From assembly GCA_026026165.1 (NCBI GenBank), contig JAPEUD010000048.1:62001-126000 (forward strand): 64,000 nt of DNA, written 5' to 3'. This DNA is from Sarea resinae. Taxonomy: Eukaryota. The translations under genes were made by a program, and so were the position numbers. Within the stretch, counting starts at the first letter, position 1, and each line of letters begins with the position of its first letter. Below are positions 1 through 64,000 of this stretch, one piece after another. Below the pieces are notes generated by a model. It saw nothing but the letters and a program-made list of their open reading frames with translations, was not told where the DNA came from and made no database searches.

Positions 1-163
1 CTACTCGTAACGTTTAAGGGCTTCTGGTGCTCTAGAGCTTAGGTTTTCAAGGTTACTTATAAGCTTTGGTTCGGTAGTGATAGTAGCACGAGCGGCTTGC
101 TAGATAAAGAGAATACCTGTAGGTATCTATCTACTTAAGTTCAGGTATAGGTGCACACACACA

Positions 164-243
<80 letters not shown>

Positions 244-597
244 TTCTATATTATACTGTAGAGTAGAGTAGAGTAGAGTAGAGTAGAGAAGAGAAGAGAA
301 GAGAAGAGAAGAGAAGAGAAGAGAAGAGAAGAGAAGAGAAGAGAAGAGAAGAGAAGAGAAGAGAAAGGTAATTAGTAGCTTAAATTTCTATACTAATTCC
401 ACGTCATCACTAATTATTCGTCGCTGATTTGTAGTACACTTTCTTTGTAGTAGACTTCTAAACCCTTGTAGAGAGTCTTATGTTTTTCTTGTATTAGTAT
501 AGACTAGGTAGGTTAGGTTAGGTTGGGTTAGGTCTAGCGAGTTGTATAGATAGATATAGATAGATAGAAAGAGGAAGATAGATAGAGGTAGAGAGAT

Positions 598-632
<35 letters not shown>

Positions 633-1125
633 AGAGTGTACTTTATTCTACTATAAAATTTATTCTTCTTCTATTCGAGCTTCTTATACCTAGAAGAAGA
701 AAGAAAAAAGAGAAGAAAAAAGAAAAGAAGAAGAAGAAGAAAAAGAAGTATCTATCTATCTAAGATTTTCTAGAGATTCTTATAGAGTAGTAATAGTAGT
801 AGTAGTACTAAGATAAGGTAGGAGTAGGAAGATAAGATAATAGTAAGGTAAAGTAAGGTAAGGTAATAAGACTCTTAGTAGAAAAGGAAATAGATAGACT
901 TCTAAAGAGAGAGAGAGAGAGAATTAAGAAAAAAAAAAGTAAGAGAGTAAGAGAGTAAGAGATTTATAGGTTCTAGGTTCTAGGTTCTAAGTCATAGAGC
1001 TATTAAGATAGAAACTACTAAGACTAAGAGGCTAGAAGACTAGTAAGATTAAGAGATAAAGGAAGAGAGAAAAAGAGATTAGAAGATAAGAAAGTAAGAA
1101 ACACTAATATATAAAGAGAGCTTAT

Positions 1126-1156
<31 letters not shown>

Positions 1157-1450
1157 TACTATTGTTCTAGATAAAGAAAGCAAAGAGCTTATAGTGCTTA
1201 AAGAGCTTAACTAACCTTACTAGTATAAACACTTTAAACACTCTTAACATTTTACAGCTTAGAATGTCTAAAACATCTAAGAGTTTTCTACCTTATAGTA
1301 TCTAGAAGAGTAATTCTATCTAACTTTGCTTGAGTTTCAAAGAGAGACTAGACTAGACTACGTAGAGAGATAGATACAGCGATAAGAGTACCTGTCTCTT
1401 CTATCTCTCTTTCTTTTCTTCTGCACTAATATTATATTGTACGCTGTAGC
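1..1450. other. AT-rich, TpA-rich/CpA-TpG-poor island (RIP-like) packed with microsatellites
   Basis: No ORF of 60 aa or more. TAG/CTA/TAA are abundant and CA/TG scarce by eye. Contains compound (CA)n(CT)n(TA)n at 154-243, (AGAGT)n then (AGAGA)n at ~259-365 and (AGT)n at ~1126-1150. Confidence 0.8.
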
Positions 1451-1457
1451 TAATTGA

Positions 1458-3759
1458 TCACACTTCTGGTCTCCGCGCGTACACAAAGGATCTGTGGTGA
1501 GAAGAAAGGAATTAGATAAAGGTGTGGCATGTGAGTGCGGTGCTGGTGATAGTTAAGAGGTGGGGTAGGAAGATTGTAGGAGATGAAGGGGAAGGGGGAG
1601 AGAAGAGGAAGGGAGAGAGAGGGTAGGCGGAGGGTGATAACGCAGGATAGATTGGTCGGGTCGGATAAGATAGCAGCGAGTCCTGTGTGCCTGCCATCTG
1701 CCTCTGATAGTGATAGTGATAGTGACGGTGCTGTTTTTCAGGGTGTATGTGCGTGTATATCATGCAAGTGTGTGGGTAGGCAAACAGACGCGAATACAAA
1801 GACGCAGAGCTTACACTTCCTGAAATGCATGGATCTTCGGGTCCTTGAGCCCCTTTCTAAACTCGGCGAGGTAGAGCTGCACTTCTGCAGGCGTCCACTA
1901 CGATGAACAAAGGTCAGCGGATTGGCTCTCGGTGACTGTCGAGCTATCGAAAAAGAGTGTTTCTTCGTTCGAATCACAGACACCCTAGCACAACATCGTA
2001 CCTTTAGATACCGGGTCAACAGAAACAGCGCCCAGCCCTCGATGCCCTCCTCCCACCGGGCGCGATTATACAGCCCGATCGTCTTGAGATGGCCGTCTTT
2101 CGGCCACGCGCCGACGGGCCATTTGTAGCGCACTTCGGTGACGGCCTCGAAGCCGGCCTCCTCGAGGTGGCGCTTCATGTCGTCGACGATGGCGAGCGAT
2201 TTGCCAAAGGCGTTGCCGGCCGCGATCGAGACCTCGCCCCAGCGCGCGAAGATGGTGTTGTCGGTGGAGCCGTCCTCGGATTTGAGGACGACGCTTTTTT
2301 CCGCTTGTTCGAAGTAGCCGCCCGGTTTGAGGTGGCTGAGATTGAAAGAAGGGAGGGAGTCAGTTGGTGATCGGGTGTTTGACAGAGAGAAGGGAGGAAG
2401 AAAAAGGCACATCACTCACTCCTTTACCTGCCGATAGAAAGCTGGCCAGTCGGCCACGCAGCCGTAGAGGCCCCGGGCGTGGATGAAGTCGAAGCTGGAC
2501 TTGGTGTACACCCACTCGGCGGTGAAGTCGTCGATTTCGAATTGCAGATTCGGCGGTACGAGGGTCGGCTGGATTGGCGATAGGTCCGTGCCTATCACGG
2601 ATGCCGATGGGTATTTGTCTGCGATGTCGCTGTGGTTTCAATATCTTCGTGTCAGCAGCATGAGGCGAGGTCAGGTCAGTGAGTGGGGGTGTGGAAAAGG
2701 GGATGGACGTTGAGATGCCGGGGGAGGGAAGAAGGGGGCGAGGGGTCAATCTCGGTGCAAGCATCGGGGCATAGCATCGGAGGGGCTGCCTACATGGCAA
2801 AAATGCCAGTCCCTGTGCCCAGATCTAGAATGCGCTGATGAGTTTTATATCGAGTCAGCTGAGCGCTTCATTCCTCATGTCTCGCCATCTTCAACGACAA
2901 AGCTGGGCTGGGAATTGAAAAGACGAAGGAATCCTCATCAAGATCGACCTTACCTGCGGATTGTCTCCGATGGGCGCAAGGAATAATCTATCCTCGAGTG
3001 TCAGGAGATAGATGTGGTGTCTACCCGATCACGAATCTCATCAGCTCTGTCGGTTCGCGTTCGTCACGTCCGCCCTCCCACCAGTCGTATCTGTGCGGGG
3101 GAAGCTAGATTTGACTGACTCGATATCCAACTCTTCGTTCTGCTGGTCGTCGTTCGGGCCCCTCATAGCGTGGTAGGTCAGCACATGCGCTCCGGGACTG
3201 GCTGACTGGGCGCGTGCGTGCGTGCATGCGTGCATGCGTGCATGCGTGCATGCGTGCATGCGTACAAGCATGACCATCTTCTCGCATGCACGCCCGCCCG
3301 CACACAGCTAGCTTTTCCTGTGATGAGGCTGGTCAGAACTTACCAGTAAGCTCCAGCCTTATAGGCATGGTAGCGTCTGCCGTTCTCGTAGCGGTATCTC
3401 GAGATGCTCGAGGAGAGCGAGGTGGTCGTGCTAGATGGATACCCGCCGAACATTAGCTCGTCTCCGTGCCTGTCTTGCCGTGGACTTGATTCAGGTGTCG
3501 ACGTATTCGAGCTGCATTCGCAACGCATCTATTCTTGACGACCAGGGGGGCAAACACTCCAGATGGAAGGGCGAAAGGGCTTACGAATAAGCATCTTCGT
3601 CATCGCCGAACGCAGAGTCGTGCTCGCTGCTGTCCTGCTCGTAGGCGCGGGATCGATGAATGAGCCAGAGTCCCCGAGACAACCAGACCCGAAGCCGACT
3701 GGGAAAGTCAAGTAGACAGACAGACGTACGACAGAGATAGGCGCGTTTGCATCCGTCAT
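1458..3759 (-). CDS. S-adenosylmethionine-dependent methyltransferase, LaeA-like/TAM family (multi-exon)
   Basis: Spliced peptides MTDANAPISV|DSSEHDSAFG..|YRYENGRRYHAYKAGAYW|GPNDDQQNEELDI|..LFLAPIGDNPQ|RILDLGTGTGIFA|..IGTDLSPIQP..NLQFEIDD..FDFIHAR|HLKPGGYFEQAE..|..SFVYARRPEV*. SAM-binding motif LDLGTGTG; GT-AG introns. Confidence 0.9.
3210..3266. repeat. Alternating purine-pyrimidine tract (GCGT)n(GCATGCGT)n in a methyltransferase intron
   Basis: Read directly from the sequence; ~57 bp of strict RY alternation. Confidence 0.9.
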
Positions 3760-4644
3760 TTCGGATTCGCACTTGATCAAGCAAGCACACAAACAAACAA
3801 ACGAGCAAGCAAGCAAACTAAGATCTTCAAAGACTTGTGAAGCTCACAAAAGCTTCCGCGCGCAACGACGACAACAATGACGACGACCACTTCGATAGCC
3901 GGGTGATAGTCGAGATCGTAGCTAGCTATCGTAGTGGCGCACGAGTGTGGAGTCCCTGGTATGGATGAAGAGCATTCCCCATCTACGCAAGAAGCACGCA
4001 TCTCGACTCTGGCGACGCCATGGCCATGGGGTGACTTGGACTCTGACCTTCCGGACCCGGAAAGGGATCGGGGGGTCGCATTGGTACCAAGAGGATCCTG
4101 TACGGATCTCCACTCTTTGCCGGGGGCGATGTTGGTGATGTCGATGTTGTTGTTGGTACTCCTTGTACCCCGCTACAGCGTTAGGGTTCGTGGACGATCC
4201 GATAAGAGCCCCTCGACATCAATATCCCCGTCGCCGGGGAAGGGGATGGGGAAGGGTTCGAAGGCAATGCTTCTCGATGCATTCATCTGATGACGGCAAG
4301 GAGGACATGCTTTGATCACGATACCTCACACTGGCAGATCATCTCCATTCTCTCCGGCACGTTCTTGCTACCAATGGATATCAGCATTCGGCGTCCGGCA
4401 CTGGATTTGTAATCGATAAGCTCGGAGCGGCATGATGCAATAAGCAGCAACAGCAACGGCAACAATGACAATGCGATTCCATCCATTGATCCCATCTCTC
4501 GCGACACTCTGGACACTCGAGACACGACAATAGCGAACAAAATAACCGCTACCCATACTCAGCGAGCCGTGCTTCCCTTCCCTTCCCTTCCCATTCAGCA
4601 TCGCATCACCGTTCAAGCTGGCATTCAAGCCGACATTACGAGCC

Positions 4645-5420
4645 ATGACGAACTTCCAGATCGAGGTGATCTCGGACACCGTCTGCCCATGGGTAAGCAA
4701 ACAAGCAAGCAAGCAGCACGACTCGTACAAACACCCTCCATCGCTCCCGTCCGGATGACACCAGCTAACAACACCCACCCGCCAAAGTGCTACATCGGCA
4801 AAAAGCGGCTCGAGGCAGGAATCGCGCTCTACCAAGCCCGGCAGCCCCCAAGCACGACCACCGCGGCCGACACCTTCAGCACGACCTGGCTCCCCTTCTA
4901 CCTGAACCCCGGGGCGCCCAAAGAAGGCGTCGACAAGAAGGGCTACTACGAATCGAAGTTCGGCGCGGCGCGCACCGAGGCCATCTTCGCGCGTCTAGGC
5001 GCCGCGGGCGCCGCGCACGGCATCGCGTTCCGCTTCGGCGGCAAGACGGGCAACACGCGGGACTCGCACCGGCTGATCGAGCTGGGCAAGACCAAGGGCG
5101 CCGACGCGCAGACCAGGGTCGTCGACGCGCTCTTCCGGGCCTATTTCGAGAACGAGCAGGACATCACCAGCCACGCCGTGCTGACCCGGGCGGGCGTCGA
5201 GGCCGGCTTGCCCGAGGACGAGGTGCGTCTGTGGCTTGAGAGCGACAAGGGTGGCAGCCGCGTCGACGACGAGGTCCGGAGGGCCCAGCTGAGGGATATT
5301 GGCGGCGTGCCGCATTTTACCATCCAGGGACGGTATGAAATTGGCGGCGCCGAGGACCCGGCCGAGTTCGTGAGGGCGTTTGAGCTGGTCAAGAAGGCCG
5401 AGCAGAGCGGCGTGCAGTAG
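4645..5420 (+). CDS. DsbA-like thioredoxin-fold protein (FrnE subfamily)
   Basis: Exon 1 (4645-4692) MTNFQIEVISDTVCPW; intron 4693-4787 (GTAAGC..GCTAAC..AAG); exon 2 CYIGKKRLE..WLPFYLNP..GNTRDSHRLI..GVPHFTI. CPWC active site and cis-Pro GVP motif. Confidence 0.92.
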
Positions 5421-5610
5421 AGCAGAGCGGAGTAGAGCAGAGTAGAGCAAAACTAGAGCAACTTCTTCGTCTTCTAATCCGAAACGATCTCACAAAGCGG
5501 CCGGCTTTCTTACAGATAAACAGCCTCTTAAGCGTCTTGACGTATCATGCCGCCGTCCCCTGTGCCTCTCCTCTCCTCTCTTCTCATCAGGGAAACCGTA
5601 TGTTAATTGT

Positions 5611-5613
<3 letters not shown>

Positions 5614-5655
<42 letters not shown>

Positions 5656-5725
5656 CAGTAGCAGCAGTAGCAACAGCAACAGCAACAGCAACAGCAGTAG
5701 TAGTAGCAGCAGCAGTAGTAGTAGT
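5614..5725. repeat. Compound (AGT)n/(AGC)n/(AGCAAC)n microsatellite
   Basis: Read directly; part of the SSR-rich interval 5420-6655, which also holds (TAGG)n, (TTTCA)n and (CAAT)n. Confidence 0.9.
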
Positions 5726-6654
5726 AAACACATGCAAGCCCTTCCCTCCCTAGCCTCCCCCTTTTTCCCATCCCAGCACCCCTCCCCCGTCGCGCTCCCC
5801 CTCTTCGCCCCTTTTCGATCTCAAGGACCCAGACTCTTGACTCCTCACCACTACCATTACCATCACCATCACCACTACCTTCATAAATCTAGCGAGGTTC
5901 CAACTACAGATATCTCGGACTCTGCACAGACAGACACACAGACACACAGGCAAACAGGTAGGTAGGTTGAGCACCTTACCTAGTAATCTCCTCATAGAGA
6001 AAAGTCACATTGCAGGCCGTATATTGCGTCGTGTTGTGTGCTGTGTGCTGGGTCTTGTTATCTGATTGGGTTGGATGGGATCGGTGAATGGACGAGTGAA
6101 TGAATGGCGTAGCGAGAGTGTAGAGAGCGTGTAGGATAGGGTAGGGATGAGAGGAAAAGACAAAGACGAAGACGAAAAAGACGAAGAAGAAGGGGGAAAA
6201 GAAGAGGAAGACGAAGACAAAGGACGATTATAGAGTCCGGGTATCTATCGGCTATCACATTAATGGTTTTTCTTTGTATATACATATCAACGCACCGAGG
6301 CGTTCGAGACCCGGCCAATCAATCAATCAATCAACCGATCGATCCATCGATCGATCAGACCCAGTCGACGTCCCGTTCTTCCCTCTCTAGTAGAAACAAA
6401 AAAGAGAAAAGAGAATTCCGAGCCCTCGTGTCATTAGTTTAGGTAGGTAGGTAGGCAAGTAGGTAGGTAGGTAGGTAGGTAAAGCAGGTAGTAGGTAAAG
6501 CAAGCAGGGTAAATAGGGGACTCGTTCCATTTCATTTCATTTCATTTCATTTCGTTCCGTTTTCGTGAGACGCCGATAGGGTGGAATCAGATACACTTCT
6601 CCGTGTCCTGTGGGTTCTCTGGTCGTCTTTGATTTCGTCAATCAAGTGATCTGA

Positions 6655-9344
6655 TCAATCGCGATTGATTACCCGCAAGCTCCGACGCGGATTCAGCATG
6701 ACGCCGAGGAAGCTCGGTTCGCGCCCTTGCAGCAGATCGCCCGTGCTCGAATTCGGTGTCGAGCTGTCTCGACCCCTTTCTCCTCCTCCCCCTCCTGCTG
6801 CCATAGGATAGGAAGACGTTTGCATGGGAATACTGGTATAGGGCCCGTTATTACCGTGGCCGTGACCGTGACCGCGACCACCGGAACCAGAACTCGCTTC
6901 ATCCGAAGAAGAGACCGCGTGTCGGTCGGAGCTGGAATTGCCCGTACTGTCTCGGTGAGGTATGACAAAGGCCCCCTTTTCGCCAATCGGTGCTCCACCG
7001 GCGGCGCCGCGCTGGGACATCTCAACGTGATTCTTGTAGAGCGAGAGTTGGCGGCGGTAGACCCAGGCGCAGAACCCGAGGTAGCCGGCCAGGATGGCAA
7101 GAAGGCCTGCGATTACGCCCGCTACAATGGCACCGACGTTCGTGCCACTTCCTGACTTTGACTTTTGACCAGTGGTGCTCGACGTGGGGTTTCTGCTTGT
7201 AGACGAGGGATCTTGGCCCTGGCTCGAGGATGAAGACGAGGTCGAGGTCGCAGTTGCGCCGTTGGATTGAGTGGTCGTGTAGGTGACTGGCTTCCCCGTT
7301 GCCAGGGGGCCACTGGTGGCGGACTGAACGGGCGCTGTCACCGTCGCGCCGCCGTTCTCTGAGCCTCCAATCACGGATTGCACGACGGCTGGAACCTTGT
7401 ACCCGTAGCTGCCGGCCAAGCCTGTCATATTCTTGCTCTGTGCCGCTTGTTGGTTCTGCGTGTCGCCTCCGGTCAGGGCAGTGAACTGATTGACCCATTT
7501 CAACTGCGAGACATCGAAGACGTAGATGCCAGGGCTATCGCAACTGAGATTCTGGCCTACGTAGCCGCCTACTACAATCATCTGCGAGTCCCAGATGTTG
7601 CATGTATGGCCTGCGCGGGCGGGCGGCACGGATTGGTTAGAGACATCGACCTTGATCCACGTGAAGCTTGGGATGGTCAGGATCCAGACGTCGTCGTATT
7701 GAGTCTGGCTTCCATACGGGATTAGATTCTGTCCTCCGTACATGTAGACGTTAAAGCTGGAGCCACTGATATAAGGAGGCGTTAGACACTTTCCTAGTTG
7801 TGATGTGCGTTGTTGGGTTGACTTACTCGGCGGCTGCAGCCACGACTGCACAAGGGTTAACTCTAATCTCAGGAGTTGTTCCACTCGTGGCCTGCTTGTA
7901 CCATGTTGAGTTCGCAATGTCGTAGACGTCTATCACGTTCATTTGAGTCTATCTGGTTGTAAGCAGGCGTTCAAAGTACCCAAGACGGCTGAGCATGCTC
8001 ACAAAAGTATCATTTGTCCCACCAGCCAAACCCAGGATGATGCCATCCCTGCCCCATCCTGGTACATAGACCAGAATGCCATCTGCTCTTTCCGTAAATC
8101 CAGCCTCGTCTTGATTTCCCCCCTCGGTGATGTTCCGCCAGTTTCCATCTGTACCGGCGAGTTTTCCTCCAGCCAAAGTCTGCACCCCGTCGTTGGTATA
8201 CCCAGGAAACGTGAACTCTAGCAGTGATTTCAGGTAGACACGAGCAATAGACTGGGACCAAGCGGCAGTAGTATAGCCATCCAGATGGCCGCCAAAGTAC
8301 CATCCGCGGCCGAGTTCAGGAACCGTTAACCCGGCGCCTTCAGCCGCTCGTTGTACTGCATTTCCATCACCTGCGGAATTGTTCCCTGAGGATGTTTGCG
8401 GAGAATTATGCTCGATCCATTGTTGTGAACCAAGATCATATTCCCACATGGCAAATGGCACAGGAGAGGTGATCGGGTCATCGGAGAACTCGCCGCCATA
8501 TAGGTATAATGAATTGTATGAATTGAAGAGGTATCCGTTTGCCACTGGAGGAGGACCTGAAGGTTGCGGAAGTCCTTGGACGGTAGGAGAGGATATCTGC
8601 CAGGTACTTTTCAAAGGAAGAGAAAGGAAGTCATTATCTAGGTTGGTGTTAGTGAGGATTCGAGGAGAAGCTCTTGAAGCTGGGCAACTTACTCCAGGTG
8701 CCGCTTGTCTGATCCGCATCGGTCGTCGCACGACCTCCATAAATGTATATTGTGCCGTTGACAATTGCAGCTAGGGTATATTAATTCGAGTCGTTTGATA
8801 GAATATATCAAAACCTACTTTGGTGGCTCCATCGCGTGCAGATATCCGTAGGAGTGTTGTCCCGAGCGAGAAGCCCATCGTTCTCCATTCGCCGTTCGGT
8901 AAGTGGCATTGGTTTTCCGGTTGGGCTTGCTCTCGCTCCTAGTCCGCCATATTTTGCTCCAAATGTTGTGGCGCTATGTAGGAGTGGTAGTAGAAGAGCT
9001 AGTAGAGGGAGAATGAAAGCCAATCTCAGAGAACGTGAATGTATGGATGGCGCCTCGTCCGAAGTTATCGCGGCAGTGGACAGCACTTTCACCGTTGGCC
9101 CACCGATTCCTTCATCCGCTTCGATCGAAGCTGCTCCTGGACATTCTCTGTTGGAAGCATCAAGTGGTCGATATTCATGAGTGGCTGGAGATTCCACGTT
9201 CTCCGCATATGGGAACTGCGAAAGGTCGCCGAGATCATCCAGGCCAATCTCCTTGAATACAGAAAAGCGTCGGTGCTTGAGTGGGGTTGGAACAGTATTC
9301 ATAAACATAGCTCGTCCTTCATCTGCCCCCGAAGCGGTGCCCAT
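6655..9344 (-). CDS. Kelch/galactose-oxidase-like beta-propeller membrane protein with Ser/Thr-rich stalk (4 exons; start uncertain)
   Basis: Repeated YGG/FGG/VGG..W kelch signatures (VYIYGG, LYLYGG, WYFGG, YMYGG, RAGHTC..VVGG). N-terminal hydrophobic segment LAFILPLLALLLPLL; TM helix VGAIVAGVIAGLLAILAGYLGFCAWVY followed by RRQ. Confidence 0.8.
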
Positions 9345-12043
9345 GGCCAAAGTATGGTAGAGTGGCAACAACCCGACGAATGGGTATCGAATGGGTATCG
9401 TGATAGGCAGTGCTGGTATGCATGCAACGCCGAGTTCAATTGAAGCGATGTTCAAGGAAGCTTTCACGATGCGCAAAGGAACAAAAGTTCAAGATGGAAA
9501 GGGAAATGCCATCACGAGGTCGAGTTTTCCCTAGGCCTCTTCCACATGTTGGTAGAAAATTGATATCGGGGTTGTTTGCGACCCTAACAGCAACAAGCCT
9601 CGAGCCAACGGCAAACAGGGTCTGGCATGATCAACAGCGGTGGCGGCATTGAGTCGCTATGACGCTATCTCAGTGCCAGCAGCACCCCGGACCCATAGAA
9701 ACAGCAGCAGATCAAAGGGGCTGTTGCTTGCATTCTATGGTACTCTGGTACTCGAATGCTACATGGGAGATATGGAGCAGACGCGGGACAACAACGAATG
9801 GAAAAGCAGGAACAGACAGGACAGATGGGACAGACGGGGTGAGACATGGCGGTGTCAAGCTTCATGGCGCGAACGATGCTTGGCTAGACAAATGAAAGTC
9901 GCCCGAAGGGGCATCTCCTCCAAGCGAAGCCAGACCGGATCGCCAGTCAATTCAAGAGTTTAAGGAGTAGCTCCAGACGCCACAGCTGCGTGTCTTCCAC
10001 GCGAACTCGCCATCATGGCATTCGGAGGCGTCGATCCCGGCAATAGACATCCCAACATGGCATTTCGGAACATGGCCACAAATGAGCCAGAAAGGAGGAC
10101 GCTCGTTCGTTTCCCGGTTTCCGACTTGCGGTCTCCGCTCTTCCTCAGTACATAGTACCTCGACTTGGAGGCGGGAAGACCATCCATCCATTCATCCCTG
10201 CCCTGGCCGGTCGGGCTGATGATGATTGATGATGACATACGAATAGCGTCAACCTCGTCCTTTCTCTGCAGGCGAGCTGAATGTCTGCGTTCACATTGCC
10301 GTAATCTGATGTGGTTTGCCATCCATGATCTGAACGCAGCTCTGCGAATGAGCCTGCGAATGAACCTAACTACTGAGGGATTTCGTACCTCGAAGCCATG
10401 GTTCCCATCTCCTCTCGCAGTACATCTTGCATGCCCTGCGCAATCGTACTGCAAAAGATATCGATAAAGCAGCACTGCTCGTCATTTGAATGGTAAATCT
10501 CCGAGCCTAAGATAATCACTTCCCGCAACCTCTTCAATTCGTAGTAGTAAGAAAGTCCACTGCCTGGAACAAAAACCTCGGCCAGATGCCTCCAAAAACG
10601 CATACGACAAGAAACAAGGGCCTGGAAAGGAAAAAAGAAAATCAAAAACATACAGCAGCGGGTATTCGCTGGTGGTCACCCACCCAACTACTAATCCGCC
10701 GGTTTGTAACTTGAGTTCAGGAGAGCGGACGGGATCCTCTATATTCCACAACCTATGGCCGTATGTGACAGATTACAGACCTACATGGGTATATAACTAC
10801 CCTGAGTATTGTCTAACTGTTTGGTTTTCCGACTTGGGGCTAGGCGGCCGTCCGATTATCGAACTTCTGTCGGGTACCACCGAACGCGGTATCGATTGAG
10901 ATTCATTCATGAGCAACGGTAGGAGAGTCTACTAATACCAACTCACCCCATACCAAAGAATAACAATCAACACAAGACCTGATCATCTCTTGATCATGAC
11001 GGACCTGGGGGATTTGAGCTGGCCTTCTTTGGGCTGCCCGCCACATCTGGCAGCACTTTGGAAGTTGGCGCAGAGGCATTCCATTATGCCTGGCCTCCAT
11101 CTGACAAAACAGAGCAGCACACCCAATGAGCAGAGGCCGGCACAAGAGTCATGGCAGCTCCTGGGTACATGTCAAATTATACTACCAGTACTCATAATAG
11201 GCCTCTTCAATAAAATCTGACATTTCTATTGCCCTCCCTCTCGCCTTTCCCATCTTTAGACCCCGAATGAGCAGAAGCGGGTTGATTTCTGCAGCGTTGG
11301 CCGTGCGAGAGCATTGCATCTGGGGAAAGCAGGTTGTTTGGTTGAATGCTGGCGGGAGAGTGCTCGTTCGCGCGCCTGTCTTGATCTCCGGTGAGGAAGT
11401 CAGTGAAGATGTCGTTCGACGCTGGCTGTCTATTCTTCTTCGTTGCCACCAGCTTTTACTCTCACGTCTAGTGCATGACCTATTGCTGGATCCAGACCCC
11501 CCGAAACTCGTACACATCCACAACTACGCGCGCGTTACTCGAGCGCACTTCATCTAGTGAGGTAATCGACTTTGGTGTATCTTGCACATGATGCGAGCTG
11601 TCAAATAACACTCAAAGCTCGGCTAGCGTTCAGAAAATTGACGTGAATGGAATTCGACATTCGGATTTCCTGTGACGATCTTATTTCGTAGGCTAAATAA
11701 AGTAACGTGACATGTTTCAAAAACTATGTAATGTAATGCGCCTCTCATCCCACTCCACCACACCACGGACGGAACCAGCCTCAATTCGATCGAGTATTCG
11801 ATCGAGGGAAACAAAAGGGCAAAAGGAAGGGAAAAAAAGGACACGGGGGGATGGGGTTATGCGCAAGGGGTAAAAAGAGGAGCAAACGCCAGTCTTGGAG
11901 ATTCGGGTGGAAAGCGAGGTGGGGAGAGGGGGAGCTTGATGAGGCAGCTGCGGGGATGCAGTCGGAAAGAGCAGGGCAGGATGGGAAGGGAGTGAACGGA
12001 GAAGAAGAGCGCATGGTTGGGTAAGGGAGGCAGGAGAGGGTTA

Positions 12044-12970
12044 TTACATTGCCATTTCGGCCTGCAATTTCCGGAGTTCCTCTTCCTCGTCTTCTTCGTC
12101 TGGTGATACTGCAGCGGGAGATTTGCCTTTGACTGCCAACGCAAAAACATTAGCTACGTGGTCTATTACCCACACAGACTATTGAGCAAATGGAAAGGAA
12201 TAAACTCACGTTCCCCGTTTGCAGGCGTCGGTAATCTGTGTACCTCGTCGGCCACTGGCACGGTACCCGTTCTCAAGAGATTCGAGTCAAGTTCCTCTTG
12301 CGCCATATCGTTGAGTTCGTCCTCCAGTTCTGTTTCATCGACTTGTTCGCCGATGGGTGCGCTTGTGATGGCGTTTGCAATTTCTTCGCCTAGGGCGTGC
12401 TGTTCGCGGAGTTGATCCCTAAATCAAAAGGTAATTAGAATGGTTGATTTATAAGAGAATATATATGGCTCGGTAAATAGGCAGACGTACATGGTATTAT
12501 CTACTTTGTCCATGGTGAGACCGGCATGGATCTGCTCCATAGCCTTACCTGCATTCCGCATCGCGTTCAACGTCTCTTGATTAATGTTTGCGGCTTCGAT
12601 GGAGTAAATTTCTTGCTCGAGAGTGTTGATCTGGGCCGAGGTCTGCTCAAGGGAGTGCTCGTGGGCCTTCTTGCGCTTGAGCGCCGTCCGTGCAGCTGTG
12701 AAACACTTTAGTGACCAGTTTTGAAAGAACATGATCCAGAATATCTAAGCTCAGAAGCAGAGGATCCCCATGCTATCAGAGAAATGAAAGCCTACCATTC
12801 TTATTCGTATTGACGTATTTCCGAGCCAGCGCATCCTGCTCGGCCATCTGATTTTCCAAATGCTTCTCTCTCTTCTGCAGCATATCTAGCTGCTGCCGCA
12901 GCGCCAGGATGGCATTCTTGGGCGCATCCTTCCGTTTCTGCCCGCCCCCACCAGCAAACCAGCCCCACAT
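12044..12970 (-). CDS. SNF7: ESCRT-III subunit Snf7/Vps32 (4 exons)
   Basis: MWGWFAGG..PKNAILALRQQLDMLQKRE|AARTALKRKK..IEAANINQETL..MDKVDNTM|DQLREQHALGEEIANAI..VDETELEDEL|..EEEELRKLQAEMAM*. Confidence 0.95.
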
Positions 12971-13696
12971 GCCTGATGTTCCTTGTTGATGGACCAGGGA
13001 GAGTATCTCTGAGATACAGTGATCTCAGGACAGGTTATCTATCCCACTTGACCTAGGTACTTTTGGTCTGCAGCGTCGAGTGTTGACTGATGGAGGATAA
13101 ACGGGCGTAACGTGAACGCTGGTCGGGCGGCGATTAGCGGCTGTGGGGCAGATATCGGGATCTGGATAAGAAGACTCGTCGACAGAGGGAGGTTCGGGAA
13201 TCGGGAGAGAGCCTATTCGAGGTATCTGGATATTCTGATTCTGTAACGCGTAATGAAAGATGGTAGGACTGCGGACGTGAGCAAGTACAGGCGGTCGTTC
13301 ATTGATCTATTCGTCTTGGCTTGATGTTGGTACGAACACCTCAGACAGCTAGAGGTCATCATCCTACCTTATGACGACGCTAAGCGGGTATCTGGACGGC
13401 CACGTGACGCATCTCTCTGCCTCCGTCGTCTATCGCGTTCTAGAGGTATTTACATCTTTAGATCCGCCCAAGTACGAATGTCAAGGATTTACTCGGAGTA
13501 GGTATCCTGCGCTCGTGCTTTGCTTGCAACTGGCAGCTTTCTGAGGCAATCCCCGCCCGCACTGTGTCGCGAGTGTGATGATATACGCATTAAGATGAGT
13601 CGAGCGCAGCAGACAAGATGAAGTAGAGAGGGAACGGACGGTATATGCACGCTCGACCGTATACCTCTGGCTGTTTGAGCCGTCGGCGCGACCGAG

Positions 13697-14175
13697 ATGA
13701 CTGAAAGGAACCTTGGCCCAGTGCCTTCGCGCTTGGTGTTGCTGGCAGATCTCCCCAGCGTTGCGTTCGGCGAGAAGATTCGCTTCCTGGGCTGGTATGC
13801 TGATCGATCGGAATCCTTTGGAAGCTGCAACTCACCTCATCCACCACTGATAGCGTCTCGAAATACTCGATATCAACCGGTACCCTGAGCCTCATCTATG
13901 GGCATGCGGACAATACGCCAGTACCATGTGTGGCTCATGTCGACGTGCGCCTTCTTCTGTCTTCGCTGAAGTCGACGGACACTGAAGTGGGAGAGTGGGT
14001 CAATGTGATTGGTTATATTGCTGTGCCGCCGAGGACGATGAAGAAGTCAACAATGGCTATGCAGCGAGCCCAACACGTCAATGTCCAGGCTATCATGCTA
14101 TGGTCTGCGGGTGCTATCAAGATCGATGACTACGAGAGGACGCTCGAACAGCGCTTGGAAATGGCAAAACACTGA
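13697..14175 (+). CDS. TEN1: CST complex telomere-capping subunit Ten1 (OB fold)
   Basis: Removing intron 13795-13853 gives GPVPSRLVLLADL..GEKIRFLGCVSKYSISTGTL..VDVRLLLSSL..VGEWVNVIGYI..VQAIMLWSAG..YERTL, the pattern of filamentous-fungal Ten1. Confidence 0.85.
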
Positions 14176-17036
14176 TGGCGAAGCCTGGGTTTCCGGGAGG
14201 TAGGCTTGTTGAGAAGGACATGGACCATAAGGCAAAAGTGCTACAGAAGGGGTATCCAGATTGCAGCCTGATCGGTCGTGCATGGGACCCTCAGGGTGGA
14301 TGGGATGGCTCGCGCTACGGGCGTATGGGAAGATGGCTGATGGCCGAGGCTTGGTGGAACGTTGCACCTGTCGCGCTCCTCTTTTCAATTTCGCAGGAAC
14401 AATAAGAAAAGGGAGCTATTGAATCAACTACCATCATTTCTAATGTGATATGGGAGGATGGCCTTGCTCGTCTATCAAACGCATTTCCCTACGGCGGCTG
14501 GTGGAAACCTCGCAGCTGTCGTGAAACGTCATGGTACGTGTTGAGGATGCATTTGGAATGGAGATGGCAGCTTTGCGCCTCCCGACTCCCTCAATCCGTC
14601 TCGTGTCTCTCCATCCGGAAATCGTCGTGCTCTATTCGGCTCCACGTGTTGCCACTGCATGTGTCGCACAAAGCCCGTCAACTTTCTCAAGACATCATCT
14701 CAACGATGGCTTTGAAAAGATATTATTGATCGTAAATTGCATACAAGAATTGGAATCATCCAGCAAGCTCATTTTGCCACATATCAGCTTCAAAATTCGA
14801 TGGCACGACGCTTCTAGCGGACGTGTAACTCCATGTTCACCCCGCCTGGACGGAGCTATCTGTGATTTGTCTGGCTTATCCTAGTTGGCGTTGCTTCTGA
14901 CTCGACCCATGAGGCAATTCCTGTTGATCAATCGGACATGTGCGATGAGCCCAGGGTATTTATTTCAGCATCGGCCATTGGCTTGGAAATGCGGTAGCCT
15001 CAGTCTTACGAATGCATTCGGCGCCTCTAGCAGGGCCCTGAAGATTGCGCATCTGACACTCGGATACTCGCTAGTGGCGAGTTGGAGCCTTGGAAAGGAT
15101 TCCCCACACGTGCATCAACCCTCGTCGATAACCATCATCTACGCAATATTCGTAGAGCACCTCAGCTGCCAAACCGCCGTCATCAGCAGCACCGCAGCAT
15201 TTGCTCTCGGCCATGGAATACGCGACTCTGAGACCGAAAGCGGAGGAGAGACAATGTGAACAATGTGAACAAAGTGGCGTGCTGCCTTTTGTCGATTGTG
15301 CGATTATCCTGGCTAGCCAGACTTTGATATTGATACGTCGGCTCTCTTGGATCATTTCCACAACTCCTACGGCGTGTTTTGCCTTCATGGATATGCTACG
15401 ACATGCATTGATACCAAAGTCATCGTGATCTCACCCCAGACAATCCCTGTGATTGATCGCGGCGGGCATCTGGCCGACGTACTGGGGTCCTTTCAAGCTA
15501 CGGTCGACCATTCAAGGATCCTTGCCTCCTTGGACGGGACTTGGCCAGAATCCGTTGCTTATCATTCCGCCGCGCTTTGCTGAACGTGCAGAATCTTGCA
15601 CAGGCTACTGTCACGGACATGCGATATCCGAGCCCAACACGACTCAACAGCTGTTAGTCCAGGCCAGAAGCACAACGGGGACGAAGCTATCTTCTTGTGG
15701 TAATGGTACCTAGTGTGGAACCCCAGCTCCTAACGAACTAAAAATTTCGCTTCCCCAGCTTCATTCTATTGAATTCGAGATGTTATTATTGCTTGTTCTT
15801 GCTGTGCTTTATTCAGGCTTTATTCAGGATCTTACCGGACTCTCCATCCGAGCAAGGACACACTCCTATTGGACAAAAATGTCATGACATATGCATAGTG
15901 GCCACCCTTCCCCAGCCACCCTGGACCTGCATCCTGGCGCGGGTCTCCCGGCCCTTGCATGCAGCTAGTCATGTTTGGAATCGCCCGAAAGGCCGACGCA
16001 AAGTGCTGTTATTGTCAATCAGATCTGGCCACGGAATCCATCACGTCCGCGTCTGTGCTTTTGTTCTTGGCCTTCAAGCCTGAAGAGTCTAGAGACAGTA
16101 TCACTGTTTGATCCATCAGAGTCATCTGAAAAGTCGTTCTTCTGTTTCGTTACAGCTTCATTGGCTTGCATTCGCCATGCTCCCTTTCAAGCATAGCCTC
16201 GTCAACATGTATGGATCAATTGCTCAGCTAGTGTGTTTATGTATCTTTGAGATTCGTGGGGGTATCCTCTCTGGTGTCATGATTTTCCCTAGGATTGTAA
16301 TGCAGTCTTTGGTACAGCGAGCCCTTGTTCTGTCTAGATCCAGCGACTCTAAGGATCCAACCGCACGCTATTTCAGACACCAATCGCAAAATTCCGACAG
16401 CATCTCGTGGCTCATCAGACGCCACGGCCTCATCTAATTGTATTGAGAAAGCGTTTGCCACGAGTCGATTCCAGAAATAAGGCTTAGTAGGCGCTTCTAG
16501 CTTACCAAATGGCCATGCAGGCTTTCTGTAGAAGTCTTTTGGCCATGGCGAGACAACGCCTTGAACCACGAACATGCATTAGCGTCACCGCGTACCGAGA
16601 AAGACTGCCTTCTTTGGCTATCTACACCGCGTCGTGGGACAAATGCTGTCTGGGGGTACTGAAGGGCTAGAGGGCCATGTCATCCGTTTTTCTCTCTGAT
16701 AGTCCTCAAAATATAAATCGAAGCTCGGTCGTTGTCTTACTCTTTTGATTCCTGGCCCTTGGACTCGCCGTGTTCGAAGCAAATCTGTGAAGGTTTCTTC
16801 TTTCGTGGAGGGCGCCGTTGTCCCCCTTTGCGGATCTCTTAATCACCTCTTTTATCGTATAATCTCACTATTCCCTGCCATTCAACCTCTTTGGTTGAGG
16901 TAATTGTCCGTTTAATCCAATCTATACATCTATAGGTTACTACAGACTGTAAGGTCCCATCTTCGTCATTGCAAGTCCTTGACTGGCATCGGCAAAAATA
17001 CTTTTGCTGCTGCATGTTCTGCAGTGACTGCCTATC

Positions 17037-20000
17037 ATGAAGGCTTTCAGATCCTATCTCCAGCCGGGGTCGGCCAAGAAGAAGCAGAAAACCCCCACTG
17101 AAGGCTCCACCGTAGGCATGGTCGACGTCTCAGCAGCTGCAACAACAAAGCATCTCCCCAGCAATGATACGTCCAGTATACTTGGATCGCGACCGAATTC
17201 GCTTTACCCTTCGGGCGATTTTCGAAACGCCAAGTTGGACGAGGTCAATGACATCAAAGCCGATGTCATGGTTAATTACCTTTTTCAACAGCAACTGGAG
17301 CGGTTTTGGGTTCACTCGGACCATGGGGAAGGGGTGGTGCTGAAGAAGGGCCGAGGCCAATACACTTGCTGCCCTGGGAGCCTCGTTGACGATGGATCAG
17401 GCTTGTTCGCCGCAGTAGCAAATCTCAAAGTCAGAGTGAGTCTGAGTTACAGTCCTGCGGTGTTGATCACAGCTGACGACGACAGGCTGCAATGACAGTA
17501 AACACTCGTTTCATCAAGGCTTTTCTTCACCGCCACAACATGAACTACGTTCCACTTCCAGATGGACTACGACTGCAGATCATCCCCAGCATATCCGAGC
17601 TGCCTCAATGCCAGAGGCATCACTTTGCTGCTTTCATAGCCGACAGGGCCATTCTTGTCGTCTGGGACGATGAGCCGCGAAAATTGTTCGCAAGGGCGCA
17701 GAAAATCGAAGAGCAATTGATGGAGATGATCTGGACGGAGAATGGTCCCAGCGATGAGAAGATAGTAGAAAAATTGTCCAGCGTTCATGTATCTGCTGTC
17801 CCATCTGACGACGACTCTGGAGTTGATCCCGAAGAAGCGCCTCTCGAAAAACCCCGCCCTACGGTGCTCATCCAGGCTGTTCTCACGGCAATTACAATCG
17901 CTCTTGTTCTGGCATCCATTGGCAGTGGGTTCAGGAAAGTTGCCAATGAGATTGGGGTCGACAAGAAATGGATCAGACTGGCATTTTTGATCGTCGTGCC
18001 TTTGCAACTGTGGCTTGCTCTGGTTGGTACTCTCTTGCCTTTGTCGAATCCAATCAAGCTTACTTTGTTAGTTTTTCATGCAAGCAGTGGCCGGTTGCAT
18101 TGCACAGATGTTTGGGCCCATCAGTCAGATGGCAACCAACTCGAAATTCTTCTCCGGCCAGCCACCTCGTCGCGTGCGAAGAAGTCAGGGCATGCTTCCG
18201 CACGTCACTATCCAATGTCCGGTCTACAAGGAGGGATTATATTCTGTGATCGAGCCAACGGTGCGGTCTATTGAAGCCGCCATATCGACGTACGAGATGC
18301 AAGGAGGAAGCGCCAACATTTTCATGAACGATGATGGTATGCAGCTCATATCCGATGAAGACGCTCGCCAGCGCCAGGACTTCTACGACGAGCATAGCAT
18401 CGGATGGGTGGCTCGACCGAAGCATAATCCGAAGCCAGAAGAGGGCGAGCAGGTATTCTTGCGTAAAGGAAAATTTAAAAAGGTGAGATCCTGCACATTT
18501 CATACTGTTACCAGCGACTTATGACTTCTAGGCCTCGAACATGAACTACGCCCTCAATGTCAGCAACAGAGTAGAAGATAAGCTGGCCGATGTCGTCAGG
18601 CACAAAGGCTGGACTCAAGATGACGAGACCATGGCATACAAGGACTCCTTGGCTCAGGTGGTTGTCGAGGATGAGGGAAGGACTTGGGCCGAGGGTAATA
18701 TCCGGGTTGGCGACTATATCCTTCTGGGTGCGTCTATCTGAGATAATTCGAGTCCATGACACTGACTGCGTGATTGAAAAAGTGGACTCCGATACTCGCG
18801 TGCCGGAAGACTGTTTCCTGGACGCTGTGAGCGAGATGGAAACCTCGCCTGAGGTCGCTATCCTGCAATACTCCTCCGGCGTGATGAACGTGACAGACAG
18901 CTTCTTCGAGAAAGGCATTACGTGAGCTCTATTGCTCCAACTTCTTTCAATTCCCTCTACAGAGTTCTGACCCTTACAGATTCTTCACCAATCTAATCTA
19001 CACGCAAATCCAATACGCCGTCTCCAACGGCGACGTCGCCCCGTTCGTGGGCCACAATGCCATTCTCCGCTGGTCGGCGCTGCAAGAGATTGCTTGGACC
19101 GACACTGACGACAAGAACAATAGCATCGACAAAGTGTGGTCCGAGTCTACAGTGTCTGAAGATTTTGACCTAGCGCTGCGCCTGCAATGCGCAGGTCATG
19201 TCGTGCGAATGGCCGCTTACACGGGCGACGGCTTCAAAGAGGGGGTATCGCTGACCGTGTACGACGAGCTGGCGCGGTGGGAGAAATACGCCTACGGGTG
19301 TAACGAGTTGATCTTCCACCCGGTACGGTTCTGGTTTGTGCGCGGGCCCTTTACGCCGCTCTTCCGCAAGTTCATCGGGTCGGCCATGCCGCTGCCGTCG
19401 AAGCTGACCATCATGGCATACATCGGCACCTACTATGCTATCGGCTCGGCGTGGATCTTGACCCTGGCCAATTACTTCCTCATGGGCTGGTACAATGGCT
19501 ATATCGACCATTACTATCTCGACTCGTTCAAGATCTGGTTTTCCATCATCGTGGTGTTTTCGGCGCTGGGGAACGTGTCGCTTGCGGTGTTGAGGTATCG
19601 GATCGAGGAAAGGACGCTGTTTGGCGCATGTGAGTGTGATTTTGGGCTTGGGCTGATGTGGACAAAGAAGAGATGAGCAAGGTCAATGCTAATTTCTGCA
19701 CTGCCAGTACTCGAGAATTTCAAATGGATTCCGCTCATGACGGTCTTCCTGGGCGGTCTCTCAATGCACGTCTCGCAAGCGCTTCTGTCGCACATGTTCG
19801 AGATCGACATGTCCTGGGGCGCCACTGCAAAAGAGGTGTGTATTTCTAACTATCCAGACCGTTGCATTCTTTTCGCTTTTCATCTTGGCTCTCTTCTTTG
19901 GTCCCAGCCCATTTCCCCTCTAACTTGCCAGCCCTTTATCCATTCCCTTTTCTCCCTCCCTCCTTCTCTCTCCCTTTTCCCTCCCTCCCTCCTCTGTCCC

Positions 20001-20283
20001 TCCCATCCTGTCACCCACCCACCCAAGCTAACACATCCCTCCCCCACAACAGGCCGAAAACACCACCCTCTTCATCGAGATCCCGCGCCTGCTCAAGAAA
20101 TTCAAATTCACCTTCCTCTTCTGCCTGGCGACCAGCGCCGGCATGGTGGTGTGCGCGCTCTTCGTGCCGCCGCTGTGGCGCATCGACACGTTTGTTGCCA
20201 TCTGGCCCATTGGCGCCATCGTCGTCGGGCACTTTTTGCTGCCCGTCGTGCTGAATCCGGGGTTGATGCTTTTTACGTGGTAG
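17037..20283 (+). CDS. Membrane-bound family 2 glycosyltransferase (7 exons)
   Basis: PHVTIQCPVYKE, NDDG, KFKK|ASNMNYAL, LLVDSD (DxD), GHNAILRW, SEDF, ELARWEKYAYG. Several TM helices; ends LNPGLMLFTW* (TAG 20281-20283). Confidence 0.9.
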
Positions 20284-21226
20284 GTGGGTAGGTGAGATGG
20301 TGGATAGGGGAGGGAGTATGGGGAGTATGGGGGGGGAGGGAGGACATGTCAACGGAAATGCTTTGTCTGGTACTGTTATTAATATGATTCGTGTGACTGA
20401 TGATGGGGATCCTTCGGCGATCGAGGCGTTAACGCACCGCAATGCAATACCGACGCCATGCAATGTGAAATACGATACGATTCGGATGAAATGCAATATG
20501 CGCATCTCGGTCAAAGTGAGATGGATATCTCATAGTCTCATACTTTCATCATTTCATGACCAGATCAGATCAGATCAGATTCGATTTAAATAGGATCAGG
20601 ATTCGGGGCACTACTACTACTACTACTACTGTTGTTGTTGTGCTTCGTTTGTATCGCATCGCATCGCAAATTGCAGATATGGATGCCTATGGTACTTAGT
20701 GGCTGTCTGTCTGTTTGTTTGTTTGCCTGTTTACGGGGGATGCTAGTATTGGTGATTTTGGTGATCGTGGTGGTAGTAGTGATACTGATAATGTCATTCC
20801 GTGCCAGCCCATTACATGCCATACTGCACTATATTAGACTTGTCAGACACACATACAGACAGACAGACATACGGAGTACATAGAAGACTCGGGCTATCCG
20901 GACCCAGTCAAACCCAATTACACCAGTTAATCCATTTCACTCATCCCATGCCAACCCTACCGACCCGCTGACTTGCCTACACGCTGACCCGCTGAGCTGC
21001 CGACTTGCTGGATTGGCTAGATGGACAAAATACGAGGGGCCGAGGTATAGAGAGAGAGAGGCAGAGAGAGATGGAGTGACATATAGGGAGACCCACAGAG
21101 ATATAGGGTGAGTGACAGAGACAGAGACAGACAGAGAGAGAGAGAGAGAGAGAGTGAGATGAAGTGAGACACAGATGGACAAGTCTACATCCCTTTTCCT
21201 CCACCTAGTAGTATCGGCACCTAGTA
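20284..21226. repeat. SSR-rich convergent intergenic region
   Basis: (AGATC)n, (ACT)n, (GACA)n and (AG)n runs between the GT2 and orphan 3' ends. Confidence 0.8.
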
Positions 21227-24200
21227 TCAGACACCACCACTGCTATCATCACTACCACCACTGCTCTCGCCACCATCACTGCGCTCGCCATTACTAGTAG
21301 TACTACTAGCACTGGCGTACTCGCGACCATTGCCTGTGCCGATACCGTTGCCGTTGCCGTTGCCGTTACCAGTGCCAGTACCAGTGCCAGTACCAGTGCC
21401 AGTGGCATTCCCATACCGATCCGCCCCCCCGCCCCCGAAAGCACCGGATTGGCTGCCGTTGTTGTATCGGGCCTCAGGGATGGGAGTCGCTGTAGCGGAA
21501 TTTGCTGGAGTGGTAGTGGGCGCAGTAGTGGTCGTGGTCGCCGTAGCGATGGGGGTATTCGTAGTATTATAGGCGGTAGTAGTAGCAGCGGTAGCGGTAG
21601 TGGCCGCAGGGGCAGCAGTTGCAGTAGCGGTAGTAGTCCTAGCCGTGAAAGCAGGAAGACGTGGTAGTGATAGTGATAGTATGGGTAGTGCTGGCAGTGC
21701 TGGTAGTGATAGTGATGGTAGTGGTGGTGGTGGAACAGGGGCGAAGAGGACCGGACGACGGTTTGATGGGCGTGGGAGTGGAGAGAGCGGCTGAGACGGG
21801 ATAGGGGATGGGGGCATGGGATGGTGCTGACGCTGGTGATCGTGCTGGCGATGCTGGTGCTGGTGGAGGGGCGAGTGCTGGTGCTGGGGGGAGTGGTTTT
21901 GATAAAGGGGCAAGTGATGTGCCTGGACTCGGGCTTGGTTGGTGGTGGTGGTGGTGGTGGCGGCGGGTCGGTAGGTCTGGTTCGGTGCCTGTTGAGTCTG
22001 CTGCCGAGCTCGGGCTTGTGCTTGTGCTTGAGCACGCGCCTGAGCCTGTGCCTGTGCCTGCGCCTGAGCCTGAGCCCGCGCCCGCGAGCCTTCAAGATCA
22101 ACCGCCGAAGTACGAGCATGAGCATGAGCAAGTGAGTTACGGGAACAGATACTAGGACTCTCGTCCAAGGGACGAGGACCAGGGCCGGGGACCCAAGACG
22201 GCGTATGTGAGCGTGAGCATGAGCGAGAGCGTGACTGCGATTGTAACAGTGATTGTGAGACCGACTGTGCTTGTGACTGTGACACTAGTGGTGGTGTAGT
22301 CTGCGGCTGCGGCGCTCGTAAAGGGGGCATCGGTGAAAGAGAAAGACGAGGAAGACGAGGAGAAGATTGCATCATGGCGTCATGCGCATCTATGCTCTTC
22401 TTCTCTTCCCGTCTATCCTGCGGCGGAATCGCGGATCCCCTTGGCAGCGGAAGCTGCTGCTGCTGGGGCCATATGTTCCGATTCACGCTGGTCCGAGGGG
22501 TGTCAGCTGGGCCCGAGAAGATGCCCGTGGCGTGTTGGGTCCTCGTCGTCGTCGTCGTCGTCGTCGTTGCAGAGAGCATCAGAGACTGCGGCGGTGCGAT
22601 ATCATTAGAGGTAGCCTTTGTGCGTGGGTAAGGGGACGGGGAGGATGCGTGATAGCGTTCGGCGGGCGTTTCCCATCCATCGGCCAATACGCCCTCGAAC
22701 GGGTCTTCGTCCTCTTCTCCTTCGTCTTCTTCCTCTTCCTCTTCGTCTTCTTCCTCGTCCTGGGCGATTTCCTCGTCGTCAGAGTCCTGCATGCGCGAGT
22801 CTTGTGGTTGCTGAAGTTGCTGTTCCGGAGTGTCGGGCATCGGCTGGTAAACCCAATCTGTCTGGTCGTCTTCTTCAACATATTCACTCATCCAGAGGTC
22901 TTCCTGTGCCCGAGGCAGTATCGCAGATAAGGGTTGGTTGACGTGTATTGTGTCCGAAGTTTTGTGCTGGTCGTTGATCGGAGCCTGTTGCGGTGTCTGG
23001 AGTGGCACGTCAGGTAGCGGGGCTTGATAGCCGCGAATGAGATGACCATCTTCGTCGATGTCTTCTTGGTCGGCCATCTCTTCGTCTTCCTGTGCCTGCG
23101 TAGGCGTGTGCACATCTTGCTGAACCCACAACTGCGTCTGTGTCTGCTTCTTCGCCGTCTGCTTCGGCTGCCTCTCTTCCTCGTCCTTCCCGCCCAGCCA
23201 TTCCATCCCCAGAATACCCCCCCAGCCATCCATCACCTCGCCTTCTTCCCACGCACAAGCCATCGAGTTCCCATAAACGACCGGCCAGCCCTCCCTCTCA
23301 AAAATCGGGATCTCCTTCTCAGCGTTCTGCATCCCTTGAGCCATACCCATGCCGGCCGCACTCGCGTCTTCAAGCTGTTTGGTCATCTCATCGAACCAGG
23401 TGTAAGAGGCGCTCTTATCCGCAACTGTCGTAGAAGTCGGAATCTCGATACCGGCTCTCACGCGAGCTATTGCAGGATTCTCGCCTGGGGTCGAAAGAAA
23501 CATGGGAGGAGAAGAAGAAGCAGAACGAGAGGGGCAGATGAGCGTTGGTGGGCCAGCAGGTATAGCATCAGCAGCATCAGCAGGATGGAGATCAGTACCG
23601 CAAATACCGGCCAGAGCGACGATCTTGGCTAGTTCCTCTCGTCGGGACTGGATGCTGAGGGCTAGATCGGCCCGCATGGCCTTGGCGTACTCGAGTTCGA
23701 TATCCGTCTCGATATCCCCGCTCTCCGTATCAGAGTCCGTGTCCAGCAGGTATAGGTCCATCTTCCGCTTCGTGCCACCCGTCTGCCTCGCCGTCTCTGT
23801 TCTCAAAGGTGTTCTGGCAGCTGGCACCTGGGGAATGTCGACGGAGGAAGGATCCACAAGTGCGAACGGGTCCCAATCCACCTGCTCCTCTTCCTCCTCC
23901 ATCTCCTCCCCCGTCTCCTCCCCCTCTGTCTCATCCTCCTTGTAGACATATTGCTCATCAGAGACTTCCTCTTCGTTTGCAGCAAACATATCACGCTGAC
24001 CAAAAAGGTTAAAGGCATTCCCCTGGGTGAGATTTGGGGATTCTTGCGAGGGCCAAGAAGCAGAGTTCTGGTTCATGAGCGTTGGCACGATCCGCAACCG
24101 CTTCTTCTTCCTCGAGGCACTATGCAGCCTAGCATCTCGCTGCCGCTTGGCCTTGAGCTTGGCGTTGGCCGTCTTGATCTCGGCGTGCATAAAAGTCGGA

Positions 24201-25489
24201 TAGAGCTCGGCCATGCGCTGCTCTTCACGTTCATGGTGTCGGCGGCGTCGGCAGCGGCGGTCGTAGGCTTCTTGGACCTGGCGAGCTTGCTCGTCTTGGT
24301 GAGCTTGTTGCGCTGTGCGCTTTTGATGGTCTTTCTGATCTTGATGGGCGCGACGGGCTTGATGAACTTGATGCTTGGGCTCGTGCTTGGATGCAATGGA
24401 TGGGGCCGGAACCGCGCTAGAGAGATGAGGATTGTGAGACGGAAGCGTGAGAGCACGGTCAGGAACAGGGCAGATTCCATCGTCGTTGTCCACGTCAACT
24501 TGGCGTTTCGCTGTCGACGACAAGGACGGAAGAAAGCCGGCGGTGCTGTATGCAGGTCCAGCCGGATTGATATTTTTCTTCTCCTCGGGTGCAGCCTTGG
24601 CTTCCAACTCCTCCTCCCGTGCTACTTTCTCCTTCTTGTAATGGCCCAGTACAAGCGCTCTCAGCTCGGATTCGGACAACACCGAAACGTCCCATTCTCT
24701 CTCCCCATCGGCAATCGTATCACGCAGCAGCTGTTCCTCCGTGATGGCACTCCCCCACTCGTTCTCGTCCTCCCATCCCATCGCCGTGGAGAATCCCTCC
24801 CGCTCAAAAACTTCATCCACGTGATTTTTTCCGGGCTCGTCTTCTCTCAGGCGATTGAACGGGGGCAGCCGCAGCCGGTACTGGATCCAGGCCGTTTCTC
24901 TCGGTTCCATCTCCAAGAAATCTCGGTCGAGGTGTAGGACTACGGCAGCGATATCGCCAAGTCCAGATAGGTCGAAAGGGGCCGCGAGGATGGAGTCGAC
25001 TCGAGCAAGGAATCGCTCTGTTGAGTTTTGTTTGTGATTTGGTGGCATCGAGGGACGGCAGTGTGGAGTTGGGATTCGTTGAGACGCTGTAGAAACAGTA
25101 GTAGTAGACCGTTGAGCCGCGGGACGACGCTGTGTAGCTGGGGCATTGACACTATGTGGAACTGAGACACGCTGCCGTGGGGCCAAGTTGGGCGGGACGC
25201 ACTGCTGTTGCGAGCTGTGGGCGGCTGGACCTCGTTGTTGTTGCTGTCGTGGATGAGGATTTGCTGGGCCAGAATTGAGATACGCCGCTGGCGGTATAAC
25301 AATTTCGCTGGAGACGCGTTGGACGGGGGCTTTGCGGTCTGGGGAGTCTGGCGACGCGTCAGTCTGTAATCTGGAGAGTAATTGAGACTTACTTTGAGCG
25401 CGAGCGGCTTGGATGATCATGTCACTCTGCCTGACTATCTCTGGGTCGATTGGAGGATCGCCCGAGCCCTGAGCCTTGCGGCGACCCAT
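21227..25489 (-). CDS. Hypothetical 1420-aa largely disordered protein, no recognised domain
   Basis: 4.26-kb stop-free frame. First ATG at 25489 has good context (A at -3, G at +4). One ordered-looking block (FLARVDSIL..WIQYRLRLPPF..LRALVLGHY), acidic tracts, and a QA/T/GT/GN-repeat C-terminus. Confidence 0.75.
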   Translation of the reverse strand: MGRRKAQGSGDPPIDPEIVRQSDMIIQAARAQSKSQLLSRLQTDASPDSPDRKAPVQRVSSEIVIPPAAYLNSGPANPHPRQQQQRGPAAHSSQQQCVPPNLAPRQRVSVPHSVNAPATQRRPAAQRSTTTVSTASQRIPTPHCRPSMPPNHKQNSTERFLARVDSILAAPFDLSGLGDIAAVVLHLDRDFLEMEPRETAWIQYRLRLPPFNRLREDEPGKNHVDEVFEREGFSTAMGWEDENEWGSAITEEQLLRDTIADGEREWDVSVLSESELRALVLGHYKKEKVAREEELEAKAAPEEKKNINPAGPAYSTAGFLPSLSSTAKRQVDVDNDDGICPVPDRALTLPSHNPHLSSAVPAPSIASKHEPKHQVHQARRAHQDQKDHQKRTAQQAHQDEQARQVQEAYDRRCRRRRHHEREEQRMAELYPTFMHAEIKTANAKLKAKRQRDARLHSASRKKKRLRIVPTLMNQNSASWPSQESPNLTQGNAFNLFGQRDMFAANEEEVSDEQYVYKEDETEGEETGEEMEEEEEQVDWDPFALVDPSSVDIPQVPAARTPLRTETARQTGGTKRKMDLYLLDTDSDTESGDIETDIELEYAKAMRADLALSIQSRREELAKIVALAGICGTDLHPADAADAIPAGPPTLICPSRSASSSPPMFLSTPGENPAIARVRAGIEIPTSTTVADKSASYTWFDEMTKQLEDASAAGMGMAQGMQNAEKEIPIFEREGWPVVYGNSMACAWEEGEVMDGWGGILGMEWLGGKDEEERQPKQTAKKQTQTQLWVQQDVHTPTQAQEDEEMADQEDIDEDGHLIRGYQAPLPDVPLQTPQQAPINDQHKTSDTIHVNQPLSAILPRAQEDLWMSEYVEEDDQTDWVYQPMPDTPEQQLQQPQDSRMQDSDDEEIAQDEEEDEEEEEEDEGEEDEDPFEGVLADGWETPAERYHASSPSPYPRTKATSNDIAPPQSLMLSATTTTTTTTRTQHATGIFSGPADTPRTSVNRNIWPQQQQLPLPRGSAIPPQDRREEKKSIDAHDAMMQSSPRLPRLSLSPMPPLRAPQPQTTPPLVSQSQAQSVSQSLLQSQSRSRSCSRSHTPSWVPGPGPRPLDESPSICSRNSLAHAHARTSAVDLEGSRARAQAQAQAQAQAQARAQAQAQARARQQTQQAPNQTYRPAATTTTTTNQARVQAHHLPLYQNHSPQHQHSPLHQHQHRQHDHQRQHHPMPPSPIPSQPLSPLPRPSNRRPVLFAPVPPPPLPSLSLPALPALPILSLSLPRLPAFTARTTTATATAAPAATTATAATTTAYNTTNTPIATATTTTTAPTTTPANSATATPIPEARYNNGSQSGAFGGGGADRYGNATGTGTGTGTGTGNGNGNGNGIGTGNGREYASASSTTSNGERSDGGESSGGSDDSSGGV

Positions 25490-25582
25490 GCTGTAAGCTT
25501 GGTTGGATTCAACGAGGATCCTCACCGGTGTAGTTGGCTTAAAAGATGTTCTCGTGATGTTTGGAGAAGAAGTGCGCTTTTG

Positions 25583-26587
25583 AGCTGCAGGACGGATGTG
25601 AAAGTGAGAGAAGTGAACTCATGAGGTCGAGTGCAGAGGGCAGTATTGATACCTTGGACATCGGGCGATAGTCACGTATAGATGAATGCCCAGATGACGG
25701 GACAGCAGGATGAAAGCACTGCGACATATCGGCCAACTGTAAATGGCCAGTGAATTACTATAGCAACGAGTGCAGGATCAAACGTTGAATGTCAGCTGGT
25801 GACCCCTGAGAGGTGAATAGTTGCTTCTTCGGTGAACTGCTAGAGGCATATCTGCGGAATATCGGCTGAAAAGACCTAAAAGTGAATATTTCAATGCACA
25901 AAAAGAGTGCAAGTGAACACTGCGAAAGGGCGGCAATCTAAAAAACAATAGTGAATGCCCATATTGTGCACAACAGCCGTTTTTGCGCGATATTGACTGA
26001 AGTTCTATAGATTAGGAATAAGCAGATATGAAAGAACTACGACAGCTGCATTAGACATTCAACGAGACTGTAACTCTCATCGACAATGCCCAGCAATAAG
26101 TGCGACAACTCGGTCCAGATAATCTCTTAAGTGAATGGCTGCACAGGAGCAAGGAATACACATAGAACAAGGACGGGATATCGGCTGGCGATATCGAAAT
26201 AGTGAATCTGCACATGAGGAGAATCTCAAAGAGAAGACACGATTCGCAACTGCGCAAGATCGCTTGAACTATTGTAGACAGTGAATCCAGCATCAGAGAT
26301 GAGGGGTAACAGGAACCACCACGGAACATCGATGGAATGATTTTCAACTCGTGAATGTATAAGACTGTGGGGAGATATGAGAGCAATGAACGCGGAATGT
26401 CGGCTCATCACGCTCTGATAGTGAATGCTCATCTTATCTCATCTCATCTCATCTCAATCCAAGAGCAGCAAGCTGGAAAGTCTGCGGAACATCGGTTCAG
26501 AACACTCTATCAGTGAATTGCCCACAAGGCAAGAAATCATCGAGGATCTAATGTGGGATATCGGCTAAAGAGAACCGGTAGGTGAAT
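25583..26587. repeat. Array of ~14 bipartite units TGCGGAAYATCGG-N17-GTGAAT, ~69-70-bp period, with non-repetitive spacers
   Basis: Box B starts at 25613, 25682, 25750, 25813, 25882, 25951, 26014, 26131, 26202, 26281, 26351, 26421, 26513 and 26582. Each is preceded, 16-18 nt upstream, by a variant of box A. Confidence 0.9.
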
Positions 26588-26947
26588 GGCTAGATCAGAT
26601 TAGGACATGGAACAAATCTAGGTGTCTTCACCACAGGAAGGACATCGAATCAGTCTCGACATACCACAGACTACACCAAACACCACCTAAAACAGCAGCA
26701 CGGATCATGAAAAGTAATACTCAGCAACTAGAACCCCATGTATTACCACCACCTATATATACACATAACGACCCCCGCTTCTGCCTTAGGACGACGCAAA
26801 AGCCCAATACCTAATGTATACCCCCACAGCAATGGTTCCATCATCCCTGATGTCCCGGATTTCCCTTCCCTTTTATCTCCAGAAAACACAAGCGCCTTTG
26901 CAATTTGGCCAGAGAGACGTAGTGTGCCGTACTCGCATCGGCAAACA

Positions 26948-26994
26948 CAACCGCAACCGCAATCGCAACCGCAATCGCAATCGCATTCGCAATC
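26948..26994. repeat. (CAAYCG)n hexamer microsatellite
   Basis: Read directly; about 8 units just 3' of the microprotein stop codon. Confidence 0.85.
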
Positions 26995-27111
26995 CTAGCC
27001 AAGGGCCACGGGAATCATAGAACGAACGACGTATCGCAGGACCTTTAAACGCCCCGAAGTTGAGCCATGGAGGCAGACCAACTCATGTGATTGGCACCGG
27101 AGACGGTGATG

Positions 27112-27619
27112 CTAGAAGGGAATCGCATTGCTGACTTGGCCTCCCACGTCTACAGGCGCGCCCAACATCCTGCCGGTTGCGAAAAAGGTCAGCGACTGGA
27201 GACTGTCGAAACGCTAGACAGCCATAGATGGCAGTGACATATAGGCGATCAAGGATGCCCCTGTTGGCCAGAGAAGGGTGGACGAGAAGGGCGAGCTTAC
27301 TTTTTTCCCGTGTCCGAGATACAACACCCACAAAAGAGAGAGGCCGGCCAGCAGACAATCTGCCGATTCACCCCTATCGTCAGCAAATGTTCGCCTCTAT
27401 TCCCCACGGTCTCACTCAAAGCAGCAATCAGGATCAACATCATCGACCCAGCCAAGCCCAACCGTGCACCATCCAAAGAGAAAGAGAGGGGAGAAGACCT
27501 ACAGCAGCAGCAACAGTAACAACGAAGCCAATAGTAGGCCCGACGACCTTACAATGGCACGGATTCTGATCGGTACCGCACTGGAAGCAAATGAGCGGGA
27601 AGGGAATCGGCAGACTCAT
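27112..27619 (-). CDS. 77-aa Cys-rich membrane microprotein (3 exons), absent from the ORF track
   Basis: Exons 27619-27503, 27359-27301 and 27169-27112. Introns GTAGGT..GCTGAC..CAG and GTAAGC..GCTGAC..CAG. Product MSLPIPFPLICFQCGTDQNPCHCKVVGPTIGFVVTVAAAIVCWPASLFCGCCISDTGKKMLGAPVDVGGQVSNAIPF*. Confidence 0.85.
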
Positions 27620-28411
27620 TTCGGCGGAGATATCTGAAATTGATCGTCACGTTGCCAGCAAGAAAGACGGAAACAATGGAATTGATAGGTAATCAGTAGA
27701 GAGATGAGGATCGGGAGAATAGGAGAAGGAGTTGGAGACGGGGGAGATACGATGCACAACACAGCCTCACGCGCAATGGGTGGTGGTGGAGTTAATCGAT
27801 CGGAAGTCGATCAGGCTTGTTTTGCTGAATTGGGATCGTCATTGGTTACATAAGTCGAGGTACTTCCAAGCTAGATCTCAGCCTCGGATGACGTAAGGTG
27901 CCGCGCTCTCGTCCTGTCCCTACTGCGGACCGCTTGAAACCCGGTTGGGGACTAGCTCCGCCTCCGCTAGAGATGGATAAGGGGAAACGAGATCCAAGAA
28001 TAAAGATATCCCTTGCTTTCCAAAAGGCTTAAGTCAACCACCATCGTCTTAATTACCCGTGGTGACTAGTCGATATTTCCATTCCACCATCTATTGATCC
28101 GATAAATAACCCAAATACTCTTACATCCAGATCTTTCCACGTCAAGACATATGCGAGAGAGGTATTTATACAACAGGTAAGGAGTCAGGCAGATAGAGAC
28201 AGATAGATGGACGGACATCGAAACAGCCGGTGAGGCTGGCAAGGAAGAAAGCATACGAAGACGCAAGCAAACAGCTAGCAGTTGGCAGTCAGCCCCAATA
28301 CACAGCTCCCGTTTGATCCAATAGAGCGGTACTGTATTCTCCTCCTATCATCCCCTTGTTCTGATTCCCCTCTTCTTCTCTTCCCATCTCGAGACCATAG
28401 TTGTCGCATGA

Positions 28412-31400
28412 TCATCCAACGTCCACCCGTTTCGCTTCCCTTTGCGGCGTCTCAGCGCCACCTAAGCCCGTCTCATCAATCGCCCTCTTTACCCCTGCCA
28501 CAGTGTTTGATACAGAAGACGAGATAGGAGCCGGAGAGGCGGAGGCCGAAGGGGCCGCTGCAGGAGCAGGCGTGTGAGTGGGGGGCGGCGGAGGAACAAG
28601 CTGCGGATGCTGCTGCTTCTCTTGACTTGCCGCGTCCACGGCTTGAGACGGGGTGGTGTTGCCGTTAGTCGTAGCCGTTGAAGAGGTTTGGGCGACTGCA
28701 ATGGCGGGGGACGTCGACCTATAAGTAGACGGTGGTCCCAGACCGGAAGCCGCGTTGGTCTCTATGGCTGAGTGGGAGTTGGGCGGAGGCGTGGACATGG
28801 CGGTCTGCGCCGTGGTCGTTGCCGGAGACGCCGCTGCCTGTGGTGGCACAGAACCACCATCAGCCGACCGCGGAGGCGCAGGGCTGCCTTCACTACCATG
28901 TCGCGTTTGTATTTGAGGTTGGCCCGACTGAGAAGGCGGCGCTCTTGGGGATTGAGATTGAGACTGGGAGGGTGGGGCTTGGGTATGCTGTTGTTGGGCA
29001 GCCCCAGAGGATGTGCGTCGGCCAATCTGCTGGAGCATCTGAAAGAGCTGCGCTTGTGCAGCGTGCTGAGTAGATGGAGGAGCTCTAATGGGTGTCTGCT
29101 GTTGCTGTGATGTCGGCTGTGCATGTTGTTGTTGTTGTTGTTGCTGTTGCTGTTGCTGTTGCTGCTGCGGTGGAGGAGTAGGTCGAGGGGGTGCTTGGTG
29201 ATGTTGTGGTTGCTGTGGTAGCGGCGGAGGAAGTGGAGGCGGAGGTCGATGTTGTTGATGTTGTTGCTGGGGGTGCGGATGCGGATGCGGATGCTGCTGT
29301 GGCGGACGTGCCGCAGCTAGACCCTCGGCCTTTTTTCCCATAGTCCCAAGCATACCAGCTAGTGCCTTCATGATAGCAGCCTCCTGGGGGTCTTCTTTGC
29401 CCGGAACGCTAGACTTTTCTTGCAAACCCAAGGTGCGATTGATGGCCGAGGTGACGATGATTTCGCCACGAACCTTGTCGTTCATCTGACTGATCAGAGC
29501 GGTTTTGAATTTGCCTACAGCTTGCAAGACATCTTCGTTCACCTTCGGACGATGTTGAGTGCTTGGCGGAGACATGTGCTGGGAAGGGCTCGGTCGATGC
29601 TGTTGGGTTGGAGGTCGGGGGGAGGCAGTGTGAGGAGGAGAGTATACGGGTGCTTGAGGCCTTCCTGTATTTGCGTAATAGCCGTTAGATCCATTATGCG
29701 GTGACGGGTGGGGTGGTGAGTGTTGTGCGTTAGCTTGTGGCTGCGGCTGCGGTTGCGGCTGCGATTGCATTTGGGGTTGTGGTTGTGGGTTCGGTGATTG
29801 TTGTGGTTGCTGAGGCTGTTGAGGTTGCTGCTGTTGAGGAGGTCGCTGTGCATATGGTGACGCATAAGGTGAAGTGTAAGTGCTCTGATTGTTGAGCTGA
29901 GGATTTGCCGGTGGCAAGGGAGCTGCAGGCAGGACCGCGGCTGGAGTCGTCATAGGGAGCTGAGGCGCTGCAGCTGGCATCATGCCAGGAGGGAGACCTT
30001 GTGGTGGGTTCATATTCCCATACATTGGGAGATGGCCCATAGGATGGTGCATTGGAGGCTGCATCATCCCAGGTTGCTGATGAAGATAATGATGCGGTGG
30101 CGGCGGAGGCGGCGACATCTTCCTTTTCTTCTCCTTTTCAATCGACACACCCGGAACAAGGCCCCACAGCCAACCCTTGCCATCTCGCTCGACCTTTTCG
30201 AATGCATGATGTTGTGAGAGATTATGCCGAACGCTGCTCTGCCAACCTGTGGTTTGGACGCGCAGCTTGAAGAAAGGATATCTCCTCTCAATAGCCCGGT
30301 AGATTTGCGGTAGTGACATTGGTCCAACCTTGGAATTCGAGAGAGCTTCGTGGATCAAGATAACATAGGATGCCTGAGGCTTCGCCAATTCCTCAGCGGT
30401 CAATTTCGACTCGTCGAAAACGGGCGAAGGTGAGCGAGGCGGTTTTGGCGGTTTGGGAGGTTTCTTCTCTTTTGGAGGTGCGCTCTCCCTCGGTTCTTCC
30501 ATAGGTGGTTGATCGAAGGTTCTCTGTTCCTCCATGGGCGGCATCTGCTCCAATCCTTTTCTTTTGGTGTATTTCCTTTTCTCCGGTTTGGGGGCGGTGG
30601 GCGATTCGGCAACAAGGCCGGCTTCGGAATCCTTTCGGGGACGGCCAGTCTTGCCTCTCGCAGCAGTGGGAGACTCCGGTTCTTCTTTCTGCACGGTCTT
30701 CTGAGCTGCTCGCTTTGCTTCTCTTTCTCGCTGCTTTTGTTCCCTCTTGGACATGATTCCATTCTTAGGTGGCCGGCCGGGTCCTTTTCGCTTTACTGGC
30801 TGCGTCTCTGGCAAAGGCTGAGAATTCTCTTCACCTTCTTCTTCCTCGCCTTGGTCTGCTTCGTCATCATCCTCGCCCTCTTCGCCCTCTCCCTCTTCCG
30901 GCTCCTCATCCTCTTCGGCTTTCGCTGGGGTTTCTTCATTACTGCGTTCCACATCACTTCCATCCTCGCTACTGTAGTCTGAAGCGATGTTCTCCCCACG
31001 CGCGTTTTCGAACTCAAAGCTCATTTTGCCTCCATGAGCGGGATCAGGCCCCTCTGCATCTTCAGCTCCAGTCTCGCCTAATGCGACATCCGGTAGCACG
31101 AATCGTACACCTACGCCGCCAATTTGGATGTAGCTGCCGCTTCGCAGGGGCTGGGTTTCTCCGGGGGCGTGCCATTCATCATCGACAAAAGCGCCGTTCT
31201 TGCCTCTGATCTCGACCTCGAAAAGATGCTTGTCAAAGTTGAAGGCGATCTTGACGTGTTTGCGAGAGATGCCCTTGTGTCCGGCTGCGCTTCCGGCCGC
31301 ATTCGCAGGAGGGTGGATGGGAATTAGAGGGCACTCATCCGGAGATGGCAGGAGGGAAAGAGGATCGACGGGGTGTGCACCGGCTGTGCTATCTGATATT

Positions 31401-32578
31401 GACTGCATGGCCAGAGACTGATAGTCCGTCTCTACGTTTGGAGCGACGGCCGAGTTCTTCCGCGATAGGTATTGAGAGGATGAGCTTGTAGATTTAGACT
31501 TCTTGCTCTTTCTCTTTCTTTTCGTTTCTTTGTCTTGCATATCCATTCCCATGATTCCGCCGCTCTCGCTGACGACGCTTCCCGGCACGCGACTCTCTTC
31601 ACGTTTAACCCTGACGGGGGTCTGAGGAATTTCACCAACGCTCGAGCTTTGCCTTTTGACCTTGGTGTCGGGCTGTTGGCTTGTCTCCAGCTCTTTCTGG
31701 AACGCCAGCCTCGCAGCCCTGATGTCGCGACCAAGCTCAACCGAATAGGTATTCATGTAGAATTGTCCATCGTCGAATTCAAGCTTCGCAAATGCCTGAA
31801 TACGCGGGGCCTCTGACTCGTGCACTGTTGGAGCGGGCTGGAGGAAAGGGGGGTCGATGCGCATGGCGTCGCTGGGGGTGACTGGCACAGAAGGTGTACC
31901 CTCAAGTCCCCTGGAATGAGAGCCATTTTCGACGTAATCCTGAGGCTGGAAAGAGAAATCGGGAGTTGGTACGCGATAATCGACGGGTTGCTGGTTTGCG
32001 GCTACGATGCTATCGAGCGCATTACGGTGTTCAACCAGGGACGCATTGATGCCATCCGTTATCAGCTCGGGAGCATTGAGTAGTTGGCCGTCGTCATCCT
32101 CAGTTTTCAGCACCGGAAGCTGCGCTGAATCCTTGATCTCATCCGAAAACTCTGCCAGTGATGGATCTGCCTGAGGATTCTGGTGTTCGGGTTGCGAGGT
32201 GACGTTGGCGTCAATGCCTCCACCCTCGGCGTGGTTCCCTAAATCCGGTGCAGCTATCGGATCATCGAGCTTCATCTCGGCAAGCGCATCTACGTCCGCA
32301 ACAGGCTGGTGATGAGCTTCACGTAGATTCTCCAAGTCGTGCGCGTCATCAGTCGAGCCGCCGGCAGCATGCACGCCGACGTTGTCTCGGTCGGTGGTGA
32401 TCGCATCCATTGCTATGACGGGGCCAGCATGGTCTTCGCCTTCGCGTTGGGATGATACTTCCGTCGGCCGGTGCTCGTCGCCCATTTGACCAGTAGCGGG
32501 ATGGCGAAGCGCGGATGCTGCATGCCCAACTGGTGATGATCTCTGGTCGAGGACTTCTTGAGCTGCACCAGGATGCAT
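28412..32578 (-). CDS. FHL1: FHA plus forkhead transcription factor, Fhl1-like (intronless; start approximate)
   Basis: FHA: AFAKLEFDDG..VELGRD..GISRKHVKIAFNF..GKNGAFVD. Forkhead: KPQASYVILIHEAL..LPQIYRAIERRYPFF..GWQSSVRHNLS. AT-hook-like GPGRPPK and GRPRK; P/Q-rich tail. Confidence 0.88.
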   Translation of the reverse strand: MHPGAAQEVLDQRSSPVGHAASALRHPATGQMGDEHRPTEVSSQREGEDHAGPVIAMDAITTDRDNVGVHAAGGSTDDAHDLENLREAHHQPVADVDALAEMKLDDPIAAPDLGNHAEGGGIDANVTSQPEHQNPQADPSLAEFSDEIKDSAQLPVLKTEDDDGQLLNAPELITDGINASLVEHRNALDSIVAANQQPVDYRVPTPDFSFQPQDYVENGSHSRGLEGTPSVPVTPSDAMRIDPPFLQPAPTVHESEAPRIQAFAKLEFDDGQFYMNTYSVELGRDIRAARLAFQKELETSQQPDTKVKRQSSSVGEIPQTPVRVKREESRVPGSVVSESGGIMGMDMQDKETKRKRKSKKSKSTSSSSQYLSRKNSAVAPNVETDYQSLAMQSISDSTAGAHPVDPLSLLPSPDECPLIPIHPPANAAGSAAGHKGISRKHVKIAFNFDKHLFEVEIRGKNGAFVDDEWHAPGETQPLRSGSYIQIGGVGVRFVLPDVALGETGAEDAEGPDPAHGGKMSFEFENARGENIASDYSSEDGSDVERSNEETPAKAEEDEEPEEGEGEEGEDDDEADQGEEEEGEENSQPLPETQPVKRKGPGRPPKNGIMSKREQKQREREAKRAAQKTVQKEEPESPTAARGKTGRPRKDSEAGLVAESPTAPKPEKRKYTKRKGLEQMPPMEEQRTFDQPPMEEPRESAPPKEKKPPKPPKPPRSPSPVFDESKLTAEELAKPQASYVILIHEALSNSKVGPMSLPQIYRAIERRYPFFKLRVQTTGWQSSVRHNLSQHHAFEKVERDGKGWLWGLVPGVSIEKEKKRKMSPPPPPPHHYLHQQPGMMQPPMHHPMGHLPMYGNMNPPQGLPPGMMPAAAPQLPMTTPAAVLPAAPLPPANPQLNNQSTYTSPYASPYAQRPPQQQQPQQPQQPQQSPNPQPQPQMQSQPQPQPQPQANAQHSPPHPSPHNGSNGYYANTGRPQAPVYSPPHTASPRPPTQQHRPSPSQHMSPPSTQHRPKVNEDVLQAVGKFKTALISQMNDKVRGEIIVTSAINRTLGLQEKSSVPGKEDPQEAAIMKALAGMLGTMGKKAEGLAAARPPQQHPHPHPHPQQQHQQHRPPPPLPPPLPQQPQHHQAPPRPTPPPQQQQQQQQQQQQQQHAQPTSQQQQTPIRAPPSTQHAAQAQLFQMLQQIGRRTSSGAAQQQHTQAPPSQSQSQSPRAPPSQSGQPQIQTRHGSEGSPAPPRSADGGSVPPQAAASPATTTAQTAMSTPPPNSHSAIETNAASGLGPPSTYRSTSPAIAVAQTSSTATTNGNTTPSQAVDAASQEKQQHPQLVPPPPPTHTPAPAAAPSASASPAPISSSVSNTVAGVKRAIDETGLGGAETPQREAKRVDVG

Positions 32579-32921
32579 CCAGCGGCAAAGCCGATTATCA
32601 GAGGTCGTGAAGTCGAGTCGGCGTGTCGTGCTGGGCGGTGAGGTGAGATGAAGGTGAGGGAGGGCCGCCGGAATCATTCACTTTGGGCCTGGATGGGCCA
32701 CCGAACGAAATCTTGGCATCGACCAGACTGTCCGGGTCCGGGTACCATCCGCAAATGCCGAATGAGGTCAAGCGCCAACTCTCCTCAAGCCACCTTTTAC
32801 GGAGTACGAAAGCGCTGCTACTCGATGCCAATATCATTGACGGATCACATACACATACACATACATATGCATACCTTCGTAGCCGTAGAGCCACGCCCAG
32901 AGAGGAGAAGAAGAGAAGAGA

Positions 32922-34311
32922 ATGGCGCCCAAAAAGAAGAACACAGGCAACAACAGCACATCAGACAAAGCCAGCAGAGCCGCCCCACAGGCCGTGACCC
33001 CCTCCTGGCCGCCCCTGACCCCTCTGCTCCCGTCCATGGACTTGAGCCTGACCACCGTGCTGCCTGACCAGATCCTCACGATCCCCTCTCTCTTCACCTC
33101 CACCCTCTGCAAGACTTACGTATCCTTTCTCTCCTCGCTGCCGTTCATCACCACGCCGGCGAGACCCAAAAAGGGAGACGCCGTGCGTGTCAACGACCGC
33201 TTTCAGATCGACGATCCCGTCTTTGCAGAGCGGTTATGGCGCGAGACGGGGCTGAAGGATCTTATCGTCGGTGGGTCCGCGGAAGGTCTCGATGGTGGTC
33301 GTGATGGCCACGGGGACGAGGCAGAGGGGGGAGAGATGTCGGCACAAGAGCGACGCGACCTCTGGGGTGGAGAGGTGGTGGGGTTGAATCCGAATATCAG
33401 GATCTATCGCTATAGAAAGGGCCAGTTCTTCGCACAGCACTGTAAGCGGCCTCATGATTCTGTTACCACTCCCTTTATCATCTCTCTTTGTTCAGTTGTC
33501 TGGTTTATATTCCTCGGACGTTATTTCTATCATGTTTTGTTCTTCCTCTCGGCTTTTGGATTCAACTTTGAACTATTTCCTTGTAAATCTTCGATATCGC
33601 AATTTCCCAAATGCACACATCATCAACCCGCTTTGCAACCATAACAAATCCCCCTCTCCCAAAAGCCACCCCAAACCCATTTCCATCTCCACGCCATCTT
33701 CCCAGCTCCTACCCCCCCTCATTGAATTCACCCCCGCCAATAAATCTAAACATGCCCACTGCCTCATACCCCACAACCCCGACCCAGCAAACCCCTCCAC
33801 CCAAAAAAGAGATCCAAACCACCCAATCTAACATCCTCTCCTTTCCCCCAATCCCCCAGACGACGACAGCAACACGCTCGAGCACAGCACCGTCGCCCCC
33901 ACCTCCGCACCCCCAACCACACCCTCATCCGCGCCCTGCGGCACGCCAGCCAAGACGACATGGACACTGCTGATCTACCTGACATCGCCTTCGACGGGCT
34001 GCGAGGGCGGGGAAACGGTCTTCTACCTCGACGACGATGCTGCCGCGTCTCTCGCGCCGGCGGCCAAGCAGAAGAAGAAGATGAAGGCAGTGGACGTCAA
34101 GAAGAAGGAAGAAGGCGGGGGTGGGGGTGGCGGAGGAGGTGGTGGAAGACGAGAAGAAGAAGAAAGAGGAGCAGGCCCTATCGTGGTGGGTTTGGAGACA
34201 GGCATGGCGCTGCTGCATCGCCACGGTCGAGACTGTCTGCTGCATGAGGGCCGCGAGGTGCGGGAGGGAGAGAAGTGGGTGCTGAGGAGCGATCTGTGCG
34301 TGAAGCGGTAG
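32922..34311 (+). CDS. 2-oxoglutarate/Fe(II)-dependent oxygenase (prolyl-4-hydroxylase-like)
   Basis: Removing intron 33442-33859 gives GLNPNIRIYRYRKGQFFAQHYDDSN (HxD), TTWTLLIYL..GGETVFY and CLLHEGREV..KWVLRSDL (distal His, 2OG-binding Lys/Arg). Confidence 0.9.
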
Positions 34312-34642
34312 GGGTGGTAGGGGAGAGGAGCGTAGGGTCAGCGCTGGAGATCTGGGCGGTGAGAGGGGATTGGTCGATTCAATCAAGCATGGGGTCATTT
34401 TTTTCGATATGTCGGCTTTTCTCGTGGTAGGTCGCAAGCGACTGGGCGTATGGGAGATTATTGAATGGAATGGAGCGGACCGGAAGAAAATGATGCATGG
34501 AATTTATTGTAATGAGAGACTGAAGAAAGCGCAAGAGAAATTGTGACGAACATGTTTGTTTGATTGATTGAGCGCTATCGCCAATATATCGCCGTCCCTA
34601 AAATCCACTGAAAAACACTTGGACCGACAGAAAGCAAGAGAT

Positions 34643-35702
34643 CTATAACCTTGACGCTCCGGCCCCACCGCCACCACCGAAGCCAACTAAACATCCCCCA
34701 TCCACGGGCACAGTAGCCCCGTTAATATACGCGCCTGCTCGACTACTCAACCACAAGCAGCATCCAACCACGTCCTCTGGGGTGCCGATCCTGCCCAGCG
34801 GAATGGTGGCCTCGATTTGGTCGCGGAAATTCTCCAACGTCTTCGCCATCATCTTACTCTGGAAGGGCCCACACGCCAGCGTGTTGACGGTGATGTTACG
34901 GGCACCGAGGTGGTGAGCCAGCACGCGGGAGAGGTGGTGCAGGGCTGCTTTGCTAGCGCTGTAGGCGTAGGTTTCGAGCTCCGGGACGCGCAGGCCGTCG
35001 ATGCTGCCAATGTTGATGATGCGTCCGGGACCTGTATTGGTGGACGATGGAGGGGACGTTGAGGCTTCGAGGAGAGGCACGAGAGCTTGGGTTAGGGTGA
35101 AGACGCGCTGGAGATTAAGGGTTAGGACACGGGTCCAGGCCGAGTCGGGGTAGCTTTCTAGAGTGGCTCCCCAATTGGAGCCGGCATTGTTGATGAGAAC
35201 ATCCAGTTCTGTGTGCGCGAATATGTCAGTCATGTTTCTTTGTAGACATCGACACCAATGATCGACCGCTCCACATTCAAATTGCAGAGATGGCGTTTAC
35301 AATTGTGAAACAGAGCCAAGTCAAACGAAATAGTACGCGATAAACTGACTCTTTTCCCTCTTTCCAAATTCATCAGCAAGCCTCTTACACTCTTCCTCCT
35401 TGTACAGATCCGCCGGTATGGCAACCGCGGTCCCCTTGCCTAAACCATTCAGCTCTTCGACGGCTTTAGCGCAGGCTGGAGCATCGCGAGATGAAATATA
35501 GACTTTGGCGCCATTGCGGACGAAGCCTTCGGAGATCATACGTCCAATGCCTTTGGCCCCGCCAGTGATAAGGATGACCTTGCTCTGTGAAGCTTTATTA
35601 GCCGCCTTATACGGGAGTTACCTGGACTGCGCGGGGCGAGGCAGTTGGAAACAATAGAGAGGAATGCCTTGCCTGTACAGCGAAAAGACTGGCAATATCC
35701 AT
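34643..35702 (-). CDS. Short-chain dehydrogenase/reductase (RhlG-like 3-oxoacyl reductase family) with PTS1
   Basis: Exons 35702-35673, 35584-35350 and 35208-34643. Motifs TGGAKGIG, LINNAG, NIGS and YSASK; C-terminal -SRL. Confidence 0.92.
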
Positions 35703-35846
35703 TTTACCCGTTAGATTGTCACAATTCTAAGGGGAGAGTGATGTTTTTACGTTTTGAAATATCAAAGCAATATTCAATCCATTGTTTGAGTGATGGACGT
35801 GCCATGAAAGGCATGACGTTCACGGGTGCCGCTTAAAATGAAGATG

Positions 35847-35852
35847 CCGAGG
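35847..35852. promoter_or_regulatory. Candidate FarA/FarB (CTF1) fatty-acid response site CCGAGG
   Basis: Exact hexamer 145 bp upstream of the SDR ATG. The motif is short, so it could occur by chance. Confidence 0.45.
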
Positions 35853-36371
35853 TTCATTCGTCCCCGCACATCCAAAGTATGACTGATACATGAGTCTACG
35901 GAGTAGATGTGGAGAACAGAAAGCGAAATCCATGCTTACACAAGCAACAGCACGACAGACTATGAATACCTATCCTGGCTATCCTAGGATTCCGGACTTC
36001 GTGATAGTGTGTCTGCGATGCAAGTCATACAGACTAAATAACCTCCATGGCGCCTATTGGCGATCACGTTCTAATACGTACTAACAAACAAGATCGAGGC
36101 AGGAAGAAAAGCAGTACAATCGTGGGCCTCCGTCACAACTTTTTAAACTATTGCATCCATAAAAAAGGATCCGAAACAAGACAGAGATATATCTCAGCGT
36201 ACAAGGCCAAATCTTCGCCCATACGACCGATCAGGGACGGACAGAGAAGACACCAAATACAGGACCCAACCCATTTATTTTTAAAAATCCGAAACGCTCA
36301 CTTAGCAAAATTGCACGAAGCCAAAAATCTCGTTCAGCCGAAAAGGTTTGTGGTCAGCGATAGAATCTTGC

Positions 36372-39234
36372 TCAAAAGTTCGACAGCACAGAGCGGCCAT
36401 CGATAAGCTTCGCAAGCACACCACTCGCCTCGTTGAGTAGTCCACTTAGAGCCGGCGCTGATGTCTCGCTCCGTACCCACTGTAGTAGCGAGTCAATGTA
36501 AGTCTGATCAGAAACATGACCAATATCTTTCCATGATCCTGTGTCAAAAGCTGTGAGGTAGCGCTGCGTATTTTGTTCGTAGTCGTTAAGAGGTGGCCCG
36601 AGGGTGCTTAAGGCAAGATTGCTTGACGAAGGTTGCATGGCAGAGGAACTAAAATTGTAGCTCCAACAGACAAGGGCTGCAAGATAAAGAATCCACTGCT
36701 CGTGAAGCAGACCTGTCCGGTGCGGACGCCGTGTGAATGCGATATTGAGTATATGCACAGCACAACTGACCGCTCTTTTGGCCGTATCGCCATCGACCCA
36801 GACACGAAGACGGCGCTTAGCGTGCTCGAATTCAGATTCCAGGGAAAGCTTGCGACCGAGAATCCAGCTTTCCCCGCTGACGGCCAGAAGATCCCGGATG
36901 GGGACATAGCGGACGAGAAGGAAAGCGTCGTAACTGAGAAGGGCGCTTGCGGAGCTTAAAGGGGCTGACTGCAGAGTCTCGCCAAAACCAAGCAGATCTT
37001 CTTGCTCGGAACAAGTCATACCACTGCAAGCAAAGTATGACAGCACAGTAAGGGATTGAAAGTCGTCTAGGGAAAGGTGGCGGTTCAAAGCAGAGATAGC
37101 AGCGAAGGGCAGGTTATTACTCTGCTCCGCCGACGCTATAAGACTCCACTCGAAGTATGAACAGTTCCATAATATGTCGGAACACGGCAAGGGAAGATGA
37201 ATACTCTCGCTGGGCGTTGATGCATTTTCAGCATCCAATTCAAAAAGAGCTTCGTGCTGGGTCTTGAGGATGAATGCTGAAATGAAGACTCTTCGCCTAG
37301 TCTCGAGCTCCAGCCAGATGCTCCACGCAGCTTGCATACCGTTCTCGTCGGCAAAGGTCGTTGAGAGGGCTCGAAACGGTGCCAAAGGATCGGCCAGGAG
37401 CCTTTGATTGTCTCGAACTAGCTGAACAATATTAAGCATGGTAATTCACCCTCACTTCGGCGCACTTACGCTAAGGTAAAGCCGGCTATATGCTTGAGAA
37501 ACAGTCAGGACTGGTCTTCGAGATCGGTACTTTGCAAACATCTCCAGCAGAACAATAGCTTGCATGTCGGAAGTCAAGAGGCTGGTATCAAAGTCATGGT
37601 AATTCTGAAAAGTTAGCTCATACTGTGTCTCTTTTGATTTAATTAGACGGGCGTTACTAACAGTGTCAAGGTGTTTCATAGTCTGGCGATGGAGCGTAAT
37701 AGAATCGGACTTTGCATCTATATAATCCGAGTATTGGGCGCCAATTGATATGACAGAGGCTGCAAGAAGAGGAGATACGCTTGGAGAGCAGAAAGTCGGC
37801 CGGTGGATAATTGGGAAAATTGGATGGAAATTCCGCCAATAACAATCAAGATACTCTTCAGCTCTCGTCCTCCTGGACCCTGGCTCACAAGTGCCCAGAG
37901 TAATGCCAATCGATGCCAGTGACGCCTCTAAAACAGTGTACCACTGAAGGCCGTCGAGTGTGGGGACTGATACTGATGTGGGAGGTAGCAATAAGTGTGG
38001 CGCATGTCCTGCCACGTGGATATCCTCGGAACCCGGCACATTTGTCGTGAAGCTTAATTCCTCTATCCATGGATTGTATCCGGCGTGGACTTGAGCAGGA
38101 GAGACGAAGTTATTAGACAGAGGAGAAGTCAAGGAATGTGGCTGATACTCGATATCTCCAGCCGATGCAGTGGAAGATCGCCTGCTGAAATCCGGCGGCA
38201 GCCAGTAGGGACCTCTTCCAACTTCTACGTCTTCATATGGAGACAAGGAAAAATTCAAAGTGCTGGCCCAAGGTATGGGACTTGGTGCATGAGCAATGTT
38301 GGGATTATCGGAGGGCCCCGAGACTTGAGGGGTCAGTTGCATCGTTCGAGAAACGGAAGGTGAACGACTGCCATTCGGACTGAGGATTATAGTCCGAGGA
38401 GCAGAAGTGGTAGCCAATTCGGAGGCCATATGAGGACCGCATATTGCTTCTCTCGGGCGAACATCTGCTGACGCAGAAGTAGAGTTTCTCCTTGTGGACC
38501 GTTTACTTCGGGGGGTTCTCTTTTGCGAAATATCGGTAGTTTGCGAGGCGACACTGCGATCATCAGACTCCTTCTCGTATTCTCAACGGTTCGAGAGACT
38601 GACTGTTTTTCCATATGTCTGCGTAGAAGGTCTTTGCGGAAGAAGCGCTTGGGGCAGCCAGGAATTTCACATTTCAGGGCTTCTTCCTGATGGTTGAGTT
38701 GATGTCTCCTGAAAGGACCGAGTCAGTATCCATTGATAGATGGGATACGGAGTAGAATTGCTGACCTTAGATGCTCTGCTCGGGATAAAACCTCCATTCT
38801 GTTTAGTGTCTGAGCAACGTTGGAGCCAAAGAATTACATACCTTTGTACAACCTGGATAGTCGCATCGATGCACAAGTTTACCTTTCTTTGCTTTGCTAG
38901 GACGTCGAGTCTTAGACGTGTATTCAGTCATCACTGCATCGTCTGACGATGATGAAGTCCCCTGAAGCCTATCCATGTTTCGAAAGGGCTCAACTCTGCC
39001 TCCAGTCGTATCAGATCCGCTAGATGTGATAGATCGTAGCGCTGTGCGAAACCTCGTGATGTTGTGGTGTATCGGTTTGGATATGCGATTTGACCGGCGT
39101 CGCGCTAGATTGCTCTTCCTGACGCTGGCTGCCGCTGATCCGGCAAGGTTCCAAGTATGCCTGATCTCCGCTGTCAAGGGATTTCCTGCGCTCTGAATCT
39201 TGTCTGACCATGGAAGGGTAGCGTGAGGTCCCAT
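36372..39234 (-). CDS. C2H2 zinc-finger transcription factor with fungal-specific TF domain (start uncertain; ATG 38931 also possible)
   Basis: Spliced fingers HRCDYPGCTK|VLSRAEHLR|RHQLNH and CEIPGCPKRFFRKDLLRRHMEKH. Fungal TF domain YWRNFHPIFPIIHRPTF; W..LETRRR..LPLPCSDILW. Confidence 0.85.
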
Positions 39235-40094
39235 TACAGATATACCTTACGATGAGGATTGGTTTGCGATCCGTGGTCAAGGAAAGACGGCGACATCGAA
39301 GTCTCGTGGTGAGGTGTGAAGTGTCTTGAGCCAGAGGCCCAGGACCGATGAAGTTCAATCCATTTAAAACGCTATGAGAATTGAGAGAAGAAGATCTTCT
39401 TTGCCACAATTGGACAGTCCGACTCGCTCGGAAGTTTCAGCAACGAGGGTATGTTCTTTCGAGGCAGTGAAGGGACCTCCCAAAAGTATCTCTGATTACC
39501 TTGGGTACCTTAGGTAGAGACTCGGCGTCTTAGCTATGCGGAGAGTCGGCCGTAGTCATCACCATCGGCACGGTTCTTTCTATCTTGGGTATGCTTTGCG
39601 GGGTGAAGAGGAGCAGAAGGCAACAACGGCCGCGACTGGAGGTGTGCGGCTGATAGGGAACTAAGGAAATGGAATGACGATAGGGACACCTGCCAGGGCT
39701 GAGGGCCACGGCTAGCAATGGATGGTACCTGATGCATAAGGTGCTCAGACAGGGACATGTCTGGCGACCAAGGAACAAGCAGCATCTTGGGATCTGATGG
39801 TCGCGGGAGGGATCCCATCCGCAAACGGGCCAGATGGGACAAGATTGGAAGTGGTGCTCGATAGATGAACGATGCAGCCATGTCCGTTGGATCTGTGGCC
39901 AGTGTATCTAGACATAGTACGTGCTTAGCTCTGTTGCCAGCGCCCGCATCTGCGAGGCATGGGCGTCGTCGCTCGTCGCTCGTCGCTCGACGACTCAACG
40001 AAAGCGCCCGGCGGGGGCCCCATGAACCCGCCCGAAGGCTTAGCTTGCCGCGCATGCTGCAGATTGGACTACGAGTGTTTTTTGTGGAGTCGGC

Positions 40095-40146
40095 TTTCCC
40101 TCTGGGATTTCCCTTTGGGATTTCCCTTTGGGCTTTCCTTTTGGGA
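40095..40146. repeat. Four copies of a 13-bp tandem repeat TTTCCCTTTGGGA
   Basis: Units at 40095, 40108, 40121 and 40134, each with 0-1 mismatch. Confidence 0.9.
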
Positions 40147-43100
40147 TTTGATCACCTCTTGTTCTGTCCATCTGGTGCTCGGTTGAGACCTATCTTCCTC
40201 CATACTCCGCTCGATGCTCTGCGCCGCAAGAGTTTGCGGCACAGTCCACGTAGATGTCGTGGGTCGAAAAGCTTTTGGCTCGATCAACGGGCCTGGACTC
40301 GTTTTCGGCGTGGCCCGCATCCTGGACGCTTGAGCTTTGGCCAATGCGTGGCCTCACGTCGGCCAGGGGTTCTGCTACGGAGGAGTACGGCCGCCTGCCG
40401 CATTGCAGAGCCCTACCGCCTGGAGCCAGATGGACGATTGGCCACAGCGGGCCCCGGACACGATAGACAGCCATGTGGCTTCCACCACATCAGCCGTTTC
40501 CGGTTCACGATGGGCACGAACATCCAAAGCAACCAGGTGTCCGTTGTTCGAATGGCGGTCTCATTGGCGTTCTTAGCATTCCCCATCACCTCTAGGCCTT
40601 TCTTAGCCGGATCGAGATACTGCGTCTCCATCATCTTGTATCGGAGGTCCCTAGTAATCGATGCGCGCAGCGAAGTGGGTCGAGAACACCGTGTACTCTA
40701 GGTGATCGCTTCCATTTGCTGCACTTGGTGGTGCATACGTAGTACTCATAGTACATGAGGCAGAGATATACCGGGGATAGCGAGAGCCAGGACATCTAGA
40801 GTAGAGTAGATACCTTGGAGTACTACTTCGGCCGAGAGCAGATCTCGGCCGATGTGAAGGACCATCCCGCATGGGCCAACGTCACCGTTGTAATACGGAT
40901 CAAAAGTCCCTCCGTGCTCAGGGAGACGAAGATCCAAGGAATCGGATGTGAACCCAAGGATGAGCTTGTTTCCGCCAACACAGTCCATCTACTACGTGCG
41001 CTGCACTCCCGAGGACGAAGGACTCCGTAGTGCCAGATCTCTGAGCGATCATTAGGCTGGACCACGGCGCTTCTCATCGAGACCCACTTGCCGGCCAACG
41101 GCTAAACCATTGAAACTAGCCACACTGATCAATTGAGATGAGGTCTGCCGTCAGCCAGAAGCTTGTCCTTCACCGGAAGCTGCAGATCGCCGCACAGGAT
41201 GGATCATGGATCCATGGATATTACGTGTACTCCGAGTAGAGTATGTAATTACCTTACTACTGTTGCCAGATCGTGCAAGAGATAGCCTCCACCAACCGAG
41301 ATCCTCTTACGGGCGGCGACCCTACTCGTACTTTATAGTCGCGCGATCGCTTTGTCTCTCCATGTATTCGTAAAGCCGAGCGGCTCGAAGTGACATCTCT
41401 TCGAATGGTCGATTGCACTGGTCGCCAATTCTTTGTTGGCCATGATCGGCGGCCCCTTCTGAGTCAGTAGACGCGCGTTCACGTGGGGATCGTACTCGAT
41501 GGTGGGCAGTCAGTGTTGACTCCTCCTCTCCTCATGGCGAGCCATCATCAGGGACGGCGATCCAATTACGGATCATCAACATCCAGGACGGCGGGACTCG
41601 TAATGAGAGCCAATAGGGCTACACTCCGTATAGAATATCGCAAGGGAGCGTCCGTGCTTGCTCGATCACACGTGGGAAACTCGAGGGACATCAATGATTG
41701 CTCCGTGTACCTTCCGCACACCATGCATGCCTTTCCAAGTCCACGGCTACCAAACCGTCTTGAGCCGAAAGAGTTCCAGGGACAGGCTGACAATTATCTG
41801 CAGCTGCCTTGGAGCTGGAAGCGTTAAATGACATGTCATGCCCAGAGATAGTCGACGACTCTATAAACCCCCCGCGTTTAAAAGGCCTGATCGTTGGCTT
41901 CAGGCATGTTCCACAAGCTTCGTCAATCAAAATACCCAGTTGAGATTTAGGGCCGGGGGACAAGTCAGTCTGCATTCTCATCGAGTTGCTGCACCGTCAA
42001 GAGAAGTTCGGACCAGTAGCAGAGAGGCCGAGATGTAGACGGGATGCTTCGATGGACCCAAGGGATGCGGCTCTGTATCAAGACCGTAGTCGAGGAAATT
42101 AAGGGAAAATAAATATGCGCAATGATGCATTGATCAGGTCATACCGTCCATGCAATGACCTGGCTGTTCAGCGCCCAAGATGGCAGCGTTCCATTTGCGT
42201 CCAATCCAACAAGCCTACTCTAGCGAAAGACCCTGGCGGGGGAAAGGGGAACTCTCAGGGCTCTCTTGTATACTTTGTAGAACTCTAGATGGGCGATTTC
42301 GGTAAAGTCAGGTGGAATTATTGATTACTCTCGAGAGCTCCACGATTCAGAATCGCACGGCGTACTATGGTAGTCCTCCAAGTGTGCCTTCACCCCCTCG
42401 CTCAACAGAACAAGGGCACGCATAATCGGGAGAGCGTTCCAGCGACCAGCAAGACATGGGATTAAAGTTCTCAGTCATCTCATCGTTCGTATTCGTTTCT
42501 CAATACCCGATCGGAGGTAGCCCTGCCAAGTCCGCTCTGCGAGTCATTCTCGGGTGAGCAATACGGGCGCCCCGTCGGCCGCTGAGAGCTGTGCGCTGCT
42601 ACTAGCTCGAGTACCGATGAGTCTTAGCATTGTTGACTTTCATGCATCCGCTGCCTTATCGAGGGCTGCCGAGAGATGGTTTCCGTTCCCGACTCGTTCG
42701 ACAGGAGCGTTGTGGTTGTACTGCGCAGTACTCTGGAGTAGTGGAAGGTTTCTGGAGGCCACTGCCCGGTGCAGCATCCCCAAGGAGGTGGGGATCAGCA
42801 TCATCTAGGGAGGTCGAAGTACTACGTCGTACCTCAGACGTACTTCATAGTAGACTCGGATTCGGGCTCGGACTCAGAGAGCAACCGAAGGCAGCCATTG
42901 GTGCCATGGATGCTGATACCAGCTGGAGGTTCCAGTGGCATCCTTTTATAGCGCATTGCCTTGCTGGAAGCGCCTGTCTCTTGCATGCCCCGGTTGCCTG
43001 TTACGGTACTTGATTTTATTGCATAGCCGCGGTTGACATCAATTAAGGAAGTCTACCATACCTGACCTACTTACCCACCAGGTATATATCAAGCCCACCC

Positions 43101-43417
43101 TACGGCTTTGCACTCAAACTCTCAATCATGGATTCGTCCCGAGGTGGATGCTCACGACGACCAGCGAGCTATCAGTGATATGAGAACTCTGCAGTCAATC
43201 GAGGTGGCAATGGTGTATTCTTCAGTGGTCATCTTTCTAACCCAAGCTCGTCCATGTAAGATTGTATTGCCGTAAGAGATACTGGTGACTCCCACAAAGA
43301 CACTCCGTCAGAACACTCCACATAGCCCCTGATTAGTATCTGTACGAAACTACAATGATGATGCTACTATTCAATACAACTGCACCTCGCGCACGGTCTA
43401 GCTATCTCGATCACCCC

Positions 43418-46400
43418 TTAGAAGGCGAATACCTTCTTCAATCCTTTCATGAATGAACCGGACGGTACTGGATCCTTCTCGACGGTGTGTCTTCGGGACC
43501 TATGTCGTTCTGATTCTCGTCCGTCGTCGTAGGAGGAAGATGGAGCATATTCTCGTCCTCGTCTAGATGAATGTGAAGGTTCCGGTTCTGGGGCCACCGC
43601 TTCCTTGCCCTTACTAGCATGCCTCTCGGCCCTCCTAGCTCGCCGGGCCTTCTCGTCTTCCGCAATTTGCTCGTCCTCACGTAGTCTGCGCTCTTCTCTT
43701 CTCGCCCTACTTGCTGCTTTCTCCTCCGGAGTGCGATGGTGGCCGGAGGAGCCATGCCTAGATGATGTTGGTCTGATAGACTTTGGCTCTGGATTGGGAT
43801 TGAGTAGGAAGGAATTGTGCACGGATTCGCCCGAGATTTTGGGGAATAGCTTAGGCCTAATTGGCTTCGCCGTCTGTTCCGTTTCACTTCCGGGACGACG
43901 AGACGATCGCTTTGAGGTTGGCCTGTCCTCTGTTTCTTCGAATGAGCTTTGGGCTCTGCGGAGAGACCGTCGATCATCTTTGCTGTGTCCGCTGATGGCA
44001 CTATCTCTCCGCTTGCTCCGTCTCTCCCTAGCTTCCTTTGTCTCGGCGATACTGGTGCCGGTTCTGCTAGAGATCATGCTGCTTTCGCTTTCCCTTCGTT
44101 TCCGAGTGGGGCGAACAAGGGCCTCCGCCTTTCCAGACTCCTTGCTATGTCTTGACGACCTATGTCGATGTTTTCGTTCGGAACCAGGGGAGGGTGGTGC
44201 TTCCAAGGGCGCAATGTCCGATTTGTCTTCATCTATTGCATCGTCGTCCACGCTCAGGTCTTTTGTTCCTTCATCAGCCGGTCCCGCTGGATCTGCGGGG
44301 GGCGCAGATGGTTCTGCAGGAGCAGCCTCTTCCTCTTCAGCAGGTGCAGCAGCATCTTCTTCTTCGGCGGGAGCAGCAGCCTCTTCGGCAGGTGCAGCAG
44401 CCTCTTCAGCAGGAGCAGCGGCTTCTTCTTCGGCAGGAGCAGCGGCTTCTTCTTCGGCAGGTGCGGTAGATTCTTCGGCGGGAGCAGCAGCCTCTTCTTC
44501 TTCAGGAGCAGTCTCTTCCCCAGCAGGTGGTGGATCTGTTTCTGTTGGTGGAACAGCTTCTTCCTCGGCAGGCGCAGGGGTATCATCTTCAGCGGGAGCC
44601 GGATCAGGCTCTGTAGTTGCATTGGGTTCTTCTTCCGCCGGAGCTGGTTCTGGCTCTACGGGTGCAGCCACTTCTTCCTCGGAAGGCACTGGCTCTGGCT
44701 CGCTTGACGCAGAAGCTTTTTCTTCCGCTGGAGCTGGCTCTGACTCGGCTGATGCAGGGGCTCCCTCTTCAGGCTGGACGGGTTCTGGATCGGCTGGCAC
44801 AGGAGCATCCTCTTCTGCGGGAGCTGGGTCTGATTCAGCAAGTGTCACGGCTTCTTCTGGGGGGCTAGGATCTGATTCGGTTGGCGCAGTGGCATCTCCT
44901 TCGGCCGGCGCAGTGGCTTCTTCAGCATGAACCGGACCGGGCTCAGCAGGTGCAGTGGCTTCCTCTTCAGCGGGCACGGGATCTGGCTCAGCAGGAGTCG
45001 CTTCTTCTGCTGCAGGAGCTGGATCCGGCTCGACGGGATCAGTAGTTTCCTCCTTGACTGATTCTGGCCCCGCTTCTGGCTCTGCGGGTGCAGCACTTTC
45101 GTCTTCTGCAGGAGTTGACTCTTCGGCGGGTGTAGGTTCCTTTGTAGGTTCGGGTTCGGAAGGAGGAATTTCTTCCTTAACTTCAGCAGATGCTTCGTCA
45201 TTTGTTTCAGAAGGGACGTCATCTTTTGGATCAGCGGAGACTTTCTCTGCTACTTCAACGAGTGGATCTTCCTTATCTTCCACAGAATCCCCTTTCTCTT
45301 CTTCAGCACGAGTTCCTCCCTCTTCCTCAGCTGGGGGGGTTTCTTTCTTTTCCTCCGCGGGTACTGCTTCCTTCTCTTGAAGAGGGGCTTCTTCTTCCTC
45401 TTCTTCCTCCTCGACAGGACTCAACTCTTCCTCGGCTGCCGACAAATCCTCGTGAGAATTGGCGTCTTCCTCGTGGGTAGAAAGCTCGGTCTCGTCTTCT
45501 GTAGGGTCATCTTCCTCGTTGGCTAGGTCTTCCTCGTCGGCCAGATCTTTTTCCGGATCTTCGGTCAGGTCTTCTTCGGCATGTTTGTCAACAGAAGATT
45601 CGGGGGCCACAGATGTAGCCTCTTCGGTAGCCGTTGAATGTGCTTCCTCGGGTCCACCTTCATCGGGGGATTTCTCGCTCGGTTCCTCGACCTTCGTTTC
45701 AGGCGATTCATTGTTTCCACCTGCTTCGGTTGTCTCATCATGGCTTTCGTCTTCCCATGACTCAACTACGTCATTGGCAGCCTTGAAGTTATTGTGTTCG
45801 GCTTCGGAATGCTTCTCGTTGCTCTCCTCTAGCTTTTGAGCGTCCGCTTCCACTTCTGCCTTGACATCCTCGGCATTTGCGGCTATCGTATCTTCTGGTG
45901 CCTTTACACTTTCTTCTGGACTGGAAGGCTCCGTACTGCCTTCTTCGTGAGAGTCTGCTGACGTATCATTACTGCTCGCTGCCACTGCTGTCGATGGGGG
46001 GCCATTGCTTGGTGCTTCTTGAGAAGCAGCAGTCTCATCTGTATTGTCCGCCTCAGCGACTTTGTCACCATCGGCAACCTGATCTGCATCCTCTGCGCCG
46101 GTCTCTTCGCCTTTATTGATCATAACCGGCTCAATTGGAGGTAGTGCAGCTTCGGTCTGTGGGTGCTCGGCCTTCATGGTGGCTTGGCCGCTCGAGTCTG
46201 TGATATCGGGCACGCCTTCAGCCTCCAGACTCAACTCGCCTTCTTTGACATTTCCGTCTTCTTTAGCTTGCTCATCGGTCTTTGTCCCTGCTTCGGGAGA
46301 TGGCGATTCTGTAGTGTCGGTCTTCTCGGCAGGCACGTCAGGCGCGACACTACCTGCTGTTTCCGAAGAGGGTGCCTCGTCTGGCATTGTAGTCGGTAAT

Positions 46401-46557
46401 TTTGATTGCTGCAAGGCCAAACGGTCAGTCCGAGAAAGAGCCTCAAAATCCGAAGTGGAATCCAATTATTTACTGATTCATTTTGCGTTTCTTCTGCTGG
46501 CTTTTCATCGGTCCAGAGGTCGACGCGCTTCCTGGTTTTACGTTTATTCTTGCCCAT
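43418..46557 (-). CDS. Hypothetical ~1020-aa Glu/Ala/Pro-rich repeat protein with basic Arg/Ser-rich C-terminus
   Basis: Exon 1 MGKNKRK..QNES joins in frame through intron 46473-46409 (GTAAAT..ACTGAC..CAG) to a 3-kb open frame. PAEEEAAA and EPEPAPAEE repeats; ends GLKKVFAF*. Confidence 0.8.
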
Positions 46558-48171
46558 CTTTCGGGATATCGATCACAATCCGGGCTGCGGATGACAACAG
46601 AGGGGCATGCAATCGGACCAAAAGGTTCAATCCGCCCACGAGAGATACACGGAGCGACAACGAAAGGGACAAGGCCGCGAGTTATGAGCGAAAGAGGGTT
46701 GCAATCACTACACCCAAAAGAAGACCTCCATGGCGCCCTGACAAGGACGTGTTCGCATCAAATCAACAAATCAGATCTCGAAGAAAGACTACTGGAGCCA
46801 CGTCGAGTAACGTCAACTGCAATTTCGGCGTGAATGGCGCCTTGAACGACAGGCGGGCCATCCCGCCGTGGGATATACCATAGTACGCAGTCATGCAGAT
46901 GGGGTCGACCGGCATGTGCTGCATGACGATGCCGGAAGCAGTGGAACGAGCGACCTTCTGACTGGCTCAATGGGGACGGTTTTTGCGAGGCGAACGCGAA
47001 CTCCACTTGGGGGGTCTAAGCAGGTGAGGTGTTACCTCCAACGCGCCAATCTCGACGAAACAAAGAGCCGAGGCGATGATCCCACAGCTCGAAAGCTATC
47101 TGAGATATCAGGAGGAAAGGGGGCCGAATTGGGCCTCAATTCGCCGTCAATCTGATGTGGAATGCCACGTCTGACGGATCTGGGCGAAGCTGGAGGAGTT
47201 CTTGTCTACTCCGTATGCACATTGATATCATGCACGACGAGTCGAAGCGATGATTCGTCCCACTTGACTGACGTGTCGCAGTACTCCGAGTGCAGTGGAG
47301 CGGAGTAGGGACTCGAGGTACAGTACTTGGTCGATGTGCGAGTACATACTGAAGTAGCATACCCGAGGCCATCACATAATGCGATTATTACAGCATGTTG
47401 CCGGACGATGGATGGATCCCACTGAGCGTGGACCCTCTCGGAAGGCTCGTGACTCCTCTCTCGCAATAAGCTCCAGTAGGCACCTCTTGGATGAACGAGA
47501 CTTGCAGGCAATCCGCTCAGGTCTTCGTACAGAAGCGCCCGAGGCGATCCGTCAATCATTCGCGATAGGCAATCGATAGAGGCCCGATGAGACACGTCGA
47601 AAGGGTATTTCGAGGACACGACGGCCGTTCCAGAGCGTCGCATCATCGCTGTTATCAATTGCAATCATCCCTCTGAAATGGCGGAGATATCTCAAGCCAA
47701 CGGTAGCCTAGCAGGCTGCAGAGTGGTCGATCAAGAGGAGAGACTCCTTGCTTCGTTCGTGTCCGCGACTGCCACTAGCGATCGAGTGCAGGGCAGGGTA
47801 CCACGGCATCGTGGTCACCGCCTCAGGGAGGTGGATTCGAGGCGGAAAGGAGCAGGACTGGAGGGATCAATGGATTGCCCGATGTCAACAAAGAACTCGA
47901 TGAGCACTTCCACCTTGTTTCCCAGCTCTGGGCCATGCGCATTGCTCCATCCGTGACCGTGGACTTCTATTCTTGGGCAGACCTGACTAATCTCACGGCT
48001 GCGGGATTTCCCGCCTGTTGGGGCACGGCGGGGCACGCTGCAGAGCGAGGAAGTACTGCGCAGTAGAAATCATTCTGCCGTAGTTTTGGGCGATGATAGC
48101 CTTGGATCGTTAATCGGCCGCTGCTACAGCCGTAGCTCCGATGCCGACCGCGGGGCTTTCTCAGACGCATC

Positions 48172-49523
48172 ATGGTAGTCCTGCTTGACCTCGACGAGGA
48201 AGACTTGGATGCGTACAACGGTTTCCGAGATGGCACGTTCACTCGGCCTGGGCACCGTCATCACGGTGTGGCAAATGAGGCCCTTCAGAGAGAGGGGCAG
48301 GAGATGACAGATGCTCCCGAAAGGGAAAATCCCAATCTCAATGGGTTCTCGGCTGCTCTAGCATGTTATCCGTAAAGCTTCCCTGATCGAACGTGTCTGA
48401 TACTCGATGCTGATGATCCACACTTTCTAGTGTTGTGTCACAGATCACCCATTCTCTGGATTTGGTCGATCTTCATGCCCTTGCTCAAACTTGCCGGCAG
48501 TTCCGCGTCAATCTTTTGCAATTTCAAAGGCAGCTCGTGACGCAAACTCTACGATGCGAGAATGAGGGTCTTGATGGACCTCAGATACCGCGGCAAAGAC
48601 CGAGGGCGGACGAGAATCCATGGGCGCGGCTAGGGGAAAGAGGAGACAGGAGGGCAATTCAAAGGCTTTCAAGCGGCGAAGTTGGCCGTTGTGCAAGAGA
48701 CTTGGTAGCAGCCTGCCGCAAGTGTGATAGAGTAGTTTGTCGTGTAGGCCTCTCAGCTATTTTTGGGGGGTCAAGGCTAATTCAGTACACGGCACAGAAC
48801 TGTATCAGCAAACCGCCCGTATCCGTCAAACTTGCCGGTCGTCATCGGCGGCTCTGCCTTACTTGTCTCAACGTTCCGCTATCCTATCATACGACTCCAG
48901 GTAATCTGCTAAGTGCTGCTCGGCGGCACACCTTTACCTTGGAGGCATTCTCTCGAAAGCCCTGCACGTGTCCGGACAGTGTTTGGCTCTGCCAACCGTG
49001 TGGTCAAGCTCTTGCCAGCATTGATACAACGTACCGTCGCGTATGGACTTGGCGCACGCGGTATAGCACCTATCTAGGCGGACTGGGCACTGGAATCGGC
49101 GAGGGCACGCAAGGTGTGAAATGTGGTCGAGAAGATGAATGTCTCGCGGCAAAGGAGATCGAAGTCGAGATCGATTGCGACGCCAAAGAGCTACAAGAAA
49201 TGGAGAGGGAGCTAGAGGAGGGAGAGGCCGGTCCAGGATATATGATGCAAGAAATTGAAGGCATCGGCGGCATTGTGAAGAAAAAGGTCAAAAAGAGAGT
49301 GAAGCTCGGAGCCGTGGTCACGGAATATGAAGACGAAAGGGAGAGCGCCAAGTATCTGACCAGAGAGGAGAAAGGGGAGCAGCGGAGCTGGTGCGGGTGG
49401 TGTTCGAGGGTGATCCCTGGGCCGAATGAAAGTGATGATGATGATGATGATGATGATAGAGAGTTGGGTGTGGTTGAGGAGTCGACAGTATCTACCACCG
49501 AACTGAAGCCGAATGGGATATAA
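48172..49523 (+). CDS. Conserved-looking fungal protein with F-box-like segment and Cys-rich motifs (start uncertain)
   Basis: Spliced ALACYP|VVSQITHSLDLVDLHALAQTCRQFR. CRKCDRVVCR|NC, CLTC, CTC, CQPC and CGWC motifs; GGLGTGIGEG. Confidence 0.7.
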
Positions 49524-50544
49524 GCTCATGATGTTCTCGGACCCAGCCAGTGATAGTGAAATCTGTCAGCGGTCATAGCAATGGAAATATCTGAGATCAC
49601 AGTCACAAACACATAAACAACCAATGATATTATATTCTACAGGCACTCTGTACTTTGTACATTCGAATACTGCCATTCGCCAATGGTCCTCACGGCAATT
49701 GTCTTTGTGCCTTGATATTGTAAACAACAGCATCCTCATCTGCGTTCTAGCACGGTGCATCCACTACTCTCTGGATTGTCCGGAGTGCTCTCGAATGCAA
49801 CGGTGGACCAATGGGTGGGTCGCTAGTCAGCACGAGCGGGGCGGAACAAATGATTTGACGACGAGTCGACGATGATTCGTGCGCATTCCCGCCGTGATGT
49901 CACTTGCCAGCGAAAAAGAGGTTAGAGACGACTTGCGAACCAGACGGATCGTGAGCCATGTGGCTTCTGTCATTTCCGAGATGAATCAGATGCATTTGGT
50001 GCATCTCCGCTGTCTTCTTTCCCCCGGCCCTTGTCCTATCCTTGTCCCATCCGGGTGGGAATATTCTTCTTGTTATCATCATCGCAATCTGGCTCCCCAC
50101 CTTCCCGCTCTGGGATGGATTCTCGGGATACCGAAGGAGAAAAAGAATGCGCCTCTTTTTGGCCTTCCGCCGGCTATCTACATTTGCCTGCACCTCTTTC
50201 CTGCGCGGTCGCCCTCTTTCTTCAATCCTGTTTTCAACCGCTCGTCCATCATGTTTTTCCTGATGCCCGAGTCATCTAGGACTTATTCTTATCCTTTCCT
50301 ATAACTATCATGAACGCGATTCCATCAGCCCGCGCGGGCCACCTTGTTGCCTTGGCTAGGTAGAAATTGCAACGCTTATAGTTTAGCTTCACCTCCATTC
50401 TGCGATAGCGTTCCCCCCACTTACGTCGTTGGTTTTGGCCGAATGAACCAAGCCATTTCGGGATCATAAATCCAGATATATAACCTCTGCGTCGTTTAAG
50501 CGTTCCGCATTTCTGGTTCGCGATAGACAATCCGTACGCGCACC

Positions 50545-52020
50545 ATGGCGGACTGCCCTCGGTCGCCAGAAAGCGATTTTGGTTCGATCGATGCTTTGCG
50601 AGAGCTCAACCTTCAATCACCAGAGAATGCGACTCGACTGGTTCCTAGACGGCCGGCCGCCTCCCGTGCGCTGAGCTCTCCGCCTTCCTCGCCCGAGATC
50701 CCAAGGATCGATACCAGTATCATATCGCCCCTGTCACATGCGAATGGAATTATGACTCCACCGGAGACGCCGACCAAGGTTAAACTTTTTCACGATCAGT
50801 GGGCCAAAGCAGACAATTTGCTCTCTCCCGTGAGGATATCGAATAGCACGTCAGGCCTCGATCGACCGCATGCAAATTTACCTGATGGGGTGGGACGCAA
50901 TGCAGAGTCTCCAACACCGACGAGGGACGACACCGAGCAGGCTTGGAAGACAATCACCCAGCCTCGCACGTGTTTGGTTGATTACGAGCTCGAAGGAAAC
51001 GAAGCCGGAACACACGAGATATTCGGTAAAGGAGCGTGGAGCGTCGTATATAAAGCCCGAGAGCGCGACCCTGCGGCTACGGCGGTCGACTTGAGTTTAC
51101 CCTCGCCGCCCAGCTCGCCCCAATGTGACCGAAAACCCCAAACTCGACGGATTCTGGCGGTCAAAGCACCCGGGCGACGAGACGCAAGGCCGATTCTGGA
51201 GAAAGAGGCCCGTATCTTGACGTATCTTCAGCCTCTATATAGGGACAGCCCAATCACACAGTATATGACGGTCTTTCACGGATTCGACGAATCCATCTCG
51301 GGCCTTGTTTTGGAAGCGGTACCGATCACCTTGGCAAACTATAGCACGCAGCAAGCCAAGAAAGTCGCAAAGAAGGCTCTGGTGCTGAAAAAAGATCAGA
51401 CGGTAGCAGTTGGCATGACCACCTGGCTTCGATTCGCTGAGCATCTCATCAACGGGCTCGCTTTTCTCCACGACCAAGCCATCGTGCACGGCGACATTAC
51501 GCCTAGCAACATCCTCCTGCGCCCGTCATCCCCATCCGTGAGGATATCAGAAGATGAAGACAAGATTGCCTATACGCCCATATACTGCGACTTCTCCTCG
51601 GCCTCCATCTCTCACCCTGCCATCGTCGCCGAAGAAACACCAGCCTGGCGCACCGAGTTTACGGCCCCCGAGATCATCCGCGCACAAGCCCAGGGAGCTC
51701 CAGCGATTGCGTCGTTTTCGACCGATGTTTTCGCTCTGGCTGTCTCGTTGCTCATGCCAGTCACGGGGTCGATGCCATACGCGGATTATGCGTCCCCGTT
51801 CCAGGCCCGCCACGCCGCCAGTCAGGGTGAGCCTCTGGCGTATGTTTTGGGCTTGCCGTCCGGAGGCAGCAAAAGGGGTATTACGGGAAGCAAGCGGACA
51901 GGTGAAATGGGTGCCGTCGAAAGGGTTATCGGGAATGCGGTGGCAAAGAGTCCGGAAGAGAGACTGACGGCTGAAGTATGGGCGGAGAGGGTGCAAGAGG
52001 CGGTTTCGGAATGGGAGTAG
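50545..52020 (+). CDS. Protein kinase-like domain protein (intronless)
   Basis: GKGAWSVVY, LAVK, EARIL, HGDITPSNILL, CDFSS, FTAPE and TDVFALA in canonical order. Confidence 0.88.
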   Translation: MADCPRSPESDFGSIDALRELNLQSPENATRLVPRRPAASRALSSPPSSPEIPRIDTSIISPLSHANGIMTPPETPTKVKLFHDQWAKADNLLSPVRISNSTSGLDRPHANLPDGVGRNAESPTPTRDDTEQAWKTITQPRTCLVDYELEGNEAGTHEIFGKGAWSVVYKARERDPAATAVDLSLPSPPSSPQCDRKPQTRRILAVKAPGRRDARPILEKEARILTYLQPLYRDSPITQYMTVFHGFDESISGLVLEAVPITLANYSTQQAKKVAKKALVLKKDQTVAVGMTTWLRFAEHLINGLAFLHDQAIVHGDITPSNILLRPSSPSVRISEDEDKIAYTPIYCDFSSASISHPAIVAEETPAWRTEFTAPEIIRAQAQGAPAIASFSTDVFALAVSLLMPVTGSMPYADYASPFQARHAASQGEPLAYVLGLPSGGSKRGITGSKRTGEMGAVERVIGNAVAKSPEERLTAEVWAERVQEAVSEWE

Positions 52021-52718
52021 AGGATGGAGTGATGCCTCGGTGACGAGATGAACGACTAGACAGGACGGGGAGTTTGTAAAATATGACGGTGTCACGGCAT
52101 TGGAATTGAGGATGGCTTGGTTAGACTTGGGTCGGTTGGGCGGTGTATGTATGGATTGCAAAGGGACGATTGGCCTTGACCGGGTTGGCTTGGCTGGATG
52201 TTTGAATATGTGCGATTACGACTCTATGGATCTGTATTTTTAACGAAACTGTGGACTCTCAAGAGCATCAAATGAATGAACTTATACTTCTGCCGCTGTC
52301 CCACTTACCTTGTGAGAGAAATGAATTCCGAGACATGAATGCCGAGAATTGGAAAAGGATTCCGGCAGAATGCTTGATGACGTAAGCAATCTCGAAGCTG
52401 CAACCCCACCAAAGCGAAAGTTGCAAGCCTACCTTACCTACCCCAGGGAGCTACGGATATAGCAGAGGATATGATATTTACCTCCACCTCTCCCGCCGCT
52501 CACTCTGGAAACACAACCTACCTACCTACCTCATCCACCCTCAACAAAGCCCTCTCTTCCCCCACCCCGCCCGCCCTTTCACGATCCTCCACAGAAACTC
52601 ACCCAAACCCACCACGACCCCACCCCCCCCCCCGCCGCGAGCACTGGGGCACATCCACATCCACATCCCACATCCCATATACCACACCCCATCATCATCA
52701 TCATCACCCTTTTCAACA

Positions 52719-54014
52719 ATGGAAGCGCTAGTCGCGCGCCACCGCAAAGAACAACGCGACCTGCAATCGCGCATCACGCAGAAGAAGAAACAGGCGACCA
52801 AGAAGTCGCGCAAGGGCGTCAATGACGAGTGTGCGGCGCTGGAGCGCGAGCTGAGAGATCGGCAGCGGGGGGAGATGGATGAGATTTCTTCCGGTGGTGG
52901 AGCCGGCGATGGTCAGGGAGAGGGAGATGGAGAGCGGGAGGGGGGTAGAGGGGCGGGGGATGGTGGTTCCGAGGAGGGGGATCTAGAGCGGCGGTTGGGG
53001 AGTTTAGAGATGGATCGCGAAGGCCGCGTGGGTGGGGGAGAGGGGGGACAGGACGGGGACGACGCGTTACATGCGCGATCACGGCTCCAACCACAATCAA
53101 AACCACAATCAAAACCACAATCACATACCGCACAGACGACGAACGACGACCCATCCACCGCGACCTCATCCCCACATCCGTACTCCCCCACCGCCCCTCA
53201 CCCCAAGAAGCCCAACCGAGCGAAAGCGCGGCTTGCGCGGCGCGCCGCGGCCCTGGAGGCACTCTCGACGGCCGCGGCGGACGAAGCGGCACAGACGCCG
53301 GACCGGCGCGCGCTGGAAGCGGCGACGATGCGCGCGGCGCTGCAGAGGCGCGGGTTGAGTGAGGTGGCGGTGCGGCCGGATGGGCATTGCTTGTATAGTG
53401 CGTTTGCGATGGGGCTGGAGAGGATGGGCCGGGGGGTTTGCGTGGACAAAGACGGTGGAGAGGGGAGGGGGGGAGGGGGGATAGGAGGAGAAGACGAACA
53501 AGAAGAAGAAGAAGACGGAAAACGAGCCCCATCCACCACATCCACCACACCGACACCGACGCCGGGCTACCGGCTCGTCCGCCGATCAGCCGCCCGCTAC
53601 ATCCTGCGTCACCCGGACGACTTCCTGCCCTTTCTCCTCGCGGCCGAGGACGACGACGACGAGAAAGACGCCACGGACTCGGGCGGCGCCGTCGACGTCG
53701 AGGCGTACGCGCGCCGCGTGGGCGAGACGGCCACGTGGGGCGGACAGGTCGAGCTGGTGGCGCTGGCGCGGGCGTACGGCGTGCGCGTCTGCGTCATTAC
53801 TGCCCCTAGCAATGGTGGTGGGGGGGAGGGCCGGGTGGAGGTTTTTGAGCCTGAGGTCGAGTCTGAGTCTGGTGATGGGTCTGGTGGTGGTGGTGGTAAT
53901 GGTGGTGAGAAGAAGAAGACGACGACGGGCAGGGAGACGGCAGAGCTGTGGTTGGCGTATTACCGGCACCATTTCGGGCTGGGCGAACATTATAATTTCC
54001 TGGTCTTGAGTTAG
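52719..54014 (+). CDS. OTU2: OTU-domain deubiquitinase, Otu2/OTUD6B-like
   Basis: MEALVARHRKEQRDLQSRITQKKK N-terminus, KPNRAKARLARR, catalytic PDGHCLYSA, WGGQVELVALA and HFGLGEHYN. Confidence 0.9.
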   Translation: MEALVARHRKEQRDLQSRITQKKKQATKKSRKGVNDECAALERELRDRQRGEMDEISSGGGAGDGQGEGDGEREGGRGAGDGGSEEGDLERRLGSLEMDREGRVGGGEGGQDGDDALHARSRLQPQSKPQSKPQSHTAQTTNDDPSTATSSPHPYSPTAPHPKKPNRAKARLARRAAALEALSTAAADEAAQTPDRRALEAATMRAALQRRGLSEVAVRPDGHCLYSAFAMGLERMGRGVCVDKDGGEGRGGGGIGGEDEQEEEEDGKRAPSTTSTTPTPTPGYRLVRRSAARYILRHPDDFLPFLLAAEDDDDEKDATDSGGAVDVEAYARRVGETATWGGQVELVALARAYGVRVCVITAPSNGGGGEGRVEVFEPEVESESGDGSGGGGGNGGEKKKTTTGRETAELWLAYYRHHFGLGEHYNFLVLS

Positions 54015-54019
54015 ATAGA

Positions 54020-55400
54020 AGGCAGGAAGGAGTAGAAAGGAAGGAAGTGGTAGAAAAAGAAAGGAGAGGAGAGGAAAGGAAAGGAAAGGAAAGGAAAGGA
54101 AAGGAAAGGAAAGGAGAGAAGAGGGCCTAGAAACATTAGGTCAACTAGTCTGTGAGTCTATTTCATAGATATAGATCTAGAGCAAGAGAGGGATATAGAG
54201 GATATAGAGAGAAAGAGAAGGATCTATAGAGTACACAGTGTATACACGTAGAACATTGTAGAGGTTTACTCTTTCTATCTTTCTTCCTATAGAAAGAAAG
54301 AAGAAAAGCCACTGTATAGAAGAAGGCTAAATTACTACTACTTTTCTCTCTGTCCTCTCTTTATAAGTCTTTACTCTATCTTCACTCTTTATATTACAAA
54401 GTACTTAGACAGAGAGAATAATATAACATAGAATCACATAGCTTAGCAGCGTACGCAACTTCTTAGCATAAGCTATAAAGAGTCTTAGAGCCTTAAAGCG
54501 CCTACCTAAACTAAAGTTTTCTGTACTTACCTTACTTAAGAGCAGGTATACAAGAGAGTACCTAAGTATTTTAGTAAAGTAAGAGGCTACTACTACTGTT
54601 AAGTAAGACTCTATATAACACTACTACCTACTTAAAAGACCTAGAGAAAATAGGAGCTAGAAAGAATAGGTAGAGAAAAGAGTGAGTTTATGTTGTTTAA
54701 AAAAAAGATTTAAAGAGAGATACTTACTAGCTACTCTTTACTTAGTTATTACTATCTAGATGTCTTTACTTACTTTACTACTAGTGTGACCTATTGAAAG
54801 CACTTTAGCTCTCTACTCTTTAGCTCTTTACTCTCTACTCTCTCTTTCTCTTTCACTATACTAAGAGACTACTAGAAAAAGAAAAAAATAAATTCAGGTA
54901 GATAAGGTAGCTACCTAGGTAGCTAGTTTAACTATAACCTTACTTGCCTACCTCTTTACTTACCTAACTACCTAGGTACCTATCTACCTACTCTAATATA
55001 CAGATATATATATAATTACTTAGATAGATAGATAGATAGAGAAGAGGAAACAAGTAAGAGAAGTACTATATAAGCCTAATCATATACACACACTCTCTCT
55101 CTTCTCTCTCCTTATTACCTACAGCCCTAGTCACATATACTACATATAGGCACACCTACACCTGCAGCTAAGCTACAGCTACAGCTACAGCTACAGCTAC
55201 AGCTACTAGCCCTACCTACCTATAAAGTAGTTATAGACTCTACATCTGCATCTAATGTCTTAAGAAACATAGCCTCTATCTTAAAACACATGACACGACC
55301 TTACCTAACGTAACCTAATATAACATACTAGCTACAGTGAGTAAGGCGAGTAAGGCGAGTAAGCAAGTAAGTAAGCTCAAAAGTAGGTCATAGTTTCATA
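54020..55400. other. AT-rich RIP-like/SSR island
   Basis: No ORF; TA-rich and CA/TG-poor by eye. (GAAAG)n ~54073-54114, (TAGA)n ~55021-55040 and (AGCTAC)n ~55171-55205. Confidence 0.8.
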
Positions 55401-55874
55401 CATGACATGGACACGATCGACAAGTAACATAGCCCAACATACATGACATAGACGAAAGAAAGAGCCATCTACTCGGATAGCAGATGATAAGATGATAAGA
55501 TGATAAGACGATGAACCAAATGAGACCCGAGCCAGAAACAGGGGGCCCGCGACCAAAGAACCAAAAGATCGCCCCCCCTTGAGAGAAAGAGTCCCGATAG
55601 AAGAATCCTCCAGTTGGCAAAGAAAGAAACGGAAGAGGAAGAGGAAGAGGGAAATTCGAGACGGGAGGGAGGGAGAGGGGGAATATCTAGCGTCGCTGAC
55701 GAGGATAACTGTGAACCCAGGCCGGGACAAGGATTCATTCTTCCTGTGTCGTCCGGCCCTCTCACTTTCGTCTCTCGCCTCTCTCGTCACTCTCGTCACA
55801 CGTCGACATCAACATGACCTTTGGCGTCATTTATGATCTTCCTCATTTTATGCTCTCCCTCGGCTTACGCTCCC

Positions 55875-57685
55875 CTATTTGAATTGATCCTCGGTAACGC
55901 CTTTGCCCATGGCACTGGTCGAGCTGACCCCACCCGTCACCATCTTCAACAGATTATCCACAAAGTTCGCCCCCGACCATTTCTGATGCGTCACCACATC
56001 GATCTTGTTGGCCATCTCCGGCTCCTGCACCAGCTCGCCATACGCCCGCATGCCCTGCTTCGCGTACGCCTTGGTGAAGGTGTCGGCAATCAGCGCCGTG
56101 CTGTGGAGACCGGCCAGGGTGATGAACTGCCAGCAGTAACCCAGCTTCGCGAGACGCTTGATGTACGTTTCTTGCTCCTCGCGCGGCATGGCCGCCTTCC
56201 AGTTGAACGAGGGCGAGAGGTTGTACGCGAGTCTGGGAATTGTTAGACATGGGACAAAAGACAAAAAAAAGGGTGACTCACTTTTGCTCGGGCCAGGCCG
56301 CGTGCACGCCGTCGGCAAACTCCTTGGCTTGCTTGTAGTCGGGCAGCTTGCTCTCCATCCAGATCAGGTCGGCGTAGGGAGCGTAGGCGATGGCGCGGTT
56401 GATGGCGCACCCCGTCCCGCCACGGTACCGGTAGAAACCCTCGCGGGTCCGTGCAGCATCCCAGTCCCAGTGGATCTCGACGCCCGTGATACCCTTGGCG
56501 ATTGCGCGGGCCTCGGAGTTGCTCTTGCCTTTGACGGCGTCGAGGTACTCCTTGATCAGTCCATCCTTGTTGACGTGCACGCCGGCTCGGATCGTATTGA
56601 TGACGGCCTCGTTGAATGTCGTGAGACCGGCTTGCGCGAGCCATTGGTCTTCAATCGCCTGGAGCTGCTCGCCGGCCTGACCGGCATGCTCGGCGGTGAC
56701 CATGAGGTCATTGAGCGGTTGCAGGGCAGAGTTGGTGGCTCCGAGGATGAAAGCGTGATCTCTGTGGTCGATGGTAGAGGTGATGAGGGTCGCAGCTTCG
56801 GAGTCGGTTCGAGCAATCGCTAGCAGATCCGTCCCTAGATGATATTAGTCCCTGCATCGAGAAAGGTTGACTCCAAAAACATACCCATGATATCGGCCTG
56901 GGCTCGGATCGCGACCAAGCGGTTGATGTGTTCGCTGATCGGCACAAGCACCTTTCCGGCCATGTGTCCACACTTTTTCGTACCCGGCGCCTGATCCTCG
57001 ATGTGAATACCGGCGGCACCCTGCTCGACGAACAGCTTCGTCAACTTCATGACGGCGGTCAGACCACCATGTCCAGTGTCGGCATCGGCAATGATCGGAC
57101 GTAAGAAATCGGTGTTGGCGACACTGCCCCGGTCGGCCTTGGGGGTCGTCAGGCGCTCTTCGCGTTGCTTGCGGTCGTGGAACAACTGAGCCATCCAGAG
57201 ATGCTTGACCTTGTTGGGCACGGTATTCTACGCAGGTTAGCATCACTTCCGACACTCCGGGAGCACGACGTACGTATGGGTAATCCGCGAGATCGGGAGA
57301 TGGCTCATCCGTCGACGAGGCCGTCGACGACGATTGCCATCCGGAAACGTAGACGGTGTCGAGATATTTGGCCATCTGCGTGACCATGACGGGGTCTAGG
57401 CAGCCGTATGTGAAACTGGCTTCCCCACTCTGCCGCTTGTCAGTCTCGAATCGAGCGATCAAGGCATGTACGACTGACGGAGAATTTCGACTCCAGAATG
57501 CTCCACAGCTTCTTGGATTGTGCACCGCTGGGGTAGTCGATCTTCAGGTTCCCACGCTTCGTGACAATCTGCTCCGCCGTAAAGGGCCGCTTCGTGTATC
57601 GCCATCTCGAATCGGTCCACCACTGCTTCACGGCCTGCACGTCATTCTGGTAGATTTGGTCCTCTTGCTCGATATAGGAAGCCAT
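55875..57685 (-). CDS. acuD: Isocitrate lyase (5 exons)
   Basis: MASYIEQED.., [25 protein letters not shown] signature, [20 protein letters not shown] (isocitrate- rather than methylisocitrate-type), TEDQFK*. Confidence 0.97.
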
Positions 57686-58072
57686 GGTGGTCGGTACGGC
57701 GTAGGCGAAGATCTTCTTCAAGGCCAGCGTTGCGTCTCGCGGGGTCTCTGTTCATCCAAGGTCGACAATGGAGCAATGGATATGTAAATCAATCAATCAA
57801 TCAAACAAACAGCGTGATCTGAGGCGCGGGGGGAGCAAGTCTTTAAGTACGGCCTGAGGGATGAGGTCAGGTCTCATGGTTCCAGCTCGAGTCACATCCG
57901 GGCACATTCGGCCCAGCGGGCAGCTCCCCAGGAAGCTCTGGGTGACGGACTGTCAGGCCGCTCCGCGATGGGGGAGAGCCATGGCCAAGGCCAATCCGAG
58001 CATGGCATGCCCCAGACTTTGTCCCCATGCAGTCTAGGGGGGGTCTGGTGTCTGGTGGTCGCTGGAGTGTGT

Positions 58073-58875
58073 CCTCGGTCCAAAGGGCACACTGCCGAAC
58101 AAGCACCATGGAGAAGCATCCCAGGTAGTTGCTCCATGAATTACTCGTACACTTACAGTACTGAGCACTACTCCGTCTACTCAGGATTAGGGCACCGACA
58201 ATGGGCCATGGCGGGCGGGTTCGCCATCAGAGATGACGTACACGGACGGTTAGAACGGTCCTTCAAGTACCCACGCTGCGCAGAGAGAGTACCAGTGACA
58301 ACGTGGTCGATGGCGATGCTGCGAGACGAGCGCGAGACGAACGGGAGACGAACGAACGAGTGCAAGTGTGCAGGTGGGGGAATGGCCATGGCGCCAGAAC
58401 AATGGGGCCAAGAATGGGGGCATCTGCACCTCTGCACATCTGAGGGGCGCATCCCTCGGTACGTCCGGGGAAAGCGAGAGGTAGCGGGTACTTGGTCCGT
58501 CGTCCGGCCGCGATGGGGGAACGGGGTACGGGTACCGCCACCCCTTCCACTGTCTCTCCACCAGCGTTCTACCACGACCATGTACGAAGTAGGTTCACGG
58601 CATGTGAAGAGCCAAAGAGAGGCATCTCCCTCTCCTGCTCTCATGCTCTCATGATCAATGAGATCAATGAGATCAAGCATGCAACCACCGTAAGGACTGT
58701 GGTCTTCAACCCCATCCAAGAGACAGCTACCGTGTACAGCGCTGGCAGGTTCAATGGCAACCTGAACGAACGTGCCCAGGATCCATCCCTTCATGCGCCA
58801 TGGATGAATGCATCGAGATTCGAGAACATGGAGAAACCGTTGATCCAGAACATGGACATCACTGGCAAACCTCGG
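58073..58875. promoter_or_regulatory. Three CCTCGG (FarA/FarB-type) sites upstream of isocitrate lyase
   Basis: Exact matches at 58073, 58454 and 58870, all in the same orientation. Confidence 0.55.
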
Positions 58876-59587
58876 CTAATTCATGATTCATGCCCGCCCA
58901 CCTCAGCCGATACAGTTGAGAGATCAATGATTCCCGTTGCCTATTGCGCAGTACCGTCATAGGAAGTACCGTCGTCGGCCGCACCTCGAATCGCTCGGAC
59001 AAAGACGGAATCGCGTTCCCCTTCTGCCCGATATCGGCCAAGACTCAGCTCAGTACCTAAGATGCCTTGGGTACCGCACAGTGGTACCGTACTACGTTTG
59101 CTTTCTCCGTCGTCATCATGCTGCATTGCGGAAAAGACAAGGTCGACAAGGTCCTCAGTGGTCCTCGAGTGGGCAAGAATGCTTCTATTTCTACTCCTCC
59201 CTGTTGGCTTGGCCTGACCGGTGCGGATATGATCTGAGCCAACGACTACTGCTGTTCCCCATCTCTCACCACCTGCACCTACCGATTGATATGACAACAC
59301 TGACGAGAAGAGAACAGAGGAGAACAGAGAAGAGATGCCAGTCTTTGCAGTGGAAGAATCTAACGCACTGCCGGAACGAGAATGCTGAACGCTATCGACA
59401 CCCGATGGACACGACCGACGGGCAGAACAAGGCCAAAGGCCATCAACGGCTTACGCTGGACGCCCCCAGACTCCATCACGGCTGAACAACTTCGGGAAAT
59501 CTAGAATGATGCCTCTTCCATCCAAAGAAATTCTTGGGGACACATCTAAGTCTATCGAGACCTCGCATCTCTTTTGGTAGTGCCGAG

Positions 59588-62019
59588 CTAGATCGCCCAT
59601 GATTCCAGCTCGGATTCTGTCGCTTTTACAAACGTCTCATACGGCGTGCAAGCGCCTAGAGCACGTTTCATATGGGCATTGATAATCTGCAGCCCGTAAA
59701 CATAACTCGCATTGACCCAGCCAAACCTGTGCGATCCCAAATCAGCATCCACATGGAAGACTCATCGGTCGAGCGGGCACTTACCCTTCTCTGGCCACGC
59801 CTTTGAAGTCGCTGCCCTGGTTGCCATATTCTGCCTCTACCTTGTGCGGATCAATTGGACGAGTCACGTCATACTTTTCGACCACGACGCCGTTGAAGTC
59901 GACAAAGGCCTTGGTGATCATGTACAGCCATTTGTACGCCATGCGCTGCGCTTCTTCTTGGTACCCAAACCTCACCAGCCCGGTCCAGGCCAACATCTGC
60001 TGGGGTGCCCAGCCAAAAGGATAGTCCCATTGCCGATTAGGACGGTCAAGTCCAGTGACACCGCGCGACTCTTCGGTTCCGGAAACCAAACCACCAAAGG
60101 CCTCGAATTTGGGAAGAGCCTTTACAACAAGTGCCGCGGCTTGTCGAGGGGTGGAGATACCAGCCCACATGGCCCAAAAGGTCGTTGCGCTTTCGTACCC
60201 CGTCTGTTGCTTCTTGATCGTATCGTAGTCGAAATACATGCCCTTCTCCTCATTCCAAAGGTACTTGTCTACGGCAAGCTTGCGTCTCTTAGCACGGCGA
60301 TCCCAAGAAGCCGACGTCTCGATGTGGTCTAATTTCATCGTCTTCGAGCAGTACTCAGGAGGGACGACGAGCTTGTCTCCAAAGAAGTTTCGTATGGTTC
60401 TAGCGATATCGGTTTCGTACTTGTAGAGCAGCGAATTCAGGTCGATGGTTGCAAGATCTGCACACACACGCTCGAGTCGGTAAGACGTGTCGTGCCCTGA
60501 TTCTCTGACGGCCCGATCATGCAGGAAGTAATCGTCCAGCTCTGGCTCCTTGATCGATCCGCCATTGTACGCAGACACAAACTCCTGGAATGTCATGTTA
60601 TGCTTCGCAGCAAAAGGCTCAAGGAGATGGGTGAAATGTGAAGCCTCTGTCTCTGGGGGTACACCAAGGCCCTCAGGTCGATACCTGGATAACCCCGTCG
60701 CTGGATCCAATCTCGGCTGAGACATCCATACGCTGTAGTACTCTTTAATCGCGGCGTAGATTGCTGTACGCAGGAAGTCCAATGCTCCAGGCTCATGCTT
60801 AATCCTCTCATACACCCTCAGCGCCATATCCGTTAGAAAAGGAGGCTGAGATCGACAGAGGTAATACGAGCGGTTAGCGTTGAGGATTTTCCCGTAGTGT
60901 CTGATACAGAAGCAGAAATTCTGCACCATGGATTTTGCCAAGTCTACTCTGTCGTTCACCAGCAGACCCAATGACTCCATATAGCTGTCCCAACCGTAGA
61001 GCTCGTTGAATCTTCCGCCGGGTACAATGAACGGAAGACCTCTCAGATCCGTTTCACCAGTCTCCGGGTTCACAACGTATTCTTCCATCTCCACAGCCAG
61101 TAGTCCAGGCTTAGCGTTAAGATCCCTGACGTACTCGGGCGTGATGTCTTCTGGAAGCCATTGCACATCCAAACGGACCTCAGGCCGCTCTTTCGCCACT
61201 CTTGTGTAGTAATCGTACTGTCTTTTTTCTCCACTTGGTATGTAGATCCTCGGCCGTGGGTCGTCGGTCCAGTCCTTTGGATCACGGCCTACAGTCTCTA
61301 TGACAGACCCGTCAATGCGCCGAGTCAAGTTATCCCAGAAGGAGTTCTTAATTAGACGCGAAAGACGATTGACAGGATTTTCGTTCAGACGGGCCTCGTC
61401 CAGCACAATGTACTTTCGACCGTAATCTTGGGCCAAGGTGAGCTCTTGAAGTAAATTGGACAGCATATAGGTTCCCCGGATATCGAACCGATTGTGACCG
61501 TTCGAGGCAGCCGTCCCTAGGGAAAGTACCTACAGATTACTGCGGGTTAAATACTGCACGACCGTGGCTTTTCGAGCCGGACTCACCTTTGGGCCACCAT
61601 CATCAATCGTGATTTGCATGTTGCCATCCGTGTCTTCTCTAGCAAGTAGGTTTTTCAACGTTGACTCGACCGGGATGAGAAATTTACGTGGATGTTGGGT
61701 GGTTTCATCTGCAAGACAGAATGAGTTGGAATGAAGCAGTTAGGTTGCCCGAGCAGATTCTCTCACCATGACTGCCCCTCCGAGCTGGCACTTTCAACAC
61801 ATCTTTATCGTGGACATTGCGCTCGCCTGGCTCAATGACCTGGATGCACAAAACAGGTTAGAGCAAAGTCATCAGATGAGGTGGGACTCAACCCACGGAA
61901 AATGTTCTCAGCTTCCGCTGCTGCGTATGTGCTTCGTCGCCATAATAGATGTGAGCGGCAGAAAAAGGATCGACGTCGCCCGAGACTCGTCGATAGGGAG
62001 CGCTATATTGCGAGCTCAT
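59588..62019 (-). CDS. treB: Neutral trehalase, GH37 (5 exons)
   Basis: ATG at 62019. PKA site RRGSH, Ca-binding [51 protein letters not shown] and EG|FGWVNAS; stop at 59588-59590. Confidence 0.97.
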
Positions 62020-63824
62020 AATACGCAGGACTGGTGCGTGGTATGTTGCTAGCAGTAGAGTGGTGCAGAGAAGGAGAGGACGAGTTTAGTAGGTGGGAGA
62101 TCCAAGAGATGGCCTATTCTCGGTGAAACAGAGGGCCGTGGCAGATATATGGAGAGTCACACACGCGGTCACCGATCTGACGGGTGGCGGCTTCGACAAG
62201 GCTTTCTCTCGGTGTCAGTCAGGATCCGTCTGGTCATTAGTCAGTCACGCGGACTGCTTTGTTGCCTTTCTGCGTTTCTGCTTTTTCTTGTGGGGTAAGG
62301 TCCGGTAAGAATAGTAAGGAATAGCTGGATTGAGGTGTTGATGTACGAAGTAGCTTGATGCAGGCTTATGCAGGCGTATGCAGGAGAAGAGGTGAGATTA
62401 TTGCTACGGCAGGTCAGCTCACTCGGGGAAGAAGACGATGGTGGGAGTTGAAAGGGTGGATGGGATTGGGATAGATGGATGATTGGGGGGGAGAGAGAGA
62501 GAGAGAGAGAGCCATGGATGACGATACGATACTATGCCCTTCGACGGCAGCAGAAGGCGGTGAGATGCGCCCAAGAAAAAAGAGAAACTGAGACCGGGAT
62601 CACCAAGGAACAGGTATCGCGCAAGTATTCAGTAGCTCGATGGCCCAGCAAGAACTACCTGGGGGGCACTTGAAGAATGGATCTCAATACCTGACCTGGG
62701 CTGTCCTGAGTTAGTAGAGGGTGTCCCCACCAGCTCTACCTCGCTCGACCCGACTCGATCTACTCTGGTTTGGGTAGTCGAGACGGCACTGCAGGTGGAA
62801 CGCCTCTGTGATGGGGTGGATACCTCGGACCGTGTACTTGGTAGCTTCCCTTATGGGCCGGAGATACATGAGCGATGGGTTTACGTGCCGGCCTACGGAG
62901 TAGATGGATGTCGTCGTGTGTGACGCCGAGTGCGACGGGTCTCGAGGGGCCATTGCCCTTTTGGCTCGCTGTTGCCACCGTCCATTCCATTATTCCATTA
63001 TTGTGCCGCATGCTGGATGACATGACCAAAGTCTGGACGGATACTTGCCGTGTACTTGCTATCAACAAGCACTGACACTCTCATATGGTTTTCTTCGATG
63101 CTCTTTCCTCCGAGGACGCAAGCCCGATCCATCTCCCATCCCTGAGCCTGAGCCTCGATCCCTTTCTCGTACCGATGAGCAATTCGGCATTGAGCAGCCC
63201 GGGCACCGCATCGGCAACTTCAACCACCACTACGGTGCGTCTACACAGTACACAGTCCTACTGCGGTCGGTACCTTGCGGTCGGTATCTTGCTCTCGGAT
63301 GCTCCACGGCAAGGTACCCGTAAGTACGTACTTCATTGCCTCTGCTAGGTACTGTACCGTACCTATGGATGGGTGTGGCATCCTTCACCTCACGCTTCGA
63401 TTCCCTTACCGATGCAGGGTCCTCGGACCTTCATCGCGGCCGGGGCCTCGAACTCCTCCCCCCCTTGCCACCCAGCACGCCCAGCACACCTACTCTACGG
63501 AGTACTCTACCTGACCCAGGGCCTAGGGCCAAGGCCCGTCCATGACGCCCTGGTCTATACCTTTCATAGCCCTAAGGTATGTACCTGTTCTGGCCCCAGG
63601 TCCGTCCCTCGACGGGGCACGACACCTTCGATCTCATACACCAGACTCCAAGGACTCGGTGAGAACAGCTCTTTCCGACACTGGTTTGGCAACAGGGATG
63701 GAGCAGATTGATCCGCCTTGTGGCGGCGTCGAAGCCTTTGACAGCGCCCGTCAATAATGCCACATGCGCTTGTCTACGGTTGGCCAAGTACTCTACATAG
63801 TAGCTTACCTTCAGCTGCGTGTTA

Positions 63825-63859
63825 CATGCATGCATGCATGCATGCATGCATGCATGCAT
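63825..63859. repeat. (CATG)8 self-complementary microsatellite
   Basis: Read directly from the sequence. Confidence 0.95.
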
Positions 63860-64000
63860 TGGCACGAGTTGACCCCCCACGGACGTGATCCAAAGCTTCG
63901 CTTGGAACTCCAATCTTCGATGATCCTTCTTCCAGTGAGGCCGTCCAATTCCACGACTTCTTTGTCCGGTCAACGCATATATTCTGGCATGTCAGCGCGT

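Follow-up and report, generated by a model that had tools for sequence, protein, structure and literature searches.

What does an array of paired boxes do when the boxes are kept from unit to unit and the sequence between them is not? This question is raised by 14 same-orientation units at 25583-26622 on the plus strand of the window (the whole 64,000-nucleotide stretch of DNA that was analysed), which follow one another at a period that is most often 69 bp. The formula TGCGGAAYATCGG(CTGA)-N17-(A)GTGAAT(G) describes the units, and the modal unit is composed of a 13-nt box A, a 17-nt gap, a 6-nt box B and a linker of about 33 nt.

Layout and rarity of the array

The boxes and their spacing had been listed in a preliminary description of this DNA. 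On recount, all 14 of its box A variants were reproduced with their coordinates (Table 1), as were its box B intervals of 69, 68, 63, 69, 69, 63, 117, 71, 79, 70, 70, 92 and 69 bp. The gap between boxes A and B was again 17 nt in 12 of the 14 units (16 nt in unit 5, 18 nt in unit 11) and box B was GTGAAT in 11, with GTGAAC, ATGAAT and AGGAAT seen once each. The single orientation was borne out, with 14/14 units on the plus strand. Both boxes reach slightly further than first noted, giving CGG-CTGA and A-GTGAAT-G. As had also been stated, the array does not encode a protein repeat: all six frames are interrupted, the longest stop-to-stop stretch over the array being 117 aa, only 7/13 intervals are divisible by 3, and the frames of the boxes vary between units.

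The 92-bp interval is accounted for by a (CTCAT)5.8 microsatellite. The idea that the 117-bp interval hides a decayed unit was borne out in part: a candidate relic, GACAATGCCCAG at 26082, can be picked out by eye, but it lies below the scan threshold, and the matrix scan at ≥12 bits gave no match there. In this candidate unit (7b in Table 1) box A is unrecognisable and the linker shortened, and its presence would account for the interval. The array was not reported by Tandem Repeats Finder. A lag of 69 was the highest autocorrelation lag, yet its value was modest (0.308 vs a mean of 0.261).

Table 1. Units of the array and adjoining features, in window coordinates; bit scores are from weight matrices.
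Feature	Position	Strand	Box B start	Remarks
Downstream gene	21227..25489	-		1420-codon open frame from ATG at 25489
Probable 5' leader and core-promoter zone	25490..25582	-		putative role
Unit 1	25583..25618	+	25613	degenerate, AGCTGCAGGACGG-N17-GTGAAC; leave-one-out 8.2 bits, under window background
Unit 2	25652..25687	+	25682	degenerate; box B ATGAAT
Unit 3	25720..25755	+	25750	26.3 bits
Unit 4	25783..25818	+	25813	18.3 bits
Unit 5	25853..25887	+	25882	consensus box A, 16-nt gap; 31.2 bits
Unit 6	25921..25956	+	25951	19.3 bits
Unit 7	25984..26019	+	26014	degenerate, box B AGGAAT; 8.7 bits
Possible relic unit 7b	26052..26087	+		by eye; box B remnant GACAAT, then GCCCAG as in units 2 and 6
Unit 8	26101..26136	+	26131	18.6 bits
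Unit 9	26172..26207	+	26202	22.9 bits
Unit 10	26251..26286	+	26281	21.1 bits
Unit 11	26320..26356	+	26351	18-nt gap; 15.0 bits
Unit 12	26391..26426	+	26421	30.0 bits
(CTCAT)5.8 microsatellite	26428..26456	+		within linker of unit 12
Unit 13	26483..26518	+	26513	consensus box A; 28.8 bits
Unit 14	26552..26587	+	26582	27.6 bits
Box-A-like remnant GGAAGGACATCGAATCAG without box B	26636..26653	+		possible decayed terminal half-unit

The composite motif is rare outside the array. CGG-N17-GTGAAT has 7 matches in the window, all within the array, vs 0.53 expected. In the shuffle test that the preliminary description had called for, TCGG-N16-18-GTGAAT occurred 7 times in 64 kb, again only in the array, against a shuffle mean of 0.38, and 0/100 shuffles attained 7 matches. 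The hexamer GTGAAT is itself found 11 times on the plus strand of the 1040-bp array and 0 times on its minus strand, whereas the remaining 63 kb hold it 14 times when the two strands are counted together. When leave-one-out weight matrices were used, 11 of the 14 units beat the best site on either strand of the other 62.8 kb, where no site scored like these 11; units 1, 2 and 7 scored under the best background site. Two box-A-like 13-mers elsewhere in the window were put down to chance, one at 38524 (1 mismatch to box A) lying inside a C2H2/Fungal_trans gene and not in a promoter, and one at 19356 lying within a glycosyltransferase ORF.

A metagenome scan with two adjacent TCGG-N17-GTGAAT units as the query returned at least 117 loci, and matrix re-scoring found no homologous array among the 117 listed. 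Those with several hits, L097, L090 and L116, proved to be perfect satellites that have no relation to the array, and L076 is a single chance site. In the literature, exact box A 11-mers were met only as unrelated primer coincidences among the matches listed.

Conservation within the units

Pairwise identity between units was 0.91 in box B, 0.60 in box A and 0.26 in the spacer core, for which the null value is 0.262. The contrast points to an old tandem duplication of which only the boxes have been retained, and uniform neutral decay cannot produce it. The array is thus, as had been proposed, not an ordinary minisatellite, and selection on the two boxes is implied, as had likewise been suggested; we infer that it has probably been purifying. 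The description of the spacers as unique holds for the spacer core, which is at the null value, but is overstated for the linkers, which are weakly colinear. Their similarity is weak (mean local score z 4.48, top-10 pairs p 0.007), and CGAGTGCAG is found at an equal offset in the linkers of units 1 and 3. From this similarity and from lag 69 being the highest, the units share descent by tandem duplication. Since tandem duplication gives uniform orientation automatically, orientation is no evidence for any function.

The linker has its modal length of 33 nt in only 4/13 cases. Counted per nucleotide, the A-B gap has undergone length changes 3.9-fold less often than the linker, which agrees with the earlier claim of conserved spacing, but the difference is borderline (likelihood-ratio p 0.051), and constraint on the spacing is only suggested.

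Repeat-induced point mutation (RIP) was rejected as the source of unit divergence, the array having no RIP signature (TA/AT 0.55, (CA+TG)/(AC+GT) 1.57). RIP-like AT-rich tracts are present elsewhere in the window.

Position of the array and a candidate regulatory role

The array lies at -94 to about -1133 from the ATG (25489) of a minus-strand ORF, between the 3' end of an FHA-forkhead gene and the start of this next gene on the same strand, and the stop of the FHA-forkhead gene is 1.8 kb away from it. The ATG has a good start context, with A at -3 and G at +4. The 93-nt zone that precedes it (25490..25582) is pyrimidine-rich on the sense strand of the gene, and unit 1 overlaps the pyrimidine-rich stretch immediately 5' of the ATG. 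On the gene strand there is no ATG in the first 132 nt upstream of the gene and there are 20 inside the array, a distribution by which the array is likelier to lie upstream of the transcription start than in a scanned leader. Purines predominate on the plus strand of the array (A 0.33, G 0.256, T 0.215, C 0.199), and a bias of A>T and G>C on that strand runs across 25500-28000. A TATATATA tract is found at ~26750, just past the distal end of the array.

The open frame has a likely short intron near 25391. Its 1420-aa product is of low complexity and disordered-looking, and no Pfam family was found in it. Residues 1-500 had no homologue among 8000 scored candidates of 781-2485 aa, residues 1-700 gave 0 matches against 1.84 billion representatives, and residues 180-420 gave no usable Atlas match. 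The exact sequences of both flanking ORFs were absent from the protein collection searched, and introns in the real gene models are the probable reason. With no detectable homologue of the presumed target gene, its biology lends no support to a promoter reading.

Of the three roles put forward in the preliminary description, the best match is a cluster of composite protein-binding sites, since the array adjoins the 5' end of a gene. To judge from the sequence, the chances are about even that the locus is a homotypic cluster of composite candidate protein-binding sites that acts from upstream to activate or otherwise regulate the 1420-aa gene. A segment of ~69 bp upstream of this gene would have been tandemly duplicated long ago, to about 15 copies, after which substitutions and small indels would have randomised the copies outside the composite site. 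Purifying selection would have held the two extended boxes and their internal spacing in the 11 clearly recognisable units. The site may be bound by one protein with a long footprint, or by a cooperating pair with one protein on each box. The proximal edge of the cluster is 94 bp from the ATG of the gene that it would regulate. That proteins bind here, which gene is the target and in which direction the effect goes are what we infer.

Such an arrangement would have precedents in part. In the cyp51A promoter, duplications of 34 or 46 bp carry paired SrbA and AtrR sites (PMC9239056), and promoter copy number is reported to alter transcription (PMC9239056, PMC12505884). Like TR34 and TR46 of Aspergillus fumigatus cyp51A, the array consists of head-to-tail promoter copies each holding a two-site composite (there an SrbA SRE and an AtrR ATRE). 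TR34 and TR46 arose recently, as 2-3 near-identical copies of 34-46 bp, and their factors are known, whereas the array consists of ~14-15 ancient copies of ~69 bp that are random outside the boxes. Another comparison is URS2 of the yeast HO gene, which has nine SBF sites (PMC7641740). URS2 resembles the array in having many copies of a short site over ~1 kb upstream, with unrelated sequence between them; its sites are single short boxes with irregular spacing, unlike the bipartite units with their fixed 17-nt gap and residual 69-bp period. To our knowledge, no origin from regular tandem duplication has been described for the HO SBF sites.

If the binding-site cluster is the true reading, the locus would amount to a natural experiment, time having removed all of a duplicated promoter segment but its selected bases, and would define at base resolution a 36-bp composite site, with two boxes and a fixed 17-nt gap, for a fungal regulator. 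The recent promoter duplications of azole-resistant fungi, with their 2-3 copies, would have in it an old counterpart with 14. The motif could then serve directly as bait for the binding factor and, given a full genome, in a search for its other targets. The locus is of limited practical importance: it comes from a resin-dwelling ascomycete that has been little studied and is represented here only by a metagenome-assembled genome, and the presumed target is an orphan gene.

Alternative readings and candidate factors

Common descent of the units from one repeat would also suit a functionless decayed minisatellite, in which the boxes were kept non-selectively, through slippage or unequal-exchange microhomology or through short-tract gene conversion. 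The decay of the end units 1 and 2 and of internal unit 7 is as in ageing arrays, and the silence of Tandem Repeats Finder suits such a relic. However, neutral decay hits all columns of a unit alike, against the difference between boxes and spacer core found within the same units (0.91/0.60 vs 0.26), and short-tract conversion would homogenise adjacent bases too. We know of no mutational process that spares a contiguous 6-mer and 13-mer, and consider an origin of this kind improbable. The RIP-like relics show that there were past repeats in this genome, and iterated binding motifs are found in the subterminal regions of some DNA transposons, both of which would suit a mobile-element remnant or a series of repeated binding sites for a recombinase or transposase. 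That origin is highly improbable: the array is flanked by neither terminal inverted repeats nor duplications, a transposase or recombinase domain is absent from the neighbouring ORFs scanned (the 2 flanking genes and 19 others of at least 150 aa, chosen from 48 listed), among the other contigs of the probable source run none aligns to the array at ≥80% identity, and the array is without a RIP signature. The recombination or transposase signal proposed earlier found no support, with neither terminal inverted repeats nor, among the ORFs scanned, a transposon gene. Bound by protein, the units may instead form a polar replication-fork barrier, a transcriptional roadblock or an insulator between co-directional genes, a reading that we think quite unlikely. 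All units share one orientation, as polarity requires, the array lies between the end of one gene and the start of the next on the same strand, and its plus strand is purine-rich. The model would be RTS1 of Schizosaccharomyces pombe, where the Myb-domain protein Rtf1 binds four repeated motifs that lie within ~450 bp, next to a purine-rich region (PMC10473836). RTS1 shares with the array same-orientation repeated motifs by a purine-rich stretch, its own being bound by one sequence-specific protein; it lies at the mating-type locus and has four motifs, whereas the array has 14 units and a location that suggests a promoter. Against the barrier, the array adjoins the start of the downstream gene and is distant from the stop of the upstream one (1.8 kb), a single orientation is the default of tandem duplication, and a Myb-type site was not recognised in the array.

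At the RNA level, the array may be part of a lncRNA or long leader with sites for RNA-binding proteins, or may yield unit-length RNAs with guide-like parts; a comparison for such a repeated-box scaffold or 'sponge' is the Xist A-repeat. The boxes lie strictly on one strand, the plus strand has its A>T and G>C bias from 25500 to 28000, and the TATATATA tract stands just beyond the distal end of the array. The array, however, had 0 Rfam matches at E ≤ 1 and 0 tRNAs, the unit alignment had 0 consensus base pairs, and the mean folding z was -0.02 to -0.40 (14 units, two phases, both strands). The 20 gene-strand ATGs speak against a scanned leader. Spacers and linkers had no above-null match elsewhere in the window, box B (GUGAAU) does not make a C box in any unit, and terminal stems are absent. 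With no Rfam, tRNA, consensus-pair or folding signal, the earlier proposal of a precursor for unit-length guide RNAs found no support, and we regard an RNA-level role in general as rather improbable; if there is one, it may be that of an unstructured lncRNA bound by protein. A snoRNA reading, with GUGAAU as C box and the CUGA that follows box A as D box, was rejected, box B never being RUGAUGA and neither stems nor a folding signal being present. A CRISPR-like array was also rejected. The likeness is superficial and consists in conserved elements that are regularly separated by unrelated sequence, whereas the host is eukaryotic and the 'repeat' is bipartite and 60-91% identical; unlike acquired spacers, the variable parts derive from one duplicated unit, and they have no above-null matches within the window. 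A dedicated platform, in which ~14 oriented sites with a 36-bp bipartite footprint could act as a polar barrier or insulator or, once transcribed, as a lncRNA scaffold gathering many copies of one protein, is unlikely. Drift would go unchecked in its linkers and in its variable 13-nt gap cores, and literature searches on related terms met no description of a platform of this kind in filamentous fungi.

A perfect CGG-N5-CGG, the basis of an earlier argument for Zn2Cys6 proteins, is indeed present in 4/14 units, but elsewhere the two triplets are not both found, with the second CGG in 10/14 units and the first in 5/14, and column information favours the letters GCG..A..TCGG, plus CTGA. A Zn2Cys6 factor is therefore a weak candidate for the binder. 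The GAAT core of box B resembles TEA/ATTS sites (AbaA/Tec1-type CATTCY), although box B misfits their consensus. For the Zn2Cys6 factor CLR-1, the published motif is CGGN5CGGNCCG, which includes CGG-N5-CGG (PMC4620465). With this motif 4/14 units of the array share the direct-repeat geometry, but the array is without the third CCG and has a second box 17 nt away. The only Fungal_trans gene among the 21 ORFs scanned lies at 36372-39246 on the minus strand; by reading of its translation it has finger motifs of C2H2 type, and nothing ties it to the array.

Coverage from sequencing runs other than the probable source run has no bearing on expression or conservation. In one of them, a 151-nt, depth-2 contig spans 26098-26248 with 3 differences, of which the one listed, 26130 A>G, falls just beyond the limits of box B; two further runs touch only low-complexity stretches.

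Array layout and motif statistics

Anchoring on box B and then tabulating the units placed all 14 on the + strand, and the listing in the preliminary description was reproduced exactly. Each unit comprises box A (13 nt, consensus TGCGGAAYATCGG over the 14 units), an A-B gap (17 nt in 12/14 units; unit 5 has 16 nt and unit 11 has 18), box B (GTGAAT in 11/14 units, with GTGAAC, ATGAAT and AGGAAT once each) and a linker. Successive box B intervals were 69, 68, 63, 69, 69, 63, 117, 71, 79, 70, 70, 92 and 69 bp, giving a modal unit of 13 + 17 + 6 + 33 = 69 bp. Column information content extended the boxes slightly, to CGG-CTGA and A-GTGAAT-G.

Features of the array and its surroundings
Feature	Position	Strand	Basis or remark
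Array	25583-26622	+	14 units, box B as anchor
Extra box-B-like hexamer GTGAAC	25832	+	within unit 4 linker
Extra box-B-like hexamer GTGAAC	25913	+	within unit 5 linker
Extra box-B-like hexamer AGGAAT	26152	+	within unit 8 linker
Extra box-B-like hexamer AGGAAC	26311	+	within unit 10 linker
Downstream ORF, 1420 codons	21227-25489	-	ATG at 25489
FHA + Forkhead gene, upstream of array	28412-32677	-	domain search
Transcription-factor gene, multi-exon	36372-39246	-	C2H2-type motifs (HRCDYPGCTK..., KCEIPGCPKRF...H) + Fungal_trans

The 92-bp interval is explained by a (CTCAT)5.8 microsatellite in the unit 12 linker. The 117-bp interval, suspected earlier of hiding a decayed unit, probably holds a relic: GACAATGCCCAG at 26082 was recognized by eye, but falls under the matrix-scan threshold. 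A remnant resembling box A, at 26636, is possibly what is left of a terminal half-unit. GGACGGACATCGAAACAG, at 28209-28226 close to the 3' end of the FHA-forkhead gene, matches this remnant (26636-26653) at 89% and is not followed by a box B. The extra hexamers in the linkers may be secondary half-sites or chance occurrences.

Tested as had been proposed, the motif was significant against shuffled sequence. CGG-N17-GTGAAT had seven matches in the 64-kb window, every one inside the array (expected 0.53), and TCGG-N16-18-GTGAAT was found 7 times against 0.38 expected, a count reached in 0/100 shuffles. Within the 1040-bp array all 11 copies of GTGAAT lay on the + strand (none on the -); both strands of the other 63 kb held 14 copies. 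When each unit was scored with matrices derived from the remaining 13 units, which avoids circularity, 11/14 outscored the best site on either strand of the other 62.8 kb, whilst units 1, 2 and 7 fell short and are not callable on their own. Tandem Repeats Finder did not detect the array, and lag 69 was the top autocorrelation lag yet a modest one (0.308 vs mean 0.261, sd 0.016); the array is therefore a very decayed repeat.

Uneven conservation and origin of the units

Mean pairwise identity across units was 0.91 for box B and 0.60 for box A, whilst gap positions 5-15 (0.26) were at the shuffled null (0.262). The spacers thus do not align as the boxes do, bearing out the earlier view that this is no ordinary minisatellite. 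The accompanying claim of unique spacers and linkers stood for the gap core but not entirely for the linkers, whose mean local-alignment score exceeded shuffles (z 4.48; top-10 pairs p 0.007). Linker matches lay at equivalent offsets (CGAGTGCAG common to units 1 and 3; GCAGGATGAAA/GCAGGATCAAA in units 2 and 3), and the units therefore descend from one ~69-bp segment by tandem duplication. Since then they have reached near-saturation by drift, boxes excepted.

Within a duplicated unit every column has the same genealogy, so uniform neutral decay cannot yield boxes at 60-91% identity beside a null-identity gap. We conclude from this pattern that box A and box B are probably under purifying selection and, less securely, that the A-B spacing may be too: the gap showed 3.9-fold fewer length changes per nt than the linker, a borderline result (likelihood-ratio p 0.051). 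Selection as first proposed is thus supported for the boxes and borderline only for the spacing. Departures from the box A consensus comprised 24 transitions and 19 transversions. Repeat-induced point mutation (RIP) was rejected as the cause of divergence, as the array indices (TA/AT 0.55; (CA+TG)/(AC+GT) 1.57) carry no RIP signature. Unlike the array, 1-kb windows at 1-1500 and 54001-55500 gave strong RIP-type values; these AT-rich tracts (GC 0.32-0.35; TA/AT 2.1-2.7; (CA+TG)/(AC+GT) 0.32-0.50) are probably RIP-mutated repeat relics.

Genomic neighborhood

Domains encoded in the window (Fungal_trans, trehalase, kinase and OTU) mark it as fungal, and its trehalase ORF matches a protein labelled MAG Sarea resinae at 100% identity (next best 86%, Xylona heveae). 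The array occupies part of the 2.9 kb separating two minus-strand genes, from -94 to about -1133 relative to the downstream ATG; the start context there includes A at -3 and G at +4. Read on the gene strand, the 130 nt ahead of this ATG are pyrimidine-rich and free of ATG, and the array contains 20 ATGs. Filamentous-fungal promoters have pyrimidine-rich tracts near start sites, and initiation is by scanning. Transcription would thus start near the proximal edge of the array, which we infer to be upstream regulatory DNA, not leader.

The downstream product is low-complexity, with no Pfam family, no Atlas lead, no homologue of residues 1-500 in a word-indexed search and none of residues 1-700 among 1.84 billion representatives in a full HMMER search; on these comparisons the gene appears to be lineage-restricted. 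GTAAGT at about 25391 may mark a short intron early in its reading frame. The upstream product (1421 aa) has FHA at residues 467-520 and Forkhead at 766-843, flanked by long Q/P-rich tracts. Many unrelated contigs from all four sequencing runs align at a (CAACCG/CAATCG)n microsatellite (26941-26994, 7.8 copies) and nowhere else, so this stretch is a widespread low-complexity word and does not indicate a shared locus. Box-A-like TGCGAAATATCGG (1 mismatch) at 38524-38536 lies in an open frame of the transcription-factor gene, not in a promoter; it probably arose by chance.

Candidate mechanisms

The best-supported mechanism, to which we give roughly an even chance, is a homotypic cluster: a putative composite DNA site, present in repeated copies, would control the adjacent gene. 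A ~69-bp segment was duplicated in tandem, after which the copies drifted and the boxes were retained; at each site one long-footprint protein or two cooperating proteins would bind, and the bound cluster would control the gene. The Zn2Cys6 geometry proposed earlier has a precedent, since CGG-N5-CGG occurs in the motif of CLR-1 in the excerpted text of PMC4620465. It fits the array only in part: both triplets occur in only 4/14 units, and conservation favours GCG..A..TCGG instead. A GAAT core common to both boxes is reminiscent of TEA/ATTS sites, although box B departs from the consensus of those sites.

A functionless relic whose boxes were kept by a non-selective process is unlikely, being contradicted by the contrast between boxes and gap. 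The array was correctly called non-coding: all six frames are broken (longest stop-to-stop frame 117 aa) and the box frame differs between units. The suggested precursor of guide-like unit RNAs found no backing in Rfam (0 matches at E<=1 over 24500-28500), a tRNA search (0 tRNAs), RNAalifold on the 14-unit alignment (0 pairs), folding energies (mean z -0.02 to -0.40 against shuffles, two phases, both strands) or the variable parts, which had no above-null exact match elsewhere within the window. A C/D-type RNA (with GUGAAU taken as the C box and the CUGA behind box A as the D box) was rejected, as box B is never RUGAUGA and terminal stems are lacking. The array is not CRISPR-like and is probably not an RNA array; these results exclude structured or known RNA forms alone, and an RNA-level protein-binding scaffold or processed RNAs, with no positive evidence, seems improbable.

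An oriented protein-binding array might instead block replication forks in a polar manner, or serve as a roadblock or insulator. In the fission-yeast barrier RTS1, about 450 bp hold four copies of a motif bound by the Myb protein Rtf1, next to a purine-rich region (PMC10473836, in excerpt). The single orientation and purine-rich strand of the array fit this model, but its position hard against a gene start does not, and we consider this reading doubtful. Recombination or transposase signals, also suggested initially, gained no support: no inverted repeats flank the array, and no transposase or recombinase domain was found in the two flanking genes and the 19 of 48 ORFs of at least 150 aa that were scanned. 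A mobile-element remnant is very improbable. Within the source run no further contig aligned to the array at >=80%, and none of the 117 loci listed from a metagenome scan, which had at least that many, was a related array.

Box A words gave only primer coincidences among the literature matches listed, and titles and abstract openings under the species name held no genome or transcriptome study. The array would be closest in kind to known upstream regions with repeated sites and to tandem-repeat enhancers in promoters. In excerpted descriptions, each copy of the Aspergillus fumigatus cyp51A promoter duplications TR34/TR46 carries paired SrbA and AtrR sites (PMC9239056), and yeast HO URS2 has nine SBF sites (PMC7641740). 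Compared with these systems as there described, the array is old, with about 14-15 copies that are randomised outside the site, and the site itself consists of two boxes at a fixed 17-nt spacing.
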